A DNA stretch of 64,000 bases from an uncultured Actinomycetota bacterium (GTDB lineage Bacteria > Actinomycetota > Actinomycetes > Frankiales > Frankiaceae): contig CAVQCZ010000005.1 in NCBI GenBank assembly GCA_963711135.1, positions 163,149 to 227,148 of the forward strand, given 5' to 3'. Each line of letters starts with the position of its first letter. Positions within the stretch are counted from its first letter, which is position 1. Under the pieces are notes generated by a model, which worked only from the letters and a program-made list of their open reading frames with translations, did not search any database and had not been told where the DNA came from. Of the stretch, positions 1 through 64,000 are shown one piece after another. The position numbers and the translations under genes were made by a program.

Positions 1-2394
1 GCGACCAAATATCTCGGGGATCGACTCGGTCAGGATTGTGAGGAGATCGGCGTGCCTGCCCAGCGGTGCATGCGGAAGGAGTTGGACGTCGGCGAAAGGC
101 TTGAGGCCCGGCTGGTCGCGGAGCAGGTCATGCGCGATGGCCCGTGCTCGTACCCAGTTGCTCGTGCTCAGGAACGGCGCAAGAGCCTGCAGCGCATCAT
201 CAGAGTTGTATTCCGACCCTTCACTTTCCAGCGCGTCGAGGCAGCCGACGACGTGTCGCTCTCGCTCCTGCGCCGTCATCCAAGGAGCGAGCTCGCCAAA
301 TGCGTAAGCGCGGTCCGTTGCCCAGAGTTCGTCGAGTTCCTTCCCTATCGGCCACCAGTGGGCGTGGCGGCGCAGCTCGCGCTCCAGGACGCGCCAGGGC
401 TCGTCGCCGAACGCTCGGACGGCGAGCTCGCGATCGATGCGCGGCGCGAGGTCTGCGAGGCGGACATCGTCCTCGGCGACGTCGATGCCTTGCAGGATGT
501 CAACCCGTTCCGTATCGGAAAGGGCGGGAAAGATGGCGACCAGACCTGCCAGCCGAACGGCAGGGGAGTCGGTCTCGTGGACAAGTGCTCGCGCTGACTC
601 CAGGTCGCCCTCCTCGACGAGCCGGCTGACGACGCTGACCGATGCTTCGATGAGCTCGTCGTCGTAGCGGGCGTCAAGCCCACGCACTATCGAGATCGCG
701 AGCTGGATCCCTTCGCCGCTGAGGGCGGGCGCCAGGGCGGTGAGGTAGCCGGCCCGGTTTGATGAATACTCGAGGCGGGAGCAGCGCGAGAGTGCCCTAC
801 GCTGCGACCACAGGCCGTGCTTGATCAGAGCAGCGGCGAACGCGCCGTCAACAAGGTCGTCAGCAGCTGCCGCGCCGGCACTCAAGAACGTGCACCACGC
901 TCTGAGCGCGGGCCAGCGCGCGCTCGCGCCCGATGCGACGGCCGCCGCGTCTGCCCGAGCAGCCGCGGAGTGCACGCGGTCGATGTCATCGATCCAGCCG
1001 GCGAGGTCATCGTTCAGCTTCATCCAGGCCGAACGCCACTCAGGGCTGAGCAGCTGCAGCATGCGGCCGGGATCAGCCTGAGCTCGCTCCAGATGCTGGC
1101 CCAGATGGCGAACCGCGTACGGCGCCGGCTCTTCGGGTGCGGGGATCAGCGAGCTTCCCGTCCACTCGATGAAGACGCGGTCGAGTGCTGCGAGGTCGCC
1201 GTCATCGCGCAGGCGCGCCAGCCGGTGCTCCTGCAGTCTCGGGTGTGCGATCGCGAAGACGCGGGGGCTCGGGCTGATCAGCAAGCGGTCAAGGGCACCA
1301 AGGGCAAAGTCGAGGTCGTCGCCACTGATGGGGAACTCGAGGCGCGCAAGCTCGAGCAGGCCCCGCCGTTCGAGCGGCCCCAGGGCCGACGTGAGCAGAT
1401 CGAAGACGCGGCGGGTCTGCGCGGAAGCGGCGTCGCCCCAAAGGCGCTGCTGGTCCTCCCACCAGCGATCGAGGAAGCCGGCGAGCCCGCCGCTGCTGTC
1501 GCGTAACCAGTCGCTCACCGAGCCCCGGTCCTGAAACGGATGCGCCCAAAGATGGCTGGCGTACAAGCCGACCACGAGCGGATCTCCGCCTGAGATCTCG
1601 TGCAGTTTGGCAACCAGGCCCGGATCGTCTGCCAGAGTGCTGAGCGACGGACCCATGTGCGTCAGCACGTCTTGGACGTCGCCTTCGCTCAAGGTCCCGA
1701 GCGCCACCACGTCAGCCCGCGACCAACCGAGGTCTTGCAACCAGTCGCTCGGAGCGGAGTGAGACGCCGTCAGCCTGGCGGAAACGAGAAGCTTGACATC
1801 AGGGTGCGGCGGTTGCGGGAAAAGCGACGGTCCGAACTGCCAGCCCGACGTCTCGTCGAGACCGTCGATGACGACCAGCACGCGAGTGCCCTCCGGCGGG
1901 GAGCGGAGCATGAGCTCGCCCACGACGTCGCGCCAGTCATCAGCAGAGTCTCCGAACGCGGGCTCTCCGTGAACCGCCGCCAGCCGGGTCGCCAACGCGC
2001 GAAGCACCGTCGCTTGCCTGTTGAACTCGAAGCGAATGCTGATGGGCACGAAGACGATCTGAAGGCGCTCTCGCCGGTCGGCGGCGGTGAGGCGGTCGCA
2101 CCAGCGGGCCACCAGCGACGACTTGCCGCGACCAGGCGGCGCGGCGACTAGCAGATACGGCTGCTCGGCCTGCCCGAGCCAGGAGTCAAGCCGGCGAAAT
2201 TCTTCACGGCGCCCACCGAACGGCTGCGGTCGCTCCGGAGAATCCCGATACTGCGCAAGGAAATTTGCGATAAGAGCGGCCCCGGGCAGCGGGCCGCCGA
2301 TCCGTTGCTGCCACCCGCCGTAAACCAGGATGACGCTGCCACCCGCATGGACGTCCTGGAGCTGGAAGACCGGCCGGTCGGGAGCGGGCGGCAA
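1..2394 (-). CDS. NACHT-type STAND NTPase (NLR-like), N-terminal part. The gene runs off the left window edge.
   Basis: It is absent from the ORF track because there is no stop codon in the window. My minus-strand translation gives ...RPVFQLQDVHAGGSVILVYGGWQQR...EQPYLLVAAPPGRGKSSLVARWCDRLTAADRRERLQIVFVPISIRFEF...GTRVLVVIDGLDE. This contains a Walker A motif (GRGKSS, about 2116-2133) and a NACHT-like Walker B motif (VLVVIDGLDE, about 1852-1880). The track lists no competing ORF of 60 aa or more in this frame. The only canonical start upstream of the P-loop is a TTG at 2394, 15 nt after the stop of the upstream gene, with GGGAGGG immediately 5' of it. Confidence 0.75.
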   Translation of the reverse strand, partial: MPPAPDRPVFQLQDVHAGGSVILVYGGWQQRIGGPLPGAALIANFLAQYRDSPERPQPFGGRREEFRRLDSWLGQAEQPYLLVAAPPGRGKSSLVARWCDRLTAADRRERLQIVFVPISIRFEFNRQATVLRALATRLAAVHGEPAFGDSADDWRDVVGELMLRSPPEGTRVLVVIDGLDETSGWQFGPSLFPQPPHPDVKLLVSARLTASHSAPSDWLQDLGWSRADVVALGTLSEGDVQDVLTHMGPSLSTLADDPGLVAKLHEISGGDPLVVGLYASHLWAHPFQDRGSVSDWLRDSSGGLAGFLDRWWEDQQRLWGDAASAQTRRVFDLLTSALGPLERRGLLELARLEFPISGDDLDFALGALDRLLISPSPRVFAIAHPRLQEHRLARLRDDGDLAALDRVFIEWTGSSLIPAPEEPAPYAVRHLGQHLERAQADPGRMLQLLSPEWRSAWMKLNDDLAGWIDDIDRVHSAAARADAAAVASGASARWPALRAWCTFLSAGAAAADDLVDGAFAAALIKHGLWSQRRALSRCSRLEYSSNRAGYLTALAPALSGEGIQLAISIVRGLDARYDDELIEASVSVVSRLVEEGDLESARALVHETDSPAVRLAGLVAIFPALSDTERVDILQGIDVAEDDVRLADLAPRIDRELAVRAFGDEPWRVLERELRRHAHWWPIGKELDELWATDRAYAFGELAPWMTAQERERHVVGCLDALESEGSEYNSDDALQALAPFLSTSNWVRARAIAHDLLRDQPGLKPFADVQLLPHAPLGRHADLLTILTESIPEIFGR

Positions 2395-2408
2395 CCCTCC
2401 CGGCGCCG

Positions 2409-2864
2409 CTAAGGGTTTGCCGGGCCGCCGCTCTCGCCGGCTTCGACGTTCGAGACCGACAAGCCGCCCCGCAGCTTCAGCCCTTCGCCGCGAAACCCAG
2501 TTCCCGTCGCGCGAATGGTGCCCACGTGGATGAATTCGGCCTCGACATTCTTGAGGTCGATGCCGATTGCGGCGGCAGCCCCGGAGTCGCTCTCGCGCAC
2601 CGCCGCAACCAGCTGGCGCGCCAGGTCCAAGAGCTCGCTATCCTCTTGGGCGCCGCCGTCTGACAGATCCTCCGCTACGGAGGCACGCTTTGCCTCAGAC
2701 TCTGGCTTGCGCTCCAGATCGTCCAGCACGACGTTCTTGTAGCGGCTCGAAAGAAGCCGCTTGATCGCGCCGTAGGCGTCCTTCACGGCTGCGGTGGCAT
2801 TTTCTTTGAAGCCGGCGGCCGCTCCGGCGGCGAGCGCGGCCACGATCAGCGAGACCGGGTCCAT
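2409..2864 (-). CDS. Small Bell/HeLo-analogous-like protein with a C-terminal amyloid-type motif (candidate NLR-controlled executioner)
   Basis: This is a 151-aa ORF. The N-terminus is a hydrophobic Gly/Ala helix (MDPVSLIVAALAAGAAAGF), followed by a charged helical middle. The C-terminal tail (IGIDLKNVEAEFIHVGTIRATG...GLSVSNVEAGESGG) carries two copies of a [LV]x[ND]V[EH]A motif. The same motif recurs at the N-terminus of the downstream NLR (QLQDVHAGGS). Confidence 0.6.
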   Translation of the reverse strand: MDPVSLIVAALAAGAAAGFKENATAAVKDAYGAIKRLLSSRYKNVVLDDLERKPESEAKRASVAEDLSDGGAQEDSELLDLARQLVAAVRESDSGAAAAIGIDLKNVEAEFIHVGTIRATGTGFRGEGLKLRGGLSVSNVEAGESGGPANP

Positions 2865-2967
2865 GCGCGGAACGTATCGCTTGAAGTCCTGGAGATAAAC
2901 CCCGTGCGGACCCTCGGCGGACGACGGGCAACCCGGAGAAACGGGCGGCTCTTGCCTTGGAGGTAGG

Positions 2968-5541
2968 TCAGCTCACGGTGATGGTGAATGACTGCATGAA
3001 CGCCCCGGTGCTGTTGGTGGCGGTAAGGGTGAGCGGATAGCTGCCTGCCGTCCCTACCTTTGCCGTGCCACTGAAAGTTCGGGTGGCGGCGCTGTAGGTG
3101 ATGCCCTTGGGCAGCGTGCCGGTCTTGGTGATCTTCGGGTTCGGGAATCCGGTGGCGGTGGCCTGGAAGGAGAACGGGACCCCGACGGTGGCTGACGCGC
3201 TCGCCGGGCTGGTGATCGTCGGCCCCTCGTGCACCTTGAGGGTGAGCGTCCGGGTGGTACTTCCCAGGCCGTTGGTCGCGATGATGGTGATGGCATAGCT
3301 CCCGCCGCTGCCCGCGAGCGGGGTGCCGCTGAGCGCGCCCGTGCCGTCCCCGTTATCGGTGAAGGCGATACCCGCGGGCAACGGGCCGGACTCGCTCAGG
3401 GCCGGGGTGGTGTAGCCCTTCGCCGTGATCGGCAGGGTGAGCGATGAGCCGACGGTGACGGTGGCGTTCGGGGCCTTCACGATCTTGGGTGCTTTGGTGA
3501 TCGCCAGCGTGAAGGTCTGGCTGGAGGTGCCCGCGGTGTTCTTCGCGGTCAGGGTGAGGGTGTAGATGCCAACCGCCCCACCGCTCGGGGTGCCGGCGAT
3601 CGTGGCGGTGCCGTCGCCGTTGTTGGTGAAGCTCACCCCTGCGGGCAGCCCGCCGGATTTGGTCAGCTTCGGTGCCGGGTAGCCGCTTGTGGTGACGGTG
3701 AAGCTGAACGGGACGCCGAACGTCTCGGTGTCAGCGGCGGGGCTCGTGATCGCGGGTGGCCCCACCGCCGGGCCGACCGCGACACCGTAGATCACCGACG
3801 GCACGTAGCCGGTGAGGGCGGTCTGGGTGCCGTTGGGGGCGATCTCGACGAGCTGGAAGCGATTGTTCGCGCCCGGGGTGGTGCCGGTGATCGCGCCGGC
3901 GAAGACGTCGCTGCCGTCATCCGCGGCGAGGGCGTATGCAAGGACCGGGGCGATGGTCGAGTACGTCCCGCCAGCCGGCGGGATCGCGGCGATCTGATTG
4001 TCGTGGTCGAGATCGGTGTAGACGTTTCCCGCCTGGTCGACGGCCACGCCATACGGGGCCGGGACGTCGGCGAGATCGACCTGAGGGCCGCCGTTCGCCG
4101 GGATCTCGTTGACGTCATAGTGGCCGAAGTCGGAGAAGAAGACGTTGTCGTGGGAGTCGACCGCAACGCCGGTGGGATAGAGCACGTTCGATCCGACCGC
4201 ATGCGGAGCGCTCCCGTCTCCGGGCACCTCCAGCAGCCCGTTGTACGGCAACGTGGCGTAGGCGACGTAGGCATTGCCCTGGCTGTCGACCGCGATGGCG
4301 GTCGGCGTCTGAGAATTGCCGGGAAGCTTCCCGCCGAGGTAAGCCCCGGTGGGCGAATACTCGACGATGCCGGGCGACCCGCTCTGCGCGATCCACACGT
4401 TTCCGTTGTGGTCGACAGTGACACCTCGCGGATCCGTCAGCCCGCCGGCGAACAGCGCAGGCGTCGTCGGGTCTGACGGGGTGATCCGGTAGACGCCGTC
4501 CGATTGCGTGTAATAGACGTCGTGCGGGCTGGCGGCCGGGATGAAGGTCTCCGTCGCGGTGCCGCACGGCTCTCCGGTGTCGACGGTGCCGCTGCTATTC
4601 GCGTCGGCGCATCCGGTGACGGTGTCCTGGCCCGCGGTCGCAGGGCCCTGATAGCTGAACGTGCACTGCCCGCTCGCGTCGGTGGTGCACGAGCCGGTCG
4701 TGGTCGTCGCTCCCGCGACGGTGAAGAGCACCGTGCCGGCTTCCACCGGGTAGCCGCCGGCGTCGTCCACGGTGGCGGTGACCGTAGCGGCGGCTCCCAC
4801 GGTGTTGGCCGAGGTCGGCGGTGAGAGTGTGACGCTCGCCGGCACCTGCACGGGAGTGCCGGTGGACAGGAAGATCGCGCTGTAGCCCGATTGCGATCCG
4901 CTGCCGGAGCTGCTGGTGGCGTAGGTGTAATCCTCCCCGCCGGCGTTTCCGATGCCAGAATCTGTGTAGAGGCCTGTCGGTGTTGGGATCGTGGCGGTGT
5001 AGGTCACGTTGGTGAGGAATTCGACCGCTTGCGTCTCCGCTTGGGGGATGATCGTAACCCCGTCGAAAGCTCGTACGTCCGCGGTGAGCCGGAAGCAAGC
5101 ACCGACCGGGTTAAGGCCTGAAGCGACCGCCCAGTCCCGCGTACCCGAGATCGTCGTGCTACCAGACGTGATGGTGAAGACGCCGTGGAATTGCGTCGTG
5201 GTGCCTATATTTACCGGCTCCGTGTAGTACAGGAAATTGTCCGTGGGCTGCGTCTGAGGGCTGATCTGCGCGGTGTAGGACTCGGTGAACGTGCCCGGGT
5301 ACGGCCCGGCGGCGTGTCCGCTGACCGTGCCGCTGAGTGTCGTCACTCCGGTGGGATTGCACTCGCTGGTGATGTTGTTCGAGCCGACGACCGGGACGAT
5401 GTCTCCGCCAGAGAAGAAGCTCTCCCCTTGGAGGCTTGCCGGCGGCGTCGCGGCCGAGGCGGTGCTGGCAGTGACAATTCCCGTCGCGACCATTCCCAGT
5501 AACGCCAACGTGGCCGCGCCGCTTCGACGTAAGCGTGACAT
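2968..5541 (-). CDS. Secreted protein with Big_1-like Ig, an NHL-repeat beta-propeller and three He_PIG-type Ig domains
   Basis: The track ORF is 2968..5712. I prefer the internal ATG at 5541 because a GGGGGA RBS sits about 8 nt upstream and it yields the signal peptide MSRLRRSGAATLALLGMVATGIVTASTASA. NHL-like blades are visible (GVTVDHNGNVWIA, IAVDSQGNAYVAY, GVAVDSHDNVFFSD, GVAVDQAGNVYT). Three units of about 90 aa with LP.G[VI].F...DGT..[IL]SGTP lie at the C-terminus. Confidence 0.8.
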   Translation of the reverse strand: MSRLRRSGAATLALLGMVATGIVTASTASAATPPASLQGESFFSGGDIVPVVGSNNITSECNPTGVTTLSGTVSGHAAGPYPGTFTESYTAQISPQTQPTDNFLYYTEPVNIGTTTQFHGVFTITSGSTTISGTRDWAVASGLNPVGACFRLTADVRAFDGVTIIPQAETQAVEFLTNVTYTATIPTPTGLYTDSGIGNAGGEDYTYATSSSGSGSQSGYSAIFLSTGTPVQVPASVTLSPPTSANTVGAAATVTATVDDAGGYPVEAGTVLFTVAGATTTTGSCTTDASGQCTFSYQGPATAGQDTVTGCADANSSGTVDTGEPCGTATETFIPAASPHDVYYTQSDGVYRITPSDPTTPALFAGGLTDPRGVTVDHNGNVWIAQSGSPGIVEYSPTGAYLGGKLPGNSQTPTAIAVDSQGNAYVAYATLPYNGLLEVPGDGSAPHAVGSNVLYPTGVAVDSHDNVFFSDFGHYDVNEIPANGGPQVDLADVPAPYGVAVDQAGNVYTDLDHDNQIAAIPPAGGTYSTIAPVLAYALAADDGSDVFAGAITGTTPGANNRFQLVEIAPNGTQTALTGYVPSVIYGVAVGPAVGPPAITSPAADTETFGVPFSFTVTTSGYPAPKLTKSGGLPAGVSFTNNGDGTATIAGTPSGGAVGIYTLTLTAKNTAGTSSQTFTLAITKAPKIVKAPNATVTVGSSLTLPITAKGYTTPALSESGPLPAGIAFTDNGDGTGALSGTPLAGSGGSYAITIIATNGLGSTTRTLTLKVHEGPTITSPASASATVGVPFSFQATATGFPNPKITKTGTLPKGITYSAATRTFSGTAKVGTAGSYPLTLTATNSTGAFMQSFTITVS

Positions 5542-5833
5542 GTGAATTCCCCCAGCGCGAAAGCAGCTGCCGGTGCACGAGGATGGGTCCCCCGACGCGC
5601 CTTCGAGTCCGGCTTCGGGCAGAGCGTAGGGCCAGGCCGCACCGGTTTGTGTGCGAAATTTGAAATTCGTTGAAATTCGCAGCGACGACCCCGGCCGGAT
5701 TTGACACCTCATTCAAATAAATATCGATCCAGGGTGCTTCGGTGAAATCCGGCTCACCGTGACCGTTATTAGGTGGGGGGCAGCCAGCGGCGAGCGCGCG
5801 ACTGCACTTCTCGACGTGGGTTTGACGGCGAGC

Positions 5834-6016
5834 TCAGGTGTCTTCGTCCCGATCCCCGTCGAACCCGCAGCGGCACTCCGTCAAGGCCTCTGCGCACTCG
5901 TCACAGCGGTCGGCGCCGTCCGTGATGTCCTTGTCATCGGAGTCAAGGTTTTCCGTTTCGGGAAGGACTTCTTCCAGAAGTAGTGCGAGATCGACCGGAT
6001 CGGTGGGAGGGAACAT
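5834..6016 (-). CDS. 60-aa acidic Cys-motif protein, copy 1 of a repeated module
   Basis: The sequence MFPPTDPVDLALLLEEVLPETENLDSDDKDITDGADRCDECAEALTECRCG... is about 80% identical to the 60-aa ORF at 21548..21730. The CxxC...CxC motif is conserved between them. Confidence 0.5.
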   Translation of the reverse strand: MFPPTDPVDLALLLEEVLPETENLDSDDKDITDGADRCDECAEALTECRCGFDGDRDEDT

Positions 6017-6031
6017 CAGCCTTCTCCTTGG

Positions 6032-6217
6032 CTAGCGACGCTTGCCCAATCCGGGGAGCCCTCCGTTGACGAGCCGCGGCTGGGGCACCCGGAAGTCGGG
6101 GCAGATCTGCTTTCCCGTTACAGCTTCTTTCCGGCTGAACGTCCGGCGGTGTTCAGCCTGACGTCGGTACTCGAGTGGCGGCAGTCCGGCGGTCGTCTTC
6201 GCCCACGAAGTGCTCAT
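6032..6217 (-). pseudogene. Internally deleted and frameshifted copy of the zinc-ribbon gene 21747..22181
   Basis: Nucleotide alignment to 21747-22181 shows the same start (ATGAGCACT...) and the same 3' end (...PQPRLVNGGLPGLGKRR). Two internal blocks are missing: one of about 65 bp and one of about 180 bp. Most of the zinc-ligand cysteines are lost (CPDF here versus CPDC in the intact copy). Confidence 0.6.
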
Positions 6218-6433
6218 CGGCACCACGCGGTACGAGCCCGCGGGCAACGACTTGTACCGTCGGACTCGGAGCGTGCAAGCCACTGAGTTGACCGAGTCGG
6301 CATCGGTCGAAACTCGAGAGGGGCTCGTCTCCGGTCGTGCAGGAGACTGGCTGCTCAAAGGAGAACATGACGACGTTGGATCGTCGACGCCCAACACTTC
6401 CAGTCGGCATACCGAGACTCCGGCGACTGAGAG

Positions 6434-8893
6434 CTAAACAGGTTTGTCGCCGGATCGGCCGAAGGCGACGTTGGCGAGGCCTTTGACGTACCAGGTGCCG
6501 TTGCTGGGTCGGAAGACGGCGTAGTCGGTTTTGCCGTCGCCGTTGAAGTCGGCGGCGAGGGGGATGTCGCCGGATCGGCCGAAGGCGACGTTGGCGAGGC
6601 CTTTGACGTACCAGGTGCCGTTGCTGGGTCGGAAGACGGCGTAGTCGGTTTTGCCGTCGCCGTTGAAGTCGGCGGCGAGGGGGATGTCGCCGGATCGGCC
6701 GAAGGCGACGTTGGCGAGGCCTTTGACGTACCAGGTGCCGTTGCTGGGTCGGAAGACGGCGTAGTCGGTTTTGCCGTCGCCGTTGAAGTCGGCGGCGAGG
6801 GGGATGTCGCCGGATCGGCCGAAGGCGACGTTGGCGAGGCCTTTGACGTACCAGGTGCCGTTGCTGGGTCGGAAGACGGCGTAGTCGGTTTTGCCGTCGC
6901 CGTTGAAGTCGGCGGCGAGGGGGATGTCGCCGGATCGGCCGAAGGCGACGTTGGCGAGGCCTTTGACGTACCAGGTGCCGTTGCTGGGTCGGAAGACGGC
7001 GTAGTCGGTTTTGCCGTCGCCGTTGAAGTCGGCGGCAAGGGGGATGTCGCCCGACGTCCCGAAGGCCACGTTGGCAAGGCCTTTGGCATACCAGGTTCTG
7101 TTGCTGGGTCGGAAGACGGCGTAGTCGGTCTTGCCGTCGGCATTGAAGTCCCCGAACGGCCAGTCTGCCCGGCGAACGGTCTTGAGGGATGCGTCATTGA
7201 GCGTCACCGCCCCTGCGGTAGCGGCATGGGCATATCGCCGACCGCTATTGACCAGCCAGCCCGATTGTGACGGGGTACCGATCAGCTGCGTCCCGTTCAT
7301 CGGCGTGCGCAACAAGTGGGCCGCGGGGGTCGATGCGTTGTCGACATCCCACTGGTCGACCAGCACGGACGACTGCGGGCCTCCGAAGGGTGTCCAGTCG
7401 GTGACAGGGAAGGCGGTCCCGCCGGCGACCCGGTAGTACGCGCCGCTGATGGTCCGAAGGAACGTCCCGCTGGCGGGTAAGGATCGCAGGTGAGCGGCCG
7501 GATTGGCGGTGTTGTCGACGTCCCATTCGTCGACGGCCACACCTGGCTTGGGGCCACCGATTGCGGCCCAGTTGCTGAGGTAGAGGGGTGCGCCGCCGGC
7601 GACGATGAAAACGCCGCCACCGGAAGCATCGAGGATGGTGCCGTCGAGGGGCACGGGCCGCAGGTGGGCGGCCGGATTGGCGGTGTTGTCGACGTCCCAT
7701 TCATCGACGGCCACACCTGGCTTGGGGCCACCGATTGCGGCCCAGTTGCTGAGGTAGAGGGGTGCGCCGCCGGCGACGATGAAAACGCCGCCACCGGAAG
7801 CATCGAGGATGGTGCCGTCGAGGGGCACGGGCCGCAGGTGGGCGGCCGGATTGGCGGTGTTGTCGACGTCCCATTCGTCGACGGCCACACCTGGCTTGGG
7901 GCCACCGATTGCGGCCCAGTTGCTGAGGTAGAGGGGTGCGCCGCCGGCGACGATGAAAACGCCGCCACCGGAAGCATCGAGGATGGTGCCGTCGAGGGGC
8001 ACGGGCCGCAGGTGGGCGGCCGGATTGGCGGTGTTGTCGACGTCCCATTCATCGACGGCCACACCTGGCTTGGGGCCACCGATTGCGGCCCAGTTGCTGA
8101 GGTAGAGGGGTGCGCCGCCGGCGACGATGAAAACGCCGCCACCGGAAGCATCGAGGATGGTGCCGTCGGCGGGGACGGCGCGTAAGGCGTCAAACTGCGC
8201 CTGCGAGATCTGGGAGACCGGCTGATTGCCACCGACGGCCGCCCACGAGCTCACATACAGCGGGGCGCCTCCGGCGATTCGGTAAACAGCAGGCAATCCC
8301 GTCACGACGACAAAGGTGCCGTCAGCCAGCGCCCCGGAACCACCGCCGACGTCGTGAGGGTGCAGGAAAGCATCGACTGAACTGGCTGCTATCCAGCCGG
8401 CATCGGTGTAACCATTGGTGGTTGCCGAGGTGAAGTTGTCAGCCACGACATGGACTTGGCTGCCGCTCACCTGGTCGACGTAAGCAACATGCCCGAAGCC
8501 GGCGGCGACTTCGGAACCCCACCAGGCAATGGATCCCACCGCTGGGGTGTGGTTGCCGCCGCCGTTGTGACTGGCCCAAGTAACAGCGTTTCCCCAGTTA
8601 CCGGGATCCGCCATGCCGTTCTGCTGAAGACGCCAAGCGGCGTACAGGGTGCAGTTGTGATAACCGTTCGCCGTTTGCGCGTAGCTGGCGCCGTAGTGTG
8701 TCCAGGCCCACGTGCCGGCGGCGTTGGCGCCGGTGTAGCCGGGGGTGCAGGCATAGCCGTAGCTCAGGCAGTCGGTCTGGGATGCTGACGCCGGAGATGC
8801 AGCAACAAAAGTCAGCGTAATCAAGGCGGCCGCAATCGACCCCAAGAATGCTACGCATGACCGGACACTTTTCCGGCCGCCAAACATCTCCAC
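6434..8893 (-). CDS. Secreted CHAP-domain amidase with six copies of an uncharacterised 58-aa module and six FG-GAP-like 40-aa repeats
   Basis: A signal peptide is present (…LITLTFVAASPASA). The CHAP Cys and His contexts are NCTLYAAWRL and GHVAYVDQV. The middle holds repeated DGTILDASGGGVFIVAGGAPLYLSNWAAIGG... modules. The C-terminus holds DFNGDGKTDYAVFRPSNGTWY repeats. Confidence 0.85.
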   Translation of the reverse strand: MEMFGGRKSVRSCVAFLGSIAAALITLTFVAASPASASQTDCLSYGYACTPGYTGANAAGTWAWTHYGASYAQTANGYHNCTLYAAWRLQQNGMADPGNWGNAVTWASHNGGGNHTPAVGSIAWWGSEVAAGFGHVAYVDQVSGSQVHVVADNFTSATTNGYTDAGWIAASSVDAFLHPHDVGGGSGALADGTFVVVTGLPAVYRIAGGAPLYVSSWAAVGGNQPVSQISQAQFDALRAVPADGTILDASGGGVFIVAGGAPLYLSNWAAIGGPKPGVAVDEWDVDNTANPAAHLRPVPLDGTILDASGGGVFIVAGGAPLYLSNWAAIGGPKPGVAVDEWDVDNTANPAAHLRPVPLDGTILDASGGGVFIVAGGAPLYLSNWAAIGGPKPGVAVDEWDVDNTANPAAHLRPVPLDGTILDASGGGVFIVAGGAPLYLSNWAAIGGPKPGVAVDEWDVDNTANPAAHLRSLPASGTFLRTISGAYYRVAGGTAFPVTDWTPFGGPQSSVLVDQWDVDNASTPAAHLLRTPMNGTQLIGTPSQSGWLVNSGRRYAHAATAGAVTLNDASLKTVRRADWPFGDFNADGKTDYAVFRPSNRTWYAKGLANVAFGTSGDIPLAADFNGDGKTDYAVFRPSNGTWYVKGLANVAFGRSGDIPLAADFNGDGKTDYAVFRPSNGTWYVKGLANVAFGRSGDIPLAADFNGDGKTDYAVFRPSNGTWYVKGLANVAFGRSGDIPLAADFNGDGKTDYAVFRPSNGTWYVKGLANVAFGRSGDIPLAADFNGDGKTDYAVFRPSNGTWYVKGLANVAFGRSGDKPV
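6437..7150 (-). repeat. 120-bp coding tandem repeat, about 6 copies, the central copies identical at nucleotide level
   Basis: The sequence lines at 6481, 6601, 6721, 6841 and 6961 are identical. Each unit encodes DFNGDGKTDYAVFRPSNGTWYVKGLANVAFGRSGDIPLAA. Confidence 0.95.
7472..8167 (-). repeat. 174-bp coding tandem repeat, 4 near-identical copies
   Basis: The period is 174 bp; for example, the motif cggtgttgtcgacgtccca recurs at 7507, 7681, 7855 and 8029. Copies differ only by an alternating ttcgtc/ttcatc SNP. Each encodes a 58-aa module. Confidence 0.9.
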
Positions 8894-8995
8894 CCCCGAG
8901 TACTACTACTCGCAATCACGATACGCAGCAAAACGTTACGGCGCAGGCGAACGCGAAAGTCGGGGCGAGATTCCGGCGTGGCCGCCGAAATCGTC

Positions 8996-9158
8996 GGCGC
9001 AATCATGAGCCCGGCGCACGATAGAAGTAACGCCGTTATCGCCAGTTCGATCCGCCGCGTCTGCCTGTTCCTGAGGGATCACAAGCGGCCGTGCCGATGC
9101 CCAACGCAACGGCAGCGGTGAAGAGAGCGAGCATCCTTTTGACATTGCGGCGCCTCAT
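8996..9158 (-). pseudogene. Orphan signal-peptide remnants
   Basis: An ATG at 9158 opens a roughly 40-codon ORF, MRRRNVKRMLALFTAAVALGIGTAAC..., which carries a lipobox. In another frame, 8996-9045 encodes ...ITALLLSCAGLMIAPT. This is nearly identical in DNA to the signal-peptide region of the CHAP paralog at 29653-29700 (AITALLLSCAGLIIAPA). Confidence 0.35.
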
Positions 9159-9185
9159 CACTGCCCGAGATCCTTCTCGCGTACG

Positions 9186-10481
9186 TCAGCCAACGCGCAG
9201 TGAGTGATTGGGGTCTTGGACGAGACCTGTGATGTGCAGCCGGCGGGGGTGGTAGCCGCTACGGTTTTCGCCGAGCCAGTAGGAGGCGTAGGCGAGGTAC
9301 AGCCGCCCGGTGGGTCCGACGACCGGTGAGGCGCCGCCTGGTCCCTGGCTGACGTCGTTCACCTTGCTGGAAAGCAGGGGAGCGACTCCGCCGGCGGGAC
9401 GGGTGCAGGCCGCGCGGGGACCCTGGCGGCAGATCGCGTACCCGGTGGCGTAATTACTGCGGCCGTCGCTGTCATTCCAGGCGGAGTCGTTGGCGGAATA
9501 GAACAGGTAGGTGACGCCGCCGTAGTAGAGCATCGACGGGTTCTCGATCGTGCTGCCTTCCCAGGCCGCGGCGCGGTTGGTCTGCAGCAGCGTGACGACG
9601 GGCGCGCCGGGAAGCGGCAGGCCGTTGCTGCCCAACTGCACTGATTTGATTGATGATTCGACGCCGCCGACCCTCCCGGCTGCCTTCCAGAGCAGGTAGT
9701 CCTTCCCCGTTGTCGGGTCGTGGTAGGGATAGGGGTCGATCGAGCCGGACGGGTCGGAGGCGACTGGCTGGCACTGGATCGGACGGATGCCACTGATGTC
9801 GCGGAACGGCCCCATCGGGCTGGCCGCGCTCGCGACGGTGAGGCAGAAACGCCCGTAGCCGTGGGGATCTCTCGGGTCGCCCGCGGCGCTCGTCCTCACG
9901 GCGGAGTAGGCGTACCACGTGGTCGCTGACGGTGTGGTGATGCTGAACACCGATGCGGCCCAGTACGTCTCCTGCTGCCATTTGTTGCCCGCGACCGCGG
10001 TCTTCAAGCCCCAGGCGGCGGGACGTACCAGCGCGTCGTTGTTGAAGAACTCATTCCACGGGGTGTCCCCGTAGGCGAGCAACTCCGGTGGGACGCCGTT
10101 GGTCCAGTTCGGATCGTTCGGGCTGGAGGCGCTGCTCCAGTTCCGGTGGATGGTCCACGTCTTCAGGTCGGTGCTGGTGAGCACGCCCAGATACCTGCCT
10201 CCGGCGGAGGAGCTGTAGGCGTAATAGGTGTTGCCGATTCGCAGGATGTCCGGATCGCCGAAGTCGCCCTGCCAGGTCAGGCCGCCCTGGAACCAGCCAT
10301 GCGGAAGGGTTGCCGACGCGTTGTTGGCATCAAGCGTCGGCGCCACCGGGGTGCCCTTGGGCACGCACGCGGCGATGCCCGCGAAACCCACAAGTGCGAC
10401 CAGCGCCGGGACGGCCCTGCGCCAGCGCAGCCACCTTGACCTCATGCGGACCTCAATCAGCGTTGAACTGCGCTTCATCAC
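9186..10481 (-). CDS. GH43-like five-bladed beta-propeller glycoside hydrolase, lipoprotein
   Basis: A lipobox is present (GFAGIAAC). The sequence shows an N-terminal GDPDILRIGNTYYAY motif and a later EGSTIENPSMLYYGGVTYLFYSAN motif, both typical of GH43 as I remember the family. The true start may be the ATG at 10478 or the one at 10445. Confidence 0.6.
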   Translation of the reverse strand: MMKRSSTLIEVRMRSRWLRWRRAVPALVALVGFAGIAACVPKGTPVAPTLDANNASATLPHGWFQGGLTWQGDFGDPDILRIGNTYYAYSSSAGGRYLGVLTSTDLKTWTIHRNWSSASSPNDPNWTNGVPPELLAYGDTPWNEFFNNDALVRPAAWGLKTAVAGNKWQQETYWAASVFSITTPSATTWYAYSAVRTSAAGDPRDPHGYGRFCLTVASAASPMGPFRDISGIRPIQCQPVASDPSGSIDPYPYHDPTTGKDYLLWKAAGRVGGVESSIKSVQLGSNGLPLPGAPVVTLLQTNRAAAWEGSTIENPSMLYYGGVTYLFYSANDSAWNDSDGRSNYATGYAICRQGPRAACTRPAGGVAPLLSSKVNDVSQGPGGASPVVGPTGRLYLAYASYWLGENRSGYHPRRLHITGLVQDPNHSLRVG

Positions 10482-10721
10482 CGGGTGGCGTTTCGCGTGG
10501 GGCAGATCGTCCGGGCCCTCGTAGGACGTTAGGGCATGTTTGGCGGTCTGTTCGCGGATTTCGAATTTACGGCGGTTTAGGCGCAGGAGGTCCGGGCAAC
10601 TCTCGGCACGCGCGATTTCGAGCCGACCACGTCTCGCCGCTCATTATTTGTAGAGCGTGTAAATAGCTGGCGGTCGCGGGTGAATCGGGCTGCGGGATTG
10701 TCGCGGCCCGCAATGATCCCG

Positions 10722-11951
10722 TCAGCTGTGGGGAACGACGTAGAAGACCCAGCTGATTGCGCTCGATCCGCTGCCCAGGATGGCGTGCCAGCGACCTGCG
10801 GCGAGCGGGTTACGCGCGAAGACGAAAACTGCGTGATCGCCCTGCAGGATTTGCCGTCCGGTGGGTCCGTAGACCGGATCACTCGTCTGATAATTGACGC
10901 TGTCGATGACGCACAGCGTGTTGTTCGTCGACGAAAGGATCGACCTGCCGTTAAGGCTCATCAGCGCGGGGGGAACCGACGTCGGATTATCCGGAAGCAT
11001 GGCGATAACCGGGAGACCCCACCAGCCGCTGGCACCGCCGGGACAGGCTTCCCGGGGATCGGGCGATTCACCGCCGTACGAGTTCAGCCCGACGACCTCG
11101 TTGTTGCCGGGAAACACGATCGGAGTCCTGATGGTGCCGTCGCCGGTGAGCCCGGAGATCACATTCAGCCCGGCACCGCTCGAGCTGGCGGCGAACGCGG
11201 ATTGTTCAAGGCCGGGCCGAAGGATCCCGATCGCGTGGAACGGAGCGGTCATCCAAATCTCGACGATCGCCCGCTGGGCTCCGGGATTCAGGAAGCCCTC
11301 GACGAGATTCGACGCGCCGGCTTGCTCCGCCCCGGCCTGGGTGTAGTAGGGGCTGGCCGGGTTCTCGGTGTGCAGGCTTTGATACTGGCCGGTGAAATAG
11401 CTCGCAGGCGTGCGGCTCAAGTAGTTCAGATGCGCGTTGAGCCCCGCGGTCCAGCTGGTGTTTTCCGTGACTGGCGGGAGCCCGGAGCCGGCGCGGTAGT
11501 AGTTCAGCGTGGCAAGCCAGCTCGCTGCAGAGCTGAGCTGATCGGACGGCAGCACGCTGACGGCGCGGCAGCCGAGAAGTTGATTGGTTCCGGGCGTACG
11601 CACGAGGTTGTCGGCGGTAACGCACACGAGATGGCTTCCCGCCACGGCCGTAACGGCTTTGTCAAAACCATGATTCGGCCCGGCGGCGCCCTTGAGCGCT
11701 GCGACGTCCGGTCGGGGAAGGCTTGCCGTCACGACCGTTGGGTGGCCGTCGATGCTGATCGTGACCGGAATGGCGGCGTGGGCCGAATCCTGGTCCCAGG
11801 CCCAGCCGGTGACATGAATGGTTCCGCTGCCGGAACTCAATGAGAACGCTGCACTCAGCTGGTTGATGCCACCCTGCGGCTGGCAGGCGATCAAGCCCGC
11901 CGCCGCGACGGCCAACGCCGCGAAGCTCCCGATCAACCGACGGTTCCGCAT
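10722..11951 (-). CDS. Lipoprotein with a CAP/SCP-like domain
   Basis: The signal and lipobox are MRNRRLIGSFAALAVAAAGLIAC. The stretch LATLNYYRAGSGLPPVTENTSWTAGLNAHLNYL resembles the N-terminal motif of the CAP domain. The antisense 387-aa ORF is Arg/Gly-rich and I rejected it. Confidence 0.5.
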   Translation of the reverse strand: MRNRRLIGSFAALAVAAAGLIACQPQGGINQLSAAFSLSSGSGTIHVTGWAWDQDSAHAAIPVTISIDGHPTVVTASLPRPDVAALKGAAGPNHGFDKAVTAVAGSHLVCVTADNLVRTPGTNQLLGCRAVSVLPSDQLSSAASWLATLNYYRAGSGLPPVTENTSWTAGLNAHLNYLSRTPASYFTGQYQSLHTENPASPYYTQAGAEQAGASNLVEGFLNPGAQRAIVEIWMTAPFHAIGILRPGLEQSAFAASSSGAGLNVISGLTGDGTIRTPIVFPGNNEVVGLNSYGGESPDPREACPGGASGWWGLPVIAMLPDNPTSVPPALMSLNGRSILSSTNNTLCVIDSVNYQTSDPVYGPTGRQILQGDHAVFVFARNPLAAGRWHAILGSGSSAISWVFYVVPHS

Positions 11952-12180
11952 GTGCTCCTCGTCTCGAATGACATCGTGTGGCGCGGCCGCGGCGGCTTAG
12001 CCGATACGCAGCGACCAGCACTTCATGCGGACCCAAATCAACGTTAAAGCACCGCTGCCGGCGCGTCCGCTGAACGCCCGTATTTTCCTGGCACAGCCGC
12101 TCCTTAGCACAGCCGCTAACCGTTGAACCGAATTTCAGTAAAGCGGCGCGCCTATCTTCAGCGCCTGTCAGCATTCTTGC

Positions 12181-14862
12181 GTGCGCTTCAAGAGAACACG
12201 CCAGCTCATCGCCGTCAGCGCAATGTTCGGTGCTGCTTTGGGAGCCTTGAGCGCCTGCGGGACGCCGACCGTGCCTTTGCCGACCGGGCAGCCGGGAGCG
12301 GCTTTGATTTCGACAGGCCCCGGATCGCGGCAGGTCTTCTGGCGCGACCGGGCATCGCATCAGGTCTACTACCGAACCTTTTCTTCCGGCGGATGGTCTG
12401 CCCCGGTTTCACTCGGCAGCAACGTGATCCAGGGGGTCGGTGCCGCGGTCGACTCGGCCGGGGTAGTGACCATTGCGACGGTCGGGACGAACAAGGCCGT
12501 CATCGTGCGTACGCGGCAGCCAGGTGGCAGCTTCTCGCCGTGGCAAAACCTCGGCGGCGCGGCCTACAGCCAGCCGGCCGTGGTCGCCCCTGCGCCACAG
12601 GTGGTGCGCGTGCTGATGACCGGAGCCAACGGCATCCCGTACATGCGGACCGAAGACCATGGGCGCTGGGGAGCGTGGGTGAAGCTGCCAGGCGCCCTCA
12701 GTGAAGCGCCCGCCGCGGCAAGGCTTGCGAGCGGAGCACTCATCCTCGAAGGGATCGGAACCGACAAGGGCCTTTACGAGCTGGCGATCTCCGCCGGCGG
12801 AATTCCCGTCGGCAGCTGGGCCAAGCAGGGAGGCCGTTGGGCGAGCACACCGGCCGTTACCGTCGATCCGGCCACCGGCGATCGAACCGTAGCGGTGCGC
12901 AACGTGTTCGGAGTCCCCGAAACAAGGACGTTTCTCAACGCCCGTCAGGTGTGGACCGCCTGGAGCGCCGTCGGCTCGACGGCTGTCGTTTCGGGTCTGA
13001 CCATGACTCGTTCCGGATCAACGACTGTCATCGCAGCGTTCGACCGGGCGGGTTCCTTGGACGAGACGACTACCGACGATGTCGAGGCTGCGACGCCCGC
13101 GTGGTCGGGGCTGCGACCGATCAGCACGCTCATCGTTCCTCCAACGACGAAGGCCGTTTCTCCAGCCGCGGTCAGCGCGGTCGTCAACGCGCCTGGCGGG
13201 ACTCAGACGGTGACGCTGGCGAGCTCAGCACCGGCAGTGGCGCCCGGTGACATCATCGCCTCCGACATCGGCGCCAACACACCCGATGGGCTGCTGGCCA
13301 AGGTCACCGGCGTGACGACCGATCCGGCTACCGGGGCGAGCACGGTGACGACCACGCCGGCGACTTTGCCGGAAGCCGTGGCCAACGGCAGCTTTGATGT
13401 GTCCGCCAGCCAAACGAGCGGCCAGCTGCAGCCGGCGATCGCAGCACCGAACACCACTCCACACCTCAGCCTGGCTCCGCGCGCCACGAATGGCAGCGTC
13501 GTTCAAGCCATCAGCAAGAACGTGTCCTGCTCGGGAAGCGCGTCAGCGAGTATCACCGGGTCGATCAGCGTCGTGCCCAGCTTTCATCTGTCTGGATCGT
13601 GGAGCCTGTTCGGCGGGGTGACTGCCGCGAGCTTCACGGGGACGGTCACCGAAGACGCCGATTTGAAGGCGGCTCTCACCGGGGCGGGCAGCTGCAACCT
13701 GGCAGCAACTCCGCTGCTGCCGAAGCCCATCAAGTTCAGCCCCATCACGTTCACCGTCGGGCCGATCCCCGTGGTCGTCGAGCCCGAACTGCAGTTCTAT
13801 CTCGACGGCAAGGGGAGTATCAGCGCGTCCGTCACTACGGAAGCCCGCCAGCGGCTGACCGCGACCGCCGGGCTCAACTGGACCAAGTCCGGCGGGCTTC
13901 ATCCGGTCAGCGGGCTCACGAACACGCAATCGTTCACGCCTCCGACGGCGACCGCCAACGCCGGCGTGGAGGTGGGAGTGGCGCCGAAACTCTCGTTGCT
14001 CCTCTACGGGCTCGCCGGGCCTGAGATCGATACTCGTGGCTATCTGAAATTCTCCGCTGACACGTCTCAAAGACCATGGTGGACGCTCAAGGCAGGGCTT
14101 TCCGCGGGTGCATCCCTGGTCATCCCAGCACTCAAAGTGAGCTTCGGAAATCCCCGCATCATCGGTTTTGAGAAGACCCTGGCGCAAGCCACCACCACGC
14201 CGCCCGGCGGCGGCACCCCGGCCCTTACCGTCACCCCCGCGTCCGGCCCGTACGGCATTGAACCGACCGTGACTTCGGCCAAAGCCTGTCCGGTGGCGAG
14301 CGGCGGAAGCGCGGTCATCAGCATCACCCAGAACTTCGCGCCGCCGACAAGCAGTTCCACCTACTCCAACTCCGTGCCACTCGCGGCGAACGGCTCCTGG
14401 AGCTATGTCGACGGAATCGGTATTTGGGGCATCACCCCCGGAGACATCCCGGTCACTTCCGTGAACTATGCGGTGACCTGCCGGGACGCCGGCGGGCATA
14501 CCACTCAGCAGTATCAGCCAGCCACGGTCCAGCTGAGCGCAGGGCTCACCTTGACGGGCGGGCTCAGCCAGACCCTCGGCAATGGCAGCCACGTCGTCAC
14601 CATTCGGCCCAACGCCGGCTGCCCGATCGCGGCGACCTCCGTCCAGATCACCGCCACGTACTTGGATTTCAGCGCCGCCCAGCAGAGCGAACCAAGCGTG
14701 AGCGTGACAGTTCCAGCGAACGGATCGCAGCTATGGGGCCCGGCCAACGTGACGCTTCCCGCCTCGCCGACGGGCTCGAACTACGTGGCGGCTTATGCCG
14801 AGTGTGACCAAGCCGGGGCCACCCCGAGATTCTTCTATACCGCGGTGAACTTCCTCATCTGA
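12181..14862 (+). CDS. Large lipoprotein with N-terminal Trp-rich propeller/lectin-like repeats
   Basis: A lipobox is present (GALSAC). The N-terminal roughly 270 aa contain repeated GGWS.P..LG / G.WG.W..LPG motifs, which resemble DUF346/PLL-type repeats. I do not recognise the remainder. Confidence 0.6.
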   Translation: MRFKRTRQLIAVSAMFGAALGALSACGTPTVPLPTGQPGAALISTGPGSRQVFWRDRASHQVYYRTFSSGGWSAPVSLGSNVIQGVGAAVDSAGVVTIATVGTNKAVIVRTRQPGGSFSPWQNLGGAAYSQPAVVAPAPQVVRVLMTGANGIPYMRTEDHGRWGAWVKLPGALSEAPAAARLASGALILEGIGTDKGLYELAISAGGIPVGSWAKQGGRWASTPAVTVDPATGDRTVAVRNVFGVPETRTFLNARQVWTAWSAVGSTAVVSGLTMTRSGSTTVIAAFDRAGSLDETTTDDVEAATPAWSGLRPISTLIVPPTTKAVSPAAVSAVVNAPGGTQTVTLASSAPAVAPGDIIASDIGANTPDGLLAKVTGVTTDPATGASTVTTTPATLPEAVANGSFDVSASQTSGQLQPAIAAPNTTPHLSLAPRATNGSVVQAISKNVSCSGSASASITGSISVVPSFHLSGSWSLFGGVTAASFTGTVTEDADLKAALTGAGSCNLAATPLLPKPIKFSPITFTVGPIPVVVEPELQFYLDGKGSISASVTTEARQRLTATAGLNWTKSGGLHPVSGLTNTQSFTPPTATANAGVEVGVAPKLSLLLYGLAGPEIDTRGYLKFSADTSQRPWWTLKAGLSAGASLVIPALKVSFGNPRIIGFEKTLAQATTTPPGGGTPALTVTPASGPYGIEPTVTSAKACPVASGGSAVISITQNFAPPTSSSTYSNSVPLAANGSWSYVDGIGIWGITPGDIPVTSVNYAVTCRDAGGHTTQQYQPATVQLSAGLTLTGGLSQTLGNGSHVVTIRPNAGCPIAATSVQITATYLDFSAAQQSEPSVSVTVPANGSQLWGPANVTLPASPTGSNYVAAYAECDQAGATPRFFYTAVNFLI

Positions 14863-15808
14863 CCCTCGGCGGCGCCGGCAGTGCCGAGTTCGTGACGCCC
14901 GGTGGCCCCGGTACGGCAGCAGGTGGGGTCTTGACGTGTGTCGCGATCAGCATGCAGAATCCGTGCTGCGTGACCTTCCACTGGCCGCCGACCTTGACCG
15001 CGCCTTGACCGCCGCTGATACCTGTCGACCCTGGACGTTCGAAGGTCAGCGAGTAGGTGACGTCCGCGTGACTAGCGTCGCTGAACAGGACCCGGTCGAC
15101 CGCGATCCGAACGGTGCGAGCCGTCTGCGGCTCCCGCCTTTTGAAGTCGGCCAAAACGGGAGCTAGCGACTGCCCGTTTTCGACTGCCGCAAGAACGGTC
15201 GCATCCGGCGTCCCACCTGTGAATGCGTCAGCGAAAGCCTGCCGTATCAGGGCTTCGTCCTGCGCGCTCGGCAGGCTCGGTTGGCCGGGGTGAACGACGA
15301 GGCCGGCGGCCATGCGCTGCGCATCGGAAGCCGTCGCTCCGAAAGTCGCGGAGATGGTCACCGTGAGGCCTGGCTGCTCGACCCATTGCAGGTAGTACGT
15401 CGGGGCTGGGAAAGCCGGAGTGCCGTCGGCCGGCAGCGACGCGAGCAGCCCCCCGTGCCCTCGGACGGCAACGTGAGTCGGAGAAAACCCGTTTTCGGAG
15501 GCCAGGTTCAGGGCTGACGGTGCGCCTCGCTCCACCAGCAGCGACAGTCGTGGAGCGGCCTTGTCCCCGGCCGTTCCACGAAAGTCCTGTGACGCCGAGG
15601 AACTCTGCCCAGCCGGCCTCAGACTCGCGCGTTCCGCCGTGAAACCTGGCGGCACCCAGGTGACACCGATCCCCGACAGTCGCGCGATCTCGGCCACCGT
15701 GCTGACGCTGGGCGAATGGGCCGGCGCTTTAAGGGCAGATGACGACCCATCGGCGCAGCCAGTCATCACTGCGAAGGCGGCAAGGCAAGCCAGGAATCGA
15801 GGGCTCAC
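14855..15808 (-). CDS. Lipoprotein, unknown function
   Basis: The sequence starts MSPRFLACLAAFAVMTGCADGSS, which contains a lipobox. It converges on the previous gene with an 8-nt overlap. Confidence 0.6.
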   Translation of the reverse strand: MSPRFLACLAAFAVMTGCADGSSSALKAPAHSPSVSTVAEIARLSGIGVTWVPPGFTAERASLRPAGQSSSASQDFRGTAGDKAAPRLSLLVERGAPSALNLASENGFSPTHVAVRGHGGLLASLPADGTPAFPAPTYYLQWVEQPGLTVTISATFGATASDAQRMAAGLVVHPGQPSLPSAQDEALIRQAFADAFTGGTPDATVLAAVENGQSLAPVLADFKRREPQTARTVRIAVDRVLFSDASHADVTYSLTFERPGSTGISGGQGAVKVGGQWKVTQHGFCMLIATHVKTPPAAVPGPPGVTNSALPAPPRVR

Positions 15809-16127
15809 AGTCTCCCTACTGAGCCTCGTCGGTCAGACGCAGGAGTCATCGGCGGACGTCAGTCTCGCACAAACCTTCCCCACATTTCACGCTCGGCAGC
15901 GCGGCGTCAGGTCGGTAGTGGGGAGGCAGGGCGGTAGTCTCCCGAGACCCCCGGGGGTGACGTTGCACAAGACGACGTAGCGGGCGCCGACGCTGGACCC
16001 TTCCGGGACCTGACCCGGATGAACGAACGGCCCGCGAGGCGGCTACGGGTCGGCGACCCCTGTTGTCGGCGCTGGCAAGTTTGCGCCTTCAACCGGCCCA
16101 GGAGGCCACACCGGTCGTTCAGCCGGC

Positions 16128-16634
16128 GTGGTAACCAGTGCGACGCATGCCAACCGGACCATCACAGGCATCCTACGTTACATGTTGCGTAGGACGGTGG
16201 TTTCGGGTTACCGTACAGAGGTGGTGGACAGGGTGGTTGTCGGGGGGCTCGCGGGGTTCGCCTCCTCTTTCGAGGTTGTGCAGAGCGAGCGGCTGAACCG
16301 CGCCCCGGCGGCTGTCGTGCAATCTGTTGCCTCCCGGGGAGCGGCGGAGATACGCCGGTATTCGAAAGGCACCGCCTACCTCATTGGCGCTGACCTGGCC
16401 GATGACCTGGTGCAAAAGGCGAGCGAGCACGACGAGTTCATTCGCGACTTCGTTGCCTGCCGTCCGTATCTACGGGCTGCGGTGACAGCTGGTGTGGACC
16501 CGCTGGAAGCGCTGGAGACGCTCCTGGACGTCGAGCCGGCCGGTCATCTGGCAGTGCGCTGGCAGGGTCTGGCTGAGCTGATGAGCCGTACCCCTGTGGC
16601 CCTTGTCGCCGGCGAGGACGGCGCCGCGACCTGA
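16128..16634 (+). CDS. Hypothetical protein
   Basis: This is a 168-aa ORF with protein-like composition. A near-palindrome overlaps its first codons, so the start may be the ATG at 16182. It may be fused to the next ORF by a 1-nt frame error. Confidence 0.4.
   Translation: MVTSATHANRTITGILRYMLRRTVVSGYRTEVVDRVVVGGLAGFASSFEVVQSERLNRAPAAVVQSVASRGAAEIRRYSKGTAYLIGADLADDLVQKASEHDEFIRDFVACRPYLRAAVTAGVDPLEALETLLDVEPAGHLAVRWQGLAELMSRTPVALVAGEDGAAT
16171..16194. promoter_or_regulatory. 24-bp near-palindrome TCCTACGTTACA|TGTTGCGTAGGA
   Basis: 10 of 12 positions are self-complementary, with an ACATGT core. It lies at the 5' end of the 16128 ORF. Confidence 0.3.
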
Positions 16635-16765
16635 CCAAACAGTCGAAGGCGCAACGCGCGGCGGTCATAGCCGGCTGGAAGCTCGTCAACGACGAGCCGA
16701 GGGTCGCGTTTGCCAACTTCGCCTACCTGCCGGCGTCCGGTGCCGCTGGCTCCCTGAACCACGAC

Positions 16766-16990
16766 ATGTACGCCGATTTCCGGCAGGTTCGACGGGTGCG
16801 ATACGACGACCTCATGACCGCTGGCCGGATCGCGGCCATGGACCACGACGCCCGGGTCGCATTCATCCGCCGCGAGATGTACTACAAGTACCGCTGGATA
16901 GTCCCGATGGCTGACGTGCGGGCGCTCGAGGCGACACGCATTCTTGCCGACCCGGCGTTCGCCGGGCCAAAGCCCGCCTGGGCGAAGTAG
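16766..16990 (+). CDS. Hypothetical protein, possibly N-terminally longer
   Basis: The frame is open from 16577. The translation from 16634 (TKQSKAQRAAVIAGWKLVNDEPRVAFANFAYLP...) looks coding, but no ATG, GTG or TTG occurs before 16766. Confidence 0.35.
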   Translation: MYADFRQVRRVRYDDLMTAGRIAAMDHDARVAFIRREMYYKYRWIVPMADVRALEATRILADPAFAGPKPAWAK

Positions 16991-17449
16991 GCGGCTCGGG
17001 GCACTCGTTTCCGCGCACGAGCGCAACCCCACCGTGACCGACATAGGTTCATTTGTTCGCGCTCGGCAAGGAATGTGCAACGGACGCAGGGGAACTCGCC
17101 CACCCTTGGGCTGTCGGTGCGGCGCGCCGTAGCAGGCTGCGCTCAGCAAGAAGGGGCTGCGCCGAGTGTCTCACCGCCCGGCGCCGGCCCCTTCCGCTGC
17201 GGGACAGTTTCACGGGCGTCGTACTCGCCTCCACTGCCCAACGCGGACAGTGTCGGCACGCCCGGGTCCACGACACCACCGGCTCCACACCATCGGTCAT
17301 GCGCTGGCAGCATCTCCTCAGACCGTGAGGGTTGGGGTCGCCGCAGACCGCGCGGGCTTTGGCGGCGGCACCACTTGTGCAGCCAGCTGTGCCTGCCGGA
17401 TCCCGTCTGTCCGACTCCTGTAGTACAGTGTGTAACACAGGAGGTCGTG

Positions 17450-17869
17450 GTGTCGCTCGATGACTTGATCAAAGCGCTCGACGACGATTCCGCCGGCACG
17501 ACGACGAGTTCAGTCCGGCAGACGATCGGGCTGCGTCGCGCCGTCGCCGAAGCCGTGGGCATGGGCCTTGCCGAATCGGCCAACGACCTGACCAATGAGG
17601 CGCTGCGCGGCGTGCTGGACGCCTTCGCTCAGCGGCAGGCTTTGGAGCAGACATATGCCGAGCGGCCCGAGCTGCGTCCGACGTTGGCCGAGGTAGCAGC
17701 AGCGCTAGCGGTAATGGACCGCTCACCGCTGGTCGATCGGCCTGATCTGCTGGCTCGCGCCGAGCAGGAGCTGGCGGCCTGGCGGCCCGGGGCCGGCGCC
17801 GAGGACGTCCTGGTCTGGGCGACCAGCCTGTTGGCCCACGAGGCAGCTTCCGCGGCAGTCGGAGCCTGA
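17450..17869 (+). CDS. Candidate antitoxin of the downstream PIN gene
   Basis: An AGGAGG RBS (17439-17444) sits 5 nt before the GTG at 17450. The gene stops 3 nt before the PIN gene starts. The long track ORF from 17075 is Arg/Pro-rich upstream of this point. Confidence 0.5.
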   Translation: MSLDDLIKALDDDSAGTTTSSVRQTIGLRRAVAEAVGMGLAESANDLTNEALRGVLDAFAQRQALEQTYAERPELRPTLAEVAAALAVMDRSPLVDRPDLLARAEQELAAWRPGAGAEDVLVWATSLLAHEAASAAVGA

Positions 17870-17872
17870 GCT

Positions 17873-18322
17873 GTGCCGGGACGCGCGAGACGCAGCCGCA
17901 GGGCGCACCCGACACACACCCTCGTACTGGACAACGAGGCAGTGCAGGCCCTGGCCGATCTGGCGCACCGCAAACACCGTCAGCTGCTCGCCTATGTGGA
18001 TGCGGCCGCGACGCGCAACGCTGTGCGGGCAGACACGGTGCGCATTCTCATCCCAGTAGCCGCGCGGGTCGAGGCCGGTGTGGCGCGATCATCGTCGGCC
18101 CTGCTCGGCCGCTACCGGGCCGTCGACACACCACTCGACGGCGCCCGTGCCGACCGCGCGGTACGCCTGCGGCTGGACGCCGGCGGCTCGGCGGTCGATG
18201 CTTGCGTCGCCGAGGTGGCGGTGACCGCCCCGGCCGGAGAGGTCACTGTGCTGACCTCGGATCTGACCGACCTTCCGCGGCTTGTGGCTGACCATCCTCG
18301 AGTACGCGTGCAGCATCTCTAG
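17873..18322 (+). CDS. PIN-domain toxin-like protein
   Basis: The protein is 149 aa. It shows LVLDNEAVQAL near the N-terminus, VDACVAEVAV in the middle and VTVLTSDLTDLPRL near the C-terminus. This matches the remembered pattern of the actinobacterial PIN family (VLDS...DA.V..A...VLTSD..D). Confidence 0.6.
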   Translation: MPGRARRSRRAHPTHTLVLDNEAVQALADLAHRKHRQLLAYVDAAATRNAVRADTVRILIPVAARVEAGVARSSSALLGRYRAVDTPLDGARADRAVRLRLDAGGSAVDACVAEVAVTAPAGEVTVLTSDLTDLPRLVADHPRVRVQHL

Positions 18323-18480
18323 AGCTGCGGTAAGCCGCCTGCTGCACGACCCTCGTCGGCCGGCAACGACTGCTCTGCGGCATGTGCAACGTCACCCCCC
18401 ACGTGTTGCCGTAGTGGAGTGGGCGGGGATAGCGGCCTCCGGCGGGGGCTGACGTCGCGTGCTTGCGTGATCCGGGTCAC

Positions 18481-18495
18481 TAATGTATAGCATTA
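18481..18495. promoter_or_regulatory. AT-rich inverted repeat TAATG-TATAG-CATTA upstream of the solute-binding protein gene
   Basis: It lies about 45 nt upstream of the ATG at 18540 and is unusually AT-rich for this genome. A small GCTTC-GGTTA-GAAGC hairpin follows it. Confidence 0.25.
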
Positions 18496-18539
18496 ATAGC
18501 TTCGGTTAGAAGCTGCTTCTGCTTCGGTCAGGAGACCGC

Positions 18540-19958
18540 ATGTCGCGTCGCTCAATGCAGCCGGTTCACTCGCGCAGTCGTCGACCGGTCCGCACGGTGA
18601 CGCTTCCGGCGCTGGTCGTTGCCGTCACGGTGGCGATGTTCGGTTGCGGGCGATCGGGGAGCACGCCGACGGCGGGTACTTCTTCAAGCAAGCCCGCGCC
18701 CGCGAGCAGCGCGACCACCTCGGCGGCGCCTGGTGATTTCGGCACTCTGAAAGGGGTCTGTGGCCCCGGCAATGCGAGCGGGGCGACTGCCCGTGGGGTG
18801 ACAGACACGACGATCCGGATCGGTGTGACGGCAGATCCCGGCTCCGCGGCGGCTCCGGGATTGGAGCAGGAATTCTTCGATACCGCTGAGGGTTTTTCGA
18901 AGTGGTGCAATGCCGCAGGCGGGATCGACGGGCGCAAGATCGTCGTCGACAAGCTGGACGCGAAGCTCTTCAACGTCGGCCAGGTGACGACGAAAGCCTG
19001 CCAGAGCGACTTCTTTCTGGTGGGGAACGGCAACGCGTTCGACAGCGCCGGTGTGAAGATCCGCGAGGCTTGCAAGCTCGGGCAGATCCCCGCCTACGTG
19101 GTCTCCCCGCAGGCGGTGAACGCCAGCTACCAGATCCAGCCGGCGCCCATCCCGTCCGACGAGATCAACGACGGCGCCATGCGGCTGCTGACTGCGGCCT
19201 TCCCTGACACGAAAACCGGTGGGATCGCCATAGCCAGCAGCACTTTGAGCTCGATCATCCCGACCGGCCTCAAGGCGCAGGAGTACCTCAAGGATCTCGG
19301 GATCAAGGTGGCGGTGCTGCAGAACCAGCCGGTGCAGATCGACAACTTCCGGCCCTACATCGAGCAGCTGAAAACCGCTGGTGCTAAAGGGCTTTACCAG
19401 ATCACGTCGCAGGATCCGAACCCCGTCGTGCAGGCCATGCGCAACGTCGGATACAACCTCGACTGGATCCTTTTCAGCACCCAGTTCTACGGACCGCAGG
19501 CGGTGGCGGGCGCGAAGTCGCTCGGCACGTTCCCGCCCAGCTACGTCCAGTTCCAAGCGCTGCCGTTCGATCTGGACAGCAAGTACCCGGTGCTCAAGCA
19601 GACCGAATCGATCGTCAAAGCTGCGGTGTCGAACCCGAAGCTGACCTCCTTCACCCTGTCGTCGTTCAATGCCTGGCTGCTGTTCGCCGAATCCGCAAAG
19701 GCCTGCGGGTCGAACCTGACCGTGGACTGCGTCTTGCAGAAGGCCGGGTCATACTCGGACTGGACTGGCGGCGGCCTTTACCCGAAGCAGGATCTGCGGC
19801 CGGGCCAGCAGCATGCTTCGCCCTGCATCGCGCTGGTGAAGCTGACCACCAGCGGCTTCGTCTACGACCAGCAGGCCACTGACCCGACCTCCGGCGACTT
19901 CCCGTACAACTGCGATCCGCTGAACGTGAAGAAGGTGAAGACCTACCTGACCAGCTGA
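18540..19958 (+). CDS. Type-1 periplasmic-binding-fold (Leu/Ile/Val-binding-like) solute-binding lipoprotein, orphan
   Basis: A lipobox is present (AMFGC). The stretch GVTDTTIRIGVTADPGSAAAPGLEQEFFDTAEGFSKWCNAAGGIDGRKIVVDKLDAKL is typical of this family. No ABC permease or ATPase gene is adjacent. It is paralogous to the ectodomain of the kinase at 34040..36613. Confidence 0.75.
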   Translation: MSRRSMQPVHSRSRRPVRTVTLPALVVAVTVAMFGCGRSGSTPTAGTSSSKPAPASSATTSAAPGDFGTLKGVCGPGNASGATARGVTDTTIRIGVTADPGSAAAPGLEQEFFDTAEGFSKWCNAAGGIDGRKIVVDKLDAKLFNVGQVTTKACQSDFFLVGNGNAFDSAGVKIREACKLGQIPAYVVSPQAVNASYQIQPAPIPSDEINDGAMRLLTAAFPDTKTGGIAIASSTLSSIIPTGLKAQEYLKDLGIKVAVLQNQPVQIDNFRPYIEQLKTAGAKGLYQITSQDPNPVVQAMRNVGYNLDWILFSTQFYGPQAVAGAKSLGTFPPSYVQFQALPFDLDSKYPVLKQTESIVKAAVSNPKLTSFTLSSFNAWLLFAESAKACGSNLTVDCVLQKAGSYSDWTGGGLYPKQDLRPGQQHASPCIALVKLTTSGFVYDQQATDPTSGDFPYNCDPLNVKKVKTYLTS

Positions 19959-20606
19959 GCCGCTGAACGTGCGGTGTCGGCTGCACCGCGCCGCTTTGAG
20001 CTCCGTCTCTTGGGCGAGGGCGCCGCGGACGTCGGGGCGGTGAGCATGGCGGCGGCCATATCGACGAGATTCGCGGTGAACGCATCGGCGTCCAGAGTGA
20101 GCGGCTCTCCGTCCTCGATGGCTCGTGCCCGCTCGGCGATCAGCGTCGTCGCGGCGCGCAGCATGCTCGATCAGCCTCTCGTCGCGCAGCGTTTCGGGCA
20201 GCCCACGCCGATCAAGATCCTGCCGAGCCAGATCGAATGCCTTGACGACGGCGGGCGGCTCGACTTCGCCGATCAGGTGTTGGGGCAGGATGCGCAGGTA
20301 GTCACGGCCGTCGGCGAGAAGGAGATGATCGGCCATCGGCCCGAGGATCACCGCGACGACGGCGTGCAGCGAGGCATTCGCCTTCAGCTTCGCGAGGCGC
20401 CTCGCCCGGTCGGCGTCGATGACCGCGGAGTGCCGCTCGAAGATGGCTCGCAGCAGACCTTCGCGACTACCGAAGTGATAGTGCAGCGCCGAGGCATTGC
20501 GCTGCCCGGCCAGCTCATTCAGCTCGCGCAGCCGGGTCTGCTGGATCCCTTCACGGGCGAAGAGGTGCTCCCCGGCGCGGATGAGAGCGGCTTTGGCGTC
20601 GGCCAT
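19943..20606 (-). pseudogene. TetR-family regulator interrupted by one frameshift (or an assembly indel)
   Basis: The N-terminal HTH part (MADAKAALIRAGEHLFAREGIQQTRLRELNELAGQRNASALHYHFGSREGLL...) runs in the frame of ORF 19749..20642 as far as ...RDERLIEH. The natural continuation (MLRAATTLIAERARAIEDGEPLTLDADAFTANLVDMAAAML...) lies in the frame of ORF 19943..20164. The switch is near 20160-20166. Confidence 0.65.
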
Positions 20607-20655
20607 GGAAGCGATCGTAGTGACTCGATTAATCGAATGCATTAGAGTTCGGGAC

Positions 20656-21528
20656 GTGACGACTTCACTGGCGCCTGAGGCGCATACGGCAAGTCAGCTC
20701 AGCGTGCGGCGGATCGCCGGGGCGCTCGGTGCCGAGATCCGCGGCGTTCGCCTGGCAGACCTGGACGATGCCGGCTTCGAGCAGGTGCGCAAGGAGCTCA
20801 TCGCGCACAAGGTGATCTTCCTGCCCGAGCAGTTCCTCACGCCTGACGCGCACCGCGCCTTCGCGGCGCGGCTCGGCGAGATCGAGATCCATCCGTACTT
20901 GCCGAAGCTGGATGACGAGCACCAGGAAATCGTCCTGCTGCGCAGCGGCAGCGGGTACATCGCCGACGTCTGGCACACCGACGTCACGTTCGCCGCGTCA
21001 CCCCCGAAGTTCTCGGTGCTCAACATGCTCGAGCCGGCCCCGTACGGCGGCGACACCATGTGGACCAATCAAGCGCTTGTCTACGCCAGCCTTTCGACCC
21101 CGATGAAGGAGCTGCTGCTCGGCTTGACGGCGCTGCACAGCGCCCGCAAGTTCGGCGATCCCGAGACGAAGGCCGAGCACCCGGTCGTGCGGCTCCATCC
21201 CGAAACGGGGGAGCCGTCGCTCTTCGTGAACCGCCAGTTCACCGAGCGCATCGTGGAGCTCAGCAAGGGCGAGAGCGACAGCCTGCTGGCATACCTCTAC
21301 AGCTTCAGCGAGCAGCCGCAATTCACCTGCCGCTACAGCTGGACAGCCGGCGCGATCGGCATCTGGGACAACCGCGTCACCCAGCACTACGTCGTCAACG
21401 ACTTCGAGGGCGAGCGCACGATCAGCCGCGCCACCGTCATAGGCGATGACCCCGAGCCGGCCGGCGACATCTCACGCTGGAGCCCGCATGTCATCGGGCG
21501 CACTTCCGCGGCGGCGCACGAAAGCTGA
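20656..21528 (+). CDS. TauD/TfdA-family Fe(II)/2-oxoglutarate dioxygenase
   Basis: The WHTDVTF (HxD) motif is present, along with ...GIWDNRVTQHY.... The gene is divergent from the TetR gene. I start it at the GTG at 20656, because the track ORF upstream of that point overlaps TetR and is Arg/Ser-rich. Confidence 0.85.
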   Translation: MTTSLAPEAHTASQLSVRRIAGALGAEIRGVRLADLDDAGFEQVRKELIAHKVIFLPEQFLTPDAHRAFAARLGEIEIHPYLPKLDDEHQEIVLLRSGSGYIADVWHTDVTFAASPPKFSVLNMLEPAPYGGDTMWTNQALVYASLSTPMKELLLGLTALHSARKFGDPETKAEHPVVRLHPETGEPSLFVNRQFTERIVELSKGESDSLLAYLYSFSEQPQFTCRYSWTAGAIGIWDNRVTQHYVVNDFEGERTISRATVIGDDPEPAGDISRWSPHVIGRTSAAAHES

Positions 21529-21547
21529 GCCGCACCCTTTTGCCGGC

Positions 21548-21730
21548 TCAGATGCCTTCGTCCCGATTCTCTGCGGACCCGCAGCGGCATTCCGTCAAGG
21601 CCTCTGCGCACTCGTCACAGCGGTCGACGCCGTCCGCGATGTCGTTGTCATCGGAATCAAGGTTTTGCGTCTCGGGAACGACTTCTTCCAGAAGTAGTGC
21701 GAGATCGACCGGATCGATGGGAGGGAACAT
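21548..21730 (-). CDS. 60-aa acidic Cys-motif protein, copy 2 (intact module)
   Basis: The sequence is MFPPIDPVDLALLLEEVVPETQNLDSDDNDIADGVDRCDECAEALTECRCG.... It lies 16 nt downstream of the zinc-ribbon gene. Confidence 0.55.
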   Translation of the reverse strand: MFPPIDPVDLALLLEEVVPETQNLDSDDNDIADGVDRCDECAEALTECRCGSAENRDEGI

Positions 21731-21746
21731 CTGCCCTTCTCCTTGG

Positions 21747-22181
21747 CTAGCGGCGCTTGCCCAATCCGGGTAGCCCTCCGTTGACGAGCCGCGGCTGGGG
21801 CACCCGGCAGTCGGGGCAGACCTGCTTTCCCGGCACAGCTTCTTTCCGGTTGAACGCCCGGCCGCACCGGTGGCAGGTCACCCTCGCCCAGCGTTTGTGG
21901 CAGGCCGGGCACCGGGGCGTGCCGGATTCGGTGTTCAGCCTGACGTTGGCACTCGACTGGTGGCAGTCGGCGCACTCGTCGGCGATGGTTCGAAGCGCGC
22001 GCAGGGCGTGCAGGCGCCGCATCCTCGCTCGGGTTCGAGGATTGGGCAGCTGGTCGATCAGCTGCGCAGCTTCAGCGAGCTTGAGCCGAGCGGACCCGGA
22101 GCTGGCATCTGCGATGTCTTTTTCCGCGGCGATGAGTAGACCAAGGATCCGGCGGTCGTCTTCGCGCACGACAGTGCTCAT
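21747..22181 (-). CDS. 144-aa double zinc-ribbon protein (four CxxC pairs), unknown family
   Basis: The cysteine pattern is ...CADCHQ...CPACHKRWARVTCHRCGRAF...CPDCRVPQPRLVNGGLPGLGKRR. This is the intact reference copy for the remnants at 6032..6217 and 25026..25173. Confidence 0.6.
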   Translation of the reverse strand: MSTVVREDDRRILGLLIAAEKDIADASSGSARLKLAEAAQLIDQLPNPRTRARMRRLHALRALRTIADECADCHQSSANVRLNTESGTPRCPACHKRWARVTCHRCGRAFNRKEAVPGKQVCPDCRVPQPRLVNGGLPGLGKRR

Positions 22182-22244
22182 CGGCTACCCGTTGGGGCGG
22201 GTTGAATTCGGCGGTCTCTGGGTTGACGGTGCTTATGGGCGCTG
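22095..22244. repeat. Left copy of a roughly 150-bp direct repeat (5' end plus upstream region of the zinc-ribbon gene)
   Basis: It aligns by eye to 25026-25173 at about 93% identity (ggagctggc..gcgatgtc.ttttccgcggcgatgagtagaccaaggatccggcggtcgtcttcgcgcac...gggttgaattcggcggtctctgggttgacggtgc). Confidence 0.85.
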
Positions 22245-22541
22245 GGGCGCGTCGTGTCGCCGTGAGCAATCCCAGTTGATGGCCACCCTCCGAGGAGGAA
22301 CTCCGCCGTTGGTGCGCTGGATATCACGCCGCTTGCTGCCACGTCTCGTCCTTGGGCGACCGGTGTGATGTGAAATGCGTGGCAAACGTTTGGAAACGTG
22401 GCTGGGAGCAAGAAATGGTCGGCTTCATACCCGGAAAAGTCGTGAAACTCGAACGTCGGAGCCGGGCGTGCGAGAGACTTCCTCGAGTCGAGGCCGGCGC
22501 AGAGGCTGGTCACCAAGGAGGAGGAGATTCCGCTGAAGCGC

Positions 22542-24962
22542 TTGCGTGCAAGGATCCGGGTAGCGCTCTCGCTTTTCGCAGGACTGACCCTTCTCGGTTC
22601 GCTCGCGGCCGTCGCGCCCGCGGCCGCGGCCGGTTCGTCGCCTTTCAAGATTTTGGTACTGGGTGATTCTTACTCCGCGGGCAATGGCGCTGGCGCCTAC
22701 TATGGTCCCGCCGGATGCTGGAGATCACACCGGGATTATGCCGAAGACCTGGCAAATATGGCGCGTAAGGCGCCGCACAATATGACTGTTGACGTCAAGA
22801 ATGTCGCCTGCAGTGGTGCAGTGACTGCTGATATCTTCAATAAAGAGAGTGGGCGTCCGGCAGAGTTAAACGCGGTGGACAAGTCCTACAACCTGATCCT
22901 GCTGACCATCGGCGGTAACGACGCCTACTTCGCGGATATAGTGCGGTACTGCCTGATCGCCACGACTCGAGACGGTGCCAATTGCAACCAAAATTTGGCG
23001 CGGGCGGAGTCACTGATCAACTCGGGGACTATCCAGCAACGGGTAACCAAGGTCTTGAAGGCGGTCTTGCAGCACGCCAGCCCTAGCGCCAACGTCGTGC
23101 TCTTGGGGTATCCGATCCTGGAAGGCGACACTTCCTACACCCTCCGATCTGGGCATGGAGGGCCCATCATTCAGGTCGGGCGACGCCTTCATGCGATCAG
23201 CTTGGCGGGTGAAAAGTCGCAGAGCGCCGCGGTGCAAGCCGCAAATGGGTCCTCGGGACACCGGGCGCGCTTCATCAGCGTTCAAGCGCTCTTCAACGGC
23301 CCTCCGTACCACGGCCTGTACGCCAAGAAGAACAACCCACACCGCTGGATGGTCCAGCCATGGATTGACGCGACATTCGCGAGCAAGGAAACCTTTTACC
23401 ATCCAAATCCCACAGGATGGAGCAAAGAAGCAACCTTGCTGTGGAGCGACGGCGTCATCTCCGGAAACGGTCCGTCGCCGCCGATCATCACGACCACCGC
23501 TCTGCCGGCGGCGGCGCAGGATCAGCCGTACACCACCGAGTTGACTACGTCTGACCACCGCGCCGGCAGCTGGAAGGTCACCACCGGAAGCCTGCCTCCT
23601 GGCCTGTCTTTGACCGGGTTCACGATCTCCGGTATCCCGACGACGCCAGGAAACTTCCCGATCACGCTGCAATTCACTGACACCGCCAAGCAGACCGCCT
23701 CTGTGGTTACCGCGATCAGTGTCGTCGGCACCTCCCCGGCGCCTGCCGGCGACGTCTATGCATGGGGCACCAATCCTTGTGGAGGCCTCGGGGATGGCAC
23801 GGCAACGAACTCCTTCACGCCGGAGAACGTCGCGAACCTCAACGGGATGAAGGAGATCTCCGTCGCTTACACGGACTTCCGCAGTGGCACCACCTGGGAG
23901 GTCTACGGGCTCAGAAGCGACGGAACGGTTTGGGGTTGGGGAACCTGCGGCGTAAAGGTCGATTCTCTCAGCCCAGTGCAGATCCCCGGGCTTGAGCACA
24001 TCGCCGATCTCCAGGTCAGTGCTGGACCCACGAATTATGCGCTCGCGTCAGACGGAACCGTGTGGGCTTGGGGCTTCAATGACGGAGGTGGCTTCGGCAA
24101 TGGCGCGCCGCTCGACGCTCAAGCGACCACAGCCTTCCAGATTCCCGGCCTGGCGCATGTCACTCAGCTGCTGGGCCTTGGAGAGGGCGGCTATGCCGTC
24201 GAATCCGACGGATCCGTATGGGGATGGGGGACTGTCGACGTGGGTGCCCCCGCGGATCCGGGCACGGGGGCGCTCCCTATCCAGAGCACTCCTATCCGGG
24301 TATCCGGGCTGTCCGGGGTGAGAAGCCTTTCTCTATACGACCAGGGTGCCAACTACGCGCTCAAGACCGACGGCACGCTCTGGGCCTGGGGCGACAACAC
24401 TTGGGGCGAGTTGGGTACCGGCAGCTCGAATACCAGCGACTCGGCGCCGATCTCCAATCCGGTGCAAGTCACGGGGCTCCACGACGTAGTCGCTGTCAAA
24501 CACGGAATCCAGGAGAACTACGCCTTTGAAAGCGATGGGAGTCTCTGGGTCTGGGGAACGATCCGTCAGGCCGGAGACGACGGAATAGCGGCTCCCTTGC
24601 TCTACCAGCCCACCAGAGTCCCGTCTGTTCCCGCAGTCGCGGCCTTCGACAAATATCCCCTGCAGGCCCAGGTCGTCCTCACGCGTAGCGGGCAGGTTTG
24701 GGAGCTCGGGACCGCGTTTGGTCAAGTGACCGGGCTGCCCAGCGTAACGTCCGTGACCTGCTGGAACGGTTGCTATGCGGTCGCGCAAGACGGATCCGTC
24801 TGGGCATGGGGATTGAACTACAGCTCCTGGTACCCACTCACCACGCAGCTGCCAGCGGACACGTACGACAGCCCGACCAAACTGGACGCCTTGTCCAACG
24901 TCGTGGACGTCTTTTCCGAAGGCAGGAACGTCTATGTCGTCACTGGCTCACCTACGGGGTAG
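22542..24962 (+). CDS. Secreted SGNH/GDSL hydrolase, He_PIG Ig domain and RCC1-repeat propeller protein
   Basis: A signal peptide is present. The GDSL block is FKILVLGDSYSAGNG. An Ig-like segment (LPPGLSLTGFTISGIPTTPG) follows. About seven RCC1-like repeats are visible (VYAWGTNPCGGLGDG, VWAWGFNDGGGFGNG, LWAWGDNTWGELGTG, and others). Confidence 0.85.
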   Translation: MRARIRVALSLFAGLTLLGSLAAVAPAAAAGSSPFKILVLGDSYSAGNGAGAYYGPAGCWRSHRDYAEDLANMARKAPHNMTVDVKNVACSGAVTADIFNKESGRPAELNAVDKSYNLILLTIGGNDAYFADIVRYCLIATTRDGANCNQNLARAESLINSGTIQQRVTKVLKAVLQHASPSANVVLLGYPILEGDTSYTLRSGHGGPIIQVGRRLHAISLAGEKSQSAAVQAANGSSGHRARFISVQALFNGPPYHGLYAKKNNPHRWMVQPWIDATFASKETFYHPNPTGWSKEATLLWSDGVISGNGPSPPIITTTALPAAAQDQPYTTELTTSDHRAGSWKVTTGSLPPGLSLTGFTISGIPTTPGNFPITLQFTDTAKQTASVVTAISVVGTSPAPAGDVYAWGTNPCGGLGDGTATNSFTPENVANLNGMKEISVAYTDFRSGTTWEVYGLRSDGTVWGWGTCGVKVDSLSPVQIPGLEHIADLQVSAGPTNYALASDGTVWAWGFNDGGGFGNGAPLDAQATTAFQIPGLAHVTQLLGLGEGGYAVESDGSVWGWGTVDVGAPADPGTGALPIQSTPIRVSGLSGVRSLSLYDQGANYALKTDGTLWAWGDNTWGELGTGSSNTSDSAPISNPVQVTGLHDVVAVKHGIQENYAFESDGSLWVWGTIRQAGDDGIAAPLLYQPTRVPSVPAVAAFDKYPLQAQVVLTRSGQVWELGTAFGQVTGLPSVTSVTCWNGCYAVAQDGSVWAWGLNYSSWYPLTTQLPADTYDSPTKLDALSNVVDVFSEGRNVYVVTGSPTG

Positions 24963-25025
24963 GCAAGGGCAAAGCGTTTTCGGCGACCGCCGGTGACTTG
25001 CGCACCCAAGCCGCCCGCGCCGGCG

Positions 25026-25173
25026 CCCGGAGCTGGCGGCTGCGATGTCCTTTTCCGCGGCGATGAGTAGACCAAGGATCCGGCGGTCGTCTTCGCGCAC
25101 AAAGTGCTCATCGGCGACCCGTTGCGGCGGGTTGAATTCGGCGGTCTCTGGGTTGACGGTGCATATGGCGCTC
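25026..25173 (-). pseudogene. Right copy of the direct repeat: a truncated, frameshifted 5' remnant of a third zinc-ribbon gene copy
   Basis: It encodes ..VREDDRRILGLLIAAEKDIAAASSG.. (copy 2 reads MSTVVREDDRRILGLLIAAEKDIADASSG). A 1-nt deletion sits just after the ATG. Homology ends after about 25 codons. Confidence 0.7.
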
Positions 25174-25238
25174 AACAGCGCGCGCCCGTGTGCCGACATT
25201 GTCGGTTATGCCGGTGATCAAGCGCGGGACCTATTCCA

Positions 25239-25742
25239 TTGTCGGGGTCGCCGGACCGCATGGCTGGGACCGGATGCGGGCGACTCGGAAAGCCAGCGCC
25301 CAGAGCCGTGCCGCCAGCCCGCCTCCGGCTCGGAAAGTGCTCGGCGGCCAGCGGGCATACGCGGCAGCAACCGGGCCATGCGCGAACTACGGCGGCGCCG
25401 GCCATCCGAGTACGAAAGGCGCCGCCTGCGCCTCGCGTGCGGCCGGCCGTCGCTCCCGTACCCGTCTGGGTCCTACCGGACGACACCGCAAAGGTCGACC
25501 CGAAGATCTGGCATACCGCGTGCGACACGCGAGCAGTCGCCCGGGACCTTTACGCGCTTGAAGACCGTTCGCAGATGCTGATCCTGCTCCAGGAGACCGA
25601 TCGATGGTTCGCCGACCGGCTTGCGCCGGTGAGCCGCGTCGTGAAACTCGCCGCGGAGATCACTGCCTTTGCCGAGTGGGCTGGTCTCGATTACCGGCTG
25701 CTCGAGATGCTCGAGATGCAAGCCGGCGCGGATGGAACCTGA
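25239..25742 (+). CDS. Doubtful ORF; only the C-terminal roughly 90 codons look coding
   Basis: The upstream two-thirds are Arg/Pro/Ala-rich. The distal part (LPDDTAKVDPKIWHTACDTRAVARDLYALEDRSQMLILLQETDRWFADRL...) looks protein-like but has no nearby start codon. It may be a gene remnant. Confidence 0.25.
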   Translation: MSGSPDRMAGTGCGRLGKPAPRAVPPARLRLGKCSAASGHTRQQPGHARTTAAPAIRVRKAPPAPRVRPAVAPVPVWVLPDDTAKVDPKIWHTACDTRAVARDLYALEDRSQMLILLQETDRWFADRLAPVSRVVKLAAEITAFAEWAGLDYRLLEMLEMQAGADGT

Positions 25743-26206
25743 CGTGTTGATGTGGACGATCGGTCTGCGGAGATTTTAAGAGTGGCTGCAATCGTCGTTC
25801 CACCGTCACCGTCGCCTTCGCCTTCACCTTCGCCTTCACCTTCGCCGAAACTCACGGTGAAGTTGCCGCTGGCGACCATGTAATTGCCGACCTCGTCGAC
25901 GGCTGCGACGGTGGCGCCGAATCAGAGCCAGCGAGCTACATCTTCACGACCCGCCCTCTGGGGCACCCGTTCAGCTTTGGCTGCGAGCGTGTTCGATTGG
26001 GTCTGCCCAGACCCGTTCGACTTCCTGTACACGAACTGCAAGGCCACCGACTCTGAGCGGATGCGGATGGTCATCGACAACGCCTACGGGCGTCGGCTCA
26101 GCTACGAGCCACTCATCGGCGAGATGTGAGGGGACAGTCGAGGATCTTGGCCCTACGCTGGGTATTTAGGCGCGGTTATGTCTGACGTCAGGTCTATCGT
26201 GGACGC

Positions 26207-26746
26207 ATGACCAAGTACTCGGCAGCAGACGTGGCGGCCGAACTTCGCCGTGAACTTCCCGGTCTGGGCGAAGTGAAGCTGCAGAAGCTCCTGTACTACG
26301 TCCAGGGCCGCCACCTGCAGGTATACGGCGCTCCGGCGTTCGCTGATGAGATTGTCGCGTTCGATATGGGTCCGGTGGTGGCGAGTGTCTGGCGGCAACG
26401 AAACGAACCGCCCACGGGGCTGCCGATCGACGATGATTCGCTACTGCTCAGCATCGGATACGTCGTCAGCAAGTATGGACAGCTCTACGGCACTGCACTG
26501 ATCGATCGAACTCACCACGAGCGCCCATGGCGGGCGGCAGACGCCGAGCGTCGTCGTCTGGGGGCACGTTCGGCCCCAATTTCGATCGAGGTCATGCGGG
26601 AGTTTTTCATCGGGGAAGCAAGGGCCGAGCGAAAGATACCCATCGAGCTTTTTGAGCGGACGCGGTCTCTGCGCCTGGACCCTTTGCCGCCGCCAAACCC
26701 CGTCGATCCCGACAAACTGCTGAGCCGAGTTGACCAGGTCGTCTGA
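26207..26746 (+). CDS. Panacea/DUF4065 (SocA-like) domain protein, candidate PanA-type antitoxin
   Basis: The stretch VKLQKLLYYVQGRHLQVYGAPAFADEIVAFDMGPVVASVW matches the remembered DUF4065 core (KLQKLLYY.QG......PLF...I.A...GPV...). Confidence 0.7.
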   Translation: MTKYSAADVAAELRRELPGLGEVKLQKLLYYVQGRHLQVYGAPAFADEIVAFDMGPVVASVWRQRNEPPTGLPIDDDSLLLSIGYVVSKYGQLYGTALIDRTHHERPWRAADAERRRLGARSAPISIEVMREFFIGEARAERKIPIELFERTRSLRLDPLPPPNPVDPDKLLSRVDQVV

Positions 26747-27032
26747 ACCCTGGCGATTAGACGATCCCTCGGAGAAGCTAGATCGTTGGATAGCTGAGGA
26801 CGAACCGAGCGACGAACTACGCCGAGCCATCATCGTGTGGCTAGTGAGTTTCGATGATCCATACGTCGGCGAGCCTGACCCAGAGAATCCCGTTGCGTGG
26901 GGCGCTGTTGCGATGAAGCTGCCACCTAACGTGCAGATTCCCGACCAATGTGTCTATGTCGCTTACCGGGTGAGCGCCATAGAACGGCGCATTTTCATCG
27001 ACGGGATCAGCACCTTGCCATGGCCCGTCTAG
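26730..27032 (+). CDS. Candidate cognate toxin of the Panacea protein, family not recognised
   Basis: This is a 100-aa ORF with a TTG start that overlaps the PanA-like gene by 17 nt. Its C-terminus (VYVAYRVSAIERRIFIDGI) is faintly RelE/ParE-like. Confidence 0.4.
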   Translation: MTRSSEPWRLDDPSEKLDRWIAEDEPSDELRRAIIVWLVSFDDPYVGEPDPENPVAWGAVAMKLPPNVQIPDQCVYVAYRVSAIERRIFIDGISTLPWPV

Positions 27033-27226
27033 CGCCCCGGTGGACCGGACGGGAAACGAACCCGCAAGCCAACCGTCCAAGGGTCGGCAGCGCACCAGCG
27101 CCCAGCCCAGGGACGCGGCGCGTCAGCATGACTTCGCCGAGCGTCCCTACTCTGAGTCTGTGGCCGACAAGGGTGAGCCGTCGAACGAATTACGCGAGCC
27201 TGGCGAACGTCAAAGACAAGCCCGTG

Positions 27227-27952
27227 ATGCCGCGACTAAGGCAGCGCAGCCCGATGCGCGACGTTGACGTACTCCTGGACGACGCCGACGAGCAGCTCAA
27301 GCGCGTCCGCGACATGTATGAGGCAAGCCTGCAGGCAAAGGATGCTTCCGGTCCGCTTCAAGCTCGGATCAAGAACGTGCTTGAGAACCAGCGGTCAGCG
27401 CTGGATTACCTGGCGACGGCGATTACGAACCGGGACGGCAAGCAAGGTACGAAGCCGCAGTTTCCGTACAGCTTTGAGCCGGAAGAGTTCGACAAGTGGT
27501 TCGACAAGGCCATGCCCGGCGTGCGGGCAGCACGAGCCGATATCGCGGATGCGTTCCGTCGGCACCAGCCCTTCCAGCCGGGGCACGACTGGGTTAAGGA
27601 CTTGGCGGCCCTGACGAACGAAAACAAGCATCGGCAGTTGACGCCGCAGTCCCGCGATGAGACGCGGCAGATCGATACACGTCGCGGCGGAACGGGAGCG
27701 GGGGTTGTCTTCACGCCATATCAGCCTGGGAAGGGCGGCGTCTCGTTTGGCGGCGACCTCGTCATCAACGGGGTGCCCGTCGATTCGCAGACACTGTTGC
27801 CGATTGGTGGCGGTCCGAAGCCATATATCGAGACGATCTATGTGGACTGGCTGTTCGCCGACCCGCCGAAGTCAGCGCTCCGGACTCTGGAAGAGATCGC
27901 GGCAGGCATCCGTCCCGCAGTGGCAGACATCGTTCAGACGGCTGGCCTGTAA
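27227..27952 (+). CDS. Hypothetical protein of about 240 aa, unknown family
   Basis: The coding-like part begins at MPRLRQRSPMRDVDVLLDDADEQLKRVRDMYEASL... (ATG at 27227, or alternatively 27254). The track ORF upstream of this point, from 26948, overlaps the previous gene. Confidence 0.5.
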   Translation: MPRLRQRSPMRDVDVLLDDADEQLKRVRDMYEASLQAKDASGPLQARIKNVLENQRSALDYLATAITNRDGKQGTKPQFPYSFEPEEFDKWFDKAMPGVRAARADIADAFRRHQPFQPGHDWVKDLAALTNENKHRQLTPQSRDETRQIDTRRGGTGAGVVFTPYQPGKGGVSFGGDLVINGVPVDSQTLLPIGGGPKPYIETIYVDWLFADPPKSALRTLEEIAAGIRPAVADIVQTAGL

Positions 27953-28191
27953 CGCTCAATCGTTCGCTTAGCGCGCTGGTAGGTTTTGCGCTCACCCGGC
28001 GACTCATTCATAGTCCCCGCACGGGAGAATTCGCAGAGATGCGCGATCACGTCACATAGTTCGGCGATGGCGAACGCCTGCTCAGAGTTGCATTTGTCAA
28101 CCCGCATGTTCCCGAACTATCCACAGTCTGCTTGGTACCCGACGGTTGGAGAGTGTGACAGCCGCCGTGGCGGCAGCGAGGGTGCGCTCAT

Positions 28192-29748
28192 TCAGGCACC
28201 ACAAACTCCCGTCAGATCGGCGGCCACATTGCAGTAGTTCGTGTCGAAGCCGACCAGACTTCCGGTGATGACGCCGCCGGTGAGGGTGAGCGTGCCGTAG
28301 CCGGGATGGTCGTACTTCCCGTTCGAGATCTGGTCCTTGACGGACAGGATCGCGCCCTGCGCCGTCCAACTCGAACCGGCCTGCTGCCAGGTCGCGATCT
28401 GGAAGACGATCTGCTCGACCGGGCCGCAGCATCCCAATTGCGCAAACGTCGAGCCGCGCCCGTCCTTGCTGATGGTCATGCTTCGGGTGTGGCCGCCCCA
28501 CGAGCCGGCGAAAGGTGCGCAGGCGCCGGGGCATGCCAGCGAGGCCGGCTTCGCCAGATGCGACCAGACGCCGGTTTGCCCCGCATGGTCAATGGCGCCC
28601 TGGTCGACGCTCACCGACGGCAGCGCGATCCCGTGGGGGTTGATGGTGTCCCAGGCGATCACGTAATACGGAGCCCCCGCGGTCATGCGGTAAACGCGAC
28701 CGGTCTGGCCTCCGCGGATCAGAGAGCCGTCGGCGGGAGTCTTGGCGAGGTGCGACCAGATCCCGCCGGCGCCGGCGTTGTCCACGGCGCCCTGCGGGAT
28801 CAAGATTGTTGGCTGGATCTTCCCGCCGTACGCCGCCCAGGTACTGACGTAGATGGGAGCGTGGCCGGCTACGCGGTAGACCTGGCCGTGCGATGTGGTG
28901 CTGGCGGAACTTCTGATGAAGGTGTTGTCGGCCGGCCAGAATCGCATCGCGTTCAGTTGAGTTCGGCTGATGGAGACGGTGGGCTCGAGATGGCCGTACG
29001 GGGCCCACGTGTTGACGTAAATCGGTGCCCCGCCGGCGATGCGGTAGACCTCGTTGTTGTCGGTGGTGCGTAAGAACGTTCCATTGGTCAGCTTGGGCAG
29101 CGTCGGTGGCACAGCGATAGGACGGTGCAGCACGCCGGTCACCGGGTACGTCCAGCCACCCCCGCCGGGAATGGTGATGCTGGACGAGCCGTCCCACGTC
29201 GCTTGACGTTGCACGGCGAACGAGTTCTGTGAGACGAAGACGATCGAGTACGTCCCTGCGGCGTTTCGGGTGATGGTGTCGACGATGCCGACATGGCCGT
29301 CCGGCTCTGCCGGACCGCCCGGCGGGACGACGTTCAAGCTGATCGCGTCACCCGGGCTCAGGTACGTGATCTGACCCTGGGTCTGGCCGGTCAGCCCGGC
29401 GCGGTGGGTCTGCCAGATGGTGTTGCCATTGGCATAGGGCCACGACCCGGTTCCCCAGCCGCGGGTGTCGTAGAGCCGGGTGACGAGCTCGACGCATTGG
29501 TATGCAGACGTCGGACTTCCGTCCTGGGTCGAGGACTTCACGTCGACGCCTTGCCCGCCGAGCCAGCAGGTGCCCGGCAAGAGGACAGCGCCGTCAGGGG
29601 TGGTCGTGACCGGGAGCGGTGTGCAGCTTGCGGTGACAGCGGAAGCGGTCGCCGGCGCAATGATGAGCCCAGCGCACGACAGAAGTAACGCCGTTATCGC
29701 GACGGCGGTTTGACGCCGGAGCTTGCTCAGTGTGAACGCAGTCTGCAC
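28192..29748 (-). CDS. Secreted CHAP-domain amidase, paralog of 6434..8893, with three divergent copies of the same uncharacterised module
   Basis: I start it at the GTG at 29748, which has a GAGGAA RBS. The signal peptide is ...AITALLLSCAGLIIAPATASA. The CHAP contexts are YQCVELVTRLY and GHVGIVD. Module copies include VYRIAGGAPIYVNTWAPYG, VYRVAGHAPIYVSTWAAYGG and VYRMTAGAPYYVIAWDTI. Confidence 0.8.
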   Translation of the reverse strand: MQTAFTLSKLRRQTAVAITALLLSCAGLIIAPATASAVTASCTPLPVTTTPDGAVLLPGTCWLGGQGVDVKSSTQDGSPTSAYQCVELVTRLYDTRGWGTGSWPYANGNTIWQTHRAGLTGQTQGQITYLSPGDAISLNVVPPGGPAEPDGHVGIVDTITRNAAGTYSIVFVSQNSFAVQRQATWDGSSSITIPGGGGWTYPVTGVLHRPIAVPPTLPKLTNGTFLRTTDNNEVYRIAGGAPIYVNTWAPYGHLEPTVSISRTQLNAMRFWPADNTFIRSSASTTSHGQVYRVAGHAPIYVSTWAAYGGKIQPTILIPQGAVDNAGAGGIWSHLAKTPADGSLIRGGQTGRVYRMTAGAPYYVIAWDTINPHGIALPSVSVDQGAIDHAGQTGVWSHLAKPASLACPGACAPFAGSWGGHTRSMTISKDGRGSTFAQLGCCGPVEQIVFQIATWQQAGSSWTAQGAILSVKDQISNGKYDHPGYGTLTLTGGVITGSLVGFDTNYCNVAADLTGVCGA

Positions 29749-30061
29749 TTGGTTTCCTCTGGGTCTGCGCTGAGACGTTAGCGGGCCCCTGTAATTCTGG
29801 GGCGCGATTCCAACATTTGAATTCCGTGGAAGCAGGAACGAGATTTCAACATTGATCGCCAAGCCTCGTTTGGCCGTCCGACGAGCGGCTTCTCGCGTAC
29901 TTCTACCGTTTTGAGAGGATTTCGGGCCCCCTTTTCGAGCATCCTCATGACCATTGCTGGCTCATCGGAGTTGGGTGACTACTCTCGGCGAGAAAGGTAA
30001 ACCGAGCCTCCTTGGCGTCGACGGCGCGATAGGTTTCCTTGGGTTATGTGGTACGTGATTA

Positions 30062-32890
30062 GTGCGGGCCGAGAAGTGCCGCGCCGTAACATTTTTTCGC
30101 GCTCGAGGGGGAGACGTGGACCGGGCCCTGGGTAGCCGGTACGTGCTTGGTGAACGGCTCGGCCGTGGCGGCATGGGAACGGTCTACCGGGCGACGCGTC
30201 GAGACGGCGGCCCTGACCGGGCGGTCAAGCTGCTCCGCGAAGACCTCGCGGAAAACCCCGTCGTTCTTACGCGCTTCGTCCAAGAGCGCAATCTGATGCT
30301 CACGATGCGCAGCGAGCACCTCGTCACCGTCGAGGACATGATCGTCGACGGCGGCACCGTCGGCATCGTCATGGAATTGATGCAAGGCGGCACGCTGCGC
30401 CGGCTGGCCACCGACACCGGCCCGATGGCCGCGCCGACCGCCCTTCGCCTCACGCGTCAGGTGCTTGACGGGCTCGACGTCGTGCATGCCAACGGTGTCG
30501 TGCACCGTGATGTGAAGCCGGAAAATGTCTTACTCGATCGGCCCGAGAAATCCGGGGAAACAGTAGCGAAGGTCAGCGATTTCGGCATTGCACGCCTGCT
30601 CGACGGCCCGCGGCTGACCGAGGCGTCGAGCTATCTCGGCACCGCGCACTACGGCGCTCCGGAGATTGCCCACGGCGGCGCAGCGACTTTTGCCGCAGAC
30701 GTCTACGCCGTCGGCGTGATGCTGTACGAGCTGATGGCGGGGTGTACGCCGTTCGCTGGGCTGGCACCCTACGTCGTCATCGAGCGGCAGATGGAGCAGG
30801 CTCCGCCGCAGTCACCACTGATACCGGAGGCGCTCTGGTCGGTCGTGGCGCGCTGGCTGTCAGCCGATCCGGCAGCCAGGCCGCCCGATGCGCGGCAGGC
30901 CATGCTCGAGGTCGACGACTTGCTGAAAGCTCTGTCCACGCCGAGGATCTCGCTTCCCGGTGTCATCGTTCCGGCACAGGCTGAAGCGCCGTTGGATTCG
31001 CAGCATGGGGGAGCGTCGTCACCGGGTGCCGGCTCGCAGGCGTCCGGTCTTGCACCGCTACAAGTCGCTCCGGATCTCGACGTGGATCTGGACCTGGAGA
31101 CGCGCCTGCGTAAGCGCAAGTCGCCGGCGGCCGCGGAAGAGTGGCCCCGGCATTGGCCGTCCCAGGCGGGCTACGACGGAACCCCTCCCTTCGGGATGCC
31201 AACGGACGCTCCGCCAACCGACAGAGCTCTCGATCCCACGGAGCAACGTCCCGCGTCCCCCCCGCCGCCGCACGAGATGCACCAGCAGGTGCCCGCGTGG
31301 GATGTCGACACCGGTCAAACGCGGGTCATCCCACGGAGCAAAGGCATAGCCATTGGCGCAATCGCGGCGGTCGTCGTCGCCGGTGCCACCGGTGGGATCA
31401 TCGCCGTTTCCAGCAGCAGCGGCGGCGGGAAGGGCAGCACCGCCGCTATCAGTCCTGCCGCGAATGCAGCACCCACGGTGCGATTTCCGGCGGAGAAGTA
31501 CCCCGGCGTCGGAGTCACCGCCAACCGCACGTGGACGATCAACGGGGGAGCGCATCCGACGCTCCATGGCGTGCTCGTCTTCCACACGACACGGAACGTG
31601 CCCGCCCAGATCGAGGAGCTGCTGCCGGAGTCGCTGATTCAGAACGTCAGCCAGGTGACGTTCACGCCGCAGCCCAAAGTCATCAAGGCCGATCCCATCG
31701 TGCAGTACACGTTGCCGGCTGAAGCGGGCCAGACCGTCACCGAGACCTATGACATCCCGGTCTCGGCTTCAGACGTCTCCGACTCTCAGCTGCAGCGATG
31801 GGCGGCAGCCCAGATGGCTGAGTCGGGGGCGAACTATCGCCAGTCGCACACCCTGAAGTCGATTGCCTTCACGGCGAAGAGCATCTCCGTCGCGATGGGC
31901 TCGCACGTTCAGCTACAGCTCGTCGGCAAGCTGCTCGACGGCACCACGGCACCCTCCGTGGCGTTCGGCGGGGCGGCCTTCCACAGCGTCGATCCGCGCT
32001 ACGCCAGCGTCTCCAGCACCGGTGTGGTCACCGGAGTCTCGTCCGGAGCGACCGTCATCACCGCCAAAATCAAGTCGCTGAGCACGAACATCACGGTCTC
32101 CGTGACCCCGGCCGAAACCGCTACGGACGGGGCCACTACGAGTCCCAACGGGAACGCGCCTGGGGGAGCTGTCTCGACGAGCGGCAGGCCCACCCGGACG
32201 TCGACCAGCACTGCGATCACTGACAATTGCTCGCCCGGTTCACCGAACAACTTCTGCCAGACGGTTGACTGCAGTGCGAATCCGGCAGCTGCGGGCTGCG
32301 GTGTTGTGGATTGCAGTGTGAATCCGGCACCTGCGGGCTGTGGTGGCGTGGATTGCAGTGCGAATCCTTCGGATCCGTCGTGTACGGGCGGTACGACGGT
32401 CGACTGCAGTGCGAATCCTTCGGATCCGTCGTGTACGGGCGGTACGACGGTCGACTGCAGTGCGAATCCTTCGGATCCGTCGTGTACGGGCGGTACGACG
32501 GTTGACTGCAGTGCGAATCCTTCGGATCCCTCGTGTACGGGCGGTACGACGGTCGACTGCAGTGCGAATCCTTCGGATCCGTCGTGTACGGGCGGTACGA
32601 CGGTCGACTGCAGTGCGAATCCTTCGGATCCGTCGTGTACGGGTGGCACGACGGTCGACTGCAGTGCTAACCCTTCGGACCCCTCGTGCTCGAGCGGAGG
32701 GTCGACGGGCGGCGGTACGACGGTTGACTGCACGGCGAATCCGACGGCTGCCGGCTGCCCGGGTGCCGTGTCGCCCGCAAATCCGCCAACGGACAGCAGC
32801 TCGCCGGCCGCCATCACAGGCACGGGATCAACGGGTGCGACGCCCAATGTCGTGGGTGGCACCGTCACCAGCAGCGCACCCGCGGGTTAA
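30062..32890 (+). CDS. Receptor Ser/Thr protein kinase with a Big_2-like ectodomain and a Cys-rich repeat stalk
   Basis: Kinase motifs are present (GRGGMGTVYRA, HRDVKPENVLL, DFGIARL). One TM segment is visible (IAIGAIAAVVVAGATGGIIAV). A Big_2-like segment follows, then ten VDC[ST][AV]NP..C units. The start could be the GTG at 30116 instead. Confidence 0.85.
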   Translation: MRAEKCRAVTFFRARGGDVDRALGSRYVLGERLGRGGMGTVYRATRRDGGPDRAVKLLREDLAENPVVLTRFVQERNLMLTMRSEHLVTVEDMIVDGGTVGIVMELMQGGTLRRLATDTGPMAAPTALRLTRQVLDGLDVVHANGVVHRDVKPENVLLDRPEKSGETVAKVSDFGIARLLDGPRLTEASSYLGTAHYGAPEIAHGGAATFAADVYAVGVMLYELMAGCTPFAGLAPYVVIERQMEQAPPQSPLIPEALWSVVARWLSADPAARPPDARQAMLEVDDLLKALSTPRISLPGVIVPAQAEAPLDSQHGGASSPGAGSQASGLAPLQVAPDLDVDLDLETRLRKRKSPAAAEEWPRHWPSQAGYDGTPPFGMPTDAPPTDRALDPTEQRPASPPPPHEMHQQVPAWDVDTGQTRVIPRSKGIAIGAIAAVVVAGATGGIIAVSSSSGGGKGSTAAISPAANAAPTVRFPAEKYPGVGVTANRTWTINGGAHPTLHGVLVFHTTRNVPAQIEELLPESLIQNVSQVTFTPQPKVIKADPIVQYTLPAEAGQTVTETYDIPVSASDVSDSQLQRWAAAQMAESGANYRQSHTLKSIAFTAKSISVAMGSHVQLQLVGKLLDGTTAPSVAFGGAAFHSVDPRYASVSSTGVVTGVSSGATVITAKIKSLSTNITVSVTPAETATDGATTSPNGNAPGGAVSTSGRPTRTSTSTAITDNCSPGSPNNFCQTVDCSANPAAAGCGVVDCSVNPAPAGCGGVDCSANPSDPSCTGGTTVDCSANPSDPSCTGGTTVDCSANPSDPSCTGGTTVDCSANPSDPSCTGGTTVDCSANPSDPSCTGGTTVDCSANPSDPSCTGGTTVDCSANPSDPSCSSGGSTGGGTTVDCTANPTAAGCPGAVSPANPPTDSSSPAAITGTGSTGATPNVVGGTVTSSAPAG
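32264..32757 (+). repeat. Coding tandem repeat with a 51-bp core unit, six near-identical and four divergent copies
   Basis: The unit gtcgactgcagtgcgaatccttcggatccgtcgtgtacgggcggtacgacg repeats and encodes VDCSANPSDPSCTGGTT. Confidence 0.9.
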
Positions 32891-33078
32891 GCCGTTCGAC
32901 GGTGGGGCGCGCCACGTCATGGCCGCTTCGGCGCAAACGCAGCGCGCACATCGCGGACAAGCGTGAAGTCACATGTTGCATAAATATTCGAATTCCGCTC
33001 ACTTCATGGCCCACGCGATGAAAAGGTCATAGCAAGCGTCCGCAATCGCGTAATCGTAAGAAACAACGGGGGTTTTGC

Positions 33079-33864
33079 GTGAGTCGGCCAGGTCGAGTAC
33101 TGAAGCGCGGTGGTTTTCTTGGCACCGGTATTGCGCTAGCCGTGTTGCTGGGATGCCTGGCCGGTTGCGCACCGGGTGCAATTTCCGGTGCCCCCACGGC
33201 GAGGCCCGCGTCGGAATCTGCCATCGTCAGTTGGACGATGCCTAATGACCGTTCCATCACCGGCTACCAGGTCATGTGGGGCTTTCACAAGTGGATCCCC
33301 TGCGCGAAAAGCCCCTGCACCGTGAGCCATCTGCTCTCCGGGAGCAGGTACTCCTTCGTGGTCCGCGCGATCAACCGTTCCGGAGGGGGACCCTGGAGCG
33401 CTGCAAGCAATGCCGTAACGCCGTTACCGCCGCCCACCTACAAGGTGCCGCTCAGCACGCTCTGCCGGCTGCCTGGCTCGAATGACTACATCTGCGGAAC
33501 GGACTACAGCGGCACCATCCAGGTCGGCGGCGAGCTGTTCCAGTACGTCGATCAGACCAACGGCTTCTCAGGCGCCGAACCGCCCTACTGGGATCTGCTC
33601 GTCTCCGATCCCGCTAACACCTGCTTCAGCCTGACGATTCAGTACGCCTCACCGGATCAGGTGTCCAACGTCGGCCAGAACTCCTCTGTACAGCTGCTGC
33701 AGGTCGGCGTGCCTGCCGTGCAAAGCACGACGGCGCGTGGGACGGTCGGCACGCTGACGGCTGATCTGAACGGCTCTCCGTTCACGTTGGAGGGGAACTC
33801 CAGCGACGGCGAGCAGGTCTTCGCCGACGGCTACGCGTTGTGTCACACGGTCAGCGGCACCTAG
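33079..33864 (+). CDS. Lipoprotein with an N-terminal FN3 domain
   Basis: A lipobox is present (GCLAGC). The FN3-like part reads SAIVSWTMPNDRSITGYQVMWG...SGSRYSFVVRAINRSGGGPWS. Confidence 0.7.
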   Translation: MSRPGRVLKRGGFLGTGIALAVLLGCLAGCAPGAISGAPTARPASESAIVSWTMPNDRSITGYQVMWGFHKWIPCAKSPCTVSHLLSGSRYSFVVRAINRSGGGPWSAASNAVTPLPPPTYKVPLSTLCRLPGSNDYICGTDYSGTIQVGGELFQYVDQTNGFSGAEPPYWDLLVSDPANTCFSLTIQYASPDQVSNVGQNSSVQLLQVGVPAVQSTTARGTVGTLTADLNGSPFTLEGNSSDGEQVFADGYALCHTVSGT

Positions 33865-34039
33865 CCGATCGGGTGGCCTGCGGAGGCAAGGCCGGGCGCC
33901 GAGCTGGAACGCGAAACCTCGGCCAAGATGTGACGGGTCTTGGGGCAGTGAGACGAGCGGAAGTTGCCGGAAATGCGGGAAAACGCGGGGCAGTAGTGGG
34001 TAGCCTGCTCGAAACGTTGAAGGGACGGCGGGGGGCATC

Positions 34040-36613
34040 TTGACGACGCTGCCCTTCGGCGTGGCGCCACTGAAACCGTCGGACCCGACCTCCCTGGGCC
34101 GCTACCGTTTGCTCGGTCGCATCGGTGCCGGCGGTATGGGCGTCGTCTTCCTTGGCGAAGGTTCACGCGGGCTGGCCGCAGTAAAGATGATTCGCAGTGA
34201 GTTCGGCGACGACGAGGCGTTCCGGGGTCGGTTCCTGCGGGAGCTTCAGGCGTGCTTCCGCGTCTCCGGAACCTTCACCGTGCGCCTGCTCGACTTCGAT
34301 GTTGCGGCCGACCCGCCGTGGCTCGCGACCGAGTATGTCGCCGCACCTAATCTCGAACAGCTCGTTGCACGTGACGGGCCGCTGAGGAACGGCGCGCAGC
34401 TGGCACTTGCCTTAGGACTGGCCGACGCGTTAGCGACGCTGCATGCGGATGGCATCACCCACCGCGACCTCAAGCCGTCCAACGTGCTGTGCCCCGAAGG
34501 GGGCGTGAAGGTTATCGATTTCGGTATCGCGGCGACCGAGGACGCGGCGGGCCACACTTCAACCAGCCAGGTGCTGGGAAGCCCGGCGTGGATGGCTCCA
34601 GAACGGCTGACCGGCGGGCGGGCGGTACCGGCGGGCGACATCTTCGCCTGGGCGGGCATCGTGAGCTTCGCAGCCTGCGGTCATGCGCCCTTCGGCGGCG
34701 ACTACGGGCGGTTGATGTACAGCATCGTCCACGGCGAGCCCGCCGTGGACTACGAAAAGGTAGCGCCTGCGCTCCGCGAACTCGTCGCTGCGGCATTCGC
34801 TCGGCAGCCAAGCGAGCGACCGACCGCGGCTGAACTATTGACCGGGATAGCAGGCGTCGCGCAACCCGCTGCGGGTCAAGTGGCCGACGAATTCTCGCGG
34901 CTGCTCGGCGGGGACTGGACCCGCGGTGAAGATCTCGCCGTGGTCGGTGACGCCCCGACCGAAGCCGACCGGATTGCCGACGAAGCGGAGCCGGCGCCAC
35001 CGCTGAGGCCGGAAGAGTCGCAGGGGGGCGACGCTGAACTCGCCGCGACGATGCTTCGGCCTAGTGCCCGCCCGCTCGAGGCCGAGAAAACGCTAGCAAA
35101 GAGGGAACATCTTGCCCTCGAGAAGACCGCCAAGCGGCCGCGCGAGGACAGCAGCGTGCCCCTTGGCGGCAGCCCTCGCCGTCCGCTCGCAGGGCCTGCG
35201 ACAGCGGCTCGCAAGAGTCGTCGGCGACCGCTGGTCATGCTGGTTGCCGCAGCGGTCGTTCTGCTTGGCGCAGGTAGCGGTATCGCCGTCGCCCTGACCT
35301 CTGGTGGTGGTTCGGCCCGAGCTGGTTCGGCTCCTGCTGCGAACAGGTCCTCGTCCGCGGCATCCGCCAGCAAACTCTCCGCGCCAGCGGCAGGAAGCTT
35401 CGGAAGCCTGACAAAGGTTTGTGCGCCGGGCAACGGGACGGACGGGTTGGGCCGCGGCTTGAGTGGCAAGACGATCCGCGTCGGCGTTCTGGCCGACGCA
35501 GGGGCCGCTGCTGCGCCGGGCCTGGGGCAGGAGTTCTTCGACGCTGCAGACGCCTTCGCCAAATGGTGCAACGCCGCTGGCGGCATCAACGGGCGTCAGC
35601 TCATCGTCGACAAGCTCGACGCGGCGCTCTTCGACGGCGCTCAGCGCATCAGCGAGGCCTGTCAAAGGGACTTCATGCTCGTCGGCGGCGCCAACGTGCT
35701 CGACTCCGCCGACGTCAAGCCGCGCCTTGCATGCAACCTAAGCCAGATACCGGCGGGCAGCTTCTCGCCGGAGGCGGCGAATGCAGGGTTGCAGGTCCGC
35801 CCGACAGCCGGACTCCCTGGCCTCTTTCCCGTAGGCCCGCTGCGCCTGCTTGCCGAGGCCGATCCGACTACCCAGCAGGCGCTGGGGATCGGCAGCAGCA
35901 CCCTGTCGTCCATAGCCATCAATGCGAGTGCGGCACAAGCGGCCTACCAGAAGCTCGGCTACAAGGTAGTGGCCCTGCAGTCCCGCCCGCCGACGGTCGA
36001 CAACTACCAGTCCTGGTTCGAGAAGATGAAGCAAGCTGGAGCATCGGCCGATTTCGAGCTCGCAAGCGTGAATGTCGCCCCGATGTTCGATGGCATGAAA
36101 GGCGCCGGATTCCAGCCGGATTGGGTCCTGCTGTCACCAGGGGAGTACGCGCCCTCGCTGGTTCAAGCGGCAGCAAGCTCCAGCTACCTGCCGAACACCT
36201 ATGTTGGACTGGACTTCCTGCCATTCGAGCTCGCGGCGAAGTTCCCGGTCGTGCAGCAGGTGAAAGACATGCTGTCCGCGGCGGTCGCTTCCCCGCGGTT
36301 CGATACCAACACGATTCTGGCTTTCAATGCTTGGATGCTGTGGGCGCAATCAGCGACGGCGTGCGGGGGGGTCTTCACCCCGCAATGTGTATTGCAGCAG
36401 GCTGCGTCGCACCCGGCTTGGGACGCGGGGGGCCTGATCGCTCCCGTAGACACCAACCCGGCCTCGTATCGTCCGAGTGACTGCACACTTCTCATGCGAC
36501 TGACCGCTGCAGGCTGGGTCTACGACTCCCAGGCGACGAAGCCCAACCGCGGTGTCTACAACTGTGATCCGAAGAATCTGGTCACCACGCCAAGTAACGA
36601 GCCGGGCGCCTAG
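34040..36613 (+). CDS. Receptor Ser/Thr protein kinase with an extracellular type-1 PBP (Leu/Ile/Val-binding-like) sensor domain
   Basis: It has a TTG start. Kinase motifs are present (GAGGMGVVFLG, HRDLKPSNVL, DFGIA). A TM segment is visible (LVMLVAAAVVLLGAGSGIAVAL). The ectodomain (GKTIRVGVLADAGAAAAPGLGQEFFDAADAFAKWCNAAGGINGRQLIVDKLDAAL) is colinear with the solute-binding protein at 18540..19958. Confidence 0.85.
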   Translation: MTTLPFGVAPLKPSDPTSLGRYRLLGRIGAGGMGVVFLGEGSRGLAAVKMIRSEFGDDEAFRGRFLRELQACFRVSGTFTVRLLDFDVAADPPWLATEYVAAPNLEQLVARDGPLRNGAQLALALGLADALATLHADGITHRDLKPSNVLCPEGGVKVIDFGIAATEDAAGHTSTSQVLGSPAWMAPERLTGGRAVPAGDIFAWAGIVSFAACGHAPFGGDYGRLMYSIVHGEPAVDYEKVAPALRELVAAAFARQPSERPTAAELLTGIAGVAQPAAGQVADEFSRLLGGDWTRGEDLAVVGDAPTEADRIADEAEPAPPLRPEESQGGDAELAATMLRPSARPLEAEKTLAKREHLALEKTAKRPREDSSVPLGGSPRRPLAGPATAARKSRRRPLVMLVAAAVVLLGAGSGIAVALTSGGGSARAGSAPAANRSSSAASASKLSAPAAGSFGSLTKVCAPGNGTDGLGRGLSGKTIRVGVLADAGAAAAPGLGQEFFDAADAFAKWCNAAGGINGRQLIVDKLDAALFDGAQRISEACQRDFMLVGGANVLDSADVKPRLACNLSQIPAGSFSPEAANAGLQVRPTAGLPGLFPVGPLRLLAEADPTTQQALGIGSSTLSSIAINASAAQAAYQKLGYKVVALQSRPPTVDNYQSWFEKMKQAGASADFELASVNVAPMFDGMKGAGFQPDWVLLSPGEYAPSLVQAAASSSYLPNTYVGLDFLPFELAAKFPVVQQVKDMLSAAVASPRFDTNTILAFNAWMLWAQSATACGGVFTPQCVLQQAASHPAWDAGGLIAPVDTNPASYRPSDCTLLMRLTAAGWVYDSQATKPNRGVYNCDPKNLVTTPSNEPGA

Positions 36614-36628
36614 GCGCTGGAGGGATCC

Positions 36629-37390
36629 ATGGCCGCATTCGAAGGACTCGATGTCGAGGCTGTCCAGGCGCAGGGTGCGCATCTGAAGGCCCAGGCGTCG
36701 CACCTCGACGGGATCATTCACGCTGTCTCAGCACTCGTGTCAAACGCCGACGCTGTATGGGCGGGCCATGATTCGACGGTGTTTGCCGGGGCGTGGCATC
36801 AGCAGCACCGCCCGGCACTCGTCGCTGCTTCCGCGGCGGTGGCCGGCCTTGGCCAGTCGGCCATCAACAACGCCACGGATCAAGCTACGACGAGCGCATC
36901 GAGTGGGTCCGGTCTTGCCGCCTCCGTCGCCCCGGGAAGCAGCTGGCAAGGTGGGAAAGATGCAGGGATCGCGGCTCTCGACGCCTTGGGCGTGTACGGA
37001 GCGGCGACGACGTTGCTGCCAAATCTGATGTCGAAGTTCCCAGGTATCGCTGGAAAACTGGATGTGGCCGGCCACATCGTCGATGACGCGAATTTGGGGG
37101 TCGACGGCTATCGGCTGGGTCAAGATGTCGCGGAAGGACACTACGTGCAGGCGGCCGGCGAGGGATATGACGCCGTCGCGGACGGGTTGAAAACCGCCCA
37201 CACTCCAGTGCCGTATCTCATCGGGGTGAACATGTCGGTGTGGAAATCCGTCTACCAGGACAGCCAGCAGGTCGACTGGTCGATGCCGATGCCCAATCCC
37301 TTGAGTGGCAGTAACTTCAAGGACATCTACGTGTCCGGAGCATGGTACGGGCTGAAGACCGGTGTCGGTCAGATTCTGGGGGACCTCTGA
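36629..37390 (+). CDS. WXG100-domain effector with an unknown C-terminal domain of about 150 aa (polymorphic-toxin-like T7SS substrate)
   Basis: The N-terminal 95 aa are paralogous to the small WXG100 protein: LDVEAVQAQGAHLKAQASHLDGIIHAVSALVSNADAVWAGHDSTVFAGAWHQQHRPAL...GLGQSAINNATDQA, with WAG as the WxG motif. A Ser/Gly linker follows, then a Gly/hydrophobic C-terminal domain. Confidence 0.75.
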   Translation: MAAFEGLDVEAVQAQGAHLKAQASHLDGIIHAVSALVSNADAVWAGHDSTVFAGAWHQQHRPALVAASAAVAGLGQSAINNATDQATTSASSGSGLAASVAPGSSWQGGKDAGIAALDALGVYGAATTLLPNLMSKFPGIAGKLDVAGHIVDDANLGVDGYRLGQDVAEGHYVQAAGEGYDAVADGLKTAHTPVPYLIGVNMSVWKSVYQDSQQVDWSMPMPNPLSGSNFKDIYVSGAWYGLKTGVGQILGDL

Positions 37391-37392
37391 TC

Positions 37393-38052
37393 GTGGACCC
37401 TGTGATGCATGCCGTGACGTTGACGGACGACGAGGTCGTTGCCGCCGCCATGGGTTTCGGCGTGGCTTGGCGCTCGCCGTTGCCGACCGTGGACAGTTCG
37501 TCCACGGTGGACCTGGCGGCCGCGGCTCGCCGGGGGTGGCGTTCCTTGACCGCGCGCGAACTTCTCGGGCAGCGGCGCGCTAGCGCGCGCGGCCTCGCTA
37601 CCCCACTCAGCGAATTGCTCGCTCCGGCATTCTCGCCTGCCACGCCGACGGTCATGTTCGTAGCCGACGACGTCAATGCCTGGCACTTGAACGAGCCGAC
37701 AATTGTGGGATATGAGCCTGCGCCAGGAACCGGGGAATGGCTTGTAGAGGCGGTGGATGCGACGGGTCTGCACTTTTTCGAACGGGGACTGCGCGCCGAC
37801 ACGCTTCAGCTGTTCCGCGCGACAGCGGACGCGGCCTATGAGCGGGGAGTCTCGACGATCGAGGATGGGGCCGAGATCAGCGACCGGCTATGGCTTTGCT
37901 TCGGCGGCCTGGCGCCAGACGGCGAAACGCTGAGGATCGCCAAGGGTAGATCCGAATGGATCTCCGTCACCGCCGGTGCAGACAGCCCGCGGTACGTCCG
38001 GTGCAGAGTCTGCCCGAGACGCTTGACGCGGCCTTCGCGCCGCATTCGGTGA
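37393..38052 (+). CDS. Immunity protein or EspG-like chaperone candidate for the upstream WXG effector
   Basis: The GTG start is 2 nt after the upstream stop. The N-terminus (AVTLTDDEVVAAAMGFGVAWRSPLPTV) is reminiscent of EspG-family N-termini. I saw no TM segment or signal peptide. Confidence 0.5.
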   Translation: MDPVMHAVTLTDDEVVAAAMGFGVAWRSPLPTVDSSSTVDLAAAARRGWRSLTARELLGQRRASARGLATPLSELLAPAFSPATPTVMFVADDVNAWHLNEPTIVGYEPAPGTGEWLVEAVDATGLHFFERGLRADTLQLFRATADAAYERGVSTIEDGAEISDRLWLCFGGLAPDGETLRIAKGRSEWISVTAGADSPRYVRCRVCPRRLTRPSRRIR

Positions 38053-38100
38053 CCGGCTAGCAGATCCCGCCCGTCAGACGGTGCGGCGCCGGAGCAGCGA

Positions 38101-38130
38101 GATCTGGGACGACCGAGGTCGTCCCAGATC
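38101..38130. terminator. Perfect 14-bp-stem hairpin between convergent genes
   Basis: The sequence is GATCTGGGACGACC-GA-GGTCGTCCCAGATC. It lies between the stop at 38052 (+) and the stop at 38137 (-). There is no U-tract, which is common in high-GC actinobacteria. Confidence 0.6.
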
Positions 38131-38136
38131 AGCTAC

Positions 38137-38409
38137 TCACTGACTCGAGACTCGTGCCTGTTCCTGCGCGTTGTTGATCGCCGACTGCCCAAGGCCGCGG
38201 ACGGCTTCTTCCGCGTTGTGCAGTGCAGGCTTGTGTTGGGTGTTCCACCAGTCCGCGAACTGCCGCGCGTCATTGCCCTGCCACACGGACTCCAGCTGGC
38301 GAACGATGCCGTCAACCGCGCTGATGACACCGTTGATGGCGTCTGCCTGGTGCTGCAGCTGGTGACCGAGACCGGTGACGGCCTCAACGTCCATTCCTAC
38401 CTGTGCCAT
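38137..38409 (-). CDS. WXG100-family (ESAT-6-like) protein; the only stand-alone copy in the window
   Basis: The protein is 90 aa: MAQVGMDVEAVTGLGHQLQHQADAINGVISAVDGIVRQLESVWQGNDARQF.... The WxG motif (WQG) lies at the centre of a helix-turn-helix-length protein. Confidence 0.9.
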   Translation of the reverse strand: MAQVGMDVEAVTGLGHQLQHQADAINGVISAVDGIVRQLESVWQGNDARQFADWWNTQHKPALHNAEEAVRGLGQSAINNAQEQARVSSQ

Positions 38410-38460
38410 TTTCTTTCTCCTTCACTTTCGTTGTGAGGCTTCAGATTTCAAACGTGCGTG

Positions 38461-41400
38461 TCATTCGAGGCCGACCGAACTGGCCGCCGTCATCACGATA
38501 GTGATGCGGACATCGTGGGGGAATGGGGAGAACTCCCCGGTTTTACTGCGGATGCCTGGCTCGTAGGCAGCGGAAGCTGGATCGTCGTCGTCGCTCCTCG
38601 GCGAACGAGAAAGCCGCGACCGGCCGGGAAATCGCCCCTTCGGCAGCGTGGGAAATCCGTCCTGAACACCGAGCCGTCGATCTGGTCGGGTTGCAGGCAG
38701 AAGCCGGCTTCGAGCAGACCTGGCCACCGTCAACAGCGGATAGCTGGAGTTGAACGCGCCCACCTCCCCCTCGCACAGCACCAGATGGCCCCGCCGCGCC
38801 GCCGTCTTGATGAGGTTCTGCAACGGCACGTCTGCGGCAGTGTTGAGGAAGTCCGGCAGTCCTTCGATGAAAAGGGTGACCGGTGCCGCTCCCGGCGCGT
38901 CGAGCTGAGGCAAGAGATTCGCGCAGAAGTCGGGGACTTCGTCGGCGCTGTCGATGTTCAGCGTCCAGCGGGCGAGCTCGGACAGGCTCGTCGGCACCGA
39001 ACCGATGCGGTAGGACGCCGTAGCGGGCCGACAGCGAGCGACGGATTCGACAAGCGCGGCAACGGCGCTGGTACGGCCACTTCCGGGAGGGCCGGTCACG
39101 ATGAAGACGCCCTCAGCCGAAAAGCCGACGGGCGCCAGCGTGACCGCAGATATGCCGAGCACGGGCTGTCCCTCGACGGCAAGCGGAAGTTCGCTGAGCT
39201 GGATGTGATCAGTGAGGCGCTGGATGGGCGGGGCGGGAGCCACATCGGCACGCCTCATGGCTGTCGACAGCCGGCGCATCGCTCTGGCTTGCGCATTGGG
39301 GTCCGGGTCGGTACCCAAGATCGCAACCTGCACTTCTGACTCGTCCAGCAAGCCGCGTCCTGGGGGAGAGGACGTCTTCAGCACATCCGATGGCAGGCCC
39401 GCGAGCGCGTAGTCGGCGTCGTCAGCCATCCGCAGTACCAGCCGGCGCTGAAGGCTCGACGCCAGAGCGGTCGGGACGGCGCCTGGCCGGTCGGCGGAGA
39501 GCACGACATGGATTCCTACCGGGCGACCGTCGGAGCAGATGCTGACGAACATGTCGAACAAGCGCGCGCGCTCGCCGGCGTCGTACGCCTGGCGGAACGC
39601 CGGCAGGCCGTCGACCAGGAGCAGTATTCGAGGCTCCTGAGGCTGTTTCGCCCGGGAGCGATAGTCGGTCACCGATCCCGCGTTCGCCGCGGAGTAGAGG
39701 GCGGCGCGCTCGTCCACCAAAGCGCGCAACCATCGCAGCAGGCGGGCGATGCGCTCGTCGTCGTTCCCCGAAATGATGCTGCCGACGTGTGGAAGCTCCT
39801 CGAGGAGAGAAAGGCCCCGGGAGCCGAAGTCGATGCCGTAGACGTGGCAGGGACCGCCGCGAACGGTGAAGCTTGCGGCGATGGCAATGGCCCGCAGCAT
39901 GGTGCTCTTTCCCGACCCACCGGTGCCGTAGACGGCGAGGTTGCCGTCACGGTCCGGGCGGAACGCGACGGTGGGTTGGGATTGGTTTTCCGGATCGTCG
40001 AGGAGGCCGAAGACCAGCTCGTCGTCGCGTCTGCGGGACGGAACCTGGGACTGGTTGGACAGGTCGTAAACCGTGCCGAGCTCGTTGAGCCAGGGCTTGC
40101 GCGGAACCGGTACTTCCGCTGATTCGCTCGCCTGCCTGATCGCACCCACAAGCCGTTGGATGTCGGTGGGGCCGAGGTCGGTGTGTACGGGTGCGCCGGC
40201 CGCGATCTCCCAAACCCGCCCGGAGCCGAACGTCAGCTCCTCGACCAGGATCTCGGGCGGCGGGGGTTCGGCCTTTGTCCAGCCGCCGACGTAGCCGGCT
40301 TGAAACGGCACCAGCCGGCCGGGTCCCGTCTTCGAGACCGAGCGTCCGGGCAGCGACGGGTCAAAGAACGCGGCCTGTGGCGAGCCGAGCACGTCAGTGC
40401 TGTCGTACTCGTCAGCCATGCGGAGCGCCAGGCGCAGGTTGGTGTTCGCCCGCAGCTTGTCCTTGATGACTCCGGCCGGCTGCTGAGTGGCGAGTATCAG
40501 GTGGAGCCCGAGTGAGCGTCCACGCTGGGCCACATTGACCACACCGTCGACGAATTCCGGGACCTCTTGCACCAGAGCTGCGAACTCGTCGACGACGATC
40601 ACCAGGCTGGGAGGCGCGTCGGTCTGGCCGAGCTTCTCCAAGCTCATGAGGTCTTTGGCCCCATGGGTGCTCAGCACCTTCTCGCGGTAGCGAAGTTCGG
40701 CGGAGAGCGAGGTCAGCGCCCGCCGTACCAAGTGGGGGCTCAGGTCGGTAACGAGACCCACGGTGTGGGGGAGTTCCACGCAATCCCGAAACGCCGACCC
40801 ACCCTTGTAATCGACCAGCAGGAAGGTCAACCGCTGCGGACTGTGAGCCGCCGCCATGGCCAGGATCCAGGTTTGCAGGAGCTCGCTCTTGCCTGATCCC
40901 GTCGTCCCGCCGACGAGCGCATGCGGACCGTCAGAGCGCAAATCGAGTGCATGCGGCTCGCCTGCCGCCTGCCCGATGACGGCGCGAAGAGTTCCCGCAT
41001 GGCGCACCGGCTCCGCAGGTGCCATCGGTCCGGTGAGGATGGAACGATTCTCGGTCCAGCGACCGAGCACGGAACCAGCGGTGGCGTCCAGCCGCGAGCC
41101 CGGCAGACCGAGCAGCGAGACGCTGCGGGGAAGGTCGCTGTCGTCGTCGATCCTGGCTCCGGCATCGACGATCGGCGAGAGCATTCGGGCCAGCAAGTTG
41201 GCGTCTGCGGCATCGACGAGATCGGGTGAGACGGGCTCTACAATCTCACCCGACTGGACGTAGCCGATCCGGGTGTTGGCGTTCTGCACGTTGCGGGCAT
41301 CGATGAACGTGCGGCAGGCCGCGGGAAGCAGACCGGGAGTCGGGGCGAGCCACACGACGAAAACCCCGTGCTTCCAACCGGTTTCGGCGAGCTCGACCAG

Positions 41401-42942
41401 GCGACTGTGATCGACCGGAGCATCCGCTTCGATCATTACGAGAGCCGCAGGCAGAAGGTCCGGAGCATCCGAGCCGGCCCGCTGCTGGATCACCGACTCT
41501 ATTTCCGAAATCAGCTTCACCGCATCGGGGGCCGTGCATGCCAGCTGGCGCGCCTCGATGGGGCTGTGCACAGAGGTCGTGTGCGGGAGCCATTTCAGCC
41601 AGTCCCAGTCGGCGGCGGATGCCGAAGACGCGAATCCGGTGATGACCAGCTCCGCGGGGGAGTGCAGGACCGCTGCCTGGCAGAGCACGGAACGTGCAGC
41701 CGCCAGCAAGGCGGGACGCGGTCCGGCTATGCCAAGTGCTCCATCTTCAGCAAGCCGGGCAACCACGGGGACGGAATCGACAAACGAAAACCGCTCGGTT
41801 GCGGCGATGGCTTCGTGCAGCAGCGCACGAGAACCGCGTGTGCCCGCTGGCAGCCGCACAGTGCTGCGCGACGCCTGACGGCCGAGCCCCAAGCGGATCT
41901 CGGCGAAGCCCGGCTCGCCCGGACGACGGGTCCAGAGCAGATCGGCATGGCGTGCGGCGGCGTCCAGGCAATCCCGGGAAGACGGGTGTTCCTGCAGCCG
42001 GGCGGCAACCTCAGCCACGCGCGCCTGCTCGGCTCGGTCGACCGTTTCCGCCAAGTCGGCCCTGAAGGCCTTGACCGCAGCGCGATGACCCGACCGGCCG
42101 GAGAGCCGGGATTCAACCGCGTTTCCGATCAGCATGAGCGGACTCAGTGCGATGAAGATCAGCGACGTTGCCGACTTGGTGATGAGGAAGAGCAGACCGC
42201 CGATCACCAGAGGGGCAATCAGTGGCACGAAGGGGAACCGCGATTGCTTAGGCGGGTCAGGCAGCTCCGGGACGTCGGATTCCAGTCCCTGGAATCGGGG
42301 CTCCAAGCGAGGAGGGCGTATCCAGAGGATGCTGGACTGGTCGCCGTCGGTGGCCGTGCGGGGCGCAGGTGCGGCCTTCAGCATCAGCTCCGAGTCGCCG
42401 GCAAGGACCCGATCTCCCACCCGGAGAACACACCGGGAGATGCTGTCCCCTCCGACCGATAGGCCGTTCGCAGAGCCGAGATCCGCGATCTCGACGTCGT
42501 TGGTGACGTTGAGCCGAGCATGCTGACGCGAGACAAGTGGATCGTTCAGCGTCACCTCGCAGTTGGGGTCTCGTCCGATGAGGCTGCTGCCGCGGGCAAG
42601 CCGGAATTCCTTGCCGGTGTCCGGTCCAGCCGTTACCGCAAGCACCGCGACCCCTACCGCTTCCGGGTCTTGGTAGCGGTTCCCCTCGCGGCTGAGCGTG
42701 ACCGTAGCGCCCGAGCGCAGTCCGCTTTCGCCGAGCGGAAGCCGGGGATCAAGCGCCCGGGTGTCGCGGCTCACGACCGCGAGGGTCGCCCGTTCGTCGC
42801 GGATGAGGCTGCTGCCGGTGTCTGCAGTGTCGGCGGTGCTCAGGAACCTCGCGAGGTCGCCGACTGTGGCTCGGGCATCGGCCGTCACGAGGAGATCGAC
42901 GGTGCTCCCGCCGGAGCGCTGAAGCGTGAATTTGAGTTTCAC
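38461..42942 (-). CDS. eccC: T7SS FtsK/SpoIIIE-family ATPase (EssC/EccC-like) with N-terminal ubiquitin-like and FHA domains; 3' end apparently frameshifted
   Basis: Three P-loops are present: GGTTGSGKSE, GTGGSGKST and GPPGSGRTS. The N-terminus (KFTLQRSGGSTVDLLVTADARATVGDLARFL...GLRSGATVTL) looks YukD/Ubl-like. The FHA domain reads LIGRDPNCEVTLNDPLVSRQHARL...GSANGLSVGG. Two TM helices follow. After about 38710, the family-typical tail (AGFCLQPDQIDGSVFRTDFPRCRRGDFPAGRGFLVRRGATTTIQL) lies in the +1 frame. The corrected stop would then be at 38493-38495. Confidence 0.85.
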   Translation of the reverse strand: MKLKFTLQRSGGSTVDLLVTADARATVGDLARFLSTADTADTGSSLIRDERATLAVVSRDTRALDPRLPLGESGLRSGATVTLSREGNRYQDPEAVGVAVLAVTAGPDTGKEFRLARGSSLIGRDPNCEVTLNDPLVSRQHARLNVTNDVEIADLGSANGLSVGGDSISRCVLRVGDRVLAGDSELMLKAAPAPRTATDGDQSSILWIRPPRLEPRFQGLESDVPELPDPPKQSRFPFVPLIAPLVIGGLLFLITKSATSLIFIALSPLMLIGNAVESRLSGRSGHRAAVKAFRADLAETVDRAEQARVAEVAARLQEHPSSRDCLDAAARHADLLWTRRPGEPGFAEIRLGLGRQASRSTVRLPAGTRGSRALLHEAIAATERFSFVDSVPVVARLAEDGALGIAGPRPALLAAARSVLCQAAVLHSPAELVITGFASSASAADWDWLKWLPHTTSVHSPIEARQLACTAPDAVKLISEIESVIQQRAGSDAPDLLPAALVMIEADAPVDHSRLVELAETGWKHGVFVVWLAPTPGLLPAACRTFIDARNVQNANTRIGYVQSGEIVEPVSPDLVDAADANLLARMLSPIVDAGARIDDDSDLPRSVSLLGLPGSRLDATAGSVLGRWTENRSILTGPMAPAEPVRHAGTLRAVIGQAAGEPHALDLRSDGPHALVGGTTGSGKSELLQTWILAMAAAHSPQRLTFLLVDYKGGSAFRDCVELPHTVGLVTDLSPHLVRRALTSLSAELRYREKVLSTHGAKDLMSLEKLGQTDAPPSLVIVVDEFAALVQEVPEFVDGVVNVAQRGRSLGLHLILATQQPAGVIKDKLRANTNLRLALRMADEYDSTDVLGSPQAAFFDPSLPGRSVSKTGPGRLVPFQAGYVGGWTKAEPPPPEILVEELTFGSGRVWEIAAGAPVHTDLGPTDIQRLVGAIRQASESAEVPVPRKPWLNELGTVYDLSNQSQVPSRRRDDELVFGLLDDPENQSQPTVAFRPDRDGNLAVYGTGGSGKSTMLRAIAIAASFTVRGGPCHVYGIDFGSRGLSLLEELPHVGSIISGNDDERIARLLRWLRALVDERAALYSAANAGSVTDYRSRAKQPQEPRILLLVDGLPAFRQAYDAGERARLFDMFVSICSDGRPVGIHVVLSADRPGAVPTALASSLQRRLVLRMADDADYALAGLPSDVLKTSSPPGRGLLDESEVQVAILGTDPDPNAQARAMRRLSTAMRRADVAPAPPIQRLTDHIQLSELPLAVEGQPVLGISAVTLAPVGFSAEGVFIVTGPPGSGRTSAVAALVESVARCRPATASYRIGSVPTSLSELARWTLNIDSADEVPDFCANLLPQLDAPGAAPVTLFIEGLPDFLNTAADVPLQNLIKTAARRGHLVLCEGEVGAFNSSYPLLTVARSARSRLLPATRPDRRLGVQDGFPTLPKGRFPGRSRLSRSPRSDDDDPASAAYEPGIRSKTGEFSPFPHDVRITIVMTAASSVGLE
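38525..38538 (-). promoter_or_regulatory. Palindrome GGGGAG-TT-CTCCCC (read on the minus strand), copy 1 of 3
   Basis: The plus strand reads GAATGGGGAGAACTCCCCGG. It lies about 115 nt upstream of the WXG100 start, inside the 3' end of the ATPase gene. Confidence 0.5.
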
Positions 42943-45281
42943 GACGGAGTGTCCGTGAGTGAGGCCGCCGTCAGGTTAGGCGGAAGCAGGGATCGCAAGC
43001 TGAGGGCGGTGCGGATCCGTTGCCGGCGGCTGAGCGAATCTGTCATGGTGCGTCGAGTCTTGTCGACCATGCTCCAGTACTCAGCAGCCGCTTCCGGTGA
43101 CAGCGCATCCGGACCGAAAATGCGCGCGTCCGCGGCGATCGCCAGCGGGCGGACATCGTGCTCACCGATCGCCGAGGCCTGCTCGCGCCGGGTCCGCCCA
43201 CTGGGAACGGCGAAGCCAAGGTCGCGCGCCAGGTCCACAATCTCGTGCCAGCCCCGTGCGATGCGCGTTTGGGCGGTGCCCCGCTGACGTCGTCGTGACC
43301 GTCGCCGCGCCTTCGTGCCGACGACCACACCGACGAAAAGCAATACGGCGAGGATCGGAGGGCCGCCCCACTGAGCAGCAGTCACAAGGAAATGCGGAAT
43401 ACGAAACCCGGCGCCGGCTTGCTTCTTGTGATTGGGGCTGGAGTGCAGCGAGCTGGTGTCGGCCGTTGCGGCGGTGTCGAGGGTGCTCGGCGGCCGCGTT
43501 GGATTCGGCGGTGGCACGATCGAGGCGGTCGCGTCAGACACCTTCTGCGGAGGCTGTTTCGTCGGCTTCTTCGACTGCGGGGGCATGAACTTCGTCTGGG
43601 GCACCGCAACCCACCTGCCGTCACCAAGGTGCATCTCGACCCAAGCGTGGACGTCACGACCTTTGATCACGCCGTTGGCCTCGGGAGTGGCTCCGAGTAC
43701 GACCCGGGTCGGCATCCCGAGATCGTTGGCCAGCAGCGCGAACGCGGCCGCGTACTGCTCGTCGTCGCCGACAATCTGCGTCGAGTTCAGAAAGGACGTG
43801 AGGCGCCCTACGCTGTGTCCGGGCAGGTACTGGCCTTCGCCCTTCCCGCCATCGCTGTAGAAACCCGCAGTGTGCAAGTGCGTTGCCACCGCCTGCACTT
43901 CAGCCCAGACGTCACCGGTCTTCCCGGCCCATTGCGCGGCGCGATTGGCGACGAAACTGGTAACCGACGACTGGAGGGCTGGTTGGCCGTACGGGCGCAA
44001 TTGCTGCGGCGCCTTGGTATCCAGCACCGTGTGCAGCGTGTACGTGTCGCCGGCCTTGAGCTGATCCGTGACCACTCCAGCGGAAGTCGCGAGGTTGTAG
44101 CGGAAGCTGGCGGCATGGCTGGTGCTGTCTGCGCCGGAGAAGCTCACGGAACGCAGGCTGCCCGCCTCCGGAACCCAGGCGTTGGCGTCAGAGATGGCCG
44201 CATACCCCGGCGCGATGGTGATTTCTACTGCCGTCGATGGGCCATTCGACTCCGCGGGTATCCGGGTGCCGACCTTCTGGAAAGAGTCTTCAGGCTCGTT
44301 GGAGCTGACCAGGCTTCCTGAGCTGGCACCCCAGACCGAGCCGTTGTAGCTGTCGAGTACGGCGAAGCGTAGGGGCTGCCCTGCGGGTAGGCCGTGCACC
44401 GTCAGAAGTTGCTGGTCGTAGAGCAGCTTGGCGTCTTTCGTGTACTTGCGGAAGCCGACCAGTGGGCTCGCGTAGGTGCTCAAGTCCAGCGGAGGCTGAA
44501 CATAAGCCCGCACCACAACCCGTTTGTGGGTCGACACTCCAGGCAGATGCGGCCCCACAAAGGCCGCGAGCGGCGCGGTTATGGCCAGCAGCGCGACAGC
44601 CGTCACGGCGCGGCTGCGCTGCCGGCTTCCGTTCTGCACCAGCGGATTGATGCGCTGAGACCGGACAGCCGCCCACCCGATCGCAACGGCAGCGAAGCCC
44701 AAACCCTGAACCCAGCGCGCGGCGGGCTGGGCCGTCCCGAGCAGGATCACGACCGATAGGAGCGCGATCGGTGCGAGCAGCGGCGTGACGGCGTTGCGCA
44801 ACCGCCGGGCCATCGTCATGCCGATGGCTCCGCAGGCGAGACCGAGCAGGTACGGCAGGACGAGCAGCGGCCCGCTCCCGTCGACCGGAGGCAACGTGGT
44901 CACCAGCTGCTTCCAGCCGTTGACACTCACCGACGCCAAATGCTTTACGGCACTCGCAGTGGGAAGCACCCCGATGGCGGTCTGGGTCCGCAGCGCGATG
45001 GCGCCTCCGAGCAAGAAGAACGTCAGAACGGTGACGACGGCAATGGCGATGATCGGCTGCCGGAGCACGTTGGCGAAATGGCCGATGAGCAGACCTAAGA
45101 CGAGTCCAGCCACGCCGACGAGAAGGTAGGACTGGCCGGTGTACGTCGTACGGAAGCCCAGCAGGGCAACGACCGACAGGACTGCCAGAAAGCCGGCGTC
45201 CTGCGCGTCGGCACGCGTGACCCGCCAGTGAATGCGACGGACCTCGCGACCGGCACCGGGCGAAAAAACAGCGCTACTCAT
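42939..45281 (-). CDS. Polytopic transglutaminase-like membrane protein (TgpA-like)
   Basis: About six N-terminal TM helices are visible. The core reads QIVGDDEQYAAAFALLANDLGMPTRVVLG...DVHAWVEMHLGDGRWVAV. A late TM segment and a basic tail follow. Start and stop overlap the neighbouring genes (GTGA at 42939-42942, ATGA at 45278-45281). Confidence 0.75.
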   Translation of the reverse strand: MSSAVFSPGAGREVRRIHWRVTRADAQDAGFLAVLSVVALLGFRTTYTGQSYLLVGVAGLVLGLLIGHFANVLRQPIIAIAVVTVLTFFLLGGAIALRTQTAIGVLPTASAVKHLASVSVNGWKQLVTTLPPVDGSGPLLVLPYLLGLACGAIGMTMARRLRNAVTPLLAPIALLSVVILLGTAQPAARWVQGLGFAAVAIGWAAVRSQRINPLVQNGSRQRSRAVTAVALLAITAPLAAFVGPHLPGVSTHKRVVVRAYVQPPLDLSTYASPLVGFRKYTKDAKLLYDQQLLTVHGLPAGQPLRFAVLDSYNGSVWGASSGSLVSSNEPEDSFQKVGTRIPAESNGPSTAVEITIAPGYAAISDANAWVPEAGSLRSVSFSGADSTSHAASFRYNLATSAGVVTDQLKAGDTYTLHTVLDTKAPQQLRPYGQPALQSSVTSFVANRAAQWAGKTGDVWAEVQAVATHLHTAGFYSDGGKGEGQYLPGHSVGRLTSFLNSTQIVGDDEQYAAAFALLANDLGMPTRVVLGATPEANGVIKGRDVHAWVEMHLGDGRWVAVPQTKFMPPQSKKPTKQPPQKVSDATASIVPPPNPTRPPSTLDTAATADTSSLHSSPNHKKQAGAGFRIPHFLVTAAQWGGPPILAVLLFVGVVVGTKARRRSRRRQRGTAQTRIARGWHEIVDLARDLGFAVPSGRTRREQASAIGEHDVRPLAIAADARIFGPDALSPEAAAEYWSMVDKTRRTMTDSLSRRQRIRTALSLRSLLPPNLTAASLTDTPS

Positions 45282-46612
45282 TGAAGACCTATTCCGCGAA
45301 GAAGGCGGGGAAGGTCAGTCAGCCCGGGTAGGGAGAGCACTGTCACGCTGTTGCTCTCCGCGATGTCGACCCGATTGCTGGGATCGACGCGGATGACGAC
45401 CTTGCGGGTCTCAGGGGCAAAACGCGAGGCGGCCACCCTCAGATCGATGAAGGCGGGCAGCGGGCCCGTCACGATGAACGCCAAACTGGTGTCAGGGGCT
45501 TTGCGCACGGCGTCGCCCGCTTGGTGCAGGAGCGGCGGCTGGCCCAAGCCGGCACGGCTGAAGGCGTCGAGTGTCAGGTGTGCCGGCTTGCGGTCCGCGA
45601 ACTGACCGCCAGTGAGGACGGTCGTCTCCATCTCATCCAAGATGGCCCGTACCGCAAGGGAAGCTCCGACTTGCAAGGCGACCTCGAACGTCTCGGGATC
45701 GTCGTAACTGCCGGCGTGCCCGTCGACCAGGACGAGCAGCTGGGACCGGCGCGTGTCGAGGAACTGGCGCACGAGAAAGGGTGCCTGCGGGTTAGCTCCC
45801 ATCGCCTTGGCGGACGAGCGCCAATGAATGAACCGCCGATCGTCCCCGGGGGCGAATTCCCGCAGCGCGTTGAACGCGAGGTCGCTCATCGACAGGTCTG
45901 TGGTGGGTTGGCCCTCGAGATCGCGCAGGAGCCCCGAGCCGAGCGATGGGACTGAGATCGTCTTGGGGTGCACGAACAGCTCCGTCATCTCCGTCCACGG
46001 AACAGCGCGGCGCAGCAACCCGAAAGGATCCCCACGAACGGTGGTTGCCGGGCCGATCGGGATCACCCCGCGGGCGTCGGTCGGCACGACAAAGAGCTCC
46101 TCGTGTGCGACGCCCGGGCGCAGGCTGGGAAGCGAAAACCGCGCCTTGGAGGTCGCGATCGGGAGCTCCAAGGCAAGCGAGAAGAGCCGCGCACGCGAAA
46201 CGTTCGTCACGCTGACTTGACCAGCCGCCGGGGCGCCGACGACGACCCGGCGCGGGTGTACCTCGACCGAAACGCGAAGCGTGGTGCGGCCGATCGTGAG
46301 GGCGATCGCCAGCACGATGACGATGAGGCAGAAGGCTGCGATGAGAGCGAGTTCGATCCAGTGCAGCCGCGAGCTGAGAATCCACAGGATGACGGCAGCG
46401 ACCAAGACGGTCCATCCGAGCGGAGTGACGACGCTCGTGACGGGCCGGGACAGCCGGACGGCCAGCCGTCCGCGCGCCCGTGTCCGCTGCAGGAACGGGG
46501 CGGCAGCACTTCGCAGCGCCGTCGCTTTCGCAACCGCTTGGCCCGCAGGGCCGCTCAACGTCTTCGGCATGTGACTCTTAGGCCGCCCGTTCCGCCGGCG
46601 GAACAACCTCAT
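45278..46612 (-). CDS. DUF58-family protein (partner of MoxR ATPases)
   Basis: Two N-terminal TM helices are present. The motif NALREFAPGDDRRFIHWRSSAKAM matches the remembered DUF58 signature (REY.PGD..R.I.WK.SAR). The start could be the ATG at 46570. Confidence 0.8.
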   Translation of the reverse strand: MRLFRRRNGRPKSHMPKTLSGPAGQAVAKATALRSAAAPFLQRTRARGRLAVRLSRPVTSVVTPLGWTVLVAAVILWILSSRLHWIELALIAAFCLIVIVLAIALTIGRTTLRVSVEVHPRRVVVGAPAAGQVSVTNVSRARLFSLALELPIATSKARFSLPSLRPGVAHEELFVVPTDARGVIPIGPATTVRGDPFGLLRRAVPWTEMTELFVHPKTISVPSLGSGLLRDLEGQPTTDLSMSDLAFNALREFAPGDDRRFIHWRSSAKAMGANPQAPFLVRQFLDTRRSQLLVLVDGHAGSYDDPETFEVALQVGASLAVRAILDEMETTVLTGGQFADRKPAHLTLDAFSRAGLGQPPLLHQAGDAVRKAPDTSLAFIVTGPLPAFIDLRVAASRFAPETRKVVIRVDPSNRVDIAESNSVTVLSLPGLTDLPRLLRGIGLQ

Positions 46613-47553
46613 CGAGGATGCGCTGGATCACCTGTTCCACGGTCACGCCGCTGAACTGCGCCTCGGCGTCAAGCAGCAGCCGGTGGCCAAGCAGCGGCCC
46701 GGCGAGCTCCTTGATGTCGTCGGGGATGACGTAAGGTCCTGCCCTCGGCCGCGGCCCAGGTCTTGGCGCAGCGCACGTACGCGAGGCAGCCGCGGACCGA
46801 CAAGCCCAGCCGAACGTCGGGACGGCGTCGCGACTCCTCGGCCAGCCGGCTGACGTAGCCGAGGATCGCAGGGTCGACGTGAACCTCGTCGGCGAGGCCG
46901 GCTCATCTGCGGCGACGACATTGGCCGTGATGATGGGCTGCACCGCGGCGGTGCGGTCGCGACGCTCGGCCACGACGAGACAGCAGCGCGACGGTCGCCT
47001 CGTGGTCGGGATAGCCGAGATTCGTCTTCATCAGGAACCGGTCGAGCTGAGCCTCCGGCAGCCGATAGGTGCCGGCCTGCTCGATGGGGTTCTGGGTGGC
47101 GATGACCATGAAAGGCCGCCGACGGCATGCGCGACGCCGTCGATGGTGACGCGGCCCTCCTCCATGACCTCGAGCAGCGCCGACTGGGTCTTCGGCGAGG
47201 CCCGGTTGATCTCGTCGGCGAGCACGATGGTGGCGAAGATGGGACCGCGGATGGAACTCGAAGTCCCGGCTGCGTCTGGTCGTAGATCGTCACGCCGGTG
47301 ACGTCCGAGGGCAGCAGATCGGGCGTGAACTGGATGCGGTTGTGCGTGCCCTGGACCGTGTTCGCGAGCGCCTTCGCGAGCTGGTCTTGCCGGTGCCCGG
47401 GTAGTCCTCGAGGAGCAGGTGACCCTCGGACAGCAGGCAGGTCAGCGCGAGCCGCACAACGTGGTGCTTGCCGAGCACCGCGACCCCGACATTGTCCGCC
47501 AAGCGGTTGAACGTCTGGGCGAACCAGGACATCTGTTCTTGTGTAGCAGTCAT
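46578..47553 (-). pseudogene. moxR: MoxR-type AAA+ ATPase gene broken by at least 6 frameshifts
   Basis: The gene starts at the ATG at 47553 with an AGGTGG RBS. Family-typical pieces lie in different frames: ...[12 protein letters not shown] | [35 protein letters not shown] | [36 protein letters not shown] | [35 protein letters not shown] | [53 protein letters not shown] | [22 protein letters not shown]. The switches are near 47380, 47272, 47245, 47113, 46978, 46900 and 46733. Confidence 0.8.
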
Positions 47554-47560
47554 ATTCCAC

Positions 47561-50500
47561 CTAACCCGTATGGCCGTAAGAATTAATTGTGTTAGACGTG
47601 GCGCCGTTGATCTTTGCCCATACATGGTAATTCTGCGATCCATACCCGAACCATCTCGAGGCCGACCCTTGACCACTGGAATTGAAGGTGATCGATTGGT
47701 GCCACCAAACGCCGTTGTCTGGAGCATCGTCGTACCAGTAGACGGTGTAGGTGGTATTCGGCGCAAACCCGGTACTACTGAGATTGATGTAATGACAGGA
47801 GGAATCGCCGCCGCAATAGGATGCCGGTGCCGACCCGCCCCAGCTGATGGAGATTTGTTGAGGCGGCGGTGGTGCCGCGCCGGTGCTGCCCGTATCGCTT
47901 TGCGACGCAGATGCGCGGCCCGGATCGGAAATGGTGGCGGTCAGGGTGTCGGAGCTGCTCCACGGGATGGTGTCCGAGACGTTCCACGAACCGCCGCCGT
48001 TCACCCCGAAGGTCTGGTGTTGACCCGCACTCGTCGAGACATCAACGGTTGCAGGCCTTCCGTTCGAGTTGGCACTAACGGTGAAGGTGACGGTCTGACC
48101 GCTCACGCTGTGCGTGATGGTGGGCTGCTGGAAAGGCCCGTACGTGGTCACGGTGGCAGAAGCCGATCCGCCGCATGCGCTACCCGCAAAGGCGTCGCTT
48201 CCGTGACTGCCGTTGCAATCCTGCAACAGGATGGTGGTTGCCTGACCGTTGGTGAGGCCGCTGATGGGTTCGGTGACTCCCGACTGGCCCGCGGTCGGCA
48301 TCGGCCACGATCCGCAACTTCCTCCACCGCTGATGGTGCAGTTGACCGTGGAACTGGCGCCATAGGACGGAGGCGCGTCGAATGTCAACGTCGCGCCGCC
48401 GTCTTGCCCGGTCGCAGTCGCCGTGAAGTTCTGCGGGGTTCCGGGAGTTGCCGTGGCTTCCATTTGCACGGGATCACTGGATGGTGAGGTATGCCCGGGA
48501 CCGGTGGCGGCGTTGGCTGCGATAACGGTGTACTGGTAGATCGTCCCGTCGTTCGGTAGGCCGTCGTCGGGGCACGAGGTTGCCGCCGTGATGCCGGTAC
48601 AAACCGTCTTGGTGCCCGAGCCGCCGGTACGCGTGACGGTGTACGAGGTTGGGGCCGGGCCGTTCGGGTCGTCGGGCGTCCACGAGACCGTAACCGCGCG
48701 GGTCGCCGCAGAGTCCGTCGATGCTACGAACGTTGGAGTCGAGGGTTTAGCGGGGGCACCGGCCGACTCACCGGGGACGGGCTGCGGTATGCCACGCCCC
48801 TGCGCGTTGATCGGCGTGACGGTGAACGTGTAGGTGTGGTCGTTATCCAGGCCGCTGATCGGTGCGCTTGTTGCCGTTCCTGCGGCTGTCGAATGACCGC
48901 CGTTGTCCCAAACGATGTCGTAGGACGTCAGAGGACTGCCCTCGTTCGTCGCGGGATTCCAGCTCAGCTCCAGTGAACCGTCCTGGGGATTGCTCGTTTT
49001 CAGTCCTGAAACGGCGCCCGGCACGGTGTCAGGCTTTGCCGTTGCCGAGGACCCGCTGGGGTCGCTCCAATCGACGAGGTTGTGCGCGCGGACGGTGAAG
49101 GTGTACGTGCTGCCGTTGTGCAATCCCGTGATCAGGCATGGGGATGCCGAGCACGTCTGCGTGCTCGAGCCGTAATTGACTTCGTACCGGTCGATCGGCG
49201 CACCGTTGTTGGCGGGCGTCGTCCAGGAGAGCTCGACCGAGCGGCTCAGCACAGTGCGGCCAACCTGCGGGGTGCCTGGCGGATCCGGCTTCCCCAGTAC
49301 GTGCAGCGTGATCTGACCGGTCACCTGCCGGCTCGCAAGCGAGGAGTTGGTGGAATCGCTGACGAGCACCGGGAACGTCATGGTCCCGTGGGCGTTCGCG
49401 GCCGGCGTGATCGTGACCGTGGATCCCTGGAAGGAGGCGGTCGCGTTGCTGCCGTTCGCCGTCACGTGCAGGACGCTGACCACCGCGTCGCGTAACGGTG
49501 ACGACACGTATCCCTTCAGATCGACTGTCGCCGTGCTGCCGGCTTTGACGCCGTCGATGGTGACCGGGGTGAATGACGGTGGTGCCGCCTCCTGCACCCT
49601 GAATTGGAGTGTCGAAGGCGTGGCGTCCGTGCCGTCTGCTTTCACCACCAGGACTGCAGTCCTGCCCGGCGTCGCGCCGCCTGCCGCCGTGACACTCAGC
49701 GTCGAGGTCCCGGATCCGCCGACGGCGAGGCCGTCTGAGCCGCCTTGCCACGAGCCGGAGAAACGAAGCTGGCTTCGCTCCTGTGCGGTTGGCGTCCAGA
49801 CGTGGCAGACCGAGGGGATATCGACCGCTACTGCAGGGCCTCCCGTTGTGACCGTCAGCGGGCTTTCGGGGCAGCGCAGCACCGGAGTCGGCGGGCCCAC
49901 CTGCACGGGAACCGTAAGGACCGCGGTCTGCCCGCTGGGGTCGGTCAATGAGTTTCCATCGGTGACTTCAAACGTGATCGCGGCCGGGCCTACATATCCG
50001 GGACGGCCGGTGAGGACGAGCTGGTCCTTACCGGAATTGCGTACCGCCAGGCCGCTTGCCGGGCTTGCCCAGATGTGGCTGGTGATCGTGAGTCGTACAG
50101 GTTTGCCGGCGGGGTCAATCACGAGATCCGCCAGGGGCACGGTCTTGGTAGCGCCCTTGTCGATGGAGATCGAAGCCCCGGGTTTGGTGTACGGGGCCCC
50201 GGAACCGACACCCGGGACGTGGATTACCGCGGCCGCCGTTGCACCGCCGGCGTCCTTGATTTCGTACGCGACGGTTTGGGGATGGTCGAGGACCGGGATC
50301 CTCACTTTCCCGTCGGTGGTCACCGTCGCCCCGGGAGCGAAGACATGGCTGACGACGAGCTGGTCGGACGGGCCGTCGGGGTCGACGGCCTTCGCCAGGA
50401 CGTCGACCGTGACGGCAGTGGCCTTGGGACCCGGCTTCGCGTCGGTATCCAGGGCCACGGGCGGGATGTCATGCTGCGCTTCACTGCGCACCGTCAGTGT

Positions 50501-53500
50501 CCCGACAGCCGGCGTGCCGAGTCCGTCAGTGACCCCGTAGAGCACGACGACGGGCTTCCCGGTGAGCTGCGGGGCAGTGACCTCAATCGGACCTTGCGGC
50601 GAGACCAGGACGGTTCCTGCCGGCAGTTGTGAGTTGCTGGTGCTCAGCGGCTGGATCTTCACGTTGTCGTCCGGTGCCACCAAGTCGTTCGACAAGACGT
50701 CGACGCTCAACCGAGTTCCAGGGCTGGCCACGATCGTGTCGTCGACCGCCACAGGCGGTTGCGGGTCGCCGGCTGGGACGACGGCGATACGGACGGTCGC
50801 CGAGCCGGTCTTGCCGTACCGGTCAGAGACCACGTAGGTGAACTGATCGGTCCCGCTGCTGGTCGGGTACGCCAGATACGTCAGCGAGTGCATGCCGATG
50901 CCGGCGACGCGACCCAGGGTCGGCGCGGAAGCGATCCCGGTAACGGTCACTGAATCGCCGTCCGGATCTACCCCGGAGGTCGTTACCGGAAGGGTGATGG
51001 TGTCACCGGCGACCACCCGGGCCTCGATATCCGCGGGCTGCGGGTTGTGGTCCGGGTTGGCCGGGGTCGGAGCCGGAGTCACGGTGACATGCAGGTGCCC
51101 GGTCGCCTGATCACCGGCGGGGTCTTGCGCCACATAGTCGACCAGCACGGTCTGCGTTGTGTTGACGCTGGAAGGCGCAACGTAGCGCACCAGGTTTCCC
51201 GTGACGTATGCGCTGCCCCACTTGGCCCCGGTAGTGCCGTCTGGACCGGTAACGACGAGCTGCCCCTGGCTCGCTCCGGTGACTCTCGTCGCTAGTGAGA
51301 TGGGATCGCCACCCGGGTCCGTGTCGTTGTCGAGCACGGGTACCGCAGCGGAATCCCCGACCCGCACAGTGGCGAAGTCGTCCTGCGGGACAGGCGTATC
51401 CGTAGCAACCGCGGGGAGCTGCCGTACCAAGACTTCACCGGTGGCGCTGCTGATGCCGTCCGTCACGGTGTAGCGCACCAGGAGTGGCAACGCGCCAAGC
51501 GATGAGGAGAGCGCCTTGATACGAAGCCAATGACCGGAAAGGACAGCGAGCTGCAACTGACCGTTGTTCGCGACTGCAGTTGCTGACTGGACGGCCAGCA
51601 CCTTGCCCGCCGGGTCATAGTCATTGGCCAAGACATCGAGGATCAAAGGCGCTTGCCCGTGCACGACAGCTGTGTCGGGCATGGCTACCGGGGGCAGGGT
51701 GGTCGTCGATGCGGGTTTGACGTTGATGCGAATCTTCCCGGTGGCGAACGGGGCATTGCCGAAGGCTGCCTGGTACGTGAGCAGGAATTCGCCCGGGTGC
51801 GACGCCGTCACCGTGACACGGCCGAGCCTCACATCGGTGTCGACCTTGAGACCTTCGGGCGCTGCCACGGGGCCGGCCAGGGCCAACTGTGCTGACGGCG
51901 AGCCCGGGTCGGATCCGGGAAGATCGTTGTCCAGCGGGTGCAGCTCGATCGGCTGGCCCACCTGGCCCTGCCCGACATCGGGTTGCGCGATGGCGGCGAC
52001 CGTCTTGGTTTCCGCCGGACCGCTGACATTGACCGTAAAGCTGTGCGGGACCGCCGGGCTGAGCCCGTCCGACACGTGATAAGTGATGGTCTGCGGGCCG
52101 CCGGCGACAGGAGCGCTGAAGAACAGCCTTCCGTCCGGGCTCGTCGTGACCGAGCCGCTCGAGGCGGTGGCGTCGGTGAGGGCTACCGGGTCGCCGTCAT
52201 AGTCACGCCAGTCAGCGAGCACGGGGACGGACAGATGACCACCTGAAGCAACGTTCCAGACAGAATCGTGGAAGCCGACGCGCAGCTTGGGCGGGTCCTC
52301 GTCGGATGGGCCGCGGGCCTGAACGGTCACATCCCCAATGACAGCAGGGCCTTTGCCGTCATCGACGGTATAGGTGAACGTGGTGTCACCGCTGCCGGGT
52401 GCCATCGAGATGACCACGCTCTGGCCATCGGGCGCGATCGCGAGGGTGTCAGCCGGATTGCTTGCGGCGCTGACTCCAATGACCGAAAGAATGTTGCCGG
52501 CCGGGTCGGAGTCGTTATCCAGCACGTGCAAGACAGTCGTGCGGCCCGGGCGTGCGCCAAGCTGAATCGGCTTGACGTTCGGCTTCTGATTCTGCGTGTT
52601 GAGGCTGATGTCGTTGTTCTTGGTTTTGTTGCTGTTGCTCTGAATCGGTGGCGGCTTGACAGCAGACCAGTCATCGACCTTCAGGTGGTTGTCCACGTCC
52701 CAGACCGCGCCGTTCGCGACATCGTTCAAGACGATGCTTTTGCGATTCAGCCGGAAGACAGGCCGGGTCAGGTTGGGATCGCCTCCGCCGAGGCGTGTCT
52801 TGACGGCGGCCGAATTCGCGCACCCTCGAGCGTAGGCTCCGGGCCGCCCCGCCCACGCGGCGTAGACGCATCCGCCGAGAACGACAGGGGCTGCGGGGGT
52901 GCCTGTGCCGTCGCCCGACAGGGTAGTGACCTTGCCGGAAGACAGGGCGACGGAAACGAGCCTTCGGTCGCTGGCGAGCACCACCGCCGTCGATTGAGGC
53001 CCGGGCTGCTGTAGCGTGCCGGCGACGAAGCTGCCTTTAAGCGAGAAGGTGGCTCCGGTAGATGTGGCAATGGAGCCGGTGTTGCTGTCGAACGCCACGA
53101 GGGTTGATCCGACCGCCGTGATGCGGATGCTCTGGAACGCTGTGGCGAGCCGGGTTCGCACCGGCTTGGCAAAACCGGCCCCTGCTGGGCTCAGGGTTAC
53201 CACAGTGCCGTTGGTGGAGGCGGCGTAGACCGTGCCGTCTTGAGCGACGGTGAGCGCCGGCTTTCCACTCGACCGGGGCAACGTGGCGATAGCCGTCGCG
53301 CTGGTGGGCGCTACTGCGCTGAGTGAAGTGACTCCGGTGTCCGTGTCCACTCGCTGGGCCCACAGCTTCCCGGTGGAGGGATCGAGGATCGCCAAGCTGC
53401 CGCCGGTGATCTGCACGTCGTCGTTTGAAGGCACGGGAATGGCTTGGTTGGTGAGCACGACGGCGCGATTCACATCGACCGGGAAAAGCTTGCCCTGCGT

Positions 53501-53833
53501 GTTGTCTCGCGCGATCACGGCTGCACCGTCTTGCGACACGTCAAGCGTGGAGGTTTCGCGCGCACCGCCGGGCGGGTTGAACGCCCCGTCGAGCGCGCCC
53601 GCCGGTTTGTTCACACGTCCGAAAAGGTCTTGAGCGTTGTTCGTGACCCAGATCCCGCCGTCGTGGAGATTCACGTGTTGAACGGGGTATCCGTTCGACG
53701 TCAGGGCGAACGCCACGAGGGTGGAAGCCCCCACTGCCAGAGCCGCAGTTGACGCAAGCGCCGTCTGATGGCGCTTCAGAAACCCCAATGCATCCCCCGG
53801 AACATCTAACCTGAAAAAAACAGGTACGGCCAA
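47561..53833 (-). CDS. Giant (2090 aa) membrane-anchored surface protein with a propeller-like N-domain, many cadherin/Ig-like domains, FN3 domains and a Trp/Tyr-rich C-terminal domain
   Basis: The N-terminal TM segment is [20 protein letters not shown]. Cadherin-like signatures recur ([61 protein letters not shown]). FN3 units are visible ([23 protein letters not shown]..., [22 protein letters not shown]...). The TTG start at 53833 is uncertain. The stop is 7 nt before the moxR start. Confidence 0.85.
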
Positions 53834-53887
53834 CTGGTGACTCGTCGTCCTTTTGGCAGCGTGTCAGTTGCCGCTCCAGTCGGCGAT

Positions 53888-53901
53888 GGGGAGAACTCCC
53901 C
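53888..53901 (-). promoter_or_regulatory. Palindrome GGGGAG-TT-CTCCCC (read on the minus strand), copy 2 of 3
   Basis: The plus strand reads GCGATGGGGAGAACTCCCCGCC. It lies about 55 nt upstream of the annotated start of the giant gene, in the 116-nt gap after the FHA-like/HTH gene. Confidence 0.5.
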
Positions 53902-53949
53902 GCCTGTAAAGAGAATTGCGAGGCGACGACCGTGCTACGCGTTCGCCAA

Positions 53950-54669
53950 TCATGGGGCCTCCGTCCGGTCGAGGAGGCTCAGATCGTCACGATGCACGAG
54001 CCGGGTAGCGAGTGCGAACTCCACCAACCTGGCGCGACGATTGACGGCCAGGCGCTCCGGTCCTCCGTGTAGCCCCCGGACCCCGACTTGAGTCAGTCGC
54101 TGGCAGACGTTGTCCAGCTTGCGGTTGAACTTGGTGATCGGCCATCCGAGACGCGCGGCTGCTTCGGCGGATGTCGGCACCGTGGATGCCCCGCGCTCGC
54201 CGCGCCTCAGGGGCTGCTCGCACAAGGCGATGACAAGGAGTCTCTGGTCCGGCGTCAAGGAAACCGGCCCGACGGTCGTGATTCCGGTGTCACTCTGCTC
54301 GGCGAGCGCAGGGGTGTACGGCGCGGCCTCGAGCTGCACCTCGAACTCGTAGGTCGTGGGACCTGCGGTGAACCAGACAATGTTTCGGCTGAAGACCAGC
54401 GGAAGTCTCGCGCCCGGGGCCAGCCAAGCCTGCATCGTGCCGTGCTCGTCGGCGATGGTGGCGGTGAGCTGGGTGCCGAGATTGCTGAGCACCCACAGCG
54501 AGTCCTGGTCGGCAAGCTGCAGGAACTTGCGATGCAGGTAGGGGTTGTCGTCCACCGTGAGGTCGCCGTCCCTACCGATGGTGAAAGGCCGCGACGGGAC
54601 GACGACGTATCTCTCACCGCAGAAATCGATCGTTGCAGCGGGCAGAGCCGCGGCGGAGACGGGCATCAT
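53950..54669 (-). CDS. Degenerate-FHA-like domain plus C-terminal HTH protein (candidate locus regulator)
   Basis: The start is ATGATG at 54669, forming an ATGA overlap with the kinase stop. The N-domain reads RPFTIGRDGDLTVDDNPYLHRKFLQL...LWVLSNLG. The C-terminal part is HTH-like (LTPDQRLLVIALCEQPLRRG...TSAEAAARLGWPITKFNRKLDNVCQRL). It is a paralog of 62555..63244. Confidence 0.65.
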   Translation of the reverse strand: MMPVSAAALPAATIDFCGERYVVVPSRPFTIGRDGDLTVDDNPYLHRKFLQLADQDSLWVLSNLGTQLTATIADEHGTMQAWLAPGARLPLVFSRNIVWFTAGPTTYEFEVQLEAAPYTPALAEQSDTGITTVGPVSLTPDQRLLVIALCEQPLRRGERGASTVPTSAEAAARLGWPITKFNRKLDNVCQRLTQVGVRGLHGGPERLAVNRRARLVEFALATRLVHRDDLSLLDRTEAP

Positions 54670-56288
54670 GGGCTGCACTTCGCGGCCGACCAATCGACAG
54701 CAGCATTGCTGCCGTCCGCACGCATCACTTTGATCTGCAGGCAGACAGGCGTCCCCGCGGGGGCGGACAGCGTCAGTGAGTTGTGTTGCGTGACACCGTG
54801 ACGAGCATTGTCGGAGGTTCTCCACCTGAAGGTGTCGCTGGCCAATGAGGCGTCGTAGGTCCAGCCGAACTGGACTGCGCCAGCGCTTGTCCGGGTGGCT
54901 GTGATCTGCGGTGTGCCAGGCGGAATCGCTTCTCCCGCAATGCCGGCGTCCTGCGGGGGCGTCGTCTGCGAGGTGCTCGCTAGCGCGTGAGCCTTGGGCT
55001 TGCTCCCGGATGACAGTGCTACTCCGACGGCGATGCTCGTCGCGATCACGACGGCAGCGGCTGCTACGACGAGGTAGCGTCGCGCGCCCCGGTGGGTTTC
55101 TCCGGCTGCCTCGGCTACTACGCCGCCCTGAGGTATTTCGGGCGACACCGGCTTGCGGATGGTTGACGGCAGCTCTCGCTTGTGTGCTGCGGCGCGGTCG
55201 ACCGATCGCGCCGCCGAGCCAGCCGAAGTCGCCTCGGCCGCCGGGGAAGGAGCTCGACCATCGGGAGCTTTCGGTGGCGGCGGTTGGACGAACTGCCGCC
55301 TCGAGCCCGGTGGGCTGGGCGGGGGAACGAGGGGTACGCGCTGCGGGGTTCGGACTGAGGTCGGCGCCTCTTCCCCGCCCCCGATTACGCGGCGAACAGC
55401 TTGCGTCTGCTCCTCTGCCAGGACCACGATGTCAGTGCGCGGAAGGCGAAGCTCCTGCTCGACCGCGAGGAGGGACCGAGCTAAGGCAATCGCGGACTCC
55501 GGCCGAGCGCTTGGATCCTTCGCCATGGCCTGCTGAAGAAGCCGCTCAAACGTGGTGGGGACTTCGGCGCGGCCGGTTGGGGGCGGCGGGGTGTCCCTGA
55601 TCCTGCGCATGAGCGCGTAGGCCTTGTTGTCCCCGCGGGGGACCTCGAACGGAGAACGCCCGACGAGCAAGTGCCACAGCGTTGCGCCGAGCGAGTAGAC
55701 GTCGGAGCGGACGCTCGCCGATGCCGTGCCGTAAAGGACCTCGGGCGGTGCCCAGGGAACTGAGACGCCGCCGTCCTCCTCTTCCGCCTCAGCGGAGGCG
55801 AGTTGAGCAGCGATACCGAAATCGGTAAGCCCAGGCGCCCCGTACTGGCTGGTGAGAATGTTCGCCGGCTTGATGTCCCGGTGCAAGATGCCCGCCCTGT
55901 GGGCGGTTTCCACCGCGCTGGCGATCTGTATGCCGATGCGGATGACCTCGGCGACAGGCAGTCCACCTTGCGCCGCCCGCACACTCAGGTTCGGGCGCGA
56001 GTAGTAGCTCATGAGCAGGAATGGACGGCCATCGTCGGTTTCGCCGGCAGAGAAGACCGGGACGATGTTGGGATGGTCGGCCAACGCGGCCATCGCGTTT
56101 GCTTCGGCTACGAATTGCCGACGAACCCCATCATCGAGATTGCCGACGCGGAGCACCTTGACGGCGACCTTGCGTCGCGGCATCTCTTGCTCGTACAGGT
56201 AAACATCGCTGTATCCCCCAGAGCCGAGTGGTTCGAGGTAGCTCAGACCAGAGATCTCCGGAATCGCTTCGGACAACGGCCGTTTCAC
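54666..56288 (-). CDS. Single-pass receptor Ser/Thr protein kinase with a small beta-rich ectodomain
   Basis: Kinase motifs are present (GSGGYSDVYL, VAVKVL, HRDIKPANIL, DFGIAA, PWAPPE). The TM segment is YLVVAAAAVVIATSIAVGVAL. The GTG start overlaps the upstream stop (GTGA). Confidence 0.85.
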   Translation of the reverse strand: MKRPLSEAIPEISGLSYLEPLGSGGYSDVYLYEQEMPRRKVAVKVLRVGNLDDGVRRQFVAEANAMAALADHPNIVPVFSAGETDDGRPFLLMSYYSRPNLSVRAAQGGLPVAEVIRIGIQIASAVETAHRAGILHRDIKPANILTSQYGAPGLTDFGIAAQLASAEAEEEDGGVSVPWAPPEVLYGTASASVRSDVYSLGATLWHLLVGRSPFEVPRGDNKAYALMRRIRDTPPPPTGRAEVPTTFERLLQQAMAKDPSARPESAIALARSLLAVEQELRLPRTDIVVLAEEQTQAVRRVIGGGEEAPTSVRTPQRVPLVPPPSPPGSRRQFVQPPPPKAPDGRAPSPAAEATSAGSAARSVDRAAAHKRELPSTIRKPVSPEIPQGGVVAEAAGETHRGARRYLVVAAAAVVIATSIAVGVALSSGSKPKAHALASTSQTTPPQDAGIAGEAIPPGTPQITATRTSAGAVQFGWTYDASLASDTFRWRTSDNARHGVTQHNSLTLSAPAGTPVCLQIKVMRADGSNAAVDWSAAKCSP

Positions 56289-57931
56289 GCTTCCACCTCG
56301 AAGGTGAAGGTGACGTCATCTGTCAACGCCACCACAGTTCCCGGCTCGATCAGCTGTGGATCGCGGGGGCGCAACTGTGTGGGTGGTTGACCGGGAAGCG
56401 TGACGACAGTGCCATTGGTCGACTCGAGATCCTCGACAAAGACCAGCCATCCGTCCAGGAGAACCTGAGCGTGTGTGCGCGAGATGTCCTTGTCGCGGCT
56501 GGGCAACTGCATCACGTGCGGCCGATCTCGTCCCTCTTCCGCGGGCGCTTGAGGGGCTCTCCCCATGAGAACGCCCTTGTCGAGTGACACGACGTCGCCG
56601 GTGCTGAACCTCAGTACACCGAGTGCGGGTCGCGGGACCCTCGTGGGTTCCTGGGTCGGCATGGTCTGTCGGCATACTCGACAATTGCCGGCGTGGGCTG
56701 GGCTCAGGTGTCCTGCCGGGCAGCGGGCAGCCAAGACGATCGGGCCCACTTCTTGCACGCCCGTGGGCGCTTGCGCTGCCAGGAGCTGAGCTCGACTGAT
56801 GGTGTTCTCGCTGAGCTCTTCGCCGATGTCTTCCGGATCGAAATTCAAGGTCGGTCGGGCGGCCGCCGGGACCGCTGGCTCGGCGACGGGGGAGGCGGCT
56901 TGCGGCGGAGCGGGAGCTGGAGATGACTGACGCTTCCAGGGCAGTTCGTCGATGAGATCGGAGCTGTCGTCGGTCTGTGGAAGCAGGGTGTCGTCAGGAA
57001 GGAGAGTCGAGTAGGAGTCCGCTCTCGGCGCCTGCGTTGGAAGCCGGGTCATCGGGTGAGGTTCAGCCTCGCCGGGCGATGTGGCAGGACCCGCTACGGG
57101 GGTCGGCTCGTCGTCGCCCCGCTCCGTCACCGGGCCTTGCGTGGCGCCGAAGAGATGGTCGTAGTCGTCGGCAAGTGCATCTTCCGACTCTTCCGCGGCC
57201 AGCGGATCGTCAGCCTGGGCGAGCGGCTCCTGCGGCGTTTCGGGTGCTGGCGGCGTTTCGGGAAGGGACGGGGTTTCGGGTGCGGGCGGCGTTTCGGGCA
57301 GGGGCGGCGTTTCGGGTGCGGGCGGTAGCGGCGACGGTGCCGCGAGATCGAAGAAGTTTCCGCCGTCGCTTCGGCTCGGCGGAGCGAAGTGGACGTCCAC
57401 TGTCTCTCGTCCGGGTTTCGAAGCGTCGCTCGGCTGAGCGGGAATGCTCAACCGTCCGGCCAGGACGACACCGCTGCGCAGCGGCAATTCGACGTCTTCC
57501 TGGTCCTGGCTCCCCTGGACAAGGGACAAGGCTCCCGCCGAAGCGGGAGCCACATGTTCGCGCCAGGTTGGGGCGTACTCCGAGGTCATCTCAAAGTTGG
57601 CACCGCCTGGCTGGGTCCAGATACCGCGCGACTGACCGCGCAGGATCACCCTGAGCACACCTTCCCGGACGCTGGCCAGGGCGAAGTCGCTGACAACCCG
57701 GAAGCCGGCCTCCAGGATGGCGCCGAGGATCTCGTCGGGGTCGGCGTCTCTTCGTATGAGTCCCCAGCAGGCGAGGACAACCTCATGATTCGCAGGAATT
57801 TCCGCCAACAGCCAGGTTCGCTCTCCGGCGAGGCAGACGAAGGGGCCGGGTACGTAGGTGATTTCAGCAAGCGGCGACTGAACCAACTCAATCGCTCCCG
57901 ATGCGGCGCAACCGCGGGGCCGTGGTTTCAT
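56285..57931 (-). CDS. FHA-domain protein with an unknown N-domain, a PETPP-repeat linker and a zinc-ribbon-like motif
   Basis: The C-terminal FHA domain reads GVLMGRAPQ...SRDKDISRTHAQVLLDGWLVFVEDLESTNGTVV. The motif CPAGHLSPAHAGNCRVC precedes it. I start the gene at the ATG at 57931; a TTG at 57886 is the alternative. The track ORF from 58072 overlaps the PP2C gene. Confidence 0.75.
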   Translation of the reverse strand: MKPRPRGCAASGAIELVQSPLAEITYVPGPFVCLAGERTWLLAEIPANHEVVLACWGLIRRDADPDEILGAILEAGFRVVSDFALASVREGVLRVILRGQSRGIWTQPGGANFEMTSEYAPTWREHVAPASAGALSLVQGSQDQEDVELPLRSGVVLAGRLSIPAQPSDASKPGRETVDVHFAPPSRSDGGNFFDLAAPSPLPPAPETPPLPETPPAPETPSLPETPPAPETPQEPLAQADDPLAAEESEDALADDYDHLFGATQGPVTERGDDEPTPVAGPATSPGEAEPHPMTRLPTQAPRADSYSTLLPDDTLLPQTDDSSDLIDELPWKRQSSPAPAPPQAASPVAEPAVPAAARPTLNFDPEDIGEELSENTISRAQLLAAQAPTGVQEVGPIVLAARCPAGHLSPAHAGNCRVCRQTMPTQEPTRVPRPALGVLRFSTGDVVSLDKGVLMGRAPQAPAEEGRDRPHVMQLPSRDKDISRTHAQVLLDGWLVFVEDLESTNGTVVTLPGQPPTQLRPRDPQLIEPGTVVALTDDVTFTFEVEA

Positions 57932-58673
57932 CGACCGGCTCTGGAGCGAGGCCGGGTGAATGGTCGACAACGATGACCGAGACGTTGTCCCGCCCACCAG
58001 CGGCGAGGGCGCGGCGAACGAGTGCCTCGGCAGCGTCGTGTGGGGTGGCTTCCGTCGCAAGCACGAAATCAATGGTCGAGTCGGGCACCTCGTTCGTCAG
58101 CCCGTCTGAACAGATGAGGAAGCGCTCCCCGTCCTCAGGCGGGAAAACCCAGAGATCCGGACTGGGCGACGGGAGACTTCCCAAGCAGCGCGTCACGACG
58201 TTCCGGCGGGGATGCACGCGGGCGTCGGCTGGGCTGAGTGCTCCAGACGCGACCATCTCTTCCACCTCGGAATGATCGACCGTCAACTGTTGCAATGCGC
58301 CATGTGCGTAGCGGTAAACGCGTGAGTCTCCGATGTTGAAAACGAGCCAGTGAGCACCACCAGACAGCTGGACCACGGCCAGGCCGGCGACTGTCGTCCC
58401 CATCCCGATTCGGCTGGACTCCGTCGCCGCGTTAGCGAGAATGGTGTCATTCGCGAGCGACAGGGCGCCCATGATCTGCTCCGACGTAAGCGATTCGACA
58501 TCGGCCAGCCGGCCCAGCACCTCGACCGCGATCGAGCTCGCAACGTCGCCGGCCGCGTGACCGCCCATCCCGTCAGCCACCGCGCACAGTGTCGACGAAG
58601 TCAGCACGGCGTCTTCGTTGACCTCTCTCAGAACCCCGACGTTGGTCACCGCGGACGCCAGGACCGTCAACAT
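57888..58673 (-). CDS. PP2C-family (PPM) Ser/Thr phosphatase
   Basis: The motifs REVNEDA, ADGMGGHAAGDVAS, ICSDGLTN and GGRDNVSVIVVD are present. Confidence 0.9.
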   Translation of the reverse strand: MLTVLASAVTNVGVLREVNEDAVLTSSTLCAVADGMGGHAAGDVASSIAVEVLGRLADVESLTSEQIMGALSLANDTILANAATESSRIGMGTTVAGLAVVQLSGGAHWLVFNIGDSRVYRYAHGALQQLTVDHSEVEEMVASGALSPADARVHPRRNVVTRCLGSLPSPSPDLWVFPPEDGERFLICSDGLTNEVPDSTIDFVLATEATPHDAAEALVRRALAAGGRDNVSVIVVDHSPGLAPEPVDETTAPRLRRIGSD

Positions 58674-58839
58674 GGAACGGCTCCTGCCAGCGCTTGAGAT
58701 TTGACAGCCTTCCGTTGAGCATTCGAAATTGCAGCCGACCCGTCAGGCAGAGAAGGCAAAAGCAGACTGAATCCTAGCGGCACGGCCCGGCCGGCGGACC
58801 GGGATGACAAATATGTATATGCGATTTGAGTTGACGCCA

Positions 58840-60030
58840 TTAGGACCCGGTCTGACTCAGCCATGACGGGCTTCGCCCAAAGAATGTCACGGCTTCACGG
58901 TTGAGCCAAAGCGTCGCCACGATCGTGATGTCCAACCCGATGCCGATGAAGAATCCGAGGGAATGCGCGCCACCGATCAGCTGAAGGACGATGGTGATGA
59001 GGCTGACGGCTGCTGCAACGATCGGTGCGCTGTGCTCGGCGTCGCCCACCAGCTTGTAGGAGACCACGAAGCCCACCGCAAGCAGCAGCATGAACAGCCC
59101 GACGACGTAGTACTTGCCGTCGAACTTGCCGAGCAGGAGATACAGGAGAGCGATCAGACCGACAAGACCGCCGTTCACGGCGAGCAGGACCTGAGCGATG
59201 ACCACCGGTGCGGGACGATCGCCGTCACGCGTCCTGGATTGAGCGAAGTGGTCACGCACACTCTGCGGGAGCCATAGCAGGGCGCAGGCAATCGCCGAGC
59301 CGAGAAGGATCACAGCCCGCCACGACCCACTGCCACTTCCGCCACTGGTCGTGTCGGCACCGGAGCCCGAGAGGGCGCCGATGACCAGGGCGAGGGCGAG
59401 CGCCACGGCCAGACCCCGACCAACCCGATCTGCCTTGAACAGGAGGTAGGCAACCGCCAGGCACGCCGCGCCGAACGCTGCGATGATCAGCAGAAGGAGA
59501 AGCAGCACCCAAGCAAGTTGACCGAAATACGGGCTGCCGAGCGCCTTCGCGATATCGGGGAGGGGGCGCAATCCCTCGAACAGCGTGTAGACGCCCATGG
59601 TGACAAGGGCCCCGATCACGATGAGCAGCTCGTTGGGAACCATGGCTAGGAGCCGCGGCGCTGCGGGTCTCGAAGGCAGGGGGGGTGCTGGTGACGTGAG
59701 GGGCGCCGCAGCGGGTGCGGCCGGCTCCCCGCCGAGTGTTGCGGGCGATCCGAAGCTCGCCGTCGGAGGCGGCACAGGCGCTGCGACAGCGGCGGGCACG
59801 ATCGGACGGGAGATCGGGCGGAGGGTCGTTCTTTCGACGTCGGGATCCAGGCGGTCGTCAGGTGCGTTATCAAGGTGTGGTGCGCTGCCGGCCGGGCGAT
59901 AGGCCGGCAGCTCAGCGGCCGGCCCTTCCTCGATGCTCTGCCACGAGTACCCGCAGTGGGCGCACTGAGGCACCCTGACATGGACCCGTTGCCCGCACAT
60001 CGGACACTCGGGTGCGACCTCGTCCCCCAC
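58840..60030 (-). CDS. N-terminal zinc-ribbon, Pro-rich linker and polytopic membrane protein; first gene of the minus-strand cluster
   Basis: The zinc-ribbon motif is CPMCGQRVHVRVPQCAHCG. About seven hydrophobic helices follow. Confidence 0.7.
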   Translation of the reverse strand: MGDEVAPECPMCGQRVHVRVPQCAHCGYSWQSIEEGPAAELPAYRPAGSAPHLDNAPDDRLDPDVERTTLRPISRPIVPAAVAAPVPPPTASFGSPATLGGEPAAPAAAPLTSPAPPLPSRPAAPRLLAMVPNELLIVIGALVTMGVYTLFEGLRPLPDIAKALGSPYFGQLAWVLLLLLLIIAAFGAACLAVAYLLFKADRVGRGLAVALALALVIGALSGSGADTTSGGSGSGSWRAVILLGSAIACALLWLPQSVRDHFAQSRTRDGDRPAPVVIAQVLLAVNGGLVGLIALLYLLLGKFDGKYYVVGLFMLLLAVGFVVSYKLVGDAEHSAPIVAAAVSLITIVLQLIGGAHSLGFFIGIGLDITIVATLWLNREAVTFFGRSPSWLSQTGS

Positions 60031-60244
60031 GACTACCTACCCTTTTTTCTGCTAATGGGCGGTCATAAAACAGTTGCCGACCGCATGACACTGTCTCGCA
60101 TCGGGTGGTGCTTTGTGGCCCGTTGTCGAGATTTTCTGCGTGATCTTGGGCGGCTGGAGTCGGGAAAGGCGCTACCCCCTGCTCGGCGAATCCGACCTGC
60201 CCCAGCTCAGCGCGAGGCTAAATCGTTGCCGTTCAGTTGAGAAT

Positions 60245-60258
60245 GGGGAGTTCTCCCC
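60245..60258 (+). promoter_or_regulatory. Palindrome GGGGAG-TT-CTCCCC, copy 3 of 3
   Basis: The plus strand reads GAATGGGGAGTTCTCCCCAAG. It lies in the divergent intergenic region, 140 nt upstream of the WXG-CHAP start (60399) and 215 nt from the cluster start (60030). Confidence 0.5.
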
Positions 60259-60398
60259 AAGCTGAATCGCTCGATCAGCGCTGCTTCTTGGGCTGCTGCG
60301 CCCTAGCATTGGCTCCGCCGCCTCTCGGGATGGCGGATCTCGGCGACGTTCAGCTACCGATGCTGCGCGCCGACTTGGACTCGATGGGAGGACGGCAA

Positions 60399-61271
60399 AT
60401 GGTTGCCATCGAAGGTCTCGACGTCGAGTCGGTCCAGGCGCATGGCGCTGCGTTGAAGGCGCAGGCGCAGCACCTGGAGGGAATCGTGCAGGCCATTTCC
60501 GCGCTGGTAAGTCAAGCCGAAGGCGTCTGGCAGGGGCAGGACGCTCGTGACTTTGCGGGCTGGTGGCATCAGCAGCATCGGCCGGCGCTGCTGGCGGCGG
60601 CCCAGTCCGTTGCCGGGCTCGGCACCTCCGCCATCAACAACGCGGCTGAGCAAGCACGGGCAAGCTCGGCAGCCGGGGGTTCTGGTGCGGCGATCTCGCA
60701 CACCGCTGCGGTCAGCGCGGGTGTCGGCGCCGCGGCAGTCGGGGCCGCGGCGCGGCTGGCGGCAGGCTCGTCGTCGCCGTCGACCTCTCCCGGTGGTTCG
60801 AGCGCGGGCGCGACGACCGGGACGCTCGCTCCGCCATCGGGTGGCCTACAGGGCTACCGGGCTGGGGCTGGCTTGCATCCCAGTACCGCCGACTGGGCCC
60901 AGGGAGCACCCGCGAATGGGCAGGCGGATCAGTGGGGAAAGGCGGCCAACAATTGCACATCGTGGGTTGCCTATCGCCGAGCTCAGCTTGGCCTGTCCAT
61001 CCCAGTTGGCAACGGTGGTGCCATGGGCCATGACCCAGGACTCCCTCCGACCCTGGGGGCGGTCGTTTCCTATGGCGCCGGAACGACCAGCGATCCGGGG
61101 CACGTCATGGTGGTCGAGCAAGTGATGAGCCCTGACCGTTTTCGGGTAAGTGAAATGAACTGGGACGCAGCCGGAGGATTCCGGGACAACCAGGTCTGGG
61201 ACCGGCTTCCCAACGGGATCTGGCAGCGTGAATCAGGCGGCCTGGCCGAGGCGCTGAAGTTCACCCCCTGA
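60399..61271 (+). CDS. WXG100-domain plus CHAP-amidase fusion (T7SS-type polymorphic cell-wall toxin candidate)
   Basis: I start it at the ATG at 60399, which has a GGGAGGA RBS. The WXG domain reads LDVESVQAHGAALKAQAQHLEGIVQAISALVSQAEGVWQGQDARDF...GLGTSAINNAAEQA. An Ala/Ser/Gly linker follows. The CHAP contexts are NNCTSWVAYRR and PGHVMVVEQV. Confidence 0.8.
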   Translation: MVAIEGLDVESVQAHGAALKAQAQHLEGIVQAISALVSQAEGVWQGQDARDFAGWWHQQHRPALLAAAQSVAGLGTSAINNAAEQARASSAAGGSGAAISHTAAVSAGVGAAAVGAAARLAAGSSSPSTSPGGSSAGATTGTLAPPSGGLQGYRAGAGLHPSTADWAQGAPANGQADQWGKAANNCTSWVAYRRAQLGLSIPVGNGGAMGHDPGLPPTLGAVVSYGAGTTSDPGHVMVVEQVMSPDRFRVSEMNWDAAGGFRDNQVWDRLPNGIWQRESGGLAEALKFTP

Positions 61272-61421
61272 CGACTCGATCCTGTCCAGCCATCTCGGTA
61301 GTCATGCTCTGCGAGGCACGATGCACCTGTCAGTTCACTCTCAATGCCCAACCCCGGGGGAAGACATGCAGGGATTCCCCCAGGGGACTTTGTCGCGCGG
61401 CGTAGCCACCGAGGGGGAACG

Positions 61422-61844
61422 ATGCAGGGCCTGAAGGCTCCCCGCACCCAACGATTCTCACGAGCTTTCATAGCGCTGGCCGCCGGTGGTCTCGTCGTGT
61501 CTTGCTCCTCCGGACCTGCCTCCGGGGCGGCGGCCAAGTCTCCGTCCTTCAGCCAATCAAGCGTCGGTCCCTCGTCGCCTCGTTCGACGCCGACTTTGAG
61601 ATTGGGTCGGGGTCCCGCCGCTCCCGCGGGGTTTCGGTACGCCATTTCTCTGACGGGATTCGCCGCAGATGCCGTGGTGACCATCACTTGCAACGACAGT
61701 CGCGACCCTCGGGGGTTCTACACCTTCACGTTGCATACAAACGCCGATGGAGATGCTTCAACGGCCAGCTACTGCTTTTCCGGCGATGGCCCCGACCACT
61801 GGCTGACGGCTAATGGTGTGCAGTCGAATCACGTTACGTGGTAA
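61422..61844 (+). CDS. Small lipoprotein, candidate immunity protein for the CHAP effector
   Basis: The ATG at 61422 follows a GAGGGGGAAC RBS. The N-terminus MQGLKAPRTQRFSRAFIALAAGGLVVSC carries a lipobox. The gene lies immediately downstream of the effector gene. Confidence 0.55.
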   Translation: MQGLKAPRTQRFSRAFIALAAGGLVVSCSSGPASGAAAKSPSFSQSSVGPSSPRSTPTLRLGRGPAAPAGFRYAISLTGFAADAVVTITCNDSRDPRGFYTFTLHTNADGDASTASYCFSGDGPDHWLTANGVQSNHVTW

Positions 61845-61928
61845 CGCGCCCGGGCACGCCGGTCGAGGCCGCGTGCGCGGCCGGCGACTAGCGGCACCCC
61901 CCGGCAGGACCGCCGTGGTGCAAGCGGC

Positions 61929-61956
61929 TGCCAACCGGCAGGGCTGCCGGTTGGCA
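61929..61956 (+). terminator. Hairpin with a 12-13-bp stem downstream of the lipoprotein gene
   Basis: The sequence is TGCCAACCGGCAG-GG-CTGCCGGTTGGCA. No U-tract follows. Confidence 0.4.
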
Positions 61957-62057
61957 AGCTCAAGGCGCGCCAGCACATTGCATGTTGTGCCGGCACCGCT
62001 GTCTGTGAGCCGGAGTCGCGTGGCGCTCCCGGCAGTCACGCGGCTCGGGGACTGAGC

Positions 62058-62558
62058 ATGACGGCGAGCGCGCACCTGCAAGGCCGGGTCGAGGCTTTGC
62101 TGCGTCGCAATGATGTGTTGTTCCAGCTTTCTGACGATGGCGCCTTCGTGGCGGCATTTGGCGGCGACGGCATCCCGCCGCTCGTCGTTCGCTTGACGGT
62201 TTCCGAGGGCCCGGCACTATCGTTCAAGGCTTTCTTGGTTTGCCTCTACACGGCAGATTGGGCGCCCTGCCTGTACGTGCAGCTCAATCGATGGCACTGT
62301 CGCGAAAGGTGGCCCCGAGGCTTCGTCGTCTTCGATGAGCCCAGCAGCTCCAGCGCGATCGAACTTGCTGTGTTCGCCGACCATCATGTGCCGCTCAGTC
62401 CGTCCGTCAGTGACGGGCAGCTCGATCTGTGGCTGTGGTCTTTCGTCGCGGCTGCCGATGACCTGCTGACGACGGTCTATTTGGCTGCGCCGGAGGAGGC
62501 GGATCCTTTGCCGATGCCGTCTGCGGCCGAGCTGGATCGCTGGTTTCAAGCGGAATGA
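62058..62558 (+). CDS. Small acidic cytoplasmic protein, possibly a YbjN/secretion-chaperone-like fold
   Basis: The protein is 166 aa with no TM segment. The family call rests only on size, composition and context. Its stop overlaps the next start (ATGA). Confidence 0.4.
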   Translation: MTASAHLQGRVEALLRRNDVLFQLSDDGAFVAAFGGDGIPPLVVRLTVSEGPALSFKAFLVCLYTADWAPCLYVQLNRWHCRERWPRGFVVFDEPSSSSAIELAVFADHHVPLSPSVSDGQLDLWLWSFVAAADDLLTTVYLAAPEEADPLPMPSAAELDRWFQAE

Positions 62559-63244
62559 CGTCGTCAACGACCATGGCAGAGTCGCGTCGCCCGCCCGGCC
62601 GTGCCGCCGTCACTTTCGACGCGCCGCAAGGGCCCGAAGTCGCCGTGCTCAACGATGGCGACGTGGTCAAGTTCGGACGCGGCGACGGCTGCCATATCCG
62701 ATTCGGGTTTGCGCCGGTTGCCGACACCGGAGTCCCTCGTGTCGCCGGCCTGTTCGTCGTCGCCAATCAGCGAGTCTTCATTGAAACGACGGCGAATCCT
62801 GGCCGGCCCGTTCCGGAGGTACGCGTTGCCGGACAGCCTCCGATGCCGGTGGGTGTCGGTGCGGGTTTCTCGCCTCCGGCGCAAGAGTTCCGCGTACTGG
62901 TTCGTGGCGACAAGGACTGGCAGTTGCACGTACGGGTGCGCGGCGCGGAGATCGTGGAGCAACCCAGCATGAGTGATCCGCTCACCAAGCGATACCAGCT
63001 CAAGCTGACGACGACGCAACGACGTGTCCTCGCTGCCTACGTCGAACCGCTACGGCGCGGGCGACATGAACCCGCGACCCATCGTCAAGTTGCCGACGCG
63101 TTGGGGTACCACCCGAATTCGGCACGTGAAGTTGTCTACGAACTGTGGGCACGGATGTTCGCCAGCGGCATCCCCATGCCCGACCGCTCGGACAAGAGGA
63201 TCGCCGTTGTCGAAGCAGTCTTGCTGCACGGTTTGCTGACCTGA
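62555..63244 (+). CDS. Degenerate-FHA-like domain plus C-terminal HTH protein, paralog of 53950..54669
   Basis: The N-domain reads DGDVVKFGRGDGCHIRFGF...GLFVVANQRVFIETTANPG. The C-terminal part reads LTTTQRRVLAAYVEPLRRGRHEPATHRQVADALGYHPNSAREVVYELWARM. Confidence 0.6.
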   Translation: MTSSTTMAESRRPPGRAAVTFDAPQGPEVAVLNDGDVVKFGRGDGCHIRFGFAPVADTGVPRVAGLFVVANQRVFIETTANPGRPVPEVRVAGQPPMPVGVGAGFSPPAQEFRVLVRGDKDWQLHVRVRGAEIVEQPSMSDPLTKRYQLKLTTTQRRVLAAYVEPLRRGRHEPATHRQVADALGYHPNSAREVVYELWARMFASGIPMPDRSDKRIAVVEAVLLHGLLT

Positions 63245-63247
63245 GCG

Positions 63248-64000
63248 ATGGCACCGACATCGGGGAGCCTCTTCACGGGGCCCGTTGCAGATCCTCGTCG
63301 GTACGAGGTGACCGCCGTCGACGTCGAACAGCCGCTGGTTGGGGGAGAAGGACTCACATTCCGCGCCGTCGAAGTCGAAACTGGCCGGGTGGTCGCGCTC
63401 AAGTTGCTGACCCAGCTGAGCTCCCCCGAGGTCGCCGAGCTCGAGCATCGGGCATCCGCATTCGTCGGCCTATCCCATCCGCATCTCATGCGGCATCTGG
63501 AAGTCTTCCTCGGCCCTGCGCTCATGGCGGAAGTGCCGGCATCCCCTGAGGACTTCGACGTCGCCTACTCGGTCGCAGAATGGATCGATGGCGTTCCGCT
63601 GACGGACGCCGTGGCGGTCGAGTCCAAGGCGACGGCCCTGCGCTACCTTCCCCAGATCGGGCAGGCGCTGGCCTTCCTGCACGGGCATCGCGAAGACTCC
63701 ACCCCCGCCGGCATCGTGCATCGCGACGTCAAACCCTCGAACGTCCGGATCGCAGCGGAACGAGATGCTGTCCTGCTCGACTTCGGAATCGCCCGCCCCC
63801 TGCAAGCCGATGACATGACTCAGGGAGTCGGCACCTATCAATGGAGGGCCCCGGAGGTACTCGGTCCCAGCGGCAAGCAGACATCCGCCGTCGACGCATG
63901 GGGGCTCGGCGCGCTCGGACATTGGATTTTGACCGGTGATCCGCCGGATCTCGACGGGGCTGGACCTTCACGCGAACGAATGCGGGCTGCTGCTGCCGCC
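63248..64000 (+). CDS. Ser/Thr protein kinase, 5' part; the gene runs off the right window edge
   Basis: It is absent from the ORF track because there is no stop codon in the window. My translation from the ATG at 63248 reads MAPTSGSLFTGPVADPRRYEVTAVDVEQPLVGGEGLTFRAVEVETGRVVALKLL...GIVHRDVKPSNVRI...LLDFGIARP...GTYQWRAPE. Confidence 0.75.
   Translation, partial: MAPTSGSLFTGPVADPRRYEVTAVDVEQPLVGGEGLTFRAVEVETGRVVALKLLTQLSSPEVAELEHRASAFVGLSHPHLMRHLEVFLGPALMAEVPASPEDFDVAYSVAEWIDGVPLTDAVAVESKATALRYLPQIGQALAFLHGHREDSTPAGIVHRDVKPSNVRIAAERDAVLLDFGIARPLQADDMTQGVGTYQWRAPEVLGPSGKQTSAVDAWGLGALGHWILTGDPPDLDGAGPSRERMRAAAAA

Follow-up and report, generated by a model that had tools for sequence, protein, structure and literature searches.

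We found, in the analysed window (the whole stretch of DNA studied, 64,000 nucleotides long, from a soil actinobacterium), a gene encoding a protein of 290 amino acids, P0001, in which an N-terminal WXG100-like domain is joined to a C-terminal CHAP domain; we refer to this protein as WXG-CHAP. The gene lies in an island together with a small predicted lipoprotein gene, a stand-alone WXG100 gene, a gene for an EccC-type ATPase, a second cargo module and a putative sensing module. The coordinates of these features are given in Table 1.

Table 1 Features of the WXG-CHAP locus and of the surrounding cluster (positions in the window).
Feature	Position	Strand	Basis and remarks
WXG-CHAP gene (P0001), 290 aa	60399..61271	+	Translation; Pfam CHAP above cut-off, WXG100 just below cut-off; full-length homologs
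Ribosome-binding site GGGAGGA	60386..60392	+	Read from sequence; 6 nt before ATG 60399
WXG100-like helical hairpin, residues 1-93, with W44-Q-G46 turn	60399..60677	+	AF2, Foldseek, profile against PDB; proposed targeting/dimerisation module
Low-complexity Ala/Ser/Gly/Pro linker, residues ~94-144	60678..60830	+	pLDDT 29-44, without secondary structure
CHAP (papain-fold) domain, residues ~145-290	60831..61268	+	Pfam PF05257, conserved residues, AF2, PDB profile matches, Foldseek
Catalytic codons of CHAP domain	Cys186, 60954..60956; His235, 61101..61103	+	Plus Glu252 and Asn254
Imperfect hairpin, 11-nt arms, 12-nt loop, no T-tail	61352..61385	+	Repeat search; in the 150-nt intergenic gap
Small predicted lipoprotein, 140 aa from ATG 61422 (alternative ATG 61344)	61422..61844	+	Lipobox Cys28 codon 61503..61505
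Second cargo module	36629..38052	+	WXG-X fusion 36629..37390 (253 aa) and overlapping partner ORF 37342..38052 (236 aa)
Stand-alone WXG100 (EsxA-like), 90 aa; N-domain paralog, proposed heterodimer partner	38137..38409	-	54% identity to P0001 residues 1-90
Ubl-FHA-2TM-three-P-loop FtsK/SpoIIIE ATPase (EccC/EssC-like, EsrG-type FHA fusion), proposed export motor	38461..42942	-	Pfam, NCBIfam
Esr-type sensing module	42939..58673	-	Pfam; tblastn against homologous loci

The start of WXG-CHAP was placed at ATG 60399 due to the position of the ribosome-binding site and the fact that all WXG-CHAP homologs begin at the equivalent methionine; the in-frame TTG at 60237 was ruled out on the same grounds. 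Full-length homologs share 35-54% identity. Translation and domain searches agreed with the first-pass annotation, which had described a WXG domain (WQG) joined by an Ala/Ser/Gly linker to a CHAP domain with Cys and His: the motifs VW44-Q-G46 (WQG), NNC186TSWV and GH235VMVV are all present. The N-terminal domain scored 22.1 bits against Pfam WXG100 (PF06013; E 1.9e-4, residues 8-60), which is under the cut-off of 27.3, and 16.3 bits against TIGR03930, which is under the threshold of 44.85. Despite these sub-threshold family scores, structural modelling and profile comparison indicate that it has the helix-turn-helix hairpin of the WXG100 type. The AF2 model comprises a helix at residues 9-43, the WXG turn and a helix at residues 47-91, and Foldseek aligned it to EsxA/EsxB structures with TM values of 0.75-0.88. 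The family profile of WXG-CHAP matched EsxA 3zbh in the PDB (E 3.6e-7), and 52 of 68 relatives matched PF06013 at E ≤ 1e-3 (best 1.3e-10). The W and G of the WXG turn are invariant in both the 9-sequence and the 68-sequence alignments; the invariant N-domain positions in alignment A1 are W44, G46, W56, N81, A82, Q85 and S89. No Sec-type or hydrophobic segment was found at the N-terminus, where residues 1-8 (MVAIEGLD) form an acidic/polar start followed by helix 1, and no canonical YxxxD/E signal was visible.

The linker differs in both length and sequence between WXG-CHAP homologs. The C-terminal part is a CHAP domain with a conserved Cys, His and polar third residue: it scored 35.9 bits against Pfam PF05257 (cut-off 26; residues 179-254), its AF2 model has a pLDDT of 76-93, and C186, H235, E252 and N254 are invariant across an alignment of 9 homologs. 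PDB profile matches included Peptidase C51, PcsB and staphylococcal CHAP amidases, and Foldseek matches included the CHAP domains of Ly7917, LysK and LysGH15. The best matches by both sequence and structure are peptidoglycan hydrolases. We also recovered two other CHAP genes which had been reported in the window, at 6434..8893 (44.4 bits) and 28192..29862 (24.7 bits with Pfam, 29.7 bits in the genome scan). These have either 33% identity to the WXG-CHAP domain over 64 amino acids or no significant BLAST match, and since they are only distant relatives they do not demonstrate the recent shuffling of the domain between export routes which had been proposed.

The next gene encodes a predicted lipoprotein: its N-terminus, KAPRTQRFSR-AFIALAAGGL-VVSC28SS, was judged by eye to contain a positively charged n-region, a hydrophobic h-region and a lipobox (LVVSC) with Cys28. 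The sequence GAGGGGGA stands upstream of its ATG at 61422. Its GC content by codon position is atypical (0.56/0.64/0.67), and its C-terminal ~85 amino acids are predicted to form a beta domain with two Cys. Among 5.8 billion proteins one homolog only was found, P0156, encoded on a contig of 951 bp that offers no gene context; in P0156 the beta domain is tandemly duplicated, with 57-64% identity. The lipoprotein could not be placed in an informative family by searches of Pfam, NCBIfam, the ESM Atlas or Foldseek, and its predicted fold, from an AF2 model built on two sequences in which 1 of 5 models was confident, had weak generic Ig-like or neocarzinostatin-like matches only. No counterpart of the lipoprotein turned up in 40 related genomes or in 12 other WXG-CHAP loci. 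What follows WXG-CHAP in those loci is another WXG-X gene, a gene for an FHA protein, a convergent gene of the transposase-like HTH type, or unrelated ORFs. Among the closest WXG-CHAP homologs (47-54% identity), some are followed by other genes and some by no gene at all, and P0007, the closest relative by N-domain, is followed by a convergent methyltransferase gene. No gene family recurs downstream of WXG-CHAP among the compared loci, and neither this comparison nor the lipoprotein searches point to a co-conserved immunity gene. A scan for promoters and terminators gave nothing above shuffled controls. After the lipoprotein the cluster continues with YbjN-like, orf229 and kinase genes, and a homolog of orf229 is found in locus L009. 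The lipoprotein thus appears, from these comparisons, to be an orphan gene inside the island and not a conserved partner of WXG-CHAP, with no sign of being its antidote.

The ATPase matched FtsK_SpoIIIE (2.8e-55) and FHA (8.9e-14) in Pfam, and EssC (494.6 bits), EccCa (352.7 bits) and EccCb (308.3 bits) in NCBIfam, with all three NCBIfam scores under the equivalog cut-offs. A conjugation-type (TraB-like) ATPase was also considered and dropped on account of the three P-loop domains with EccC/EssC-type profile matches. The Esr-type module contains genes for a transglutaminase, a DUF58 protein, a frameshifted MoxR, a 2090-amino-acid Ig/cadherin/FN3 surface giant, a 291-amino-acid ORF, a Ser/Thr kinase, an FHA protein and a PP2C phosphatase; Pfam matches were Big_9/Cadherin/fn3, AAA_3, DUF58, Transglut_core, Pkinase-type STPK and FHA, with PP2C assigned by homology. 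There are three paralogous N-domains in the window, those of the stand-alone WXG100, the WXG-X fusion (67% identity to P0001) and WXG-CHAP, and the stand-alone WXG100 ends exactly at the domain boundary of the fusion. The pair formed by WXG-X and its partner ORF is kept in loci L009 and L062; Pfam assigned no family to either protein.

It should be noted that WXG-CHAP is not adjacent to eccC in the window, the distance being 17 kb. In the assembly a frameshift near 38700 puts the final ~75 codons of eccC out of frame, and several frameshifts break the reading frame of moxR; these may reflect a decaying system in this strain or indel errors of the assembly. At a genome completeness of 93.6%, searches did not recover EccB, EccD/YukD, EssB or a convincing EsaA: scans with PF05108, PF08817 and TIGR03926 gave no match, TIGR03920 reached 16.2 bits, and TIGR03929 reached 28.7 bits against a cut-off of 122. 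This genome therefore did not yield the canonical membrane core of T7SSa or T7SSb. A search of 12 congeners did not recover the island.

We compared this arrangement with that of other WXG-CHAP loci in genomes and metagenomes. The order EccC, WXG100, WXG-CHAP was found in 10 other loci with enough flanking sequence (L009, L011, L013, L016, L017, L018, L020, L021, L022 and L058). Locus L056 has WXG100 followed by WXG-CHAP, and L019 has EccC and WXG-CHAP with no WXG100 match in between. The syntenic loci are independent sources, including Mycolicibacterium, Frigoribacterium, Schumannella, Iamiaceae and Ilumatobacteraceae, and in all CHAP-bearing loci that offer context the first cargo gene to follow WXG100 is that of WXG-CHAP. 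A genetic tie between WXG-CHAP and a multi-P-loop FtsK/SpoIIIE (EccC/EssC) ATPase is well supported by this gene order. The earlier proposal of a T7SS-delivered effector with a lipoprotein partner is thus borne out where it concerns a WXG fusion linked to an EccC-type ATPase, by the N-domain paralogy and the 10 loci, and is not supported where it concerns the lipoprotein as partner.

The N-domain is attached to a variety of C-terminal domains. Among 142 N-domain proteins these were CHAP (n = 81), NlpC/P60 (n = 4), Amidase_6 (n = 2), Gln_amidase (n = 1) and Abhydrolase_8 (n = 1), with unknown domains in the others; the proteins were drawn from a top-150 list ranked by the full-length query, so the share of CHAP is overestimated. 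Such variety is as expected for a polymorphic cargo. WXG-N genes form arrays of up to four per locus, and in G385 the gene following WXG100 encodes a different WXG-X cargo, accompanied by its partner gene. No CHAP ORF was found near EccC in any of 20 independently sampled FHA-EccC loci, including those of the closest EccC relatives, G385 and G027, which argues that CHAP is not an obligatory part of the machine. We had also considered whether WXG-CHAP belongs to the conserved core of the cluster, a reading which had rested on loci retrieved using WXG-CHAP itself, and we rejected it on the result of this reverse sampling. From these comparisons CHAP is best seen as one cargo variant of a polymorphic WXG-fused family and not as a universal part. 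The search for related loci used a single pattern from an 8-sequence alignment and returned only 12 loci, so prevalence across genomes is poorly sampled, and a word search restricted to the N-domain (region 1-95) returned three proteins only, which does not amount to an unbiased census of cargoes.

By gene content the cluster in the window matches the Esr-Esx clusters of Actinomycetes, which were described in a 2026 preprint as threat-sensing systems with AesA/AesB effectors; the preprint also reports FHA-EccC fusions, and in Schaalia the Esx system secretes effectors which limit epibionts (Wang et al., PMC13622651). Shared features are an EsrA-like Ig giant, MoxR, vWA/DUF58, the transglutaminase EsrD, the kinase EsrE, the phosphatase EsrF and the FHA protein EsrG, as well as esx genes next to the module, EccC fused to FHA and a patchy spread outside Actinomycetales/Propionibacteriales (PMC13622651). 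AesB differs in consisting of an FXG helical domain with a disordered Gly-rich C-terminus and no known activity, whereas the protein described here has a canonical WXG and an enzyme domain, and no effector with a CHAP domain or peptidoglycan-hydrolase activity came up in a word search of the preprint (PMC13622651). WXG-CHAP also has the same layout of N-terminal trafficking domain and variable C-terminal domain as the polymorphic LXG/WXG effectors of T7SS (TelA-C of Streptococcus intermedius, EsaD/TspA of S. aureus), whose genes likewise adjoin an EccC/EssC ATPase and small WXG100-like helpers and pair related N-domains with different cargoes. It differs from them in its minimal WXG100 hairpin of ~90 amino acids, where LXG proteins have an N-domain of ~200 amino acids, and in its CHAP cargo, the lack of a conserved adjacent immunity gene, the Actinomycetota host and the FHA-fused EccC.

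The idea of an immunity partner is modelled on the T6SS Tae/Tai pairs (Tse1/Tsi1), which resemble WXG-CHAP in that a papain-fold peptidoglycan amidase is delivered by a specialised secretion system. As far as is known, every Tae effector gene is accompanied by a neighbouring gene for a periplasmic immunity protein, conserved together with it. In the loci compared here WXG-CHAP differs from them in this respect, and the secretion system and cell envelope also differ. PcsB of Streptococcus pneumoniae, which was among the PDB profile and Foldseek matches, likewise has a helical hairpin/coiled coil, a linker and a C-terminal CHAP domain. However, PcsB is a Sec-exported protein which FtsEX activates in cell division, its coiled coil differs from a WXG100 domain, and the whole chains superpose poorly (rmsd 26-27 Å with Foldseek). 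EssH, the CHAP hydrolase of the S. aureus T7SSb, is reportedly exported by Sec via a signal peptide, whereas WXG-CHAP has a WXG100 hairpin and no signal peptide; the two are homologous at the level of the CHAP superfamily only. The gene of EssH belongs to a T7SS locus, with which this peptidoglycan hydrolase is also linked in function, and the protein has a non-catalytic N-terminal part, a C-terminal CHAP domain and no immunity protein; it is needed for the assembly of EsaA (PMC13059805). Neither EsaA nor EssB was found in the genome studied here. The 2012 catalogue of polymorphic toxins lists Tox-NlpC/P60 only for T6SS, PVC and TcdB/TcaC and does not mention CHAP (Zhang et al., PMC3482391).

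We propose that WXG-CHAP is a peptidoglycan hydrolase exported through an Esx/T7SS-type route rather than by means of a Sec signal, and most likely an envelope-targeting effector; this is the reading which we favour, by a modest degree of confidence. The N-terminal ~93 residues would form a WXG100 hairpin which most likely pairs with the 90-amino-acid WXG100 paralog, as EsxA does with EsxB, and the pair would present the protein to the Ubl-FHA-EccC ATPase of the same cluster, with the CHAP domain trailing behind on the disordered linker. Outside the membrane the Cys-His-Glu/Asn site would cleave peptidoglycan stem peptides or the MurNAc-L-Ala amide bond. WXG-CHAP would be one variant among WXG-fused cargoes encoded in Esr-linked Esx clusters of Actinomycetota, the others carrying NlpC/P60, Amidase_6, papain-fold glutamine deamidase, alpha/beta hydrolase or unknown domains. 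Its likeliest role would be directed against neighbouring or attached bacteria, with self-protection that does not depend on a dedicated adjacent immunity protein, and the lipoprotein would be an unrelated orphan gene. On a rough split of the alternatives, EccC-dependent export of a peptidoglycan hydrolase is probable, and within this an antagonistic effector is somewhat more likely than an enzyme for remodelling the producer's own wall. A more specific scenario, which we regard as speculative and rather unlikely as a whole, is that WXG-CHAP is the lytic effector of an Esr-sensed Esx system, in which EsrA detects an epibiont or competitor, the FHA-gated EccC exports the heterodimer and CHAP digests the wall of the intruder at the contact site, the producer being spared by its own wall chemistry and not by an immunity protein.

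An antibacterial peptidoglycan hydrolase without conserved immunity would be unusual for contact-dependent systems, and so an EssH-like enzyme for self-wall remodelling fits about as well on this point. Such an enzyme would be exported first with WXG100 and open the producer's own wall for the apparatus or for larger WXG-X cargoes; not being a weapon, it would need no immunity protein, which agrees with the lack of a conserved immunity gene after it. The S. aureus T7SSb depends on EssH both to assemble across the wall and to secrete (PMC13059805), WXG-CHAP comes first after WXG100 in the CHAP-bearing loci with context, and the C-domains which differ are often another type of peptidoglycan hydrolase (NlpC/P60, Amidase_6). 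However, an essential part would be expected more often than in 0 of 20 FHA-EccC loci, EssH relies on a Sec signal and lacks a fused WXG domain, and there is a problem of ordering, since the enzyme would be exported by the machine whose assembly it would aid. We consider this role possible, at a lower probability than that of the envelope-targeting effector.

An antibacterial T7SS amidase with the lipoprotein as its immunity protein at the outer face of the producer's membrane, as the first-pass annotation had it, seems improbable to us. The lipoprotein is a real gene with a conserved beta domain of ~70 amino acids, which lies 150 nt downstream on the same strand and inside the island, and an extracytoplasmic site would suit protection from a wall hydrolase, as is generally known for Tae/Tai. 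Against this stand its single, context-free homolog, the failure to find it in the 40 related genomes and in the 12 other WXG-CHAP loci, the different genes (or none) after the closest homologs and after P0007, the weak generic fold and the hairpin in the intergenic gap. It is similarly doubtful that WXG-CHAP is not an exported wall enzyme at all, being instead either a cytoplasmic amidase, which would act on a small molecule or on a protein, or a leftover of a decaying island which can no longer be secreted. CHAP domains do occur in cytoplasmic glutathionylspermidine/trypanothione amidases, two of which (2vps and 2vpm) were among the Foldseek matches, and the frameshifts in the eccC tail and moxR, the channel components not found in the genome and the failure to find the island in the 12 congeners would suit a remnant. 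However, the best matches are peptidoglycan hydrolases, the gene is intact with its catalytic residues and full-length similarity kept, the linkage to EccC and WXG100 holds across phylogenetically scattered loci, and the frameshifts may be assembly errors.

We know of few T7SS/Esx effectors with a known biochemical activity in Actinomycetota. AesB is the only characterised effector of the Esr-Esx pathway and has no recognisable enzymatic domain (PMC13622651). With a WXG100 hairpin and an intact CHAP domain, WXG-CHAP would give this pathway a cargo whose predicted activity is directly assayable, would demonstrate the ability of a minimal WXG100 domain to carry a folded enzyme of ~150 amino acids and sets up a test of whether a T7SS-linked wall hydrolase is a weapon or a door-opener like EssH. 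Were it a lytic effector, the Esr pathway would have its first Esx effector with a defined enzymatic activity, and T7SS signal domains their first peptidoglycan-hydrolase cargo. The adjacent lipoprotein illustrates that position alone is insufficient ground for an immunity annotation.

We also searched sequencing runs for parts of the cluster. The search for the WXG-CHAP gene itself listed no run. For the WXG100/EccC stretch, soil metatranscriptome runs contained a 162-nt contig which is 100% identical to 38243..38404 of the WXG100 gene, the coverage in these runs consisting of these 162 nt and divergent fragments only.

A GGGAGGA site lies 6 nt 5' of the WXG-CHAP start, and a longer in-frame TTG start at 60237 was rejected because in alignments every WXG-CHAP homolog starts at the equivalent Met. 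The first-pass annotation had read this gene as a WXG domain joined to a CHAP domain with Cys and His, and both parts were found: VW44QG46 is present, as are NNC186TSWV and GH235VMVV. CHAP exceeded its Pfam cut-off (35.9 bits, cut-off 26; residues 179-254) and WXG100 fell slightly below it (22.1 bits, cut-off 27.3; E 1.9e-4, residues 8-60), with weak NCBIfam matches to staphylococcal amidase, ScrM hydrolase and TIGR03930 models. In an AlphaFold2 model built with eight homologs as input (mean pLDDT 74.7), a helix at 9-43, the WXG turn and a helix at 47-91 precede a disordered stretch (93-140) and a confidently modelled alpha/beta domain (145-290). Foldseek placed the hairpin close to EsxA/EsxB crystal structures (target TM 0.75-0.88) and the C-domain close to the CHAP endolysin domains of Ly7917, LysK (CHAPK) and LysGH15. 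The family profile, searched against PDB sequences, matched Geobacillus EsxA (3.6e-7), Peptidase C51, PcsB and staphylococcal CHAP amidases. C186, H235, E252 and N254 are invariant across the aligned homologs, and so the active site appears to be intact. The N-terminus is not Sec-like.

Features of the window discussed in this section
Feature	Coordinates	Strand	Remarks
WXG-CHAP ORF	60399..61271	+	290-aa translation
Lipoprotein ORF	61422 (alternative ATG 61344)..61844	+	ATG 61422 preceded by GAGGGGGA; lipobox by eye
EccC-like ATPase, 1493 aa	38461..42942	-	FHA, two TM helices and three FtsK/SpoIIIE P-loop domains
Stand-alone WXG100, 90 aa	38137..38409	-	Directly downstream of the 1493-aa ATPase gene
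WXG-X protein, 253 aa	36629..37390	+	WXG at N-terminus; PF06013 scan
WXG-X and overlapping 236-aa partner ORF	36629-38052		C-domain of WXG-X without Pfam family

The ATPase scored 494.6, 352.7 and 308.3 bits against the EssC, EccCa and EccCb models, each under the equivalog cut-off. Upstream of it on the same strand are genes for a transglutaminase, DUF58, MoxR, a Ser/Thr kinase, an FHA protein, PP2C and a 2090-aa Ig/cadherin/FN3 protein. This gene set matches that of the "epibiont sensing and response" (Esr) pathway described in a September 2026 preprint, which comprises EsrA (an Ig-like surface filament), MoxR, vWA, the transglutaminase EsrD, the kinase EsrE, the phosphatase EsrF and the FHA output EsrG (PMC13622651). 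In that study esx genes adjoin 40% of 3502 Esr pathways, EsrG-EccC fusions are numerous, and the distribution is patchy outside Actinomycetales and Propionibacteriales (PMC13622651). EccB, YukD/EccD, EssB and a convincing EsaA were sought in the source genome (93.6% complete) and none was found; the case for "T7SS" membership comes from EccC and WXG100 alone. The genome also encodes another EccC-like ATPase, which is shorter (1216 aa; G000:C4:608853-610700) and common to congeners; a high-scoring canonical WXG100 gene (57.8 bits) lies on a different contig (G000:C2:35834-36085).

Two genes of the cluster are disrupted in this assembly. EccC homologs match the annotated frame over residues 1 to ~1435 and another frame, QPDQIDGSVFRTDFPR...FPAGRGFLVRRG, over their final 40-60 residues; the last ~75 codons are out of frame from about 38700 through a 1-nt frameshift (region 38560-38760, minus strand). 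A MoxR homolog aligns to overlapping parts of moxR (46581-47553, minus strand) in two reading frames, and the called ORF has abnormal codon-position GC (0.70/0.72/0.61) between intact flanking genes, a pattern that fits multiple frameshifts. Either assembly indels or island decay may account for both genes.

A word-indexed search returned 11 WXG-CHAP relatives. When 1.84 billion cluster representatives were searched exhaustively, 729 passed E ≤ 1e-3, of which 212 also passed E ≤ 1e-10. Among homologs with usable context, to which these counts are confined, the order EccC, 90-aa WXG100, WXG-CHAP was found in ten comparison loci (L009, L011, L013, L016, L017, L018, L020, L021, L022 and L058); L056 has WXG100 then WXG-CHAP, and L019 has EccC and WXG-CHAP with no WXG100 match in between. 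The linkage of WXG-CHAP to EccC and WXG100 is consistent. In the window the layout is rearranged, with WXG100 adjoining eccC and WXG-CHAP 17 kb off at the kinase/PP2C end, similar to L011 (PP2C, WXG100, WXG-CHAP) and L060. Named sources are phylogenetically scattered and include Mycolicibacterium llatzerense, Mycolicibacter acidiphilus, Frigoribacterium, Schumannella, Iamiaceae, Ilumatobacteraceae and Acidimicrobiales. A search of 12 genomes of the same genus gave no WXG-CHAP and no orthologous FHA-EccC, and 12 further genomes of the family gave no WXG-CHAP; the island looks accessory.

The N-domain was present in 142 of the 155 collected proteins. CHAP was also matched in 62 N-domain proteins by phmmer. 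When 68 of the others were scanned with Pfam, 19 more had CHAP, 4 had NlpC/P60, 2 Amidase_6, one a papain-fold glutamine deamidase and one Abhydrolase_8, with many lacking a family. It should be noted that the 57% share of CHAP among N-domain proteins is too high, because the ranking query contained the CHAP domain. In several loci, two to four genes with this N-domain form an array. As all of these loci had been retrieved with WXG-CHAP itself, we sampled in reverse: 20 FHA-EccC loci were taken from 400 sampled genomes of the phylum, and their flanks were scanned with family HMMs. ORFs with the N-domain were near eccC in half of these loci, and a CHAP domain in none (0/20). In a relative's genome (G385; EccC 46-47% identical) a homolog of the 253-aa WXG-X protein fills the slot after WXG100 and is followed by a homolog of the partner ORF. 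We therefore dropped the reading of WXG-CHAP as a conserved core component; CHAP is best described, on these comparisons, as one cargo of a polymorphic family and not a universal part.

A PF06013 genome scan found two further WXG regions in the window, in the stand-alone WXG100 and the 253-aa WXG-X protein. The N-domain of WXG-CHAP is 67% identical to that of WXG-X and 54% identical to the stand-alone WXG100, which terminates exactly where the fusion linkers start. The three N-domains are paralogous. Co-conservation of WXG-X with its 236-aa partner was found in L009 and in L062 (G385), in the latter directly after EccC-WXG100, so the method detects genuine cargo-partner pairs where present. 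This pair is a better candidate for cargo and partner (immunity protein or chaperone) than CHAP and the lipoprotein. Two small soil metatranscriptome runs, possibly a single data set filed twice, contain a contig of 162 nt that matches 38243..38404, within the WXG100 gene, at 100% identity; this contig hints at a soil organism in which this esxA-like gene is expressed with an abundant transcript. Other public reads matched only as divergent DNA fragments, and the search found no sequencing run listing the WXG-CHAP gene itself.

The next ORF after WXG-CHAP does have what looks by eye like a lipobox (MQGLKAPRTQRFSRAFIALAAGGLVVSC28 from ATG 61422), as first annotated; its proposed role as immunity partner was not borne out. 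It matched no Pfam or NCBIfam family, and its only homolog among 5.8 billion clusters is a 158-aa metagenome protein (P0156) on a 951-bp contig without context, in which its ~70-aa C-terminal domain occurs twice (57-64% identity). A search of 40 relatives did not find the lipoprotein, and tblastn against the other WXG-CHAP loci gave no match. The gene 3' of WXG-CHAP is another WXG-X in L009, L018, L019 and L022, an FHA or zinc-ribbon gene in L013 and L017, a convergent transposase-like HTH gene in L058, a convergent cytoplasmic ORF in L057 and, elsewhere, an unrelated ORF; all-against-all comparison of these downstream ORFs found no recurring family except WXG-X paralogs and FHA proteins. Judged from sequence, the lipoprotein does not qualify as a conserved partner of WXG-CHAP. 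The 150-nt gap between the two genes holds an imperfect hairpin and no consensus terminator. For the predicted beta domain of the lipoprotein the only matches, Ig-like or neocarzinostatin-like, were weak and generic, and the tandem two-Cys ~70-aa beta domain of P0156 has the appearance of a small, repeatable extracellular module. At 62058-63244 lie a gene for a YbjN-family protein (Pfam 1e-7) and a 229-aa ORF; a second Ser/Thr kinase gene comes next, and the island therefore reaches past the lipoprotein gene. The YbjN-family fold resembles T3SS chaperones. A homolog of the 229-aa ORF (34% identity) ends the WXG array in L009.

The WXG-CHAP hairpin would pair with the 90-aa WXG100, as EsxA does with EsxB, the pair would be recognised by the FHA-gated EccC, and the exported CHAP domain would cleave peptidoglycan. 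We favour an antagonistic effector, since the cargo slot is variable, the cargo repertoire is envelope-targeting, the distribution is sporadic and horizontal, and a defensive role has been shown for an Esr-linked Esx system: in Schaalia such a system secretes AesA/AesB, limiting Saccharibacteria (PMC13622651). Self-remodelling is only modestly behind, as EssH, a CHAP hydrolase, is required for assembly of the S. aureus T7SSb across the wall (PMC13059805) and an absent immunity gene fits this role equally well. The suggestion that CHAP is being shuffled between export routes within the window was not supported: over 64 aa, the CHAP domain of 6434..8893 is 33% identical to that of WXG-CHAP, and BLAST gave no significant alignment for that of 28192..29862. 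These domains are related at the superfamily level and are not recent paralogs.

Both cargo fused to WXG/LXG domains and CHAP hydrolases associated with T7SS are known already. The literature searched gave no example of a minimal WXG100 hairpin fused directly to CHAP that recurs beside FHA-EccC in clusters of the Esr type. Searched by word, the Esr preprint gave no CHAP-domain or peptidoglycan-hydrolase effector (PMC13622651). The 2012 polymorphic-toxin catalogue leaves CHAP unmentioned and assigns Tox-NlpC/P60 to other secretion routes only (PMC3482391).

The gene divergently transcribed from WXG-CHAP (58840-60030, minus strand) encodes a polytopic membrane protein of 396 aa whose N-terminus carries a zinc ribbon. 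L013, L017 and L060 have zinc-ribbon or DUF7937/DUF4190 membrane proteins similarly placed, with no detectable sequence similarity, and the 396-aa protein is possibly an unrecognised membrane component.
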